Source: the human T2T-CHM13v2.0 reference genome, Homo sapiens
DNA: 64,000 bases
Direction: 5' to 3'
NCBI GenBank assembly: GCA_009914755.4
Contig: CP068257.2
Coordinates: forward strand, 26,528,001 to 26,592,000
In this document: positions 1 to 64,000 of the stretch, in pieces
How positions within the stretch are numbered: position 1 is the stretch's first letter
Layout of the letters: every line of letters starts with the position of its first letter
Program-made: the position numbers and the translations under genes
Notes under the pieces: generated by a model
The model's input: the letters and a program-made list of their open reading frames with translations, nothing else
Told to the model about the DNA's origin: nothing
Database searches by the model: none

Positions 1-1269
1 GGCAGGCTATGCTATAGTGCAAGCCACTAGCCCGCCTCTTAGAACCTCTCATTTCCTTTCCATTGTGGAAATCTATCCTCAAGGAAATCACTTCTCAGTG
101 TTCCAGCTGCTATTCTACTACCCCTCAGGGATTATTCAGGCCCCCTCCCTTCCCTACACAACAAGCTCGAGGATTTGCCCCACCCAGGACTGGCAAATTA
201 GCTTTACTCAACATGCCCCGAGTCAGGAAACTAAAATACCTCTTAGTCTAGGTAGACACTTTCACTGGATAGGTAGAGGCCTTTCCCACAGGATCTGAGA
301 AGGTCACCGCAGTCATTTCTTCCCTTCTGTCAGACATAATTCCTCGGTTTGGCCTTCCCACCTCTATATAGTCCGATATCAGACCGGCCTTTATTAGTCA
401 AATCAGCCAAGCAGTTTTTCAGGCTCTTGGTATTCAGTAAAACCTTTATATCCCTTACACTCCTCAGTCTTAAGGAAAAGCAGAACGGACTAAAGGTCTT
501 TTAAAAACGCACCTCACCAAGCTCAGCCACCAACTTAAAAAGGACTGGACAATACTTTTACCACTCTCCCTTCTCAGAATTCAGGCCTGTCCTCGGAATG
601 CTACAAGGTACAGCCCATTTCAGCTCATGTATAGACGCTTTTTATTAGGCCCCAGTCTCATCCCAGACACCAGATCAACCTAGACTGCGCCCCAAAAAAC
701 TTGTCATCCCTACTATCTTCTGTCTAGTCATACTCCTATTCACCATTCTCAACTACTCATAAATGCCCTGCTCTTGTTTACACTGCCGGTTTACACCGTT
801 TCTCTAAGCCATCACAGCTGATCTCCTCGTGCTATCCCCAAACCGCCACTCTTAACTCTTAAAGTAAATAAATAATCTTTGCTGGCAAGGCTATGCTGAA
901 CCTCCTTAGGCACTCTCTAATTAGATGTCCTAGGTCCTCCCAATTCTTAGTCCTTTAATACCTGCTTTTCTCCTTCTCTTATTCCATTTAGTTTTTCAAT
1001 TCATACAAAACCATATCCAGGCCATCACCAATAATTCTACATGACAAATGTTTCTTCTAACAACCCCACAATATCACCCCTTACCACAAAATCTTCCTTC
1101 AGCTTAATCTCTCCCACTCTAGGTTCCCACGCCGCCCCTAATCCTGCTCGAAGCAGCCCTGAGAAACATCGCCCATTATCTCTCCATACCACCCCCAAAA
1201 ATTTTTTGCCGTCCCAACACTTTACCACTATTTCGTTTTATTTTTCTTATTAATATAAGAAGACAGGAA
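1..1269 (+). mobile_element. HERV-H-like provirus internal region (pol integrase core, degenerate env/3' region), truncated by window start
   Basis: Translation with frameshifts gives gammaretroviral integrase motifs (..KYLLV.VDTFTG.VEAFP..KVTAVISSLLSDIIPRFGLPTSI.SD..PAFISQ.., ..SPFQLMYRRFLLGPSLIPDT..) followed by hydrophobic TM-like env remnant; purine-rich PPT-like tract aagaagacaggaa immediately before LTR. Confidence 0.7.
63..690 (+). pseudogene. retroviral integrase (pol) remnant, multiple frameshifts/stops
   Basis: ORFs 17..298 and 63..251 plus downstream frames together reconstruct integrase catalytic core; no intact ORF. Confidence 0.65.
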
Positions 1270-1705
1270 TGTCAGGCCTCTGAGCCCAAGCTAAGCCATC
1301 ATATCCCCTGTGACCTGCACATACACATCCAGATGGCCAGTTTCTGCCTTAACTGATGACATTCCACCGCAAAAGAAGTGAAAATGGCCTGTTCCTGCCT
1401 TAACTGATGACATTATCTTGTGAAATTCCTTCTCCCGGCTCATCCTGGCTCAAAAGCTCCCCTACTGAGCACCTTGTGACCCCCACTCCTGCCAGCCAGA
1501 GAACAACCCCCCACTTTGACTGTAATTTTCCTTTACCTACCCAAATCCTATAAAACGGCTATCTCAACCTATCCCACCCCTATCTCCCTTTGCTGACTCT
1601 CTTTTCAGACTCAGCCCGCCTGCACCCAGGTGAAATAAACAGCCTTGTTGCTCACACAAAACCTGTTTGGTGGTCTCTTCACACAGATGCGAGTGAAATG
1701 TACCA
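1270..1705 (+). mobile_element. LTR7-type 3' LTR of the HERV-H provirus
   Basis: Begins TGTCAGGCCTCTGAGCCCAAGCTAAGCCATCATATCCCCTGTGACCTGCAC, contains tandem ctgccttaactgatgacatt repeat, AATAAA (gtgaaataaacagcc), ends ..GTGAAATGTACCA; about 436 bp; directly follows PPT. Confidence 0.8.
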
Positions 1706-3564
1706 TTATTGGTTGTCAGATATTTCCTTTTCTTTTTAGGAAGTAAAGTGCCTCCAGGAAAATCCACATCCTAACTGGTAAGAGCCTACTTACAACAAGT
1801 GCACCTTGACGGGAAGGCATTGATATTCGAAAGGAAGAGAAATTCTAGATACAATACAGAGTCTATTGCTTGAATCTATCTCTAAACTCAGACTTGGGTT
1901 AATCCAATGAAAAGTAGGAAATTTTACTGAAACCCAACAGATTTGCATTGCTATAAAACTCTGTAAAATGACCAAGTGCCAGGAGGCTTTATCATACCTT
2001 GGTTGTGGCAGAAGACTCTGGAATCCCAGGAACAGAGTATAATTTTGAGGGTATCAGAGCAAGAAAGGAAAGCAGAAAGCTTTGCTGTAATCTACACACA
2101 CAAACACAAAGTGGTTTACTAAAGCCATCTGCAATTTCAAGGCAATCAGTACACTCAGTAATTCAAAACTGTTTATTGAGATCTAAGATATGGAAGCCAG
2201 TGTGCTGACTCCAAAGGTATAAAGGACCAGCAAGAAAGTAGACACTTTAACTGCAAATATAATGGAGTAGACAGACAGGTAATTAAAATCTAGTGTGATA
2301 AAGGATCTTCTTGAGAGAAATTATTATGTCTTGAGGGCAAGAAAGGGAACTAATTAAGTTTGCATTTTAAAAATTGTTAAGAATAGATGTAGGATGGGAT
2401 AGAGGGTACCTTAGAGATGCAAGGATTGTGGAGGAATACTTTCATATGTTTTATGATGAATTGAAAGAAGATAATATTCTACTTCCTGTGCAAGTCATAT
2501 ATATGTTTGACACATTCTAAAGCAGACCTAACTTAGGGATCATTTAGATTTGAGTGGTAAGAGATAGAAAGTAATGAGGATAATTCTCATGTTTCTCACT
2601 TACCTAAGTTTTATTCTATTTAAACAAAGTAGAAATTAGTCATAGCAGGAACACTCTGAGTGTTCATAATTTTTTAAATGAGTGAACTCAGCAGCTTTGA
2701 TAATATAATTAGACATATGTAACAATACCCATCTACCTGGGTTGGCTTTATAAAATGTAGATATCAATACTTGGAAAACAAGTTATCCTTTCATGTTTAT
2801 TCATTAACAATAGTATGTCCTTCATCTTAAGTAGTCATACATCTTGCTCTTTCTTGATTGGAACCTTAAAGCTAAAAATGACATATGGACCTCTTTGTAT
2901 CCATATAATTAACAACAAACAGATATAATTGTTTGAATAATTTTAACTACAGAACTGTGTTAATTTCAATTCAACTGAATGCAGAGTAGTAGACTAACAA
3001 GAAGCTCTTTAAGCTACAAAGAATTAAGCAAAACAATTATAAAATCAATTTGACATCGCAACAATGATACATATTTCTGCATTTCAGACATAGCTAGAAT
3101 GGAGAACCACTTATAGGATAATAATTTACATTAAAATAAAAGGTATAATCAAATAAAAGAATAATAAAATAAAAATGCAGCGTGAAAATATAAGTAGGTA
3201 CTGCTGTTTAATTATATGTTTTATGAAAATGCTTAATGTTTTAGAAAAATGAGAAACAGAAAAATTGCTCTTTTCATTCAATTTGTTGTAGATTTCTTTC
3301 TGCATTCTTTATGAGCTCTTGTAAGAGATATATTTCTGTTATTGTAAACGTACTTTGTTACTTTCTATCTAATGTTATAAATTTGCTTTATATGGTTTCA
3401 ATGTTCTGAAATTAACCCTCTCTATGAGATTTATGATTATTTAGCAAAATTTTTATCAAAAACATCCACTCATTTATATTTTCTTGGAGGGGTTTAGTTT
3501 CAAGGGCCCCTTTAAACATTGATAAAGGTCATTAACTTACAGGTAATATCTTACTTTTTAATTG

Positions 3565-3603
3565 GTGTGTGTGTGGGTGTGTATGTGTGTGTGTGTGTGT
3601 GTT
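3565..3603. repeat. (GT)n microsatellite, imperfect
   Basis: gtgtgtgtgtgggtgtgtatgtgtgtgtgtgtgtgtgtg. Confidence 0.95.
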
Positions 3604-4088
3604 TCAGGGGAAGAATTGTAAAGTGAACATATTACTTCCTCTCCTGTGGCTGGACTTTGATTACTATTGGGTCACTGAAGGAAGTACAAAAGCGTGTTCT
3701 TGGGCGAAAAGTAAATTAAACCCACAAAGATGTAGTCTACAAGAATTAATGGTGAAAAAAAATCAAGGAAGATTTTTGATAAGCCTATATAAGTATTAAT
3801 CATCAAAATGATATAAATAAGCTGGGTGGGTCTAAAAAATCTATACTCATTTTGTCACATCATTCAAGAGTAAAATAGATATGTTTAAATTTACCTTATA
3901 GTTTATTAATAATGTATGTATTTTAAAATTCATCTTTAAAAGTATGGATATAGAAAGTGTAACACAAATAAGTAAAGTTACGTAGTAGAATCAACCAAAT
4001 TATTTTACTAGATGAACAGAAAATAGTTTGTATTAATGAAAAGCAATGGAAATCAAGGTAAGTAAACAAAGTATGACAAAGAGATTCA

Positions 4089-4417
<329 letters not shown>

Positions 4418-4418
<1 letters not shown>

Positions 4419-4443
4419 TTAATTAATTAATTAATTAATTAAA
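4418..4443. repeat. (AATT)n microsatellite replacing the Alu poly-A tail
   Basis: aattaattaattaattaattaattaa. Confidence 0.9.
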
Positions 4444-7400
4444 TGCACGAGTGGGTGAAAAAAAGGAGAGTTGTAAGATCTAAAGTATAACATGCTCTAT
4501 ATAAATATTTTGAACGGAATAAAAATACTATGTTTTTGTTGGATACATGCATTTGGAATACCTGTACAAAAACACGGTAGGAAAAATACACAGCAAATAC
4601 TAAACAACACTTACTCTTTAGAAAAGAAAGATAAAGAAAAATTACTTATAGCGGTTTATGTTATTTAGTAGTAAGTTAACTTTTACTAATTCTGGGTGAT
4701 TCAGACATGCGTGCTTATTATGTTTTATATGTGCGTTTCTTTGTGTTTCAAATGTTTCACAATTACAAAGGTTGATACTGTGTACCTTAAAATGTAGACT
4801 AATCTTACGTAGATCTAAAAGACCTAGGTATCATCCAGGATCAGAATACCTTTTGTTTCGTTGTTCTGTCATCCCTTTAGTGTATGGTACTTGTTTACTT
4901 CTTCAAAGATGGCCTCTAACCAGCAAGAAGGAGGGAAAAAAAAGATGTAATAAGAAGCTATCTTTTAAAGACATGACACTTCAGTTGCAGAGATCATTTT
5001 TTGTTTATAAATCAGCAGCCAGAACTTAGTCATTTGATCAAACTTACATGCAAGGAAGGCTGATAGAGTCTTAAGCTGAGTGAACCAGTGTTCCGATTAA
5101 TACTTTGTGGTTCTATCACTAATACACCGAACAGAAGGATGAAAACTGCATAAGCACATTTGCATTATAAGCACATTTTTCAACAAAATCATTAATACAG
5201 CGTTTCTAAAAGCATAGGCTTGGACCACAGACTGTTCAGAAAAGTTCCCTTTTTCTAGGGGTAAAGGAGGTATAATTTTATGCTTCTGGGTCAGAATGTT
5301 TTAGCAAACAGCAGTTTAACATAGTAGGACTTTATGCTTATGCAAACTTTATCTCACCACCCTCCTCCCAGAAAAAAAAAAAAAAATCAGCATGCTGAGT
5401 GCTGAGTTTTAGTTTTAATAAGCAAAAATCAGCAGCCCAGCAGCCTTTAACGGGCTTGAGGGACAAGTGTGATTATTTTTACAAGGATATTTCATGAATT
5501 AAATGAAAAGAATCATATTATTCCTGAGCACCAATCTCCATGAGAAAGAGCAAAACTAGAACAGGTGAGTTATTCCCTCTCCAGAGCAAATTTTATTTTA
5601 AATAAAAGCAGTGCCCCATAATTTAAGTAGGCAATTCAATTCAACTTTGATTCCTTAGAAGAAACTGAAGATTAACTAATGTACTATTGTATTAGTATCG
5701 GTAAACTTCTTAAGGAAAAACGCTATTGAATGTGTCAATATTAGATTACCTTCATTACATTGTTAAACTCATAACCCTGCTACAAAAGAATCTCAGCTGG
5801 ACAGGATGTTACAATTTGTTGCATTGTTGTCATCAAATAAAAACCTTCCTTGAGCTTCCATGTGTTGGTGATGATAGCAGCTACTCTGATTTCAGCCATC
5901 TAAATATGGTCTGAAATTTTCAGACCTCTTGACTGTCCAATGTATGTGTCACTTATGAAGAATAAGGTGAAATTTTAAATTTATTTAAAGTCTAGGTGTC
6001 CATAATTTGGTTGTAAAATATGATTATTTTCTAAAAGTTGCAAGTGCAATACTACAACTTTTTAATATATTTTTAAAGTTTAATTACTAATAGCTATTTT
6101 CTGCCTTCAAGAAAAATATCAAAAGCAGAAAGTGTACCAAAGGCACAAGAAAGTACTGATGTGTTTTAAGACAGCCAAGTTCTGCAATTTCATGTTAAAG
6201 TTTTGTGAGTTGAAGTTGGCTTAACACAGATATTTTCCAGAGAGGGAGAATTGGCAGATATGAACAGACTGGCATGGTACTAATGAAAAAATGAACTGGT
6301 TCAAGTGGTTGGAAAGTAAACAATATGTGTTTGTATGTTATTATCCATTAATGATCCGAGAGGTATAATTGGAAGCTACGAATGACTTTCATAACTTAAA
6401 GAGTAAATGAGTTTCCTAAATCACGTGTTACATTGTACTATTCAGTTGAGAGAGCCTTCTCCTATTTGAAAATGTGAACATTATATGAATGTATAATTTT
6501 AAAAGTGGAAAAGTAGTGCATGTTAAATATTAAATATTAAAATTTGCATAATTATAATACAGTATTTCTTTCCAAGTATCTTGTGAAATAAAAATTTAAA
6601 AATTTTACTCAATGTGTTATTTTAGGTACAAGTCAAAGCTTCCAGGTAGTTCATCAATAGTGTGGCGTACTTTACAGTAATTTGAATGCAATTACGCAAA
6701 ACTGCTATCACAGCTTTGGAAGACATTATGTGAGAGAGCAGAAAAAAAATAAAATAATTTTCTAAAAGACATAGTGAATGCTAGAAAACTAATGAAGACT
6801 TCAGGTGCATTTTAAGCTGTCCTCAAAATGCTAAGACATGTTTCTATTTGCAAACAGCAGCAAAACATATATAACCAATTTTCTCTTATTTCAAACAATT
6901 TTAGTGTCACACACACACCTTCCATAGAAAATCAATTGATATTTTAACTTACATTTATTCTTAGAATTAGCTATGCTTGATTATAGAAACATTATTTTGG
7001 TTTTGGAAAGCATCAATAATAAAGCCCTCCCTTTTCTCCATGAAATTGATACTGGCTCTCTGAAGCATGAAGATTATTCTTAAATAATATTCCTGTGAGT
7101 TTAAATAAATTTCATGATAATGTGGCTTAATAAACCATGATTTCCCCTTCTAGAAAACACAATTCCTCCTGGAGGGTGAATAATTTAGCATTGCTTAACA
7201 CACATTCTCACTTTAAAAAGGAAAAACTGAGTACACATTCACTGTGCATCTTATTTCAGTCTTTCAACAATGAGAGAGAAAACATGATGATGGATTTAAC
7301 TGGCCAGCACTACAAATCCACAGGATTCAAAATGTACCATAACCAAGAAAGTCACAAGCCAGGAGGCTTAGCAAATCCAGTGGGTTCCATGACTCTTCAA

Positions 7401-7808
7401 ATATTTTCAGAGAGCTTATCGCTTAAGCTCATAACCCTGATATGTAAAATAGAAGAAAAATTCTTGGCCCTTCTTTCCAGAGCCCATTCAAAAGTGTGGA
7501 GAAGAGTAGTCTAGAAGTTACGTCAGTTGAAACATTTCAAATTTCTTTGTCTCAATGTGAAGCAGAGCTAGGAGGATTCGCTAACCTTCATTTCAGAATT
7601 AATATTCCCAGAATGCACGTGTTCTAGATATGTTGATTACCTGTGCTAAGAAGAAATGTAAAGAAAGGCAAAGCATGTTTAAAAGTTATAAACACATTCT
7701 GGTTCCAGGAAATGAAGAAAATTTAAAAGGCACATATTAAGAAGTAAGATTAAGGGCTGAAAGCAGCCAATTATCCCACTGTAATATTAATACATGAAAA
7801 TTTTCCAC

Positions 7809-7832
7809 TATATATATATATATATATATATA
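7809..7832. repeat. (TA)n microsatellite
   Basis: 12 uninterrupted TA units. Confidence 0.95.
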
Positions 7833-9008
7833 ACTACTTTAACATTTTTTTTCCTTTTAACTCTAAACATTTTGTCAGTTTGTGTGGGAAAAAAATAGAC
7901 CTGCCACAGCTTACTGTGGAACAGCTATTATTTCCATGAGTTTTGATTTACCAAATACGTAAATTTAAACCTAGTTTTAAAACTAATTTAATGGTGATGG
8001 TCCATTTGTATTTCTCTAGCTTGTTTACTAAAGACATTGTGTTAATGTTTAAATCTCATTTCTCATTTTAAAATGAAACTCAAAAGATTTACATCTATGG
8101 TGGTATTTTTAAAAATATGCACACACAAAACCTTTATGAAGCCAAAAATAATTGAACAATTATATTTCTGAGAAGCTGCAGAACAGTAGCTTTAATAACG
8201 GGCTTTAAGCTTTAATTTGCCAAGTTGTTTTAGTACCCAAAGAAAGATATGTACTCCTGAAACTTGCATTTAAGATTCTAAGATTGACTTCTTTCCTTTA
8301 AAATGCAGGGCTATCAGTGTTGCTGTATTAATGGTATAATAAGAAGGGAAAAGTGTCAGTGAATACAGCAACAGCCAAACCAGCTCAACTAGGATTGCAG
8401 AAAATGGTATCTGCCTTTAGCTTGATCGTGGTAAACATTTTATTCAAGATCAAACTTTTCAAAATTCCAATTGGTCAAATAAAAGAAGAAATTGATCCTC
8501 ACTGACTTTTGGAGGATATAAATAAAAAGAAAAAAGATACCACTAGACTCAAATAATTCACATTTCACTCATCCACTGTCAAACTTCAATTAATGAATAT
8601 TGTTGAAATTTAATGTGTGAACAAATGTTTATATAACTTCTTATGAAAGTTAAAATTTTTACATAGAATATTGTATCCTTTTCAAATTTGTCTCTAGAGT
8701 AAAATACAATAGAAAATTTCTTGTATATTTATGTACATTTTTGTTTTCAAGGCTGTAGTGCAATGTACACTTCTAAAAGAATTTGGTGTCTGCATAAACT
8801 GTGTCTACATGGAGAAATCTCCAGTTTCAGAGAATATTTGATGAAAAAATGTAAAGGTAAACTGGATAAACACAATTACATGAATAATTCTAATGGATAA
8901 AATAATAATGACTAGGTAAGAAGTGTAATTCACCTGAGGGTTGGTAGTACCTTGTGCGATCATCATGTTTTGGGATGCATTACTAAAGGAATCTTTCAAG
9001 ATTTTATT

Positions 9009-9220
9009 ATTTTTCTTTTCCTTTTTTTCTTTTCTCTTCCTTCCGTTCTTTCCTTCCTTCCTTCCTTCCCTCCTTCTCTCCCTCCCTCCCTCCCCTCCTT
9101 CCTTCCTTCCTCCCTCCCTCTCTTTCTCTCTTTTTTTCTTTCTTCCTTTCTTTCTTCCTTTCTTTCTTTCTCTTCCTCTCTTTCCTTTTCTTCTTTCTTT
9201 CCTTTTTTTTTCTTTCTTTT
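9009..9220. repeat. Long homopyrimidine (TTCC/TTTC/CCCT)n tract (+ strand), expanded tail of adjacent minus-strand Alu fragment
   Basis: About 210 bp with no purine runs; ORFs 8941..9284 (+) and 8996..9277 (-) are its low-complexity translations. Confidence 0.9.
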
Positions 9221-9328
9221 GACAGGGTCTCTATATTCCAGGCTAAAGTGCTGTGGTGCAATCATAGCTCCCTGCAACCTCTAACTCTTGGGCTCAAGGG
9301 ATTCTCCCACCCCAACCTCTCAAGTAAC
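9221..9328 (-). mobile_element. 5'-truncated Alu (3' ~105 bp only)
   Basis: Reverse complement matches Alu right-arm end (..GCAGGGAGCTATGATTGCACCACAGCACTTTAGCCTGGAATATAGAGACCCTGTCAA) and abuts the pyrimidine tract (its A-rich tail on the minus strand). Confidence 0.7.
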
Positions 9329-10729
9329 CTCTCTTAAATTGCCCTTTCTTAGTCTTCTCTGTGAATGATTCTCCCTCTGAGTGTCGTTTGGATGTTGGAC
9401 TTCTTTTCTCCTCTACTGAGTCCTATTTCAGGTCTTCTGCCTAGTATTTAAATCCAACTAGCCTGCACCCTACTAGATAATGTTACTTGCTGAAAATAAA
9501 TTAATAAATAAAACAGTAAAAATGAACAGGTTATAGAAAAAAATGATGAGAGTGACTGAGACAACTTACAATAAAGTGATAAAGAAATGCCTCTTTGGGA
9601 GGGACCACTTAAACATGGGCCAATATTATGTTACTCATGTGGCTCACATCCATAGGAAAATTAGAAGCAACATAAAGAATGCTGGCAAAATCCCCAGGGT
9701 AAGAGTGTATATGATGCATCTGAGCCAAAAAGTATCAAAAAAAAAAATAAAATAAAATAGAGCAAAAAGAGAGCAAAAGAAGAGTGCCATGAGAAGTTGA
9801 GAAGGCATACAGGAGCCAAGATCATGAAAATCTTGAAATGAAGGATGTTTGGTTATACTCCAGTAGCACCAGAAAGACATTAACGGGGTTAAAAAATAAA
9901 GTGTAGCAAATGTATTCATTTATTAACTCATTTGTTTTTTCCAAAGAAATTTGCCTCATTCCTATGTGCCCAGCACTGGGTAAGTGCTGGGGCTATGATG
10001 TAAAAAAACAAAAAACACCATTTTGTTCTCATGAAACTTACAGTTTAGCGAGGACTGGAATATTAAACGAATATACATATGTAAATCCAAACTGATATTT
10101 GCTCTGAATGAAAGAAATATGGTTTCAAAAGGATTATAATATAGAATCTGACACAGATTAAGAAGTCAGGAAATGCATCTTAGAGGAAAGAATCATGAAG
10201 CTGAGATCTGGAGGATGTGAGGAGATACATGCGCTGTCATCACTGTTGTACAGGGAGCATAGCACATGTGAGATGCTAAAAGAAGGGCAATATGGCCCAA
10301 CTGCAGAATATAGAGGTTATTGTAATGTGGGACAAGGCTGCAAAAATACAAGAAAAATCATAATATGCCATATAAGCCAGGTAAGAATTTGGTTTTTAGC
10401 CTCAGAGCAATGGGAAGCCATTGAAAGGTTTTAAGCTGTTAGTGAGATAATTGGATGTGAAAATGCGATGGCATGTTTCCAAGAGATTGAAAGGAAACCA
10501 GATTGGATAAAGAGAGACTATGATAGAGAGATTATTACCAGTTTCAAGGCAGGAAATAATAGTAACCTTGTTCAAGATGGTAGCAGTGGATATGAACGAA
10601 ATGGACAAATTCTACCTATGTTTTGGACAGTATTTACCACCTTTATTTCTAATCACTCTCTGTTAGTCCATTCTTGCATTGCAACAAAGAAATAACTGAA
10701 ACAGAGTAATCTGTAAAGAAGAGAGGTTT

Positions 10730-11553
<824 letters not shown>

Positions 11554-12092
11554 ACACTCAACTTCTTAGACATTTTTAATAGCCCCTCCTCTATGAAAAT
11601 TTTAATACAAAGGTATAAAGTGTATCTGATTAAGTAGTGTGTGTATGACTGTTCTTTGTACATTAAAACATTTTTTTAATCCCCCTCCAAAAAAGTACCA
11701 ATTGTAATCCTCTGAGGGCAGTATATAATTCATGGAGGCTACATGCTTTAGGAGTGATAATTCAACAAGTCATGGCAGTGGTTTGAACATAGGAAGAAAA
11801 AGGAAGAGACTGTCAAACTTTCTAGCTTGCATAATTTAATGGTTTTACTTTTTTGAGAAAAAGAATACCAGAAATGAACTAGGTTTAAATGAGGGCAGGT
11901 AAGATAGTTTTTGTTTCAGCATATCAAGTCTGAATTGTTTTTGAGAACTCTAAATAAAACTGTTGGTAGGAGATGTTTTCCCTTTCGTTTCTGGCACAAG
12001 CAGGGAGTGCAGCTGCAGAGAAGATGCCTTTGTAAATCATTGCATTTCTGAAGGCAACATCTTCCCACTTACAAAGTCTGGAACTGGAAGAC

Positions 12093-12437
12093 CTAAGCAG
12101 CCCTGCTGATACCAGTGGAATTGGAAATGGAATGGAGTGAGAATGAAAGAGAATATTTTGACTGGCAGACTCCAGTCACAGAGTCTGAATCAGGGAAAGA
12201 AACCCCTTGTGTAACTGGTGTGAGATGGTATCTCATTGTGGTTTTGATTTGCATTTCTCTGATGGCCAGTGATGATGAGCATTTTTTCATGTGTCTGTTG
12301 GCTGCATAAATGTCTTCTTTTGAGAAGTGTCTGTTCATATCCTTCGCCCACTTTCTGATGGGGTTATTTTTTTCTTGTAAATTCATAGGTAGGAATTGAA
12401 CAATGAGAACACTTGGACACAGGAAGGGGAACATCAC
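12093..12437 (-). pseudogene. L1 ORF2 fragment (inverted segment of the twin-primed L1)
   Basis: 114-aa ORF with L1 ORF2 motifs [23 protein letters not shown]. Confidence 0.85.
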
Positions 12438-12641
12438 ACACAGGGGCCTGTTGTGGGGTGGGGGAAGGGGGGACGGATAGCATTAGGGGATATACCTAAT
12501 GTAAATGACGAGTTAATGGGTGCAGCACACCAACATGGCACATGTATACATATGTAACAAACCTGCACGTTGTGCACATGTACCCTAGAACTTAAAGTAT
12601 AATTAAAAAAAAAAAAAAAAAAGAAAAGAAACTCCTTGTGT
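12195..12641 (+). mobile_element. 5'-truncated L1 insertion (L1PA-like) with twin-priming 5' inversion and flanking 18-bp TSDs
   Basis: 12213-12384 is reverse-complemented ORF2 (ORF 12093..12437 minus: ..[47 protein letters not shown]..); 12385-12605 is sense L1 3' end (GGAATTGAACAATGAGAACACTTGGACACAGG..GGGTGCAGCACACCAACATGGCACATGTATACATATGTAACAAACCTGCACGTTGTGCACATGTACCCTAGAACTTAAAGTATAATT) plus poly-A 12606-12622; TSD gaaagaaaccccttgtgt (12195-12212) / gaaaagaaactccttgtgt (12623-12641). Confidence 0.85.
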
Positions 12642-12659
12642 ATCCAGGGAGACTTGGGA

Positions 12660-12722
12660 GTAAGGCCAGGTTTTGTGTGTGCATGTGTTTTGTTTTTTGT
12701 TTTTTGGGTTTTTTTTTTTTTT
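12660..12722. repeat. GT/T-rich low-complexity tract
   Basis: ggttttgtgtgtgcatgtgttttgttttttgttttttgggtttttttttttttt. Confidence 0.8.
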
Positions 12723-13564
12723 AACTCTCTTGAATAAATCTGGGAGTTGATGGAAAGAATAGATTAAATGCTAAAATCTTCCTAATGTCTTATTCTGGTA
12801 GTAAAGAAGTAAAGAGGTTATAAAAAATTAATATCAATGGTGTGGAAACAGTTGAAAAATAAAACATCTTGGAGGGGGTTTGTTTTTTTCTTCAATTTTC
12901 ATCGACAATAGAGAACAAGCTTAATTTGACTTTTTGGAATAGAAGTTATGGCTCAAACATTTAAAAGCATAGTTAGAATCTAAAAAATGAAACAGAAAAT
13001 GAACTAATCAAGCAAGCAAAGACTATATAAGACAAAAAGAAAATTGACAACATAGTAAAATAAATTATAAACACAAAAAAGATAAAAGGACTAAAACAAT
13101 TTCACTTACAATACAAAATGAGAACAGGCTAAATTCTCTAAAACTTAAAACAGTGACTTTCAAATTGTAATTTAAAAAATACTGCCATATTCTCTATGGT
13201 TCCGTATGTAACTATGTTTGCTTACCACCCATTAGGCTATTTTACAATTCTCATGCAATGGTAATACAACTAAATATTTTAAGGAGACATGCAATTGCTT
13301 TATGATCAATAGAAACAATAATCCCAGAGGTTGTCTTCTTGATACTTTATAGCTATTAGTTATTGTAAACAAGGCCCAAAATGTTCATTTATACCTACCA
13401 CTTTGAGGAAAAGGGGACTTAACTTTTTCAGGATTACCTTTCTGATAGGATTTTGTTATGGAAGATAACAAAAACCACTGAATTAACTTGTTTCTCTTTT
13501 CAGCTATGGAAATGGGCTTGATCATTATTATTTTTTAATTCTTACTATCTTTATCAGTTTTAAT

Positions 13565-14095
13565 CTGTATGTGTGATGTGACATACTGTTATATTTATAT
13601 AACAGTGATGTGATATACTGTTATAGAGATACAACAGCATATTAATATGTGTGATGTGATATATTGTTTTATTGATATACTTTTCTTTTTTTCAAATGAG
13701 ACATTTGTTTAATGTTCTATAGGGCAAAAAAACCTATAGTGTTTGGGAATATTCACATTTCTGTACTCAAGATGTGGAAAATAGTTAATATATTTTGTAT
13801 GCATCATTGACTGTTTAAGAGTTTGAAATGAATGTGTATTAACTTTGTAATTATATTATTTTAAAAGAATAGTAAACAAGTATTTTAAATGCTTTACAAA
13901 AAAGAACATGAAGTTACTAGTTGCACTTGTAAGTTCTTAATAAGTGACTGTTCCTTAATAAGTGACTGTTAACAGTATATCACATCACACATCAAATAAC
14001 TTATCAAGTCACTTATCTGTGATATTGTTATAATGGTATAACAGCATATATCACATCACACATACACAACAGTATATCACATCACACATACAGAC
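13565..14095. repeat. Large inverted repeat: three ~23-bp units (TGTGATGTGATATACTGTTATA) at left, three reverse-complement units (TAACAGTATATCACATCACACA) at right, about 300 bp AT-rich spacer
   Basis: Left units at ~13570-13592, 13602-13625, 13647-13671; right units at ~13971-13992, 14039-14063, 14067-14090; unclassified, possibly a non-autonomous DNA transposon (MITE/hAT-like) remnant. Confidence 0.6.
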
Positions 14096-14269
14096 TAATC
14101 TTAAATTACAGGATTCTGATTGCATCACTTATCAAGAATCATTACTTTGGAAAAATTGCTAACAACATAATTGCCCATAAAATACATACCCTATCAAGGA
14201 CTTGAAGAAAGCCTTAGTCAAATATCACCAACACCCAACAACTACATTCTGGGATTTGGCTTAAACATG

Positions 14270-14789
14270 ACTGTCTTACTTTCTTTTAAAAATCTAATAC
14301 ATTGTTATTACTGTAGTCACCATGTTGTACAATGTATCTCTTGAACTTATTTCTTCCAGTTGAAATTTTGTATTCTTTTACCAACATCTCCCCAAATGCC
14401 CTCACCCCTCCCAACTTCTGGTAACTAACATTCTACTCTTTCATGAGTTCACCTTTTTTGGATTCCACACATAAGTGAGATCATGCAGTATTTGTCTTTC
14501 TGTGCCTAGTATATCTCACTTACCATAACATATCCATGTTCACCCATGTTATCACAAGCAATAGGGCTTTATTCTTCTTTAAGGTTAGATAGTAGTTTAT
14601 TGTGTATATGTACCATATGTTATTTATTTACTCATTTGTTGATGGACACTTAGCTTGATTCCATATTATGGCTATTGTGAATAAAGCTGCAGAAGTTTTA
14701 TTCTGCACATAGCAGTGCAGATACCTCTTCAAGATTTGGATTGCATTTACTCTCTCTCTCTCTCTCTATATATATACATATATATCGAT

Positions 14790-14831
<42 letters not shown>

Positions 14832-14960
14832 GATAGAGATAGAGATATATAGTAATGGGATTGCTGGGTTGACCATTATTTTTAATTTTATAAATGTTAC
14901 CTATATTGGATACCTTTTCTGGTCCAACTATATTCTATACAAACAGACAAACAAAATAAT
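14270..14960 (-). mobile_element. Old L1 (L1M/L1P-like) 3' portion (ORF2 C-terminus and 3' UTR), interrupted by a microsatellite
   Basis: Reverse complement translates to ..TSAALFTIAIIWNQAKCPSTNE.INNIWYIYT.NYY..KKN.. and contains TTGTCTTTCTGTGCCTAG..CATGTTCACCCATGTTATCACAAGCAATAGG and ..TAATGGGATTGCTGGGTTGACC.. Confidence 0.7.
14752..14851. repeat. Compound microsatellite (TC)n-(TA)n-(GATA)n-(AGAT)n
   Basis: ctctctctctctctctc tatatatatacatatatat ..(gata)10.. agatagagatagagatat; embedded in the L1 fragment. Confidence 0.95.
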
Positions 14961-16236
14961 CAAAAACCAAAAATGCTATTGGAGTAGTCTGTATAATTGA
15001 AAAATATATATATACTTATATTTATTTTGGAGGGAGTTGTATTCGTTGTACAACTGCTAAATAAGGAAAGATTTTGAGTTGGTCTCACTTCAGTAAAAGA
15101 CTCACTTACCTGGATGTTTATCTGATATGTGGCCAAGTGTCTGAAGAGTTAGACAAGATAAAAATCACAAGAACACACGTTTGTGGTTGAATATGGATAG
15201 TTGCCATCTGACTGTAATAATGAATAGAAATCAGAGTTTTGCTACCAGGTACTCTGCTCGTAGTAATCACAGTAGTTTGTATGTGTACAATGATGAATAG
15301 TGTTGTAGTTGTTGGCATTATTCTTATTCGGATGTTGCTGTGTATTGACTGTCACATTGTATCAGAGGACTAGCTTCTATGTATAGTGTGTAGTATAATG
15401 TTTGAGACTAAAATGATTCTAAAGAGCACCAATGTGTTTCTACCATTCAAGAAACCTTTTTTTTTTCTTTGCGTCTGTGAGACATATGAGAAAATCAATA
15501 AATTTACTTTCTTGGAAAAATAAACACTTCCTATGTAAACAAACATAGACCTTTAGAGCAGTATAAATTGTTTGTGAAAATAGTTTAATTGCAGCAAACA
15601 CACAGAAAGGATTAACTTATTTTCAGATTTGGTAGTTGCTACTGTGCATGTCTTTTTTTCTTTTAATCTACACCAAGAAACCCAGATTCAAATGCTTAGT
15701 ATTATACAATATTTGGTAGTTTTTATTTTTGATCAAATCTTTAAAAGCAAGAAATTTTTAGAAGGCACAAAAAGCACAAACTGTAAAAGAAGAAAACAAA
15801 AACAAAAAAATGACGTTAGTCTTAATCAAACTTAAAGATTTCTTCTCTTTGTAACATGCTGTTAAAAATGAAAGCCTCAGACTAGGACAAACTATATTCA
15901 ATACATCTCAAATATATTTGACAATGCACTTGTATCTATAATGTATAAAGAGCCCTTAAAATTCAATAAGAAGACAAAACAAGTTTCTTTTTAAATGGAC
16001 AAAGATTGTAAAAGACAGTTCACAAAGATAACAAATAAGAAACAAACAAGCCTATGAAAATAAGTTCAACAACATTATCCATCTGATAAATGAAAATAAA
16101 AATCTAAATGAGATAATACCACAGACCTATTAAGATAGTTAAAGTTAAAAAGATTGACAATACCACATGTGAGTAAGCATATAAACAACTAGATTTCTCA
16201 TACATTGCTAGTGAGAATGTGAAATAGTATAATCAC

Positions 16237-18352
16237 TGACATTGTTTAGTTCTGTGTCCTCACCCAAATCTCGAACTGTAATCCCCATGTATCAAAGGAG
16301 GACCTGGTAGGAGGTGTTTGGATCATGGGGACAGTCTCCCCCATGCTGTTCTTATGATAGTGATTGAGTTCTCATGAGATCTGATGGTTTTATAAGGGGC
16401 TCTTCCCCCTTCACTCACTCTCTCTCCTGCCACCATATAAGACGTGCCTGCTACCCCTTCCTCCATGATTTTAAGTTTCCTGAGGCCTCCCCAGCCATGC
16501 AAAACTGTGAGTCAATTAACCCTCTTTTCTTTATAAATTACGCAGTCCCAGGCAGTTCTTTATAGTAGTGTAAAAACAGACTAATATAGAGAAATTTGTA
16601 CCAGGAGTGGGGCACTGCTATAAAGATACCTGAAAATGTGGAAGCGACTTTGGAACTGGGTAATAGGCAGAGGTTGGGAACAGTTTGAGAGAACTCATTG
16701 GGAAATGGAGCAAAGGTTGCTCTTGCTACACTTTAGCAAAAACACTTGCAGCATTTTGCTCCGGCCCTAGACATCTGTGGAACTTTGAAATTGAGAGAGA
16801 TGATCTGAAATTGGAACTTATACTTAAAAGGGAAACAGAGCATAAAAGTTTGGAAAATTTGCAGCCCGACCCTATGTTACAAAAATAAAAAGCCATTTTC
16901 TGTGCAGAAATTCACCTGGCTGCAGAAATTTGCATAAGTAATGAGGAGCTGAATGTTAATAGCCAAGACAATGGGGAAAATGTCTCCTAAGGGCCTGTAA
17001 GAGACCTTCACAGTAGCCCCTAATATCACAGGCCTGGAAGCCAAGGAGGGAAAATTGGTTTTGTGGGCAAGGCCCAGGGCCTACTTCTTTGTGCAGTATC
17101 CCAACTTGGTGCCCTGTGTCCCACCCACTCTAGCTCTAGCCATGGCTAAAAGGGGACAAGGTAACACTTGAGCCATTGCTTCAGAAGGTGCTATCGATAA
17201 GCCTTGGTCTCCATGTGATGTTGGGCCTAGGCGTGCACAGAATTCAAGAATTGAAGTTGAGAAACCTCCACATAGATTTCAGAGAATGTATGGAAATGCC
17301 TAGATGTCCAGGCAGAAGTCTGCTGCAGGGGAAGAGCCCTCATGGAGAGTCTCTGCTAGGGCAGTGCAAAAGGGAAATGTGGAATTGGAACCCCCACACA
17401 GAGGCCCCACTGGGGCATGCCTAATGGATCTGTGAGAAGAGGGCCATCATCCTCCAGATCCGAGAATGGCAGATCCACTAACAACTTGGACTATGTGTGT
17501 GGAAAAGCTGCAGACACTTAATGTTAGCCCAGAAAGCAGCTGCAGGAGCTGTACCCTGCAAAGCCACAGGGGCAGAGCTGCCCAAGGATGTGGGTGCCCA
17601 CTCCTTGCATCAGCATCCTCTGGATGTGAAACATGGAGTCAAAGTAGATTATTTCAAAGCTTTAAGATTTAGTGATTGCCCCATAGGATTTCTGACTTGC
17701 ATGGGACCTGTAACCCCTTTGTTTTGGTCAATTTCTCCCATTTGGAATGGGAGAATTTATCCAATGCCTGTACTCTTTTGGAAGCAACTAAATTGTTTTG
17801 TATTTGTATCTTGGAAGTAACTAACTTGTTTCTTATTTTACAGGATTATAGGCAGAAGGAACTTGCCTTGTCTCAAAAAAGGCTTTGGACTTGGACTTTT
17901 GAGTTAATGCTGAAATGAGTTAAGACTTTGGGGGACTGTTGAGAAAGCATGATTGTGTTTGAAATGTGAGGACATGAGATTTGGGAGGGGCCAGGGGCAG
18001 AATTATATGATTGGGCTCTGTGTCTCCACCCAAATCTCATCTCTAACATGTTGGAGGAGGGACCTGAGGGGAGGTAATTGGATCATGGGGGCCATTGCCC
18101 CCATGCTGTTCTCATAATAGTGAGTAAATTCACATGAAATCTGATGGTTTTATAAGGAACATTTCCCCCTTTGCTTGCTCTCTCTTTTTCCTGCCATCAT
18201 GTATGACATGCCTGCTTCCTCTTTGGCCATCATTGCAAGTTTCATGAGGCCTCCCCAGCCATGCAGAACTGTGATTCAATTAACCCTCTTTTCTTTATAA
18301 ATGACCCAGTTTCAAGAAGCTCTTTATAGCAGTGTGAAAATGGACAAATACG
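16237..18352 (+). mobile_element. Complete THE1-family ERVL-MaLR element (5' LTR ~16237-16588, internal ~16589-18005, 3' LTR ~18006-18352)
   Basis: Both LTRs contain ..GTGTCC/TCACCCAAATCTC..GGAGGTAATTGGATCATGGGG..GATCTGATGGTTTTATAAGG..GAGGCCTCCCCAGCCATGCA/GAACTGTGA..TTTCTTTATAAAT..; internal begins ..TTTGTACCAGGAGTGGGGCACTGCTATAAAGATACCTGAAAATGTGGAAGCGACTTTGGAACTGGGTAATAGGCAGAGGTTGG and ends ..GAAATGTGAGGACATGAGATTTGGGAGGGGCCAGGGGCAGAAT as in THE1-int. Confidence 0.8.
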
Positions 18353-18597
18353 ACCACTTTGGAAAAAGAGTTTTGTAGTTTTTTTTTTAAAAGTTAACTA
18401 TGCTGGTATACAAAACACCTAACCCAACTGGAGCAAATATGACACTTCTAGTAGTTATACATAAGAATTAAGGGGAAGAGGAAGTTAAAGAGTGGTTGAT
18501 TCATGGGTACTAATATACAGTTTGATAGAGGAAATAAGACAGTGTTTGATAAATCAGTGACTATAATTTATAATTATTTTATATATCAAAATTGCTT

Positions 18598-18908
18598 GTA
18601 GAGAATAATGCAAATGTGCCTAGCATAAAGAAAAGACAAATATTTCAGGCAATGGATGTATCCCAATTACATCTGCAAATTTCCTGTTACCATGGTAACA
18701 TATTCACCGGTTTCTGGGATTAGGATATGGACATTTGGCAAGGAGGAGGCATTATTCTGCCTACCAAACATGTATGTAACCATTAAGATTTGGGGTCATA
18801 TTTACTGTTACAGCATAGCCTAGCCTATTGTGATTAATAGAGAATAATGCAAATGTGCCTACCATAAAGAAAAGACAAATATTTAAGGCAATGGATGTAC
18901 CCAATTAC
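18598..18908 (+). repeat. About 72-bp direct repeat (18598-18667 and 18838-18908) flanking a 5'-truncated MaLR-LTR-like fragment (18668-18837)
   Basis: agagaataatgcaaatgtgcctagcataaagaaaagacaaatatttcaggcaatggatgtatcccaattacat repeated with ~4 mismatches; enclosed segment atctgcaaatttcctgttaccatggtaacatattcac..ggattaggatatggacat..gtaaccattaagatttggggtcatatttactgtta recurs at 21776-21950. Confidence 0.6.
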
Positions 18909-19171
18909 ACTGATTTGATATTTATCAAATGCAAGAAGTTTACGTGAATTAACTTATTACATGTATTTCGAAAATATTTACATCTATTATGTATCAATAA
19001 AAAATAAAATTTTAAAAATAGTTGTGAGGAGTTTAGTCATCTGGAGCGTGGCTGTGTTTTGTAATGAGGATGTAATAATGAAATAAGGATAATGAGATAT
19101 ATTGAGAATTTTGGGGTAGATCAACATGATAGAACCACCATTTGCTTCAAAAGTTACTGTATGTATTTTTA

Positions 19172-19219
19172 TTTTTATTTTTTTGAGACGGAGTCTCTCT
19201 CACTCTGTTGCCCAGGCTC
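19172..19219 (-). mobile_element. Extremely 5'-truncated Alu insertion (~35 bp of Alu 3' end plus poly-A) with TSD
   Basis: tttttatttttatttttttGAGACGGAGTCTCTCTCACTCTGTTGCCCAGGCTC flanked by direct repeats (c)aagttactgtatgtattttta at 19149-19171 and 19220-19240. Confidence 0.8.
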
Positions 19220-20991
19220 AAGTTACTGTATGTATTTTTATATACATTTTTAGGGTATACTTTTTACAAAGACCACTGGGATTTATTTTATATTTTGGAA
19301 TAAACAAAAGTAGTTCTATTCTCAAATGTATAACTAATTTGTTTAGGATCTATTTTAGGTTGCTTAACTCTTTGGCATGAGTTTGCTTTTGTGTAAAATA
19401 GGTATTTTAACATATTTCTTATCTTACAGAGTAATTGTAAAGGTGAAATAACATGCTGGATATGTAACTGGCTTGAAAATTATAAAATGTTGATTAAATG
19501 CAAACTATTGTATTCAAACAACTATTAATTTTATCAATTTCATTTATATGATTATTAAGAATATTAAAAGGTCTAAAATAATTAAATCTAACTGTGGTCA
19601 TTTGCCATTATTAATTATTAGGTAATAGACACCATAATGACTAAATAACTCAATCTGTAGAAATAAAAGAGGAATAGATATTACTTATATACTTTTGAAA
19701 ATGTTTGCTTTGGCTTTATTCCAGTCATCCTGGAAAATAATTCTGCATAGGGTAAAGTTGCAAAGATTACTGAAAATCTGCTTTTTTAAGTGCTTCAGGA
19801 CTGTTTTTCTTTAAACCCTAACACTTATTTTATAAATACTCCCTTGGTCACAAGAGGTAATAATTATTGCAATAATAGTTTTAAGTTCTGTAATATATAC
19901 CATATGAGAAAACAGGATGTGTCAAAAACAGAAATCTCTTCAAGAGGTGAATGCTAGATCACCCTTTTGAAATCATGCTTCAATAGTTATCCATATGCTT
20001 TAGAGAAAAATTTGGCAAGTTTATTAAAATCAGTGGGATAGAGTCACCTAATTTCAGATATGCTGAACTAGACATTGTAGTTTGCCAATTATATTAAATT
20101 ATAATTAGTAAAAATAACAATGCTTTAAGGTTTGGGCAAAATCCAAAGACTCACAAATGTTGAAATAACAAAACTGGAGATTGAACATGAAAATGGTTCT
20201 CAAATTATAACAATGAATTATGAATTACATTGTTCAGGTTTTACTCAAATGGAAACTCTTTGGCTGCTTTTAGATACTGATTTTTTAGTAAATAAAGTGT
20301 TTAACTAAAGAGTTTTGAAAAACCTGGGACACATTTACCATCTTACTATAAACCCAGCTGATTAAGACATTAATTTTTGAGGTAATAAATATATGTAGCA
20401 TAGAACCCTTCTCTAACACCTAACACATATTATGTCCTATACCTATCTATTTAAATGTCCATTTATTCTTATACAACTGTGCACTCCAAAGAAAGGACTG
20501 GTGTTCTATTCATCTTTGTATCTCTATTCCCAGAAAAAGTTCAATAAGTGCCATAATCCCAAGTGTAAATAATGTAAATCAACAGCCATTTCTAAGCTTG
20601 AAGGTTTGGTGCTGAACACTTTACACATATTACCTAATTGTATCTTCATATAAATGCTATGAAATATTTAATGGTTTTTCTAATTATTTATAATGATGAC
20701 AGGTAAGCATAAATATTACATATTCACTTCAGATTAAACTTTAATACTATATTTAACATCTATATTTTAAAAATCAGCATAATGAACACTGTGGAAAAAT
20801 AGTTACATTTTAATAGGTAAAATTAAAAGTAATGGCAAAAACCACCATTACTTTTATACCAACCTACTATATGATTCTGAGAAAATCAACTTAATGAAAT
20901 ATTTCAGAAAGTAGAGAAAAGACATCAGAAAGATCAAATTCTAAAGGATAATACAAAAGGCAAAGGAATGCAGATCAATTCTAAGAAAAGT

Positions 20992-21275
20992 GGCTGGGCA
21001 TGGTGGCTCATGCCTGTAATGTGAGCAGTTTCAGAGGCTGAGGTGGGAAGATTACTTGCCATGAGTTCAGGGCCAGCCTGGGCAGTCTAGTGAAACCCTT
21101 CCTTTATAAAAAAAATTAAAAATAAGCCAAGTGTGGTGATGTGTACCTGTAGTACCAGCTACACAGGAGGCTAAAGCAAGTGGATCGATTGAGCCAAGAA
21201 CTTCGGGGCTGCAGTGAGCTAGGATTGAGCCACTGCATTCCAGCCTGGGCAACACAGTGAAGCCCTGTCTAAAAT
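20992..21275 (+). mobile_element. Alu element (older, diverged)
   Basis: GGCTGGGCATGGTGGCTCATGCCTGTAATGTGAGCAGTTTCAGAGGCTGAGGTGGGAAGATTACTTGCCATGAGTTCAGGGCCAGCCTGGGCAGTCTAGTGAAACCC..CACTGCATTCCAGCCTGGGCAACACAGTGAAGCCCTGTCT. Confidence 0.85.
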
Positions 21276-21469
21276 TAAATTAAATTGAAATATATAAAAT
21301 AAAATAAAATCATAAATTACTACTGGAAGAAAAACAATCAGACATGTATTTGTGTTGTAATCTTCATAAGAATAAACTTCCTGTATTTGTTTTCAGTTGT
21401 TCCTATAACAAATTATCATAAATCTATAGTGAGTTAAAAATACAAAAAAAAAAAAAAAAAAACCCCACA

Positions 21470-21955
21470 TTATTATCTAACAGTTCTGGAGGACACCAAA
21501 AGTACAAACAGTTCTCACAGAGCTAAAATCAAGATGATGGCCTATCTGCATTGTCTCTGAAGACTTTAGAGGACAAGATGTTCCTTGATTTTTACAGCTT
21601 CTAGAGGCTGCCCACATCTTAATTCATGAGCACATTCCTCCAACCTCTGCTTCTATAACCACATACACTTCTTGACTTTGACCTTCCCATCTCCCTCTTA
21701 GGAGGATCCTTGTGACTATAGTGGGGCTACCCAGGTATGCCAGGATAATCTCTTCATCTCAAGATTCTTAACTTAATCACATCTGCAAATTTCCTGTTAT
21801 CATGGTAACATATTCACAGGTTTCTAGGATTAGGATATGGACATCTTTGGCAAGGAGGAGGCATTATTCGGCCTACACATATTTATGTAACCATTAAGAT
21901 TTGGGGTCATATTTACTGTTAAAGCATAGCCTACTCTATTGTGATTAACAAACTA
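21470..21955 (+). mobile_element. MaLR-type LTR (MLT1/MST-like)
   Basis: CAGTTCTGGAGGACACCAAAAGTACAAACAG..TTCTAGAGGCTGCCCACATCTT..CTTAACTTAATCACATCTGCAAA..CACAGGTTTCTAGGATTAGGATATGGACATCTTTGG..; preceded by an A21 run (21446-21467). Confidence 0.55.
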
Positions 21956-23485
21956 ATCAAGTTTTATTCACCAAAATGTCAACATGAAAATCTTTGTAGA
22001 TATGCAATGGCTCAAATATGCTATGATTATTCCCCCTCTTAAAAACATACAATTGAAAACATACCTTTTTATTTGAGAAATAAACAAAAATTTCCAACTC
22101 AATACTGTAGCCATGGTTTAAATGGACTTATCAGGCATGGACCTCAAATTTAAGAACTGGTGTGCAACAGCTCACCCAATTTTTCTTTTACTGCTTTTGT
22201 TTCAGTCCCCACACCAAGAGTATACTTGCTAGAACATATTCCTCTGTTCATAATTTTCCCTGACTTTCTTATTTTGACAAGTATGAAAGAACAAACAGCT
22301 GGTGTGTTCTAGACTCAGAATTGCTAGATCGAATTTGGCCTTTCAAATGGTTGACAGAACATTCTTTTGAAGAATTTCTAAATAAAAATTGTCATTCTTT
22401 TTCCTCTCAGTGTTTTATGAGGCAACATAATGACTATCTACTTTGTTGAAGAACCTAGAGGTAATATTCTGCATGTTCAAATCCTATGGTAAATTTCCTG
22501 CTCACTGAGTTACAGTCATCGTCAAAATACTGAAATCTGTGGCAGCTATCATATGTTCTTTTATTATTATCTTTCCACATATTTGCTTCTGTTACCATAT
22601 TGGTCAGAGCACGTTAACTACTTTAGCAAACAACTCCAAGTCTTATTGGTTTCAGACAATTTAGCTTTACTGCTAGTTCATGTCATGGTCTGAAGCAGAC
22701 TGGCACTATGGGAGTATGTACCAGTGAGCTTAGCCAGCCATAATAAGTACCACAGATGGGGGAGCTTAAACAATAGAACATTATTTTCTTACAGTTCTGG
22801 AGGATTAGAAATTCAAGACAAAGATGCTGGTCAATTTGATTTCTAATGAGGGCTCTCTACTTGGCTTATAGACAGTTGCCTTCTCACTATTTGACGTGTC
22901 CTCAATGGTGGAGAGAAAGACAGAGAGAGAGAGATCTCTTTTTCCCTTTTCTTTTGTTATTCTTATTATTAATTTTTGTGGTTATATAGTAGGTGTATAC
23001 ATTTACGTGGTACATGAGATGTTTCAATACAAGCATGGAATGTGAAATAAGCACTTATGAAGAATGGGATATCCATTCCCTCAAGCATTTATCTTTTCAG
23101 TTACAAAAAATCCAACTATACTCTTTATTTGAAAATGTATAATTGTTATTATTGACTATAGTCACCCTATTGTGCTATCAAATAGAGGTCTTATTCATTC
23201 TAATTTTTGTACCCATTAACCATCCCCACCTCCCCCTAAATCCCGCAGTACCCTTCCTAGCATCTGGTAACCATCCTTCCACTCTCTGTGTTCATGAGTT
23301 CAATTGTTTTGATTTGTATATCCCATAAATAAATGAGAACATGTGATGTTTGTCTTTCTGTGCCTGGCTTATTTTACTTAATATTATGATCTTCAGTTCC
23401 ACCCATGTTGTTGCAAATGACAGGTTCTCATTCTTTTTTTAAATGGCTGAATAGTGCTCCCTTGTTTATAAGTACTACATTTTCT

Positions 23486-23941
23486 TTATCTATTCCTCTG
23501 TTGATGGACACTTAGGTTGCTTCCAAATCTTAACTCCTGTAAACAGTGCTGCAACAAACATAGGAATGCAGATTCTCTTTGATATACTGGCTTCCTTTCT
23601 TTTGGGTATATACTCAGCAGTGGTATTGCTGGATCATATGGTACCTCAATTTTTAGTTTTTTTGAGGAATCTCCAAACAGTGCTCCATGGTGCCTGTACA
23701 AATTTACATGACTACGAACAGTGTACAAGGATTCCTTTTTCTCCACATTCTCACCAGCATTTGTTATTGCCTGTCTTTTGAAGATAGGCCATTTTAACTG
23801 GGGTGAGGTTATATGTAATTTGTAGTTTTGATTTGCATTTCTTTGATGATCAGTGATGTTGAGCACCTTTTCATATCTATGTTTGCCTTTGTATGTCTTC
23901 TTTGAGAAATTCCTATGAAAATATTGTGCCCACTTTTTCAT
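23486..23941 (-). pseudogene. L1 ORF2 C-terminal domain relic
   Basis: 151-aa ORF with L1 ORF2 C-terminal similarity; no intact full-length ORF2. Confidence 0.8.
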
Positions 23942-24271
23942 TGAATTACTAGATTTTTTACTACAGAATTCCAGATCTAGAGGATAGGCTTTCAGTTATT
24001 CCCCATTCTTTATGATAACTAGCTGTGAGTCCGTAGAATATGGCTTTAATTATGATGAGGTATGTTTCTCCTATCCCCATTGATAGTGAATGGTCTTTCT
24101 AATGTATGGTTGCATTTGGTTTGCGAGTATTTTGTTGAGTATTTTTGCATCAGTATTCATCAGATGTATTGGTCTGTAGTTTTCTTTTTTTGATGTGTCT
24201 TTGTCTGGATTTCATATCAGGGTAATCTGGGCCTCATGGAATGAGTTTGGAAGCATTTCCTCCTCTATTTC

Positions 24272-24496
24272 TCAGAATAATTTGTGTAACATTGGTATTA
24301 GTTCTTCCTTAAATGTTTGGTAGAATTCAGCAGTGAAGCCACCAGGTACCGGGCTTTTCTTTACTGGGGGACCTTTTATTAGAGCTTCAATCTCATTACT
24401 TGTTATTGGTCTGTTCAGGTTTTGGATTTCCTTTTGGTTCAATCTTGGTAGGTTGCATGTGTCTAGGAATTTGTTTATTTCTTCTATATTTTTCAA
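24272..24496 (-). pseudogene. L1 ORF2 (between EN and RT, [11 protein letters not shown] motif) relic
   Basis: 74-aa ORF nearly identical in pattern to L1 ORF2 segment [50 protein letters not shown]. Confidence 0.85.
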
Positions 24497-25299
24497 TCCA
24501 TTGGTATATATTTGCTCAGAGTAGCCATTAATGATCCATTGAATTCCTGCAGTATGAGTTGTTGTGTCTCCTTTTACATTTCTGATTTCATTTGAAACTT
24601 ATCTTTTTTTCAGTTAATCTGACTAAAGGTTTGTCAATTTTGCTTAGGGTTTCAAGGAAGCAACTTTTTGTTCCATTGATCTTTTTTGTTCTTTTTTTCA
24701 TTTCAATTTTATTTCTTTCTGCTCTGATCTTTATTATTTATTTTCTTCTACTACTTTTGGGTTTGTTTTGCTCTTGATTTTCTAGATCTTTAAGATGCAT
24801 TGTCAGATTGTTTATTTTTCTTCTTTTCTTATAAGGCCACCAATTCTATCACATTAGGGCCTCACCCTAATCTTAATTACCACCTAAAGACCTATTTCCA
24901 AATACAGTCCCTATGGGGGTTAGGGCTTTAACATATAAATTTGATGGGGGTGGGGGTAAGTGACAACATTTAGTCTATAGTGGAGTGAAAGGGTCTACTC
25001 CATTAGAGTTTAAATTCTGGCTCCTTAATGTTTGTATTATCTACCATTTTCTCAGACATCAGAACTCTTTACTACATCCTCATCATTGTCTGCAGTAAAG
25101 GGATGTGGAGCACCATGGGATGGCCCAGAAGAATTTAGATCCTACCTGAAAGCAGTGTGTGCCACTTTAACCCACTACATAAGTCTGGCTAGAACCCAGA
25201 CTTATGGCCACACAAGAAATTCAGTTGAGAAATTCAGTTTAGACATGGAACCAAGTAGAGAAGAGAAAATAGGCATTGATGTATACCGGCAGTCTCTGC

Positions 25300-26530
25300 T
25301 TCCATAACTCTTCTTTAAAAATATGTATATTTAGGAAGCCACTAAAAAAACTATCAGAACTAAGAAATGAACTCAACAAGCTTGCAGAGTATAAAGCAAT
25401 AAACAAAATAAATTTTATTTCTATTGATGAATAAGTAACAAAATTAAGAAGATAATCCCATTAAGAATAACATAAAAATAATAAAATCTTTAGGAATGAA
25501 TTTCATTAAAAAAATTCAAAATGAATACAGAAAAATCAACTGTATTTCTACACACTAGAAATGGGCAATCTAAAATGAAATGACAAAAATGATTTTATTT
25601 TCCATACCATCAAAAAGAATAAAATACTTAGGAATAAATGTAAAAAAGAAGTGCAAAATAAATATTGTAAAAACTACTGAACACTGTTGATGAAAACTGA
25701 GAAACATCTAATTAGAAACACTCATGTTCATGGATCACAAGACAATATTGTGAAGAATGGCAATACATTTCAAATTGACCTACAGATTCAGCAAAATGTC
25801 GATCAAAGTAACTTATGGCTTTTTTGCAGAAATTGACAGGCTAATCCTAAAATTCACATGAAAATTTAAAGGTAGCCAAAACAATCTTGAAAAAGGAGAA
25901 CAAAGTTAAAGGAGTTTCACTTTTTCATTTCAAGACTTATTTCAAAGCTACAGTCATCAAGACAGTGCTGTAGTGGCATAAGAATAGACAAATACATTAA
26001 TATAATCTAATTAAGAGTCCAGATGTAAACCCTTACAATTTGCAGCCAATTTATTTCAAACAAGGATCCCAACACAATTCAATGGGGAGAATAACAGACA
26101 TTTCAGCAAAAGGTATCTACATGCAAAAGAATGAATTTGGTCAGCTTCCTTATATTTCAAGTGGATGAAATCTAAATATAAAAGCTATAAAATTCTTGAA
26201 AGGAAACATAGGCATACATCATGATTTGAGGTAAAAAAAAGAAAAAATGATAATTTGAACTTTATGAAAATTGAACTTTCGAGTTGCAAAAGAATATCAT
26301 CAAGAAAATGAACAGTGGTCCATTTTTCACTGCTCCATGTGCTCTGTTGCAGGAGATCAAGATAACTCCACCACAGCGTCTGTCACCCTGTGACCAACAG
26401 GTAGCCAAAACAATCTTGAAAAAGGAGAACAAAGTTGGAGGGCTTCTACTTTTTACTTTCAAATCTTACTGCAAATCTACAGTAATCAAGACAATGTGGT
26501 ACTGGAAGCAGGGAAATGATGGCCAACTAG
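25300..26530 (+). mobile_element. Old L1 (L1M-like) ORF2 fragment, sense, with a ~40-bp segment repeated 530 bp apart
   Basis: Frameshifted translation ..KFKGSQNNLEKGEQS..FQSYSHQDSAVVA..NPYNLQPIYFKQGSQHNSMGRITDISAKGIYMQKNEFG.. matches mammalian L1 ORF2 ..[77 protein letters not shown]..; gtagccaaaacaatcttgaaaaaggagaacaaagtt at 25869 and again at 26401. Confidence 0.65.
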
Positions 26531-27187
26531 AGACAAAAGATGCAAGCTTCCCTCAGAAAGATCAAAATTATAAGTGAATGGTCATTCCAGGAGTGGAAAG
26601 CTGAGGAAAGAGTGCTGAAACCTGTCAGACAACCCATGGGAAGAAGCTGGAGTGCAGAAAGGGAAGGCAGCAAGAATCTGGCAGAGATTGGACTCCAGGG
26701 AACCTGGAGTCCCATGCAAAGGATAGGGGTGGGTATTCTTTTCTCTCCTCTCCCCTGCAACAAACTGCTGACCACTGAATTGTCCAGGAGCCTCTCTGCC
26801 CTCTTGAGCCCAGGACTCAAGGACTACTGTCCTTGACAATTTGCGAGCTTCCTGGGGGCAGAGCACCAGGTGACCAGCTCCTGCAAGTGCACTAGCACTC
26901 CGTCATACCCAAATTGAGGCAGCAGACACTGTACTGGTTGTGCCTCCATCAAGGACAACTACCTGGGGAATCTCAGGGTTGCCTTATCCCCAGATGCCCC
27001 ACAAATGTTCTCCAGAATCTGCTCTGGCTTTGGCAGTCATGGGGGACCAGTGATTCCCTGGAGATCTAGCCCTTAGGATGGACAGCCCCTAGGGGAGGGG
27101 AGCGTGCCTCACCAAATCCCCCTTGGGATAAAGGAATCACAGCATAGTGCAGTTCTCCCAAGAGGGGAAGCATTGTTCTGTCCCAGC

Positions 27188-27547
27188 TGTACTAGTTTGT
27201 TCTCACACTGCTAATAAAGACATGCCTGAGACTGGGTGATTTATGAAGGAAACTGGTTTAATTTGACTCACAGTTCCACATGGCTGGGGATGCTCCACAA
27301 TCATGGCAGAAGGTGAATGAGGAACAAAGTCACGTCTTACATGGAGGTAGGCAGGAGAACATGTGCAGGGGAACTCCCCTTTATAAAACCATCAGATCTC
27401 ATAAGACTTATTCACTATCACAAGAACAGCATGGGAAAAACACACTTCCATGATTCAATTACCTCCAGCCAGGTCCCTCCCACAACACGTGGGGTTATTA
27501 CAATTCAAGGTGATATTTGGGTGGGGACACAGAGGCAAACCATATCA
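27188..27547 (-). mobile_element. Solo THE1/MST-type MaLR LTR with 5-bp TSD CCAGC, nested in the L1 5' region
   Basis: Reverse complement of TGATATGGTTTGCCTCTGTGTCCCCACCCAAATATCACCTTGAATTGTAATAACCCCACGTGTTGTGGGAGGGACC..GATCTGATGGTTTTATAAAGGGGAGTTCCCC..TGTGAG.CAAATTAAACC..GCAGTGTGAGAACAAACTAGTACA; flanks ..tgtcCCAGC | LTR | CCAGCagac.. Confidence 0.85.
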
Positions 27548-29473
27548 CCAGCAGACAAGCAGCACTAGTGGCTGGGAGCAGACATGGAGAGGGTACCACC
27601 TCTTACTCCCTCACACTGCTGCAGACACAGCTGAGGCCTTTCCTGCTGGGGGCTGGCACAAGTGCGCTTAGAGACAGCCTTTCCAGTGCTATTCATGGCT
27701 GCTGCACCCAGGTTGAAAGTGTGCTTGTGGTCCTGGGTGTCAGGAAGTGTAGGATAATCTCCTGCTCCCTACACCAAGTGGCAGCATTCCTGCCATCGAG
27801 GGCAGCTTCAGAGCTCCTTTTTTTTTGGATTGGGGGGAAGGTGTTCTGCCCTGAGTCCATGTCAGAGGTAGCCACAAGAGGGGCATTTCCCACAGACCTC
27901 AGATGCATTGAGGCCCAGAGAGAAAGGACAGGGTATATCTAAACTGAAGTTCATGAGCCCTATTCACTAACAGGGGCCTGATAGTGAACTAAATCATGTT
28001 TCTTCCTGCTCAGGACAAAGAGCTGAGACAGCCCCTTCTCTCTCACCCCAGACCTCAGTGCCTCCCACCAAGAACTTCCTCTGCTATCCTGTCGGGGTGG
28101 GTGCTTCCACTCATCATCAGTGTTCCCGATGGCAAGCTAACCCTTGCTCTTAAATCACCACCTACTGGACTGGAGACCAAACTGCAATACCAAATAAAAA
28201 CCTTGCTGACAGAAGGCCACAGTACCAGGGTACAAAAGAAGCTTCCTGAGACACCTGCATTCCCAGCCCCACAGAAGATAGTGAGTCAGCTCATCCACCC
28301 AGTACATAGCTACAACAAGTAGAATTTGAGGAAGCCATGAGGCAAAAGCTATCTATAACAAATGAACCCACACAGAGCCTTGGTCCCCTGAAAGCACCCA
28401 GAAACAAAGCCAAATGATCACATACAACATACATTACAGTCAGCCCCTCAAGGGAGAAACATTTTTTTTAAAGTCCCAATTAAATGATAGCAATTCCAAA
28501 AATAAGAAGTGACAGCTTCTTCAGATGAGAAGAAATCAGCACAAAAACTCTTGACAATACAAAAAGACAGAGTATTTCAACACCCCCAGGGAACTATGCT
28601 AGCTCTATGGCAATGGATTCTAACCAAAATGAAACTTCTAAAATGGCAGATAAAGAATTCAAAATGTGAATTGTAAGGAAGCTCAGTGAAATCCAAGAGA
28701 AAGTTGAAAACCAACAGAAATAAACCAAAAAGGCAATTTAGGATATGAAAGATGTGATAGATATAGGTTAAAAAAAAGAAAAAAAAAACAGAACCTCTAG
28801 AAATGAAAAATTCAGTGAAGAAATTTCAACTTACAATTGAAAACTTTAACAACAGATTAGAACAAGCAGAAGAAAGAAATGAAGAGCTTAAAGACCAGTC
28901 TTTTGAATTAACCCAGTCAGACAAAAGTAAAGAAAATTGAATTTAATTAAATGAACAAAGACTTTGAGAAATATGGGATTATGTAAAGTGACCAAACCTA
29001 TGATGTGTAGGCATTTCTAGGAGAGAAGGGCATTATATAATAATAAAACATTGAAAACAACAAGCAGATTCAACCATCTTAAATAGATAAGCACCCAACC
29101 CTGGAGCACATGGATTCATAATACAAATACTATTACATCTAAGAAAAGAGATAGATGGCAATACAATAATACTGGAGAATTTCAACATTTCACTGACAGC
29201 ACTAGATAGATCACAGAGACAGTAAATCAACAAAAACAAAAACAACAAAAACCTCTGGACTTACACTGTACTCTAGACCATATGGACCTAATATTCATTT
29301 GCAGAACACTCAACCCAACAAACACAGAATATACATTTTTCCCATCTGTGCATGGAACATTCTACAAAATTCATTGTATGCCTGGCCATAAAGCAAGTCT
29401 CAATAAATTCAAAAAAAATCAAAATCTTATCAAGTATCATCTCAGACCACAGTGCAATTAGAAATCAATACCA

Positions 29474-29611
29474 ATTAGCCAGACGTGGCAGTGCGCACCT
29501 GTAGTCCTAGCTACTTGGGAGGCTGAGGCTTGAACCTGGGAGGCAGAGGCTGCAGTGAGCCAACATCGCACCACTGCACTCCAGCCTAGGCGACAGGGTG
29601 AGACTCTGACT

Positions 29612-29652
<41 letters not shown>
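29474..29652 (+). mobile_element. 5'-truncated Alu (right arm only, internal deletion) with 39-bp poly-A and ~15-bp TSD, nested in L1 ORF2
   Basis: TTAGCCAGACGTGGCAGTGCGCACCTGTAGTCCTAGCTACTTGGGAGGCTGAGGC..GCAGTGAGCCAACATCGCACCACTGCACTCCAGCCTAGGCGACAGGGTGAGACTCTGACTCAAAA(A)n; TSD gaaatcaataccaa at 29461-29474 and 29660-29673. Confidence 0.85.
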
Positions 29653-29653
<1 letters not shown>

Positions 29654-30605
29654 AGAAAAAGAAATCAATACCAAGAGGAATTCTCAAAACTACACAAATA
29701 CATGAAAACTACAACACTTGCTCCTCATTGGCTTTTGAGTAAATAACTAAATTAAGACAGAAATTTTAAAAAAATTAAATGAAAACAGAGATACAACAGA
29801 CCAAAACCTTTGGGATACAGCCAAAACAGTACTAAGAAGAAAGTTTATAGTGTTAATTGCCTATTTTAAAAAGATAGAAAGATTTCAAATTGACAACATG
29901 ATATTGTACCTCAAGGAAACAGAACAACAAGAACAAACCAAATCCAAAGCTAACACAGAAAAGGAATAACAAAGATCAGAGAAGAAGTAAATAAGATTGA
30001 GACCAGAAAAATGATACAAAGAATCAAGAAAATGAAAACTTGGTTCTTCCATAGAATGAAAAAAATTGATAGACCACAAGCTAGATTAACCAAGATAAAA
30101 AGAAAGAAGATTCAAATAAGCACAATAAGAAATGATAAGGGTAATATTACAACTGATAAACTGATACCACAGAAATACAAAAGCTCATCAGAGACTACAA
30201 TGAACATCTCTCCATCTCTACATACACAAAACCAAAAACCGGGAGTAAATGGATAAATTTCTGGAAATATATCAACCATCAAGAATGAATCAGAAATAAA
30301 TAAATATCCTGAACAAACTAATAATGATTAATTAAATTCCAACAGTTATATAAAATCTCTCAACAGAAAAGCCTAGGACCAGATGGATTCATAGCTGAGT
30401 TTTACCAGATGTCAAAGAGGAGCTGGTACAAATATTTCTGAAAGTATTCCAAAAAATTGAGGAGAAAGGCTCCTCCTTAATGCATTCTATGAAACCAGTA
30501 TCACCAGATAACAAAATCACTCAAAAACACAACAGAAAAGATAACAATAAGCCAATATCCCTGATGAACATACATGCAAATATTCTCAACAAAATTCTAG
30601 CAAAC

Positions 30606-32900
30606 TGTATTCGTACATTTTCACGCTGCTGATAAAGACATACCTGAGACTGGGAAGAAAGAGAGGTTTAATTGGGCTTGCAGTTCCACATGGCTGGGGA
30701 TGCCTCAGAATCATGATACAACAGATCATGGTGGGAGGTGAAAGGCACTTCTTACATGGCGATGGTAAGAGAAAATGAGAAACATGGTAAGCAGAAACCC
30801 CTGATAAAACCATCAGATCTCGTGAGACTTATTCACTATCATGAGAACAGTATTGAGGAAACTGCTTCCATGATTCAGATTATCTCCCAAGGGATCCCTC
30901 CCACAACATGTGGGAATTATAGGAGTACAATTCAACATGAGATTTGGGTGGGGACACAAAGCCAAACCATATCGTTTTACCCCGACCCCTCCAAATCTCG
31001 TGTCCTCACATTTCAAAACCAATCCCTGCCTTTCCAACAGTCCCCCAAAGCCTTAACTCATTTCAGCATTAACCCAAAATTTCACAGTCCAATGTCTCAT
31101 CTGAGACAAGGCAAGTCTTTTCAGCCTATGAGCCTGTAAAATCAAAAGCAAGCTAATTACTTTCTAGATACAATGGTGGTACAGGTATTGGGTAAATACA
31201 GCCATTCCAAATGGGAGAAATTGGCCCAAACAAATGGGCTACAGGGCCCATGCCAGTCCAAAATCCAGCGAGGCAGTCAAATTTTAATGCTCCAGAATGA
31301 TCTCCTTTGACTCCAGGTCTCACATCCAGGTAATGCTGATGCAAGAGGTGGGCTCCCATGGTCTTGGGCAGCTCTGCCTCTGTGGCTTTGCAGGGTACAG
31401 CCTCCCTCCCAGCTGTTTTCATGGGCTGGAGTTGAGTGTCTGTGGCTTTTCCAGGTGCACCGTTCAGGTGGATCTATCATTCTGGGGTCTGGAGGCTGGT
31501 GGTCCTCTTTTCACAGTTCCACTAGGTGGTGCCCTAGTAGGAACTCTGTGTGGGGGCTGCAACTCCACATTTCTCTTCTGCACTGCCCTAGCAGAGGTTC
31601 TCTATGAGAGCCCCACTCCTGCAGCAAGCTTCTGCCTGGGCATCCAGGTACTTCCATACATCTTCCAAAATCTAGACAGAGGTTCTCAAACCCCAATTCT
31701 TGACTTCGTTGCACCTGCAGGCTCAACACCATGTGGAAGCTGCCAAGCCTTGGGGCTTCCACCTTCTGAAGCCACAGCCTGAGCTCTACATTGGCCCCTT
31801 TCAGCCATGCCTGGAGCAGCTGGGACACAGGGCACTAAGCCCCTAGAGTGCACACAGCACAGGGACCCTGGGCCCTGCCCACAAAACCATTTTTTCTTCC
31901 TAGACCTCTGGGTCTGTGATGGGAGAGGCTGCAACAAATGTCTCTGACATGCCCTGGAGCTATTTTCTCCATTGTGGCTTGGGGATTAACATCAGGCTCC
32001 TCATTACTTATGCAAATATCTGCAGCTGGCTTGAATTTCTCCTCGGAAAATGGAATTTTCTTTTCTATCACATTGTCAGGCTGCAAATTTTCTGAACTTT
32101 TATGTTCTGCTTCCCTTTTAAAATCGAATGCCTTTAATAGCACCCAAGTCACCTCTTGAATGCTTTGCTTCTTAGAAATTTCTTCCATCAGATACCCTAA
32201 ATCATCTCTCTCAAGTTCAAAGTTTCACAAATCTCTAGGGCAGGGGCAAAAATGACACCAGACTCTTTACTAAAAAATAACAAGAATCACCTTTGCTCCA
32301 ATTCCCAACAATTTTCTCATCTCCATCTGAGACCACCTCAGCCTGGACTTTATTGTTCATATCACTATCAGGCTTTTAGTCAAAGCCATTTAACAAGTCT
32401 CTAGGAAGTTTTACACTTTCCCACATCTTCCTGTCTTCTTTTGAGCCCTCCAAACTGTTCCAACCTCTGCCTCTTACCCAGTTCCAAAGTCACTTCCGCA
32501 TTTTCAGGTACATTTTCAGCAACACTCCACTCTACTGCTACCAATTTACTGTATTAGTCCGTTTTCATGCTGCTGATAATGACATGCCCAAGACTGAGAA
32601 GAAAAAGAGGTTTAATTGGACTTAGAATCCCACATGGGGAGTCCTTAGAATCATGGCGGGAGGTGAAAGGCACTTCTTACATGGCAGCAGCAGGAGAAAA
32701 TGAGAAGGATGCAAAAGCAGAAACCCCTGATAAAACCATCAGCTCTCGTGAGACTTATTCACTACCATGAGAATAACAGAAGGGAAACTGCTCCCATGAT
32801 TCAAATTATCTGTCACCAGGTCTCTCCCACAACACATGAGACTTATGGGAGTACAATTCAAGATGAGATTTGGTTGGGGGCTCAGAACTAAACTATGTCA
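30606..32900 (-). mobile_element. Complete THE1-family ERVL-MaLR element (3' LTR ~30606-30974, internal ~30975-32549, 5' LTR ~32550-32900), inserted into L1 ORF2 with 5-bp TSD CAAAC
   Basis: LTRs are reverse complement of the THE1 LTR; internal region is reverse complement of THE1-int (..CCATTCCAAATGGGAGAAATTGGCCCAAACAAATGGGCTACAGGGCCCATGCCAGTCCAAAATCC.. vs the + copy at 17600-17770); L1 ORF2 reading frame [20 protein letters not shown] is split exactly at the insertion; flanks ..agCAAAC | element | CAAACcaaat.. Confidence 0.85.
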
Positions 32901-35419
32901 CAAACCAAATCCAACATTACATGAAAAAGAAATACATCACAATCAAGTGGGTTTTTTTCCAGAGATGCAAGGATAGTTCAACATACACAAATCAATAAAT
33001 GTGATTCACCATATAAACAGAATTTAAAACAAAAACCACATAATCATCTCAATAGATGCAGAAAAAGCATTCAATAAAATCCAACTTCTCTTCAGATATA
33101 AACACTCATCACATACAAATCAGTAGAACTTACCTTGAAATAATAAGGGCCATGTATAACAAAAACCACAGCCAAGATCATTCTGAATATGGAAAAGTTG
33201 AAAACATTCCAAATAAATACCTGGGACAAAAGAAGCCGGTACATTCATACCACTCTTATTCAACATGATATTGGAAGTCCTAGCCAGCGTAATTATGGAA
33301 GAGAAAAAAATAAAAGGTATTCAAATTGGAAAAGAAGGAGTCAAGTTATCTCTGTTTGATGATGACCTTATCTTATAGCTAGAAAACCCCAAAGATTCCT
33401 TCAAAAGACTCCTAGAATTGATAAATGACTGGTAAAGTTTCAGGATACAAAATCAATCTACAAAATCAGTAGTATTTATATACACCAATAATGTTCAGGC
33501 TGAGAGCAAAATCCAGAATACAATCCCATTTACATGAGCCACAAAAAAAATTACCTAGAAATATATTTCACCAAGGAGATGAAAGAGTTCTACAAAGCAA
33601 ACGGCAAAACACTGATGAAAGTAACCATACTTGGAACAAACAAATGTGAAAACATCCCATGTTCTTGGGTTGGAAGAATCAATATCATTAAAATCATCTT
33701 ACTGCCCAAAGCAATATACAGATTCAATTTTATTCCTTTTAAATTACCAACGTCATTTTTTGCAGAATTAGAAAAAAAATCCTAAAAATCATATAGAACC
33801 AAAAAAAAGAGCCCAAATAGCTTAAACAATCCTGAGCAAAAATGGACTAAGCCAACAACATCACATTACCTGACTTCAAATTATACTACAAAGATATAGT
33901 AACCAAAACAGCAGGGTACTGAAACAAAAATAGACACATAGACAAATGGAACAGAATAGAAAATCCAGAAATAATGCCACATACCTACAACCAACTGATC
34001 TTCAACAGAGATGACAAAAATAAACAATGTAGGAAGAACACCCTATTCAATAAATGGTGTTAGAAAAATTGGTTAGCTATATGCAGAAGAATGAAACTAG
34101 ACCCCTATCTCTCACCATATACAAAAGTTAATTCAAGGTCGATTAAATACTTTAATGGAAGATCAGAAACTATAAAAATCCTAGAAAAAAATCAAGAAAA
34201 AACTTCTCCGGACATTGCCTTAGGCAAAGAATTTATAACTAAGCCTTCAAAAGCAAATGCAAGAAAAATAAACAAAAGAAATTTAATTAAACTAAAAGGA
34301 TTCTGCACAACAAAAGTACTAATTAACAGAGTAAATAAATGAGCACCCTACAGAATGCGAGAAAAAATTTGCGAATTATACCTCTGATGAATGACTAATA
34401 TCCAACAACTCAATACCAACTCAACAAGAAAAAAACAAATAACCCCATTAAAAAATGGACAAAGGAAATGAACAGACATTTCTCAAAAGAAGACATACAG
34501 GCAGTCAACAAACATATGAAAATATAATCAGCATTACTAATCATCAGATAAATGCAAATTAAAACCATAGTAAGATACCATCTTACAGCAGTAAGAATGG
34601 CTATTATTAAAAGTTAAAAAAAAACAGATATTGGCATGGATGCAGAGAAAAGGTAATGCTTATACACAGTTATGGGAATGTAAATTAGTAAAACCTCAAT
34701 GGAAAACAGTATGGAGACTTTTCAAAGAATTAAAAATAGAACTACTAGTCAACCCAGCAATCCTACTATTCGGTTCTACCCAAAGTGAAATAAATCATTA
34801 TATCAAAAAGACACCTATATTAGTATGTTTATTGCAGTGCTATACTCAATAGCAAAGTCTTGAAATCAACCTAAATGTCTCTCAATGGTTGGTTGGATAA
34901 AGAAAATGTCTCACACCATGGAATGTACACACACCATGGAATAATATACAGCCATTAAAAAGAATAAAATCATGTAATTTGTAGCAACATAGGTGGAACT
35001 GGAAGCCATTATCCTAAGTGAAATAACTGAAAAATATAAATTTAAATATTACATATTCTTAGAATTTGGATCTGAACAATGGGTACAAATGGACATAAAG
35101 ATGAAAAAAATATACATTGGGGACTCTAAAATGGGGCAAAATGGGAGACGGAATGAGGGTTAAAAAATTACCTATTGGCACAGTGTTCACTATTTTGGTG
35201 GTGGGTACTCTAGAAGCCCAAACTTCACCATTACACAATATATTCATATAACAAACCTGTACATGTATCCCCTAAAGCTAAATTTTTTTTAAAAAGAATT
35301 ATTTATTTAAAAAAAGAAAATGAAAAGAACAACTACAAACCAAATGGGATAAAATATTTTCAAATTATATATAATTCAAAATATGTAAATAATATATAAA
35401 CTGACTTCCCAATTTATTC

Positions 35420-35735
35420 TATGTATCAAATATTACACTGATATTAAAACCAGATGAAGACATTAGAAGAAAACTAGAGAAAATAACTTTAGCCAATATA
35501 GACGCAAAAATCCTCAAAAAAATCCTAGCAAACTGAATATAGCAATACATAAAAATATTTATACACCATGACCAAGTGGGGTGGCTATAATAAACAAGAG
35601 ACAATCAATCACAAGTGTTAGCAGGAATGTGGAGAAGCTGAAACAACCATATATTGCTTGTGAGAATATACAGTAATGCAGTCACTCTGGGAAACAGTTT
35701 GGCAGTTCCTCAAAATGCTAATCTTAGTTACCGTC
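35420..35735 (+). mobile_element. L1 ORF2 fragment with internal deletion
   Basis: ..[42 protein letters not shown].. joined to ..CGEAETTIYCL.EYTVMQSLWETVWQFLKML (C-terminal ORF2). Confidence 0.7.
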
Positions 35736-36239
35736 TGTTTCTTTGGTTGAGTAGTGTTTTTGTGTGTTTAAACATATTTATGTTTAAAAGACAAGTTACT
35801 TAATGACATTTGATTTTACACTAGGTTCAAACAGTATTTGTAATTCATTGTGGATAAAATTTGCTATTACTAGAATGTTTTGTGATTTTTTATGCAAAAA
35901 TGCATTTCAAGTTCACCACACAGCTTAAATTTACATCATTAACTTACAGAATACAACTTTTAATGCATTTTATATTGCCTGCATACTGCCAGTACAAATT
36001 TTCCAGAAAGTGTTTCTAAAATTATTAATGTAAGTTATCAGATAGTCTAACTTAATCATGTAGAGGCATCAAAATTCATGTTATTTACAAAGTAGTCTAA
36101 TTTCCTCCAAAATACAAATATTAAATCAGTATATTATATTCAATAAAACTATAACCTCATGTTAGATCTCAAACTTTTATGTGTTTATATAAATATAGAA
36201 ACATATATATCTATATATCCTTTAGTTCTAGCATTAAAT

Positions 36240-38590
36240 AAAGATAATTGCAGAAAGCCTTTCTGCTAAGATCTGGAACACAATAGGGATTCACACTGTC
36301 TCCACTGTTATTCAACATAGTACTGAAAGTCCTAGCCAATGCAATCAGACAAGATCAAGATATAACGGGAATCCAAACTGGAAAGGAAGAAATCAAATTA
36401 CCTTTGTTTGCAGATGATATGATCTTATATTTGGAAAAACCTTAAGGCTCTAAAAGAAAACTATTAGAACTGATAAACAAATTGAGTAAAGTCAAAGGAT
36501 ACAAAATCAACATACAAAAATTAGTTGCATTTCTATATACCAAAGTGAACAATGTGGAATGGAAATTTAAAAAGTAATCCCATTTACTGTAGCCACACAG
36601 AAAATTAAATACCTAGGAATTAACTTAGCCAAAGAAGTTAACGATTTGTTTAATGGAAACTATAAGACACTGAAGAAAGAAATTGAAGAAAACATTGAAA
36701 AAAATTGGAAAATAGTATATGTTCATGGATTGGAAGAATCAATATTGTTAAAATGTCCAACAATGTTCCAAAGCAATCTGCAAATTCAATGCAATCCTTA
36801 TCAAAATATCCATGACATTCTTCACAGAAATAGAAAAAAAATCCTAAAATTTATATAGAACCACAAAATACCCAGAATAGCCAATGCGGTTCTTGGTCAA
36901 AAGGTGCCAAGAACATACACTGGGGAAAAGGCAGTCTCTTCTTCAACAAATGGTGCCAGGAAAACCGGATATACACATGCAAAAGAATGAAACAAAATAC
37001 CAATGAAACCTTGGTATTTTGATAAGGATTGCATTGAATTTGTAGATTTATTTGGAACATTTTTGGACATTCTAACAATATTGATTCTTCCAATCCATGA
37101 GCATAGACTATTTTCCCATTTTTCAGTGTTTTCTTTCTTCAGTGTCTTATAGTTTCCATTATACAAATCGTTCACTTCTTTGGCTAAGTTAATCCCTATC
37201 TCTCACCATATACAGAAAGCAAATCAAAATGGATTAAACAATTAAATCTAAAACCTCAAACTATGAAACTACTACAACAAAACATTGGGGAAATTTCCAG
37301 GTTATTGGTCTGATCAAAGATTTCTTGAGCAATACTCCAGAAGCACAAGCAACCAAAGCATATATGAACAAATGAGATTACATCAAGTTAAAAAGCTTAA
37401 GCTTAAAAAGCTTTAAAAGCAGGAATATGGAGAAACTAGAACAACCATATATTGCTTGTGAGAATATACAGTAGTGCTGTAGTGTGCAGCAAAGGATACA
37501 ATCAACAAAGTGTAGAGACAACTCACAGAATGGAAGAAAAGATTTGCAGACCACCCATCTGAACAAGAGATTAATAACTGGAATATATAAATAGCTCAAA
37601 CAATTCCATAGGAAAAAATCTAATAACCTAATCAAAAATGGGCAAAAGATTTTGAATAGACATTTCTCAAAAGAAGACATACAAATGGAAAACAGGCATA
37701 CGAAAAGGTGCCCAACATCACTGATCGTCAGAGAAATGCCAATCAAAATTACAATAAGATATCATCTCACCCCAGTTAAAATGACTTATATGCAAAAGAC
37801 AGACAATAACAAATGCTGGCTAGGATGTGGAGAAAAAGAAACCCTTGAACACTGTTGGTGGCAATGTAAATTAGTACAACTACTATGGAGAACAGCTTGG
37901 AGATTCCTCAAAAATTAAAAACTGAGCTACCGTATAATCTAGTAATCCCACTGTTGGGTATATAAGCAAAATAAAGAAAATCAGTATGTTGAAGAGATGT
38001 TTGCACTTCTATGTTTGTTGTAGCGCTCTTTACAATAGCTAATATTTGGAAGCAATCTAAGTGACCATCAAGAGACAAATGGATAAACAAAATGTGGTAC
38101 ACATACACAACGGAATGCTATTCAATTATAAAAAAGAATGAGATCCATTCATTTGCAACAACATGGATAGAACTGGAGGTCATTAAGTGAAATAAGCCAA
38201 GCACAAAAAGCCAAACATTGCATGTCCTTCCTTAATTGTGGGATCTTAAAATCAAAACAATTGAACTCATGGACATAGAGTGTAGATGGATGGTTTCTAG
38301 AGGCTGGGAAGGGTAGTGAGGGGTTGGGGAAAAGTTTGGGATGGTTAATGGGTACAAAGAAAATAGGTAGAAAGAATGAATAAGACCTATTATTTGATAG
38401 CACAATAGGGTGACTACAGTCAATAATAATTGTAGATTTTAATATAACTTAAAGAGTGTGATTGTATTGCTTGCAACTCAAAAGATTAATGCTTGAGGGG
38501 ATGGATACACCATTCTCCATGATGTGCTTATTTCATATTGCATGTCTATATTAAAACATTTCGTGTTTTTCATGTTTTTCATCAAAACAT
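36240..38590 (+). mobile_element. Old L1 (L1P/L1M) 3' ~2.3 kb, sense, carrying an internal inverted duplication
   Basis: ..[78 protein letters not shown]..; ORF 37652..37918 ([88 protein letters not shown]) is classic L1 ORF2 C-terminal region; 3' UTR to ~38590. Confidence 0.85.
36620..37200. repeat. Inverted duplication within L1 ORF2: arm A 36620-36830 (sense), arm A' 37020-37200 (reverse complement, ~92% identity, one 12-bp indel), ~190-bp spacer
   Basis: ORF 36646..36858 (+) ..NGNYKTLKKEIEENIEKNWKIVYVHGLEESILLKCPTMFQSNLQIQCNPYQNI.. mirrored by minus-strand ORFs 36851..37093 (..MEESILLECPKMFQINLQIQCNPYQNT..) and 36897..37175 (..NGNYKTLKKENTEKWENSLCSWIGRINIV..); sense L1 resumes exactly after arm A' (..MKLDPYL region). 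Confidence 0.8.
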
Positions 38591-38699
38591 TTAATTCATC
38601 CTATAAATACATACACCTACTATGTACTCACAAAAATTGAAAATAAAAATAATCATATATTTTTGTAGGTATATAAGCTCATGAAGTTATTTTAAAATC

Positions 38700-39107
38700 T
38701 ACAACTTATTGATTTATACATATACACCATGGAATACTACACAACCACAGAAATGAATGAGATCATGTCTTTAAAGGGGTATGGCTGGAGCTGGAGGTCA
38801 GTAGTCTCAGAAACTCACAGGAACAGAAAACTAAATACCATATGTTCTCACTTATAAGTGGGAGCTAAGTAATGAAAATACATGGACACATAGTGGGGAG
38901 CAACACACACTGGGCTTATTGGAGGGTGGAGGATGGGAGGAGAGAGAGGATCAAGAAAAATAACTAATGGGTACTAGGCTTAATACCTGGGTGATAAATA
39001 ACCTGTACAACAAACCCTCATGACACAAGTTGCCTTATGTAACAAAACTACACATGTAGCCCTGAACTTAAAATAAAAGTTAAAAAAAGATAATTATACC
39101 TTTAAAA
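38700..39107 (+). mobile_element. L1PA/L1PB-like 3' end fragment (ORF2 C-terminus, 3' UTR, short A-rich tail)
   Basis: ..HIYTMEYYTTTEMNEIMSL..TKYHMFSLISGS..; ..GGGTACTAGGCTTAATACCTGGGTGATAAATAACCTGTACAACAAACCCTCATGACACAAGTTGCCTTATGTAACAAAACTACACATGTAGCCCTGAACTTAAAATAAAAG. Confidence 0.8.
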
Positions 39108-40352
39108 ATTGTTATAAAATGATCAATAAAAGCTCTCGCCAGTTGCAATTGTTGCTAGAGTTCTTTAATCAATAGAACAAGAACTGTTGTACTTTATTAA
39201 ATACCAACATGGTAAAAGTTTATATTTTTATTGAGCCTTGCCACATAGACAAAGCATTCATACCAATCATCTCATTTGCTTCACTCAATATTCCTATGAG
39301 GCAGGGGTAGCATCTAATATTTTTATTTTCTACATAAAGAAGCAGTTTCACAGTAGTTTGACGATTTATCCAAATTCACCCCGTTACATTTTGGTGAACT
39401 GTGGAGGAGGGAGGATAACTGAACTGCCTTCTCTCAGATCTACATTGTGCCCATCTTTAGCTTTACTGCATTTTTCAGGAACTTACATTGTTTATGAAGC
39501 CCTTGGCGTCAGGTTTCCAGGTTGGATCTGAAACAGAAGGCTGGATGCAATGATTGTAATTCTAGAGGCAGGAGATAGGGCATTTCCCTTTCTCTCTTCT
39601 TCCTGTGATGTCTCTGGTTGTAGCTGCTTCCTCTGTGCCTCTAGCTCTTTTCTCCAGCCCATCACTCCTATTTACAAGCAGCTGGGAGGCAGCCATGATT
39701 TCTGGATTCCAATGGTAACAACACCTGCTCTCACTGACCTTCAGGTGTGACGTTAACAGCTTCCTTGTTGTTGCTGATTTCTGGGTGGCCCCGCTCTCAA
39801 GTCTTTTCCCCAATTCCTGTATCAAATAACCTCAGTTTGAAAAACCTAAAGTGGTTTTATTTTTCTGCCTAGATCTTAACTGCTATTTGAAAATATACCA
39901 ATAAGCTTTCCATATTTCAAATTATTAATCTCAACCCAATGTTTCTATTTCATGAAATAGTGTTTTTCCATCATTTGCTTAGAATAAAAAATAGCTATAT
40001 TTTACTGTCCTTTATTCCTTCTGTATTACTGATGTATACTCTATGGGCTTACTACGATTGTGTTGTATTTGAGTTTCTTAAGGTGTTTTTCATTACATCC
40101 CTTTGATTATAATAAAAGTTAATGTGATAAACAAAATGGTCAATGTAGTGGTTAAGATAAAGGACAGAATATAATTCCTCTCTGCCTCTCAAAAGCTGTA
40201 GGAAGTTGAGTTACTTTGTCTCTCAGCTTGGTATTAATAGGAATAATAGTTCATATGACTGAGAATTATTGTGAAGAATGAATGAATGAATATGTGAAAA
40301 GCACATGATGTATTGCCTGTTACATAGCACTAATAAAAAAGTAGAAATTTTT

Positions 40353-40682
<330 letters not shown>

Positions 40683-40996
40683 TTATTTGAGAATTTGGAG
40701 AAAACAGAAAACATAAAGATTATTGTGACTGACATAATTATGAATCTAGAACCATTTATTTTGGATTGTGAGAATTTAAATCGTTAATTAATGTATATGT
40801 GTACATGTATATAGTGTGTGTGTATATGGCTGCAAATAATATTTATGTAAACATATAGCATTATATAACGAAATTTTAATCCACTTTTGTAAAATCTTTC
40901 CATTTTAAACTTCAGGAATTTAAGAAAAAATAATATGCATCTAAAGTTTTAATACCTTAAAAAATACATTACTTGATTAAAACAAAATTAATTTCA

Positions 40997-41291
<295 letters not shown>

Positions 41292-41485
41292 ATTTCAAAG
41301 TGTTTGCAAAAAAAAGCATTTTACGAATGCCAAATGTATTACTGAAGAACAACAAAATAATTCAAGTAAAGGAGGATTTTACTACCTTGGATTTATTATA
41401 AGAAAATGCAAGGGTCTTCAGCTATGGAGAAAACCCTGGGAAATATAATAAATTAGACAATCTCTTTATGTAACTCTTTTGCTTT

Positions 41486-41808
41486 TTCTTTTCTTTTTTT
41501 TTTTTTTCTTTTTTTTTCTATTTTGAGACAGAGTTTTGCTCTCGTTGCCAGGCTGGAGTGCAATGGCGCGATCTCAGTTCACTGCAACCTCTGCCTCCCC
41601 GGGTTCAAGCGATTCTCCTGCCTCAGCCTCCCGAGTAGCTGGGATTACAGGGATGTGCCACCAAGCCTGGCTAATTTTGTATTTTTAGTAGAGATGGGGT
41701 TTCTCCATGTTGGTCAGGCTGGTCTTGAACTCCCGATCTCAGATGATCGGCCCGCCTCGGCCTCCCAAAGTCCTGGCATTACAGGCGTGAGCCACCACGC
41801 CCGGTCCT
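41486..41808 (-). mobile_element. Alu element (minus strand) with poly-T and 17-bp TSD
   Basis: poly-T then GAGACAGAGTTTTGCTCTCGTTGCCAGGCTGGAGTGCAATGGCGCGATCTCAGTTCACTGCAACCTCTGCCTCCCCGGGTTCAAGCGATTCTCCTGCCTCAGCCTCCCGAGTAGCTGGGATTACAGG..GGCGTGAGCCACCACGCCCGGTC; TSD tatgtaactcttttgct (41468-41484) / tatgtaattcttttgct (41809-41825). Confidence 0.92.
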
Positions 41809-41947
41809 ATGTAATTCTTTTGCTAGATGAGCTAGATTAGTGCATAATAGTGATGATTTGGTTATTTCTGAAGTACTGCTTCTTTTGTCTGTTCCAGTGT
41901 TGTGTCATAGAAGATCCTTTGACAACCATTTGCAGAAAGTTCTTTAA

Positions 41948-41968
41948 AACAACAACAACAACAACAAC
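41948..41968. repeat. (CAA)n microsatellite
   Basis: caacaacaacaacaacaacaa. Confidence 0.9.
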
Positions 41969-44900
41969 ACTGAAAATGGCACTTGGGAAAAGATGCCTTT
42001 TATCTAAGGCTGGAGAGAAAGAAAAGTCCAAGAACATGGCAGAATAAAACAGAGGCTTAGGGACAAGTCTACAGATGGAATCAGCCAGAAGCAAATTCTA
42101 TTCTTCCTGCATCAAATACAAAAGAAAGTAAAAGTGATGAAGCCAAGGATCTATACAACTATGAAAATTCATAGTAATTGCAGGAACTATCCCAAAAAGC
42201 AAACTTGAAAGCAACTTCAAGTTCTGAATGACAAAATTTAGCAGTCAATTGGGACACTGAATTAATAAAAGATTTATATTATGCAAGCTACAGCTGACGT
42301 CCACATTGTAGAAACAAGCGCTCTCTTCTGACTCGTTCCAAGTATACATTATTTTTAAATCATGTCTTAAAATTTAGCCAAAATGGAACTCGAGAGAGCA
42401 TTATGTAAATCTCACTTCTTGTTTCAATTCCCTCAAAAGTCCCTAGGTCCCATATCAGTAAAGGCTACATATGTGGAATAAGGTTTATAATGTATATAAA
42501 ACAGAAACCTTCACTGTAACAATAGAACAATAGTCATCCTTGATTTGCTGCTTTATAACCTACCTACTACGTTTATGCAGGGTTACAGCGGGGCTCTGTA
42601 AATAATCCCACAAACTCCAAGGAGTACGAGTCTTTGTGTGGAATTCAAGATGTTAATTTTTTCTTTTCTAACTAAATTAACTCCACATGTTTTTTGCTGC
42701 AACTAATCTCTTTCCTGTGGAATTAGGCATGGTCTGACTCATTATTTACTTTTTGAACATGACAATTTACTCCAGAGTAGTCCTCATTTCACATAGCCTC
42801 AGGCTCCTAGGCCATTTATGTGCACCCAGCATTATTGCTGATCTTTGTAGTTAAGATGTGGATTCTGGAAGGAAATCATAAGACCACCAATATCCAGACT
42901 AATGCAACTCGGCCAGCCATCTCGTCAATGGCAGGCTTTAGATAGTATGTGTCTGGGGAGAAATAATTTCTAAGGTGTCTACAGAACTTTAGGACTGATA
43001 AAGTTCTCCCAAACATTCCTAAAATGAGTAAGATTTATATTAATTGAGACTGTCCTAAACATCAGACCTTTATCCTTACTTACGATATTGGTAATCCTAA
43101 CAATGATAAGGTGGAAAATATAACCCATTTTCAACATGAAGAGACACTCATACAGCTAATAAGTAACAGAGCAGAGATTCAAAACCAGCTTCTTTGACGC
43201 CAAAGCCAATGCTTTGAAATGAAGCATTTCCATCATTTCTTTTCAAAGTAGCCTGTGGCAGAGACAAGCAGAGATCACTGTGACCCCTCAGAGTTATAAA
43301 CCAAAGCTCATAAAAATAAATTGACTTATTAAGGCCTCAGAGCTTAGAGATAGAATCTGATCCACAGCCTGACTATAAGGATTCTCTGTGCTGTGCTTAT
43401 TTATTTTTTCCACCATTAAATTTACTTAAATCATTTAGCTGAAGGTCCAACTTAGGACACTATGAAGTGTTCTTAGGTAGAGAGGAAGGATAGTGGAAGG
43501 GAGAGAGAAAGGAGACGAGAGGTGAAACATGAATTTTTTAAGTGAAGAATCTATGTGCTATTTGTTTTGTATCCATAACACCGTAACATTCATAGTAGGT
43601 AGCATGGTGTCCTGAACATAGCGACAATAGACATTTAATGACTATATAAGTTAGGTGAATAAAAATAAGAACCCGTTTGTAATTTTTTTCATCTATTTGT
43701 TTTCATAATAAAGACCTCATTTTTTATTATGATGATTGCCTGAATATCTGTATACCTTGGTTTAGTTCTGCCCCACCTTTAATTTCAGCTGTGTCACAGT
43801 GAATTGCTTTCACCTTCCTGAACTTGATTTTTCTCATGAATATAATATAGAAGTTAGATTAATTAAGTTTAAAATGCTTTCAAACTAAGGTGTATCTGAC
43901 ATAGACAATCTTTTTCAAAAAATGTTTCGTCGTAGGATGACAATCTGGTAGTGAAATTTCCAGCCATATGCAGATATTGATTATATTATATGTGATCTCA
44001 AACGTTTCCAGCAACTTGGTACAAGATAGCAACAAAACTTCTGATGTTCTTAATATTTGCTAAGCACCTGTTTATTTTTCATTTATTCTTTATTTCAGCA
44101 AGGAATTATTGAAAGACCCCTATGTGAAAGTGCTGGATTAGAAGAATTTCAAGACAACAATGACTGGTGTTCTGAATTACACACAAGATGCCACAGAAGG
44201 GAAAAAGATGTGTTTAATGATATTTCTCATTCAACAGGATAGATAACATTTGGACTTGAAGGGAGAGTAGCTGTTCTCTTGCAGCAGGTAGCAAGAGCTG
44301 GCCAGCCAAAAGGGCAGCATGTCATGATAACTTTGGGGGATACCAAATTTCTCAGTATAGCCAGTGCAGAGGGGGTTAATGAGGGTAGAGCAGATAATGC
44401 TGAGCAGGTAGGCAGGCCCAAGGCCTAAAGGATCCTCTACACCACTCTCAGTTTTTCTATCATATTGTGGGTTATAAGCAATTACTTAAGAACTTTTGGA
44501 AGATGAGTGACATAATTATATTTACATTTTGAAAAATCAATATGGCAGTCAGTGGAGGGATGAGGAATGGCAAAGTGGAAAGGAACCCAGTCGTTGAGAT
44601 AGATAAGGTGGGAAAACCTGAAGGTCTCAACTGAGATTGTCACTTAGGCACAGGAATGATGCATGAGACTTTCTGCCATACTCAACCTGATCCAAGCTTC
44701 CCGTCAGGTGTCATACCAAAGAATAGCCTGGTATGTTTTACATTAAAATACATTTTCTGAAACAAAAGAAAACGTGAGAAAAGCCCAATGTGTGAGTAGG
44801 TAACAACTAATCAAGTAATTAAACCAAGGCTTTGAGAAAATATCACCATGCCATCGTCTGGATGACAAGAATGTGGTTGCAGATACCTTAAGTCAGAGTG

Positions 44901-45974
44901 AAAAGTATGGAATACTGGATTGGCAAGGAACAAACTCGGAAAATATACTTCTCTAAAAATAGACGCATTGTTCCTTATTTGCTGGGTCCTTTAGGTACTA
45001 CTTGATTTGGAAGGAAAGAAATAGATGTGTTGCATATTCTTACAGATATTTTTTTAATGTAAATAGATTTTTCTTCATATTAGGGGAATGTATTTGGATT
45101 TGAAATTCAAATACATTTTCAAATTTGTGCCTGAACCATCATCCATCTGGTTCTCCTCCTCACACCCACCACACACCTACCTCTGTATCTCTCTCTTAAT
45201 GTTTTTATTTCATTGCTTTTCTGCCCAATGGATCAGAACCTCTAGAACCATACATAAATAAAAGATCTAGAGCCTGCCTTAACCGTGGTTTTCCCCACCT
45301 CCTATAATGCCTTTGCAGTTGTTCCAGAAGCTGCTATTAGTAACCCCCTCCCCACAAACCGTTGTAATTTCTCTGCTATAAGAAACTTATGAGCATCCAT
45401 ATCTTTGCTCTGGATCAGAACAGATATGTTGATAAACATTTCAATAATTAAAAAATGTAATTTTATCAGAAATAAAAAAAAATCATGCAGGTGAAAGAAA
45501 GGCAGATAAATAAGACACAAGAAATGATTGTGTCTATCATGAAGAAGTAGTGATCTGTGTCAGGAGAAAAACACACCATTCCCATACTTTATTTTGCCCA
45601 CAAAGTGAATTTGACACACTTAAATGTGTCAAATGTGCATTTGACTATAGTGCAAATGCACTATAAATGTGCATTTGACACACTTAGTTTGACTACATAT
45701 AATGGATTAGATAAAAAGAGGTAGTTTTCTAAGTACAAAGTAGAAACCATGATTTCTTTAAACTGGGTATAAATTGGAAAAAAAAATACTCAACAGAGTG
45801 TTGTGGTGTATCATTAATATTTTAGGAAATTTCTAATATTAAACTATTTCTAGTTTTAAGAAGTTTAGACACAGAAAAACAATACATATTTATATAATAT
45901 CTTTTCAAAGTATTTCATCAATATTTTAATCTCGTTAACTTTTCTCCCACTTTCTTAAGAATCAAAATTCCTTT

Positions 45975-46430
45975 TTAACTTTAATTCGAGTTCATGGGTA
46001 CATGTGCAGGTTGGTTATATACGTAAACTTGTTATGTATGTAAACTTGTGTCACGGGGGGTTGTTGAACAGATTATTTCAACTGTTGGTACTAAGCCTAG
46101 TACCAACAGTTATTTTTCTTGATCCTCTCTCCCTCCTCCTACCCTCCACCTTCTGATAGGACCCAGTGTGTGTTGCTCCCATCTATGTGTCCATGTGTTC
46201 TTAGGATTTAGCTCCCACTTATAAATGAGAACATGTGGTATTTGGTTTTCTGTTCCTGCATTAGTTTGCTAATGATAATGACCTCCAGCTCCATCTATGT
46301 CCCTGCAAAGGACACCATCTCATTACTTTTATGGCTACATGGTATTCCATGGTATATATATGTAGCACTTTTTTTTATTTAGTCTATCATTGATGGGCAT
46401 TTAGGTTGATTAGAATCAAAACTCTTAACT
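45975..46430 (-). mobile_element. L1 (L1PA-like) 3' terminal fragment, minus strand
   Basis: Reverse complement of L1 ORF2 end and 3' UTR: ..TTATAAATGAGAACATGTGGTATTTGGTTTTCTGTTCCTGCATTAGTTTGCTAATGATAATGACCTCCAGCTCCATC..; ..GAGTTCATGGGTACATGTGCAGGTTGGTTATATACGTAAACTTGT.. Confidence 0.8.
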
Positions 46431-47430
46431 AACATTACTCATTTCTCTCTTTGAGGTTAGCATTTCAAAAGGTTTTGGCCAATTTTCTTTTCAAAATAAT
46501 AATGTTTGTCTATAAGTTCCTCAAGCCCTCTAACATCTTTTTAAATCTATAAATGCCTTTCAGTGTATTTTCATGCCTTTTCTAATGAGATTCAGACTTT
46601 GAAAAAAGATTCCTGTTGGTATCAAAACAAACCTAAATAAAAGTATTCTCTTTCATTATTTTATGATGATTCTAAAATTATATCTATTTTACTTACCATC
46701 ATTTTGCTTGATAATGCCCAGCTGATTTGATTATCATTTCTTGTCACAGGTAGAACTCTGAGGGCATAACCATATTTTATGCTCATTCCTCATTTTAAGT
46801 TGGTTATTTTCATCAAGCACTATGAGTTTAATCACTCTGAAGTAAGGTAATAGATGAGTTTACTGAAAACACAATTCATTTCCTAATTTTGCTGGCCAAA
46901 CGATACTACTCCATGTTCATAAACATGAAACTCTTCAAGGGATCTGCTTCAAGGGGAGGCAAGATGAATGTGCTCTTGGGAGTAGGACATTTAGAGATAC
47001 GGTAAATTACCTTGTCTAGGCACTGGCCAAGTGGTGCTGTGGAAAATCTCCAGGACATCTCAGCTGCATGAGCTAATTTGTCTCCCATGGACTTGTCTCT
47101 CAATGGCTTGGCTGTGGGCCTACTAAAGGAAAAAAGAAATTGTGTTTTTTACCTTCTCTAAAAATTGCACATTATTTGCACTTTTGAAATCTCATTTTGT
47201 TTCCATTCAGTGGTTATCAAAATTATTAACAAAAGCCAGATGACAATATTAATCATATTAAAGACTGTGTTTAATTTATATTTATAATGCTCATATAATG
47301 TCATAATGTTCTATGACTATACTACATAGGCCTCCTACAGATGATCAAATCTTTAGGTGAAATGTTTATTTTTTGTTTGTTTATGAACTGTCAATAGCCA
47401 TCCATGTGCTGTTAAAGATAAAGGTTTTGC

Positions 47431-47745
<315 letters not shown>

Positions 47746-50700
47746 TTTATAATATAGGTTGTTATAAAGAAAACAAAGAAGAATTATAGAAATATCTTTC
47801 TTATTTTGACTTCATAAAAGACAGCTTACTATATGTAACTCACTAGAGTTGTTAGACATCCCTAACAAGAAAGCTTGAGTAAGTCACTTAGTTATTTTAG
47901 AGTAGGTATGATTATTTAAATAATTTAAAGTTTCCTGTTGTTTTAAAGAAAAGATTTGTATCGTATTTTTTTAGAAAATGACTTTTCATGTAAGAAGGTC
48001 AATAATATGGCACACTTAAGGTAATATTCTCTATCATTTATTTTTTCATTTGACTTCTATGCTATTTAAAAATACAAAAAATAATAGTTTTGTATATGAG
48101 CATTTAGAAATGCTTTGGGATGATTCAAAATTTCCAAATCTTTCTACAAGTCAGGACTTTCAAAAGATATGAAGTAAGTACAGAAGTTTACATCATTCAT
48201 GCATCTGACATTGAATCAGATACTAATCAGAACCCTGGCTGAGCTGTCCTATAGCTAAGGGTTCAGCTGTTATGCATTAAATCAATTCTAAACGCACTTT
48301 TTCCAACTTCTTCCCATCCAAATCTATTTAATTTGTCGTGTGTCCTTCATTATATAAGAGAGATTTTCTGAACAAATTCTCTGGCTTGAGAGAATCTGTT
48401 CAACATATTTACACTAACGTGTTAGTGATTGGAAAAAAAAGCCAATGAGATTCAACCAATTAAATGAAAGAATTGAAACCTCAGCTACTGACTCAAATTA
48501 TTTTTGAATCGAGGGAATTTGCAGGATGAGCTTCCTGATGTCCTAGAATTGCTATAAGTTAATTACCCACCTGTAAATAAGAATATCTTCTTCAGGTATA
48601 TAATAATGAAAGTAAAAAAAATAGAATTTTTCTTTGGTGCATATTTCCCTCTTACTGTTCCCTGGGAAAAGTTACTATATTCCAGGACCAGATTGTTTTA
48701 CTTTGCTGTCTTTTCTAGCTCTAGAGTGATTTCAAATATTGGGTGTTCCTTCAAAGGAACAGAAATAGTACCAATTCACAATGCCATGCATTTGAGATAT
48801 AAATTAATCAGCAGGAATTCATCACATTGTAATCTAGAAGGATAGGGCAAATCGTAGCTCATAATTATCTAGAATTCCAGAAGAAATAGGACAGAAATAG
48901 GAAGCAAGAAGACAAAAAGCAGTCTTGGTTCTCGTATCACTAAAGAGTTTCAATGGCACGTGATCTCAAATGAAACCTGGTGGCCATTGCTCATGTGTTG
49001 TGTTCCACAGTAACTAGAGGGGTGCACATTTGGTCTGGAGCAATCTTCATAGAAGAGGGGACTAAAGCCCTAGAAAGCACGAGTTCAACTGGCTGCAGCC
49101 TGCAAATCAAAAGCATTCATTGAGAAAACATTAAGAACCCATGTACACAAACAATAGGGCTTAGGTATGGTTGCCACTCTAATAACAACTAAAAGAAGTT
49201 GTATGCTTCTCCTAGATGATACAAATTTTTTAAGTAATATATTTTCTCATTTCTTCTTTTGCTGCCAGAGTGCTTGGAGCTAAATCTGTAGGCATAATTT
49301 TAGCAACCATTTAAAAAATTATGACATATATATTTTTATACAATTTTTTCCTGATGTGTTGTTTGTATTTCTATTTTTTAACATCCTGAATTATGTTTTT
49401 CCCCTATTTACTGCTTGCATTCTAATAAACTGCTTCCATTGTTTTTGTAGAACTAAAACAAATATACTCAATCATATAACAGTCAACAAAGAAATAAATA
49501 CACAATAACAAAAGGTTTGCTACTCATCCCTTGCTTTTCTGCTTATTTACAATGATTCAGAGAATGGTTAGACTAAGGAAACGTGACCAAAATTAGCAAT
49601 ATTTATTTAACAATAAAAGCCAATCCTCTACACTCCATTAGCTCATCGTAACTATAGAGAGGATTATCTCAAAGTAGACAAGTCTAATGTGCAATTTAGA
49701 CTGTACATAACTAAAGGCACAGGATAGAACTGGCTTTTATTTTCTTCCTGGCGCATTCTCTAGTCAGCCTTCAATCATGAATACTTGTAGAGAGAAAACT
49801 TTACACAAGCCGGAGGCAATTGCTGAAGGTGGAGACTCAACCTTTGACTTCTGCCATACAGAAGTGACCAGCCTGAGAATATAGAGATTTCTTACCAATA
49901 GAATACAATGTAACAATTTTTAAATATTAATAAAATGCTGGAATTTCATTTCTTTCTCCCAAATGTTCCTGCTTTGCCTTCACGGAACTTCTTGATTTCC
50001 TGTCTCCCCTTTTCCCTCTCATCTTACTCCAAGACTTTTGTAAATAAACAGCATAATGGAGAAGACACTTTCTCATAAGGATATTTTTTAGTTGACTATG
50101 GTTGCATAACAGCCAACAGACCAAAATATTTCATCATCAAGAATGTCCAAGTGGCTGCCCAGAACCAGGAGAACTGATATGGAGTCGCATGAGATAATGT
50201 TGGCTGACTAAGGATGAGAATTTGAAAACTCCCTGTACCCTCGGGCTAGCTTAGAAACAGCGATGCTCTGCCAAGAGCTGGCTTTAGAGCTGGGCATATC
50301 TACATTGGAATTTCAACTCTGCCACTTCCTCTTCATGGAAACTTAAACATACCCTTTAATCTCTTGGGGTCTCAATTTCCTCATCTTTAAAATTAGCATA
50401 ATCCCTTTTGGGGTATTATAAATTAAATACTTCCTTATAAGAAACTTCAAATATCTGAGAAATATGATTTCAAAATGATATACTTGGGATTATGTTCTGA
50501 CTCACTGGAAAAATACCTTCTGTGTACAAGCACTATACCTGCTGCCTGGGATAAGAAATAAAATTCATGCTCTCTGTCCTCAGGTAGCAAAAGCTAACGT
50601 AGAAATTTGACTTATATATAACTACAGAACTGCTCATCAAATGTTTGAAGCAATTTTAGAAGTCAGGGATAGCGTTTGATGGTATTATGATCATTTTGCA

Positions 50701-53496
50701 GTCAGGAGGCTAGGAAAGCTTAAATCCTATGTCACTGTCAAGAATCTCTCCCAAGTGGTTACTAAGTAAGGCAACGAATGAACAAAACAGAACAGGAATA
50801 AAGGTCATTTTGTTGGTTGCAAGATTCTGCAACTAATTCTGCTGGTGAAAAAGTAAATTGAAGCCTCTGACTTAGGCTTTAAGTCAGAAAGGGACCTCCT
50901 AAACACCTCTCTCATGTTAAGACGTCACATTTTAGATATTGAGAGCAGAAGGCTCAGGTATACCTGCGTGAGAGAAAAACATATAGCTGGAGGGGTTTTT
51001 TTTTTACCCATTCAGACACAGCATGAAAGACAGAGAAAGGCCACCAAAATTTAAGAGGACTTCCTAACATTGCTTACCAATTCTACAACACAATACAAAA
51101 AAAAAAAAAATGACAATGAGAAGTTCCAGACCTAGACTCCTCACTTTGAAGATATAACCAGTGATTGTGCATGCAATGGCAATGTCCTCTAGTAATTGTG
51201 TGCAATCAATATCTATGAATTTGAATAAGCAGGTTAATCTTTTTTCCTTGGGTTGGGAATGGAGCTAGCAAGAGGAAGTTGCTAAGAATTAGGTGAGCAT
51301 AGGTAGAATATGCATAGGGAAAAATGGCAAATGGTCTTTCCTCCAATAGGACACAATGTTGGTGTAATTAATTATCTCCCCAAATTATACCTTGGAATTT
51401 AAAATTCTTAGCAGGAAGATATCTACAGAACTCAAAACATTTTGTGTGAACTCCAGTACATGATGGGATTTGTCCTTAAAAGGAATAACTACTAAAACTA
51501 GACTAAACATTTACTGTAGTTCAGTGCAGACTTTAGTCTAGGAATAGTTCTAAATGGTACCCGGAGTAGCGGGGGAACTGATGAAATTAATCTATACTAT
51601 CACAAAAATTAAAGTCCTCTTGATATAAATGAAAAATATGTTTGTAAAAAATTGCAAGACACACTAAGTTTTAGTGTTAGAGATTGTGAAAAAAGATACC
51701 AGAAAAGATCCCATCAAACATTATGCTGAAATAAGGATATAACGTGTATGAGTGGCATTATACTATCAGAATAGGAAATGGTATCAGATTCACAGATTTT
51801 GGGAGCCAAGATGGTGAGAATAAATGTATTCCAACTGCAGAGGAATATCAATAAAGTAAGTAAATAAGATTTTTGTGTGTGTGGAAAGAGGGTCAGACAC
51901 CTGAAAAGAGGCCATAAAATATGAATAAACTTCAAACAAATGACTCACCTCTACAGCAGGTTGAGCCAACTTTCCTCATCAAGGAGACCTCAAAGTTGCT
52001 TCAGAGCATCCATGCAAGTTGCCTTGTAAGGTCTTGTTGATGTGCTCCCCCTTCCGCCATCAGATCCTCTTGGCCCTGCCTGATCCCTGGGGCCTCCATG
52101 GCTTGTTCTGTTTTCCATCTGCAGGGAACCCAGTAATGACAAGTGCTTGTCTTATAGTTATAAATGCCTTGGCTCCACTTCTATCAATTTATCTACTAAA
52201 CACCACCAGCTGTGTCCCTCTTGACCTGAGATGAGAACTGTCTTTAAGCCAGGCCTTGATTGTGCCTCTCTTGTGGAGCTGGACATTCTGGTCCAGGAGA
52301 TGCTTTATGCACTGAACCAATGGCCAATATATGATGGTGTGTACCCATATGCTAGACTACTTGACTCCAATATCCAAAGGGCAGATGTAGGATTGGCCCC
52401 ACTCATCTTTTCCATTGACCTGTGTATTAGTCAGTGTTCTCTAGAGGGACAGAACTAATAGAATAAATAAACATATATAATATAACATTATATATATATG
52501 GGACTTTATTAAATATTAACTTACATGTTCACAAGGTCCCACAATAGACTGTCTGTAAGCTGAAGAGCAAGGAGAGCCAGTCTGAGTCCCAAAACTGAAG
52601 AACTTGGAGTCGAGTGTTCAAGGTCAGGAAGCATCCAGCACAGGAGAAAGATGTGGGATGGGAGGCTAGGCCAGTCTCTCCTTTTCACATTGTTCTGCCT
52701 GCTTTATATTTGCTGTCAGCTGATTAAATTGCCCACCAGATTAAGGGTGGATCTGCCTTCCCCAGCCCACTGACTCAAATGTTATTCTCTTTTGGCAACA
52801 CCCTCACAGACACACCCAACATCAATAATTTGTATCCTTCAATCCAATCAAGTTTACATTCAGTATTAACCATCGCAACTTCACCTCTTCTCAACTTGAA
52901 CCCATACACATCTCCTGAGATCATAATCTCCAAATAAAGATAATAATAAGGTCGTAATTCTGCCTGATATAATACAACTATCCTTCATACAACTGGAAAT
53001 GCACCAATCCCCAACCCAAATACTAATACAAAAAGTTAACAATATTTAAATGCTGATATGAAGTCAATAAACCTTATGTCACATGATAAAATAAAATAAA
53101 ATAAAAATATTTTCTTAGTACAAGTGTATACATAGACAAACATGTTTTTAACAAAAGAAGAATGAAATTCTCATGAAAATTACAGTCCTTGTTTCCACAG
53201 CTGGTAACATGGTTGGAGCTCGTATTGATGACTACCTTCTTCTACTATCCATTCTGTATTCCCTTTGCCGTCAGAAAGCACTTCAGCAGGTCATGGTTTT
53301 TTTCCTGGAGGAGTGACCCAAACCTTCACTCCTGAGGGGTCTGGGCCATTTGTAGTCCTGCCTGGAATGGACTGTTGTAGTTTCCCACTGACTTTAATCA
53401 CAGGGCATGGTAATACTAAGAGACACCCTAATGGATCTCTTGCATTCTATGCAAACTCTTCCTGACTTCCATTATGCAGTAGTAGACTGATTTATC

Positions 53497-53823
53497 TTAA
53501 TAGTCCGGGTCAATCAACCCAGCCAACGCTGTAACTCCCTTCTTAGCCTGTTGACTCAAAGGTAGCAAGAGCCCAAAGTGTCCAGGTGGCAATCTTAACT
53601 TCCAAATTAATGGAATTGTTGTTGTGTCTCCTGGTGGCAGCGTTCCTCCCTCCGGAACTAAGACCTCTAGGCCAGCAGAACGTAATGTCACAGGAACAGG
53701 AAGCAAAAATTTTGCTAGTGAATCACTAGGGGTGATGGTGAGTGGTGCCGCTTCCACGTCCCCCCCCGATTGCTGGACCCATGAAACCTGGATATAGGAG
53801 AAACACCACCATATATTGGACAC
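53497..53823 (-). pseudogene. ERV-L dUTPase relic (downstream of integrase, as in ERV-L/spumavirus-like pol)
   Basis: ..LRSAGLEVLVPEGGTLPPGDTTTIPLIWKLRLPPGHFGLLLPLSQQAKKGVTALAGLIDPDY: dUTPase motif 1 (SAGLDL-like), motif 2 region, motif 3 (G.IDPDYQGE-like). Confidence 0.8.
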
Positions 53824-53930
53824 TGATTCAGAGCAAACTCAGTCTTCAGGAGAACTTTGCCCAGCCCTGCAAAGTATTGTCACTAGTTGGAATTGTAATT
53901 GTGATTTCAAAAGGCCATTCCACCATTCTC

Positions 53931-54137
53931 TCAATGCTGCTTCAGGATGATGGGGAACAAGGTAAGACCAGTGAATTCCATGAGCATGGGCCCACTGCCA
54001 TACTTCTTTAGCCATAAAGTGAGTGTCTTAGTCAGAGGCAATGCTGTGTGGAATACCATGATGGTGGATAAGGCATTCCATGAGTCCACAGATGGTAGCC
54101 TTGGCAGAAGCATTGCATACAGGATAGGCAAAGCCAT
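53931..54137 (-). pseudogene. ERV-L integrase catalytic-core relic
   Basis: 68-aa ORF; downstream frames continue ..RIDTYSGYGFAYPVCNASAKATICGLMESLIHHHGIPHSIASDQ..HFMAKEVWQWAHAHGI..-like sequence. Confidence 0.7.
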
Positions 54138-54216
54138 ATCCAGAGTAAGTGTCTATTCTAGTGAGGACAAACCTCTGCCCTTTCCATGATGGAAGAGGTC
54201 CAACATAATCAACCTG

Positions 54217-54582
54217 TCACCAAGTAGCTGGCTGATCACCCCAAGGAATGGTGTCATATCGAGGGCTCAGTGTTGGTCTCTGCTGCTGGCAAATTGGGCA
54301 CTCAGCAGTGACCACAGCCAGGTCAGCCTTGGTGAGTGGAAGTCCATGTTGCTGAGCCCATGCATAACAACCATCCTTGCCACCATGGCCACTTTGTTTA
54401 TGGGCCCATTGGGCAATGACAGGGGTGGCTGGGGAAAGAGGCTGGGTGGTGTCCACAGAACAGGTCATCCTATCCAATTGATTATTAAAATCCTCCTCTA
54501 CTGAGGTCACCCGTTGGTGAGCACTCACATGGGATACAAATATCTTCATGGTTTTTGACCACTCAGAGAGGTCCATCCTCAT
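54217..54582 (-). pseudogene. ERV-L pol relic: RNase H C-terminus and integrase N-terminal HHCC zinc-finger domain
   Basis: ..AQWAHKQSGHGGKDGCYAWAQQHGLPLTKADLAVVTAECPICQQQRP..IPWGDQPATW (H-x4-H-x29-C-x2-C; start of DDE core). Confidence 0.85.
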
Positions 54583-57500
54583 TCCTCTTCCCCAAATTTC
54601 TTTGTCACCAATTTTCCAATCATGCTTCTTCCAAGTCCCTGACTATCCAGCCAAACCATTGGCTACAACCAATTAATCAGTATATAATCACACATCTGGT
54701 CATTTCTCCTTCCATGCAAAGTGCACACCCAGGTGCACTGCTCGAAGTTCTGCCCACCGGGAAAATTTTCCTTCACTGTTGTCCTTTAGGGATGTCCTAG
54801 AAAGGGGCTGTAGTGCTGCAGCTGTCCACTTTCAGGTGGTGCCTGCATGTCATGCAGAACCATCTGTGAACCTGGCCATAGTCTTCTCTTCCTCTGTCAA
54901 ATGATCATAGGGAACTCCTTCTGAGGCCATTGTTGCAGGCTGGGGAAGAGAAGGCAGGGTGGCAGGAGTGGAGACCATGCAAGGGGAGCCAGTACAAGTT
55001 CCAAAACTGAAGAGCTTGGAGTCCAATGTTCAAGGGCAAGAAGCATCGAGTACAGGAGAAAGCCGTAGGCTGGGAGGCTAGGCCAGTCTCCCCTTTTCAC
55101 GTTTTTCTGCCTGCTTTACCATTGGCAGCTGATTAGATTGTGCCCACTAGATTAAGGGTGGATCTGCCTTCCCCAGCCCACTGACTCAAATGCTAATCTC
55201 TTTTGGCAACACCTTCACAGACACACTCAGGATCAATACTTTGTATCTTTCAATACAATCAAGTTGACCCTCAGTATTAACCATCACAACCTGTTTGCAA
55301 GTTCTGTATTTTTCCATTTCTGCAAATTTAGGCTCTGCTTGACCACAGGCCCCAATTCCCAGTGTTTAAGCAGAGAAATGCTAGGTGACACAGAGAGGTC
55401 TATTGAGTTACCTGTTCATAACAACTGTACCTTCTCTCGTGAGATTATTATGAGGATTGAGTGCAATAATACCTGTAAAGGCCAAAGAAAAGGACTTAAC
55501 CCAGAGCAACTATTCAGTGGGTGCTAGCTGCTATTCTTAGAATACTGAAAATGTTGACTTCATGCTTAAATGACATCAATTTGGCTCATGTGATGTTCTT
55601 AGCTCATTCAGAACGTTGTAAACAATTACCCATTTTCTTTTGGTTCTGCATATAGCTAGAATTTTTTTTTATTTCATTCTTGAAGTCGGTCTTGCTTTTT
55701 TGCCTGGGTTCCTGAAGATTTTTTTTTTAATCCTGGAATGTTGATAACTTGCCAAGATATGTCCAATACAAGTCAGGTTTTATGCATACTTTCTGGAAGA
55801 TAGTGTTTCTCTTTGACCTAAAAAAAAATTAGTCCTTCCTTCATGTAAGGGAAACTTTCATCTGTTATATCTTTCAGTCCTAATTTTCTATTTTTTCTTG
55901 GGTATTATATCTCAGGGACAGCGATTACCATTAACTAGGATTTTCTTTTTCAAAAATATACTTACTACCTTTATTTCCTTTAAACTCTGTTTTTTCTTTA
56001 CCTTTGAGCATTGTAAGTTTTTTATATTTCCCCTATTTTTGTAACTTAATATTTTCTCTTGACTTCATTCCCCCCCCACACACACACACAATGCAAATTT
56101 AAATGGCTTTTTCTTATAGTTAATATGTGCAACTTTGATAGCATCACAGCTTTAAATTTTTACTTTAGAGCTGCTTCTTTTTCTATCTTTTCTTTTACCA
56201 AACTACCAATTGCTATATCACCTCCTCTACTCAAAACACACTAACACACACAAACAATTGATTATTGCTGAAAACTAGACTATATTCTATTTGTTAGGAC
56301 TTAGCTTAATGTCAGTTAGAACAAATATTTAAATGAGACAATAGAAAACAGTTCGTTAATTTTATAATTAATTTTAAAAGAGATACATTATTTGATTAAT
56401 GCATACATGAATAACTAACTTTATTTAATAATTTGTCTGGAGTAACTCAACATAAGTGCTCCAATGTACCCCAAATTTGCTATTTTGTTTTGCTTCGTAA
56501 ATCAGAATAAAAGCTGTCAATAGTAAAGGTAAGTCACACAAAAATATTAATTGATCCAACACTTATAAAGTCAACACTTCATGTATTTCTAATGAATCAC
56601 ATTAGTTTTAAAATCTATTTAAAAATATATTTAAATTTGTATTGTTGGTACCACATAAAGTAACAAATAAAATTCAAATTTTGCTGTCCTTCCAAATCTA
56701 AATAATAGTATATATAATGTAAAGGCAAATACTTGAGTTACCATTAAATAATTGTTAATACATAAATTTCTCCTTCTATCTATTAATCCCAGAAACATAG
56801 AACATTTAAATTACAGAAGAATGTAAAAGAAACAACAGAGGTCATTTTGGATGTACTTTCTTCTCCATTTATCAGGAAATGAATTATTATAAGTATTATA
56901 AACAAGCAACTCTGATTACCAAGTAAATATGATCATGTATGAAGTCACACTTTATCTTATCTATGGAAAATTTCTCTCACTCAGTAAGTAGTAGGAAGGG
57001 ATACATATTTCACTAATCAAATTTGAAGAAAGATTCTGAAACCTGATGATTGTTATTTTTATTAGGATCTATCTAAATTCAGACATTCGTGGCCAACACT
57101 ACTAGTGTCCTGACAGATGTCTATTCTTCTTTCTTTTAATCAGAGAATTCTACTTTTCTGGGAGTTAGAAATACGCCCAGTTTAAAATACTTAGCTTTGC
57201 AAAATTCAATGCCACTGGAGTAATCATATACCGTGCTTCTTGCCAACAGGATTTAAGAAGTCTTTGAGCGTGACTTCCCTTCAAGTTGGTGAGAAAGTTT
57301 GCCTCAGTTGACAGTTACACACTTAGCCTTTAAGCTTTTGTCCTTCTCTCTCCCCTTGGAACACAGACATGACGGGCTGAAGCAGAGAAGCCTGAGGTTG
57401 AAGGCCATGTGCTAAGGATGGCCGATTGAGAAACTGAATAAAACAGGGGTATTTCACATCTATCATTTGCCGTGTTAGCCTTGAACACTCCACTTCCAGG

Positions 57501-59744
57501 CTTTTGTTATATCTAAAATAAACCACTTTCCAGTTCAGCCTCTGCTTACCAAGTTTCCATTACCACACATTCAATGCAGTCATGACAGAAAAATTTTATA
57601 CTGGTTTGTTTAATTTTTTTTCATTTATGATTTATCAGTAGCATTCATATGAACTTTGAAACAAAATCTTATTATTCTTTTCTCTAATTCCATCTTTCAA
57701 CATTTAAATTTTGCAGATATGGCATTGTAATAATCCCAATGAAATTAATTCAAGCTGAAACAAATTAAGTTATTTTAAAACTTCAATTTGAAAAAAGATT
57801 GTACGCTATTAAATATGAAATGATGACTATAAATTATACAAAGAACTTTTGCTTTTCTAATTCTATGTATAAACACTGGCATAAGTACCTAACGATGTTT
57901 CCTTTTGGGAAGTATCAGGGGTGGAAAGGGATGGCATAAAACTTATTCATTCACCCAGTGATCCCTGAATGATGACTACAACAATGAAAGAGGCTGAGTG
58001 ATGAGCAAAAATTTCAGGGAAGCACCGCAGAGATAGGAAGAGTATTATTTTTTAATCTTAAAACTCTCTCTTTATATGGGCTGATCTTTGTGACTTAAAT
58101 ATTAAAACTATGACTTGTTCTGGGCTAAAAGACAGCTTGAAAAATGCTAGCAACTCAGCAGTAATAATGACTTGAATGTCCATATTACAGAGCAGAAACT
58201 GAAAATACTTCCCTACCCTGTTCAATCTCACCCATGAAATTTCCCTCAATATTTTCAACAATTAATAATAAGGATCAATATATGTAAACCTGTGCTTGCC
58301 CTTAATGGGGAAGACACTCTTCCTATTGTCAGATGATAGCAAAAGCCCATGCCAAACAGTGTAAGGACTTGTAGGATCACAGATCCTCCAGATTAACAAG
58401 AACTGTTGAGCTCAGGGGCAACCCATGCAAAGAGAGGGCCTGATGCTTCCCCAGGCTAACAGAGACAAATGTCAGGGTGTCGGCAGAGTGAATTGCTCCT
58501 TTGCAACATAATGAATATAGGCTTTGTTACATAAAAATCAAATCATGCAAATGCAGTGCTTTCATCAAAACGGAGAAGGAAGAAATTAACTTAAAAACCT
58601 GTTACATATTGTCTTGCCTTATTCCATATAATCAGCATTCATTTCTTATTCTGAATTTCAGTAAAGTAAATTTGGTTATTTTGTGGAGCATGTTCATTCA
58701 TATCCAAAAAAAAACCTTCTGTTGTTTTCTTCAAGTTTTATAAACAGACCCTTTTCAGATATCAGACTATTTGATATCTTGACTCTTAAACTCTTGACTA
58801 ACTTAAAGTTAAGATTCTGACATCCTCAGTGGGATAAAAACTGTAAGTGGAGGTACTTGTAGTGATTTCTATCAACTAATCTTATTTGTCTAATTGTGCC
58901 ACTTTTTACTAAGCTCTTTCAATCCAAGTACTTTATTCTCATGACCTGAATAAGAGCTCTGTGAAATAAATACTATCAATATTTTATTTTACAATGAAGA
59001 CCCTGAGGCACAGAACCCCAATAACATAACGCACATAGCACTTTCCATTTCAGGAATTAGAGGAAGACCTAATGTCTATATTGCCAGAAGTTTTTATCAA
59101 ATTGAGATGGGAGGAGAATTTCGACACCACTTTTGATAAGACAACCACACTTTCTGAATCATTGAACTATAACCAGATTTCCTGCTTGCCTTAGCCAGTA
59201 TCAAGGATTTACCCATGAAAGCAGTTTTAGAAGCCATATCTTTTGAACGTTCACAGATTTATCGCCGTCTGTTTCACCTGAGTAGCACCTCTGAATGACT
59301 TTATAAATGACATTGATAGATGACATGCCATAGGGCGGATGGATTGTCAAGTACCTTTATTGCAAGAGCATTCTACTCAACTTTCTAAGGCAGTGACACA
59401 TATTAATATATCTGGAAATGTGCCAGACAAAGATTGAATGAAAAGGGAATTTCTATTTCTCTCTTGGTTAACCATTAAGTTCAATTAATGAAAATACCAT
59501 ACCTCATGCATTCCAGTTAATCAAATTGTACCTGTATTCAAGCATTTAATAGCAATTATAGCAGTCAACACCTAAAACATTTAGGTGAACAAGAATCTCA
59601 AACCTACAGAAAACTTGCAAGTATGGTAGAAATCACTTTTTTCTGAATTATTTAAAAATAGTTGCCAACCTGATGTTTCATTACACTCAGATATTTGTGA
59701 AAATTTGTGTGTGTGTTCTACAGAAAAAGGGATTTTACAAACAA

Positions 59745-60040
59745 ATAAAAAAGAAATAAAGGAAGAGAGGAAATGAGAGAAAGAAGAAAGGAAAGAAAGA
59801 ACAAGAAAGAAGGAAGGAAGGAAGGAAAGAAAGAAAAAGAAAGAAAGAGAAAAAAGGAAGGAAGGAGAAAGAAAGAAGAAAGAAAGAAAGAGAAAGAAAG
59901 AAAGAAAGAAAGAAAGAGAAAGAAAGAAAGAAAGAAAGAAAGAAAAAAGAAAGGAAGGGGGAAGGAAGGAAGAGGAAAGGAAAGGAAGAAAGAAAAGGGA
60001 AAGGGAGGAAGGGAGAAAGAGGGAGGGAGAATACATACTC
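59745..60040. repeat. Long homopurine (GAAA/GGAA/GGGA)n microsatellite (+ strand), ~295 bp
   Basis: Uninterrupted purines apart from a few bases; source of ORFs 59773..60237 (+, KKERKKE-type) and 59581..60042 (-, SFFLSF-type). Confidence 0.95.
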
Positions 60041-60567
60041 ATAATATAACCATCAATATCAGGACACTAATGTTGATACCTTACTACAGTCTCATTCTCA
60101 GACCCTGTTCAACTTTTACCAATTATCCCCATAATATCCAGTGTACCGAAAAGTCCAAATCAGAATGGCATGTTATGTTTTGCTGCCATATTTCCTTTAG
60201 TCCCCTTCACTCTGACACAGCTGCTCAGTTTTGCTGACTTTCATGACCTTGAACTTTTGAATATTACAAGCATTAGCTTTTGTAGAATTTATCTCAATGT
60301 GGGTTTACCTGCTGTTTTCTTGATATTAGATTCAGGTTAGCATCTTTGGTAGGCATAAGACAGAAGTGATGAGGTGTCCTTTCATTCTATCACATTGTGC
60401 CCAAGTTTGATTTGTCTTCTCACCAACTTCCTATTACCTTTATCACTTGACTAAAGTGATATCTGCCAGGCCTCTCCATTGTATTCTCTATCCCTTTGCA
60501 ATTAGTATTTTGTGGGAAGTAAACACCCTGTTCCTCAGCAAAAATTTCAACTTATTCATTTACTTAT

Positions 60568-60902
60568 TGTATTAGTTCATTTACATGCTGCTGATAAAGA
60601 CATACCTGAGACTGGGCAATTTACAAAAGAAGGAGGTTGATTGTACTCACCATTCCACATGGCTGAGGGGGGCTCACAATTATGGCAGAAGGCAAAGAGG
60701 AGCAAGTCACATCTTACGTGGATGGCAGCAGGCAAAGAGAGCTGGAGCATAGAAACTCCTGTTTTTAAAAAACATCAGATCTCATGAGACCCATGATTCA
60801 ATCATCTCCCAACTGGGTCCTTCCCACAACACGTGGAAATTACGGGCGCTACAAGATGAAATTTGGGTGGGGACACAGAGTCAAACCATATCATTTATTT
60901 AT
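60568..60902 (-). mobile_element. Solo THE1/MST-type MaLR LTR
   Basis: TGTATTAGTTCATTTACATGCTGCTGATAAAGACATACCTGAGACTGGGCAATTTACAAAAGAAGGAGGTT..CCACATGGCTGAGGGGGGCTCACAATTATGGCAGAAGGCAAAGAGGAGCAAGTCACATCTTACGTGGATGGCAGCAGGCAAAGAGAGC..ACATCAGATCTCATGAGACCCATGATTCAATCATCTCCCAACTGGGTCCTTCCCACAACACGTGGAAATTACGGG..ATGAAATTTGGGTGGGGACACAGAGTCAAACCATATCA. Confidence 0.85.
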
Positions 60903-61227
60903 ACCTATACTGGTTCATAGTTTCCAATTTTTATTAGGTGGGTTATAATTATTTAACAAAATTTTTATTTTAATCTTCAAATGAACCTTTTTTGGGCCAG
61001 TAGCAGTTCTTTCAAGGTGCTTTCTTTTTCTTTTGCCATGTTTCCAACATTCCTGGCTCAACAAGATATACCAGGTTCATCTAATATTTGCCCTGCTCCA
61101 ACACTGGAATCAGTCATTTCTCAAGAGCCCCTGGAGAAGCCAAGATCTGGGTGTACAGTGTGTGCTTATTGCTTTTGAAGTATTGCTACTCCAGTCCTTC
61201 CAAGTGGAAGGAAGCCTCGTGAATATA

Positions 61228-61292
61228 TGTATACACACACAAACACATACACACATGCACATACAGACACACACACATATACAGACACAGAG
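61228..61292. repeat. Imperfect (CA)n / (CACATA)n microsatellite
   Basis: acacacacaaacacatacacacatgcacatacagacacacacacatatacagacacagag. Confidence 0.85.
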
Positions 61293-62414
61293 TTTTACAT
61301 CTATATGTATTTCTAGATCTAGCTATAAATCCTGAAAACCGTGAGTTCATACCAATAACTAATTCCAATCTAACCTCACAGGGCCTATTCTGGTTTTCTT
61401 TATTTCTTTCCATAAATGCAAACTCCTTCTCCAACAATGAGAAACCCAGATCTCATTGTGCTTACATATTTACCTATTTGATAAGATGCCCTGTATATAA
61501 CCAAACTCCTGCCTCTGCCATGACCCCTGATCCATCCAGGTTTACTGCTTACCCAACCCTGGAAGCCTGGGCTGCCTGCCACATGAAGTCCCTTATCCCC
61601 TTGTAGAACACTTGCCAGGTAACATACAGGATGCTCAGTTAAATTTGAATTTCAGAGCAACAACGAATTATTTTGTAGTATCAGTGTGTCCCAAGAAAAG
61701 TTATACTGCTTATATGTATAACTATTATTTCTTTAAAAGCATCAGTATAGTTTCATTGTTTATCTGAAGTTTAAATTTAACTGGGGGTCTCGTGTTCTGA
61801 CACCACAGTTCAGGCTTCTCTTAGCATAGGTCCGACTTTGTATTCACTTGCTGCTCGCTTCATATACATGTCCCTTCCCTTCACCTTAGCACTCTGGCTC
61901 CCCCAGCTAAGCTGACCCTCTGTGAGACACAATTTCTCATTCTACTGTGTGCTGTGACACCCTGCACTGAGTTGGGCTGTGACGTCCAGCCAGCCTGAAA
62001 TTCGCCAGGCCCTTCCTCAGCTCCGCCACCTGGTCCAGGGCAACCCACCCGTTACGGGCTGTCCTCTCACTCTGAAACCTCACCTTGAGCCACTACACCT
62101 CTCCCCAACTCCCTTGTGGATGTCTATGTCCTGCTTCACCCAGTATTTTTAGGACCCAATGTTCAGAGAGGGAAAGAGAGGGAGGAAGGAAAAAGAAAGA
62201 ATTCTGAAACATATTTGAGGATAGATTGCAGAGTTTAACACTAAGTGCTCATTTCATGATAATAGATCATCATGAAAAACACAGGAAAGTTCTACTAACA
62301 GCAAGAATAATTTATAATTTCTATTTGCTTCCAAAAACAGAAATAAAAGGTCAGAAGTAAACCGTTTTGGACTGTTTTTCCCCAAGTGTGAATAGTAATA
62401 AGCCTGCTTTGTTA

Positions 62415-62565
62415 GGAGAAAGAAAAAAATCAAGACGGAGGGGAGAAGAGGAAGAGAAAGAAAAGAATAAAAGAGAAAGAGAAAAGGAAAGAGAAAAAAA
62501 GGGAGGGAGGGAAGGAAGGAAGGAAGGAAGAAGGAAGGGGAGAGGAAAAGAGGGGAATCTATTAT
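62415..62565. repeat. Homopurine (GA/GGAA/GAAA)n tract (+ strand), ~150 bp
   Basis: aggagaaagaaaaaaatcaagacggaggggagaagaggaagagaaagaaaagaataaaagagaaagagaaaaggaaagag..gggagggagggaaggaaggaaggaaggaagaaggaaggggagaggaaaagagggg; source of ORFs 62351..62581 (-) and 62367..62585 (+). Confidence 0.9.
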
Positions 62566-64000
62566 GTATAATGTTAAACATTTAAATGGTATGAAATGCT
62601 TTAAAACACTAAAATTTTACATTTTATTACTTGAATAAGAAATCTACACAATCTGGTAGATGAGGCAGGGAATGTTGCCTCCCCTATGTATATATTTTTT
62701 TCTTTTTCTTTTGTTACAAATCTTTATTTTATTTGTGCTAGCAAAGTGCCCAGACCTAAGTGATAGTAGACAATTTATGTAATCTAGTGAGTCACAAATG
62801 AGACAATTCTATACCCCTAGGGAGTGGTTTGAATACTGTGGATGTATTTTTGGTTTCAAAATTATTGGGAAGAGGAACTAGCTTGGTGAACATGACATGA
62901 GACAATCTAACATACTGAAGAATTATTCATTCAAAACATCAAAAGTGCTTCCATGGAGAAACACTGGTATAAGCCTAAAGCTGCACTCCACCCCTAGTTT
63001 TCCATCCTTTCTAGCAGCTTACACATGGCGAGAGTACCCAGTTCTAATCAATGAAACCTCAAAGGAAATGTGAAGTTGCTCTAGGAAAGCTATTTGTTTC
63101 TAATGAAAGATGACATCATAGAACTCACCATCACTTTCCACTTCTTTCTTCTTCGAAAGCAGCCATCTGTGTCCAAGAGAACTATAGAGGCACTAGATGT
63201 TGCACTGTTAAGAGCTGAGCCAAAGCTGCACCTCCCTTCCTCCAGCTACGGAAGGAAAATAAATCCTTACTTGTTTAAGCCACAGAGGTCAGTTTTTCTG
63301 TTATTTTCAACATAGCACATTCCTAACTAAAACTATGGTATTTTTATTTCAAGAAGAGAACATTTAAATGTTCGGCTTTCAGGGATCTCCTGATTAGAAG
63401 AGATGACTACGAACTCCCCTTTCAACCTATCTTGATGATCTATATTAGATGAGGTGACAGAGGGAGGGAGGAGAACTAGAAACAGGGATATCTCCTAGTT
63501 TGGTATAAATGCAAAGAAGACTTCATTAAAGGCTTATTGAATGGTGAATGCCTTGAATGCTGCCTCTTAGTGCCCAGTAGCCCGAGGGCTATGAAGCATG
63601 TGAAAGTGACATAGAGAATTTATTCTCTAGGGGCTAAAGGACCTATCTGTTAATAACACTTTCTAACTGCTTGACATTCAGCTAAATACTTAACCTAAGA
63701 TTCCTCAGTTACATGAAGGTAATAATGGTTGCTACCTCAAATGGCTCTTGTGAGGATTAAATGAGGTAATGCTTGTATACAGTGCAAAGTATAGAGTAAG
63801 TATCAATGAAGGTAAAATACTGGTGATTTTTCATACTCTCTACATAATTTTAAATTGTGTTTCTTTGGTTAATTACTTTTGGCTGTTACTTTTTTTGTTG
63901 GTAGTGAATTTAAGAACCATGAGAAGAATGTTATCCAGCAAATGCTGTATACTTTAACATGCTTATAAAGACTTTTTAAAAGTAGCTTCATGTATCCCTT

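What the first reader, a model, noticed from the sequence alone, without database searches (positions are those of the whole stretch)
16237..32900. Two complete THE1-family MaLR elements in inverted orientation ~12 kb apart, plus two solo LTRs of the same family
A full + copy (16237-18352) and a full - copy (30606-32900) share ~2.1 kb of homology, visible as homologous relic peptides in the ORF track (17497..17820 + versus 31153..31422 -: AVPCKAT.AELPK..GAH.LHQH.LDV..GVK.D..ALKF......GF.T.MGPV..LF..ISPIWNG.IYP.PV). Inverted homologous repeats of this size are substrates for non-allelic homologous recombination (NAHR) producing inversion of the intervening ~12 kb. The - copy sits inside L1 ORF2 with a CAAAC TSD, giving a relative age order (L1 older than THE1). 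Additional THE1/MST solo LTRs at 27188-27547 (-) and 60568-60902 (-).
Basis: partly seen in the sequence, partly recalled or inferred. Interest (0 to 1): 0.5.

Follow-up and report, generated by a model that had tools for sequence, protein, structure and literature searches.

The report
Two old, diverged THE1/MST retrotransposon relics
Two dead primate LTR retrotransposons really do lie in opposite orientation 12 kb apart, but they come from different subfamilies and are now only about 75% alike, so they are ordinary genomic fossils and not a credible trigger for an inversion.

Summary
A + strand LTR-internal-LTR element (16237-18352) and a - strand one (30606-32900) lie 12,253 bp apart. Both have TG..CA-type LTR ends and 5-bp target-site duplications, and neither encodes a recognisable protein domain. 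The - copy sits in the reverse-transcriptase region of an L1 ORF2 (CAAAC duplication confirmed). Solo LTRs lie at 27188-27547 and 60568-60893.

The recombination interpretation fails. The copies are 74.9% identical over aligned columns (64% counting gaps). Their longest shared exact run is 22 bp, which is what chance gives at that identity. No 200-column window exceeds 80%, and no PRDM9 13-mer is present.

The two elements belong to different subfamilies. By comparison with 79 independent copies recovered from host-contaminated metagenome contigs, the - copy is THE1A-type and the + copy is an older THE1D/MSTA-grade type. Intact duplications, collinear host L1 flanks and 33:6:1 LTR site patterns show no A x B exchange since insertion (roughly 47-58 My). 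Other inverted pairs in the window (Alu 88.7%, L1 80.5%) are more similar.

This is ordinary, already-known repeat content.

The parts
16237..18352 (+). Element A: near-complete non-autonomous MaLR (5' LTR 16237-16588, internal 16589-18002, 3' LTR 18003-18352). It is an older THE1D/MSTA-grade type and lacks about 190 bp of internal sequence relative to B.
   Evidence: LTR pair 78.8% identical, K2P 0.256. Best match is the data-derived group gA: 84.0% and 79.7%. Internal gaps of 131 and 60 bp relative to B. Each of the three forward frames has 14-30 stop codons.
16232..16236 (+). 5' target-site duplication of A (ATCAC).
   Evidence: Read directly from the sequence. It pairs with ACCAC at 18353-18357, 4 of 5 matching.
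18353..18357 (+). 3' target-site duplication of A (ACCAC).
15933..18657 (+). Old L1 3' ORF2 remnant that hosts A. The L1 parts are about 15933-16236 and 18358-18657, and the insertion point is near ORF2p codon 1150.
   Evidence: With A removed, the joined flanks align collinearly to three other L1 3' pieces in the window (37575-37892/38339-38506, 34418-34706, 23935-23684; E 1e-19 to 1e-25). The 23486-23941 piece encodes L1 ORF2p residues 1070-1191 (E 4e-5). The direct protein match of A's flank is only marginal (E 0.055).
30606..32900 (-). Element B: full-length non-autonomous MaLR of THE1A type (5' LTR 32550-32900, internal 30975-32549, 3' LTR 30606-30974).
   Evidence: LTR pair 82.3% identical, K2P 0.208. 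The 5' LTR carries all four THE1A-versus-THE1B indels; the 3' LTR carries them too, with one obscured by a later ~15-bp insertion. Best match is the THE1A-type consensus gT: 87.7% and 89.8%. No Pfam domain in any forward frame.
30601..30605 (+). Target-site duplication of B (CAAAC on +), left copy.
32901..32905 (+). Target-site duplication of B (CAAAC on +), right copy.
28500..35000 (+). L1 element hosting B (approximate extent). An ORF1 trimerisation-domain remnant lies at about 28854-28982. The ORF2 RT region is interrupted by B near the ORF2p 'ILANRIQ' segment (about residue 545). It is also interrupted by an Alu at about 29473-29662.
   Evidence: Pfam Tnp_22_trimer and RVT_1. PDB L1 ORF2p match at E 2e-65 across the repaired junction. 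Alu similarity.
27188..27547 (-). Solo LTR of THE1B type, with a perfect 5-bp duplication (GCTGG on the - strand at 27548-27552 and 27183-27187).
   Evidence: 89.0% identical to the data-derived gS consensus and 88.5% to the recalled THE1B consensus; no THE1A indels.
60568..60893 (-). Solo LTR of THE1B-like type, with a 40-bp internal deletion and duplication ATAAA/ATAAG.
   Evidence: 84.9% identical to gS.
11265..11549 (-).

Best explanation
These are two independent, long-dead insertions of non-autonomous ERVL-MaLR retrotransposons from the primate THE1/MST lineage. Each landed inside a different older L1 element. A, an older THE1D/MSTA-grade type, inserted first in sense orientation into the 3' end of an L1 ORF2. 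B, a THE1A-type element, inserted later in antisense orientation into the RT region of another L1 ORF2. Each made a 5-bp target-site duplication, as LTR elements do (shown). Each was presumably mobilised in trans by ERV-L proteins, since neither encodes any recognisable protein (inferred from established knowledge of MaLRs). Both have since decayed neutrally. The two solo LTRs are leftovers of LTR-LTR recombination within other copies. The inverted pair has no present role as a homologous-recombination substrate. The LTRs came from sources that were already about 17-20% apart. The internal regions may have been about 93% alike when B arrived (a rough inference), but the whole pair is now about 75% identical, with no identical run longer than 22 bp. 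No exchange between the two has been fixed in this lineage.
For: - Structure: TG..CA-type LTR pairs, 5-bp duplications, a purine-rich tract before each 3' LTR, and a conserved TGG-initiated PBS-like motif 6 nt after the 5' LTR. Total length 2.1-2.3 kb, all frames full of stops, no Pfam domain.
79 full LTR copies fall into three consensus groups. Window LTRs match them at 80-90%: B to THE1A-type gT, S27 and S60 to THE1B-type gS, A to gA. gS is 96.7% identical to my recalled THE1B consensus. B carries the four THE1B-to-THE1A indels listed in PMC10735291. Internal regions have homologues on 13 and 22 stretches of at least 600 bp in external contigs, at 72-86% identity among the best listed.
- Independence: different duplications, different host L1 positions, and subfamily-specific indels.
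- Age: K2P of 0.256 and 0.208 gives about 58 and 47 My at 2.2e-9 per site per year. This is consistent with the simian-only, >40 My activity reported in PMC10735291.
- No recombination potential or history: 74.9% identity, longest run 22 bp against 23 +/- 4 expected by chance, no 200-column window above 80%. No CCNCCNTNNCCNC motif in any copy. 33 informative sites group A5+A3 against B5+B3, versus 6 and 1 for the alternatives. Element-specific indel columns number 29 against 1.
- Literature thresholds.
Against: - No curated repeat library (Dfam/Repbase) was available. Subfamily names rest on consensus sequences I built from contaminant contigs, on indel coordinates quoted in one paper, and on a THE1B consensus recalled from memory.
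- The THE1A-type consensus rests on only four independent copies.
- A's subfamily (THE1D, THE1C or MSTA) is not resolved.
- The identity of the tRNA primer is inconclusive (13-14 of 18 matches to a recalled tRNA-Leu 3' end).
- Rare recombination events with under 50-114 bp of identity are documented for closely spaced repeats (PMC2583991).
Confidence: 0.93

Rival explanations
1. One reading: the two inverted elements are a live substrate for non-allelic homologous recombination, so the 12-kb segment between them is prone to inversion, possibly as a polymorphism.
For: About 2 kb of alignable inverted homology only 12 kb apart. Short distance favours exchange, and events with under 50 bp of matching sequence have been seen for repeats 5 kb apart (PMC2583991). 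The internal regions may have been about 93% alike when B inserted (rough).
Against: Identity is 74.9% (64% with gaps), and the longest identical run of 22 bp is no more than chance gives. There is no PRDM9 motif. There is no gene-conversion tract or chimeric structure, and the duplications and host L1 collinearity are intact after about 47 My. HERV pairs considered for NAHR were screened at >=94% identity. 21 of 22 inversion-flanking L1 pairs are >90% identical, and no LTR pairs were reported among 132 repeat-flanked inversions. Better inverted pairs exist in the same window.
Confidence: 0.02
2. The two copies arose from one insertion followed by an inverted segmental duplication, not from two separate retrotransposition events.
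For: They share LTR-internal-LTR architecture and homologous relic peptides.
Against: Each has its own matching 5-bp duplication (ATCAC/ACCAC against GTTTG/GTTTG). The flanks are different parts of L1 ORF2 (about codon 1150 against about codon 545) and do not extend the homology beyond the LTR ends. The LTRs differ by subfamily-diagnostic indels shared with independent external copies. Cross-element LTR divergence (K2P 0.36-0.47) exceeds the within-element values (0.21-0.26).
Confidence: 0.01
3. An inversion between A and B already happened in the past, and the present arrangement is the recombinant product.
For: None specific. The internal regions were more alike soon after B inserted.
Against: A crossover between inverted copies would leave each element with one A-type and one B-type LTR and with mismatched duplications. 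It would also break the collinearity of each host L1 across the element. All three features are intact. An even number of exchanges cannot be excluded, but that is unparsimonious.
Confidence: 0.01
4. If the region is transcribed as one RNA (for example inside an intron), the inverted copies pair into a long imperfect double-stranded RNA that could be an ADAR editing target.
For: The predicted intermolecular duplex of the best-aligned ~700 nt is -900 kcal/mol, against -299 +/- 8 for shuffled controls.
Against: duplexfold ignores competing local structure and the 12-kb separation. No evidence of transcription is available. The inverted Alu pair at 41.5/47.5 kb pairs more strongly per nucleotide. 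Even if true, this is a generic property of inverted repeats.
Confidence: 0.05

Closest known systems
THE1A (ERVL-MaLR, primate-specific; described in Smit 1993 and PMC10735291)
   Same: Element B has LTRs of about 350-370 bp, a total length of about 2.3 kb, a 5-bp duplication and no pol. Its 5' LTR carries the four structural changes that separate THE1A from THE1B (insertion near 186, deletion near 204, a 10-bp deletion at 226-235, and a net 8-bp loss at 303-312). Its LTRs are 88-90% identical to a consensus of independent THE1A-type copies.
   Different: Nothing of note. The 3' LTR has a private ~15-bp insertion (CATGATCTGTTGTAT-like). The copy is about 10% decayed from its source.
THE1D / MSTA (older simian-specific MaLR subfamilies)
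   Same: Element A's LTRs share the 'GATTGTAAGTTTCCTGAGG' and 'TTTATAGCAG' states of the data-derived group gA (31 external copies). The gA-gT distance (K2P 0.20) and the gA-gS distance (0.14) bracket the published THE1A-THE1D (0.168), THE1A-MSTA (0.218), THE1B-THE1D (0.116) and THE1B-MSTA (0.164) distances.
   Different: The subfamily is not resolved without Dfam. A lacks about 190 bp of internal sequence, and both of its LTRs have a 14-21 bp deletion near LTR positions 38-58.
HERV-mediated NAHR (HERV-H pairs; AZFa HERV15) and L1-pair-flanked inversions
   Same: A pair of retroelement copies a few kb long on one chromosome.
   Different: Those pairs are at least 92-94% identical over at least 2 kb, are enriched in PRDM9 motifs, and have breakpoints in high-identity stretches (PMC4195946). 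Inversion-flanking L1 pairs have a median identity of 97.2%. The pair here is 75% identical, has a maximum identical run of 22 bp, and has no PRDM9 motif.

Membership tests
ERVL-MaLR (THE1/MST) LTR retrotransposon | Paired LTRs of about 350-370 bp with TG...CA termini | tested here: met
   A: 352 and 350 bp, TG...TA(CA>TA) and TT(TG>TT)...CG(CA>CG). B: 351 and 369 bp, TG...CA and CG(TG>CG)...CA. The deviations are single substitutions.
ERVL-MaLR (THE1/MST) LTR retrotransposon | 5-bp target-site duplication | tested here: met
   B GTTTG/GTTTG; A ATCAC/ACCAC; solo 27k GCTGG/GCTGG; solo 60k ATAAA/ATAAG.
ERVL-MaLR (THE1/MST) LTR retrotransposon | Short (~1.4-1.6 kb) internal region with no pol, RT or integrase (non-autonomous) | tested here: met
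   Internal regions are 1414 and 1575 bp. B's three forward frames give no Pfam hit at E<=0.1. All frames of both copies have 14-33 stops.
ERVL-MaLR (THE1/MST) LTR retrotransposon | Primer-binding site after the 5' LTR and a polypurine tract before the 3' LTR | tested here: inconclusive
   A conserved TGGTACCAG.AGAGTGGGG motif lies 6 nt after the LTR in A, B and four external copies. A purine-rich GGGAGGGG..GGGG tract precedes each 3' LTR. The match to a recalled tRNA-Leu 3' end is only 11-14 of 18, so the primer tRNA is not established.
ERVL-MaLR (THE1/MST) LTR retrotransposon | Sequence match to the curated family consensus (Dfam/Repbase) | not testable with these tools
   No repeat library was available, and text searches for the consensus found nothing. 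As a surrogate, consensuses built from 79 external copies match the window LTRs at 80-90%. A THE1B consensus recalled from memory is 96.7% identical to group gS and 88.5% to the 27-kb solo LTR.
ERVL-MaLR (THE1/MST) LTR retrotransposon | High-copy interspersed repeat of primate genomes | tested here: met
At least one contig is labelled a human skin metagenome. The internal regions are also recovered. The window itself carries Alu and L1.
THE1A subfamily (element B) | Four structural changes relative to THE1B: 186ins, 204del, 226_235del, 303_312delinsTT (PMC10735291) | tested here: met
   B 5' LTR: insertion after 183, deletion at 202, deletion of 223-232 (10 bp), net 8-bp loss at 308-315. B 3' LTR: the same 8-bp loss and insertion region, with the 10-bp deletion visible once a private 15-bp insertion is allowed for. 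The coordinates depend on a recalled THE1B consensus.
NAHR substrate (inverted low-copy repeat) | High sequence identity (typically >=90-95%) over the repeat | tested here: not met
   74.9% over aligned columns and 64.3% with gaps. The best 200-column window is 80%.
NAHR substrate (inverted low-copy repeat) | A minimal efficient processing segment of uninterrupted identity (about 134-232 bp in cell culture; 300-500 bp in human meiosis) | tested here: not met
   The longest exact run is 22 bp, equal to the chance expectation of 23 +/- 4.3.
NAHR substrate (inverted low-copy repeat) | Footprints of exchange: gene-conversion tracts, chimeric copies, swapped flanks | tested here: not met
   LTR site patterns are 33:6:1 in favour of each element keeping its own LTRs. 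Indel columns are 29:1. The duplications and host L1 collinearity are intact.
NAHR substrate (inverted low-copy repeat) | Observed inversion alleles in populations | not testable with these tools
   No access to a human reference, HPRC or HGSVC data. The genomic locus of the window could not be identified.

The most novel reading that the evidence does not exclude
The pair may still matter, but not through classical NAHR. One route is a rare microhomology or homeologous-repair inversion of the 12-kb segment. The other applies if the region lies in a transcribed intron: the pair would form a long imperfect dsRNA (predicted duplex -900 kcal/mol against -299 for shuffled controls) that is edited by ADAR or sensed as self dsRNA.
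Probability: 0.05. Interest if true: 0.2.

Novelty: already known. Interest (0 to 1): 0.05.

Why it matters
It matters little beyond correct annotation. THE1/MST MaLR elements are among the commonest LTR repeats of simian genomes, and nested insertions in L1 are routine. The useful outcome is negative. This inverted pair should not be flagged as an inversion-prone architecture, because alignable length alone overstated the risk. Identity, uninterrupted homology and subfamily origin all argue against it. The nesting order (L1, then THE1D/MSTA-grade A, then THE1A-type B) agrees with the published succession of MaLR subfamilies.

Tried and rejected
- Full-text searches for the THE1 LTR consensus as a sequence string found nothing, so no published consensus could be used.
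- The supplement of PMC10735291 gave a distance matrix, but its alignments are images only.
- Average-linkage clustering of 85 LTR copies collapsed into one cluster, as expected for a star-like set of decayed copies. I replaced it with iterative consensus assignment.
- The genome-contig scan for a THE1A-specific 22-mer gave only one contig.
- The first Pfam call on raw references failed because of stop codons. I repeated it with the stops masked.
- BLASTP of A's stitched flank against the L1 ORF at 23.5 kb found no alignment because of frameshifts and masked stops. The link was made at DNA level instead.
- The direct PDB match of A's flank to L1 ORF2p was marginal (E 0.055).
- No metagenome contig matched the window at >=95% identity, so the species and locus remain unidentified.
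- Rfam found only an Alu-derived 7SL match and no structured RNA gene in or between the elements.
- Segmental-duplication and past-inversion origins were considered and rejected (see the rival explanations).

Full report
**Context.** The window is primate DNA. It contains multiple Alu copies (direct-repeat families D2-D4, and a 7SL/Alu Rfam hit at 4127-4243) and several L1 fragments.

**Observation check.** BLAST and repeat finding confirm two LTR-internal-LTR elements.

- Element A lies at 16237-18352 on the + strand. Its LTRs are 16237-16588 and 18003-18352.
- Element B lies at 30606-32900 on the - strand. Its LTRs are 32550-32900 and 30606-30974.
- The termini are TG...CA or single-substitution variants of that.
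- B is flanked by a perfect 5-bp duplication, GTTTG (CAAAC on the + strand). A is flanked by ATCAC/ACCAC.
- The distance between the elements is 12,253 bp.
- The solo LTR at 27188-27547 (-) has a perfect GCTGG duplication.
It has a 40-bp internal deletion and an ATAAA/ATAAG duplication.
- A further, older MaLR LTR fragment lies at 11265-11549 (-).

**Nesting.** With B and one copy of its duplication removed, the + strand reads through as L1 ORF2.

- Pfam RVT_1 scores 37.4 bits against a cut-off of 29.6. An L1 ORF1 trimerisation domain lies upstream, at about 28.85-28.98 kb.
The junction falls near residue 545.
- The claims 'inside L1 ORF2' and 'L1 older than the MaLR' therefore hold.
Its joined flanks align collinearly across the junction with three other L1 3' pieces in the window (E 1e-19 to 1e-25). 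One of those pieces (23486-23941, -) encodes ORF2p residues 1070-1191 (E 4e-5). This places A near ORF2 codon 1150.
- The direct protein match of A's flank was only marginal (E 0.055).

**What the elements are.**

- Neither internal region (about 1.41 and 1.58 kb) has an intact reading frame; each frame has 14-33 stops. B's three forward frames have no Pfam domain. This is the non-autonomous architecture of MaLRs.
- A purine-rich tract precedes each 3' LTR. A conserved TGG-initiated motif lies 6 nt after each 5' LTR, and also in external copies. Which tRNA it matches is unresolved.
- No repeat library was available, so I retrieved independent copies. A 24-nt LTR core hit at least 120 contigs in metagenome assemblies, evidently host contamination, and at least one is labelled a human skin metagenome.
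- 79 of these copies had complete LTRs. They resolve into three consensus groups: gA (31 copies), gS (30) and gB (18).
- Four independent copies (L021, L024, L070, L121) define a fourth type, gT.
- Best matches of the window LTRs: B's LTRs to gT at 87.7% and 89.8%; the two solo LTRs to gS at 89.0% and 84.9%; A's LTRs to gA at 84.0% and 79.7%.
- gS is 96.7% identical to a THE1B consensus that I recalled from memory. That recalled sequence is a lead, not a library.
- Measured in that consensus's coordinates, B's 5' LTR carries an insertion after 183, a deletion at 202, a 10-bp deletion at 223-232 and a net 8-bp loss at 308-315.
- These correspond to the four changes (186ins, 204del, 226_235del, 303_312delinsTT) that PMC10735291 gives as separating THE1A from THE1B. 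The same states occur in the external gT copies.
- B is therefore THE1A-type and the solo LTRs are THE1B-type.
- A belongs to an older grade. The gA-gT distance (0.20) and the gA-gS distance (0.14) bracket the published THE1A-THE1D (0.168), THE1A-MSTA (0.218), THE1B-THE1D (0.116) and THE1B-MSTA (0.164) distances.

**Ages.** Within-element LTR divergence is K2P 0.256 for A and 0.208 for B. This gives roughly 58 and 47 My at an assumed 2.2e-9 substitutions per site per year. A is older than B, in line with the succession of subfamilies and the simian-only, >40 My activity described in PMC10735291.

**The recombination claim.**

- A global alignment of A against B gives 1526 matches, 512 mismatches and 335 gap columns. 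That is 74.9% identity over aligned columns, 64.3% including gaps, and K2P 0.316.
- No 200-column window exceeds 80%, so there is no gene-conversion tract.
- The longest exact shared run is 22 bp. A simulation at this identity and length gives 23 +/- 4.3.
- None of the MaLR copies contains the PRDM9 13-mer CCNCCNTNNCCNC.
- Published requirements are far higher. About 134-232 bp of uninterrupted identity is needed in cultured cells, and 300-500 bp in human meiosis, with rare exceptions below 50-114 bp (PMC2583991).
- HERV pairs examined for NAHR were selected at >=94% identity over >=2 kb (PMC4195946).
- Among 132 repeat-flanked balanced human inversions, 101 had segmental duplications, 22 had L1 pairs (21 of 22 above 90% identity, median 97.2%) and 9 had Alu pairs. 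No LTR pairs were reported (bioRxiv 10.1101/2021.12.20.472354).
- Other inverted pairs in the window are more alike: Alu 41497-41795 x 47442-47735 at 88.7% with a 41-bp run, and L1 23012-23970 x 37602-38566 at 80.5%.

**History.**

- Cross-element LTR divergence (mean K2P 0.40) exceeds what the two ages explain. The LTR sources were therefore already about 0.17 apart, consistent with different subfamilies.
- The internal regions are closer (K2P 0.278), implying sources about 0.05 apart. That suggests roughly 93% identity when B inserted. This is a rough inference that borrows the LTR clock.
- The pair may therefore briefly have been a modest substrate about 47 My ago. No exchange was fixed.
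- Each element keeps its own duplication and its own collinear host L1.
- 33 informative LTR sites group A5+A3 against B5+B3, versus 6 and 1 for the alternatives. 29 indel columns are element-specific against 1.

**Rivals.** An inverted segmental duplication is excluded by the different duplications, the different flanks and the subfamily indels. A past inversion is excluded by the intact flanks. A dsRNA reading is not excluded: the predicted duplex is -900 kcal/mol against -299 +/- 8 for shuffled controls. It is generic to inverted repeats and untestable here.

**Verdict.** The description is accurate, and the annotation as THE1/MST MaLR elements is supported and refined: THE1A-type B, THE1D/MSTA-grade A, and THE1B-type solo LTRs. 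The proposed significance (NAHR-driven inversion) is not supported. This is ordinary, already-known repeat content. Interest is low.

Noticed in passing
window 52567-55290: Another LTR-flanked element. Direct repeats 52567-52879 and 54979-55290 are 87% identical (44-bp exact run). They enclose only about 2.1 kb, which includes a - strand ORF (54217-54582) with a weak integrase zinc-binding domain hit (Integrase_H2C2, E 2.9e-4, below the Pfam cut-off). It is probably an internally deleted ERV provirus, younger than the MaLRs.
   Followed up: partly
window 18599-18909 and 21775-21948: Local low-copy duplication just downstream of element A. 18599-18671 matches 18838-18909 at 96%, and 18665-18837 matches 21775-21948 at 92%. 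That is far more similar than any transposon pair in the window. Its origin was not determined.
   Followed up: no
window 36614-36808 x 37015-37198: A close inverted repeat (91% identical, arms ~190 nt, 206-nt spacer) inside the L1-rich stretch. It is the most hairpin-prone structure in the window.
   Followed up: no
window 15933-18657: Element A is itself nested, in sense orientation, near codon 1150 of an old L1 ORF2.
   Followed up: yes
window 9036-9204, 11020-11222, 59739-60024: Long polypyrimidine/polypurine microsatellites of (CTTC)n/(AAAG)n type. These create the spurious long 'ORFs' at 8952-9284, 10967-11335 and 59581-60237.
   Followed up: partly
window 1-2000: Higher GC (44%) with a strong C-over-G skew (-0.33), unlike the rest of the window. 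Not examined.
   Followed up: no
L121 (CZJV02000147.1, Psychrobacter cibarius assembly), 224-1600: A contig of a bacterial genome assembly (coverage 0.5x) carries a THE1A-type LTR plus MaLR internal sequence, 79% identical to element B over 1.39 kb. This looks like primate (presumably human) DNA contamination in the deposited assembly.
   Followed up: partly
L002 and L058 (metagenome contigs): Two external LTR copies have the THE1A-like 'TTATCAGGGG...TTTTGCATC' segment but lack the 226-235 and 303-312 deletions. They are intermediate between the THE1B and THE1A states, reminiscent of the precursor forms discussed in PMC10735291.
   Followed up: no
L054 (JGIcombinedJ20147_1000202), 25-1533 and 3223-4731: This contig holds two inverted, apparently identical copies of MaLR internal sequence. 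It is possibly a palindromic assembly artefact.
   Followed up: no
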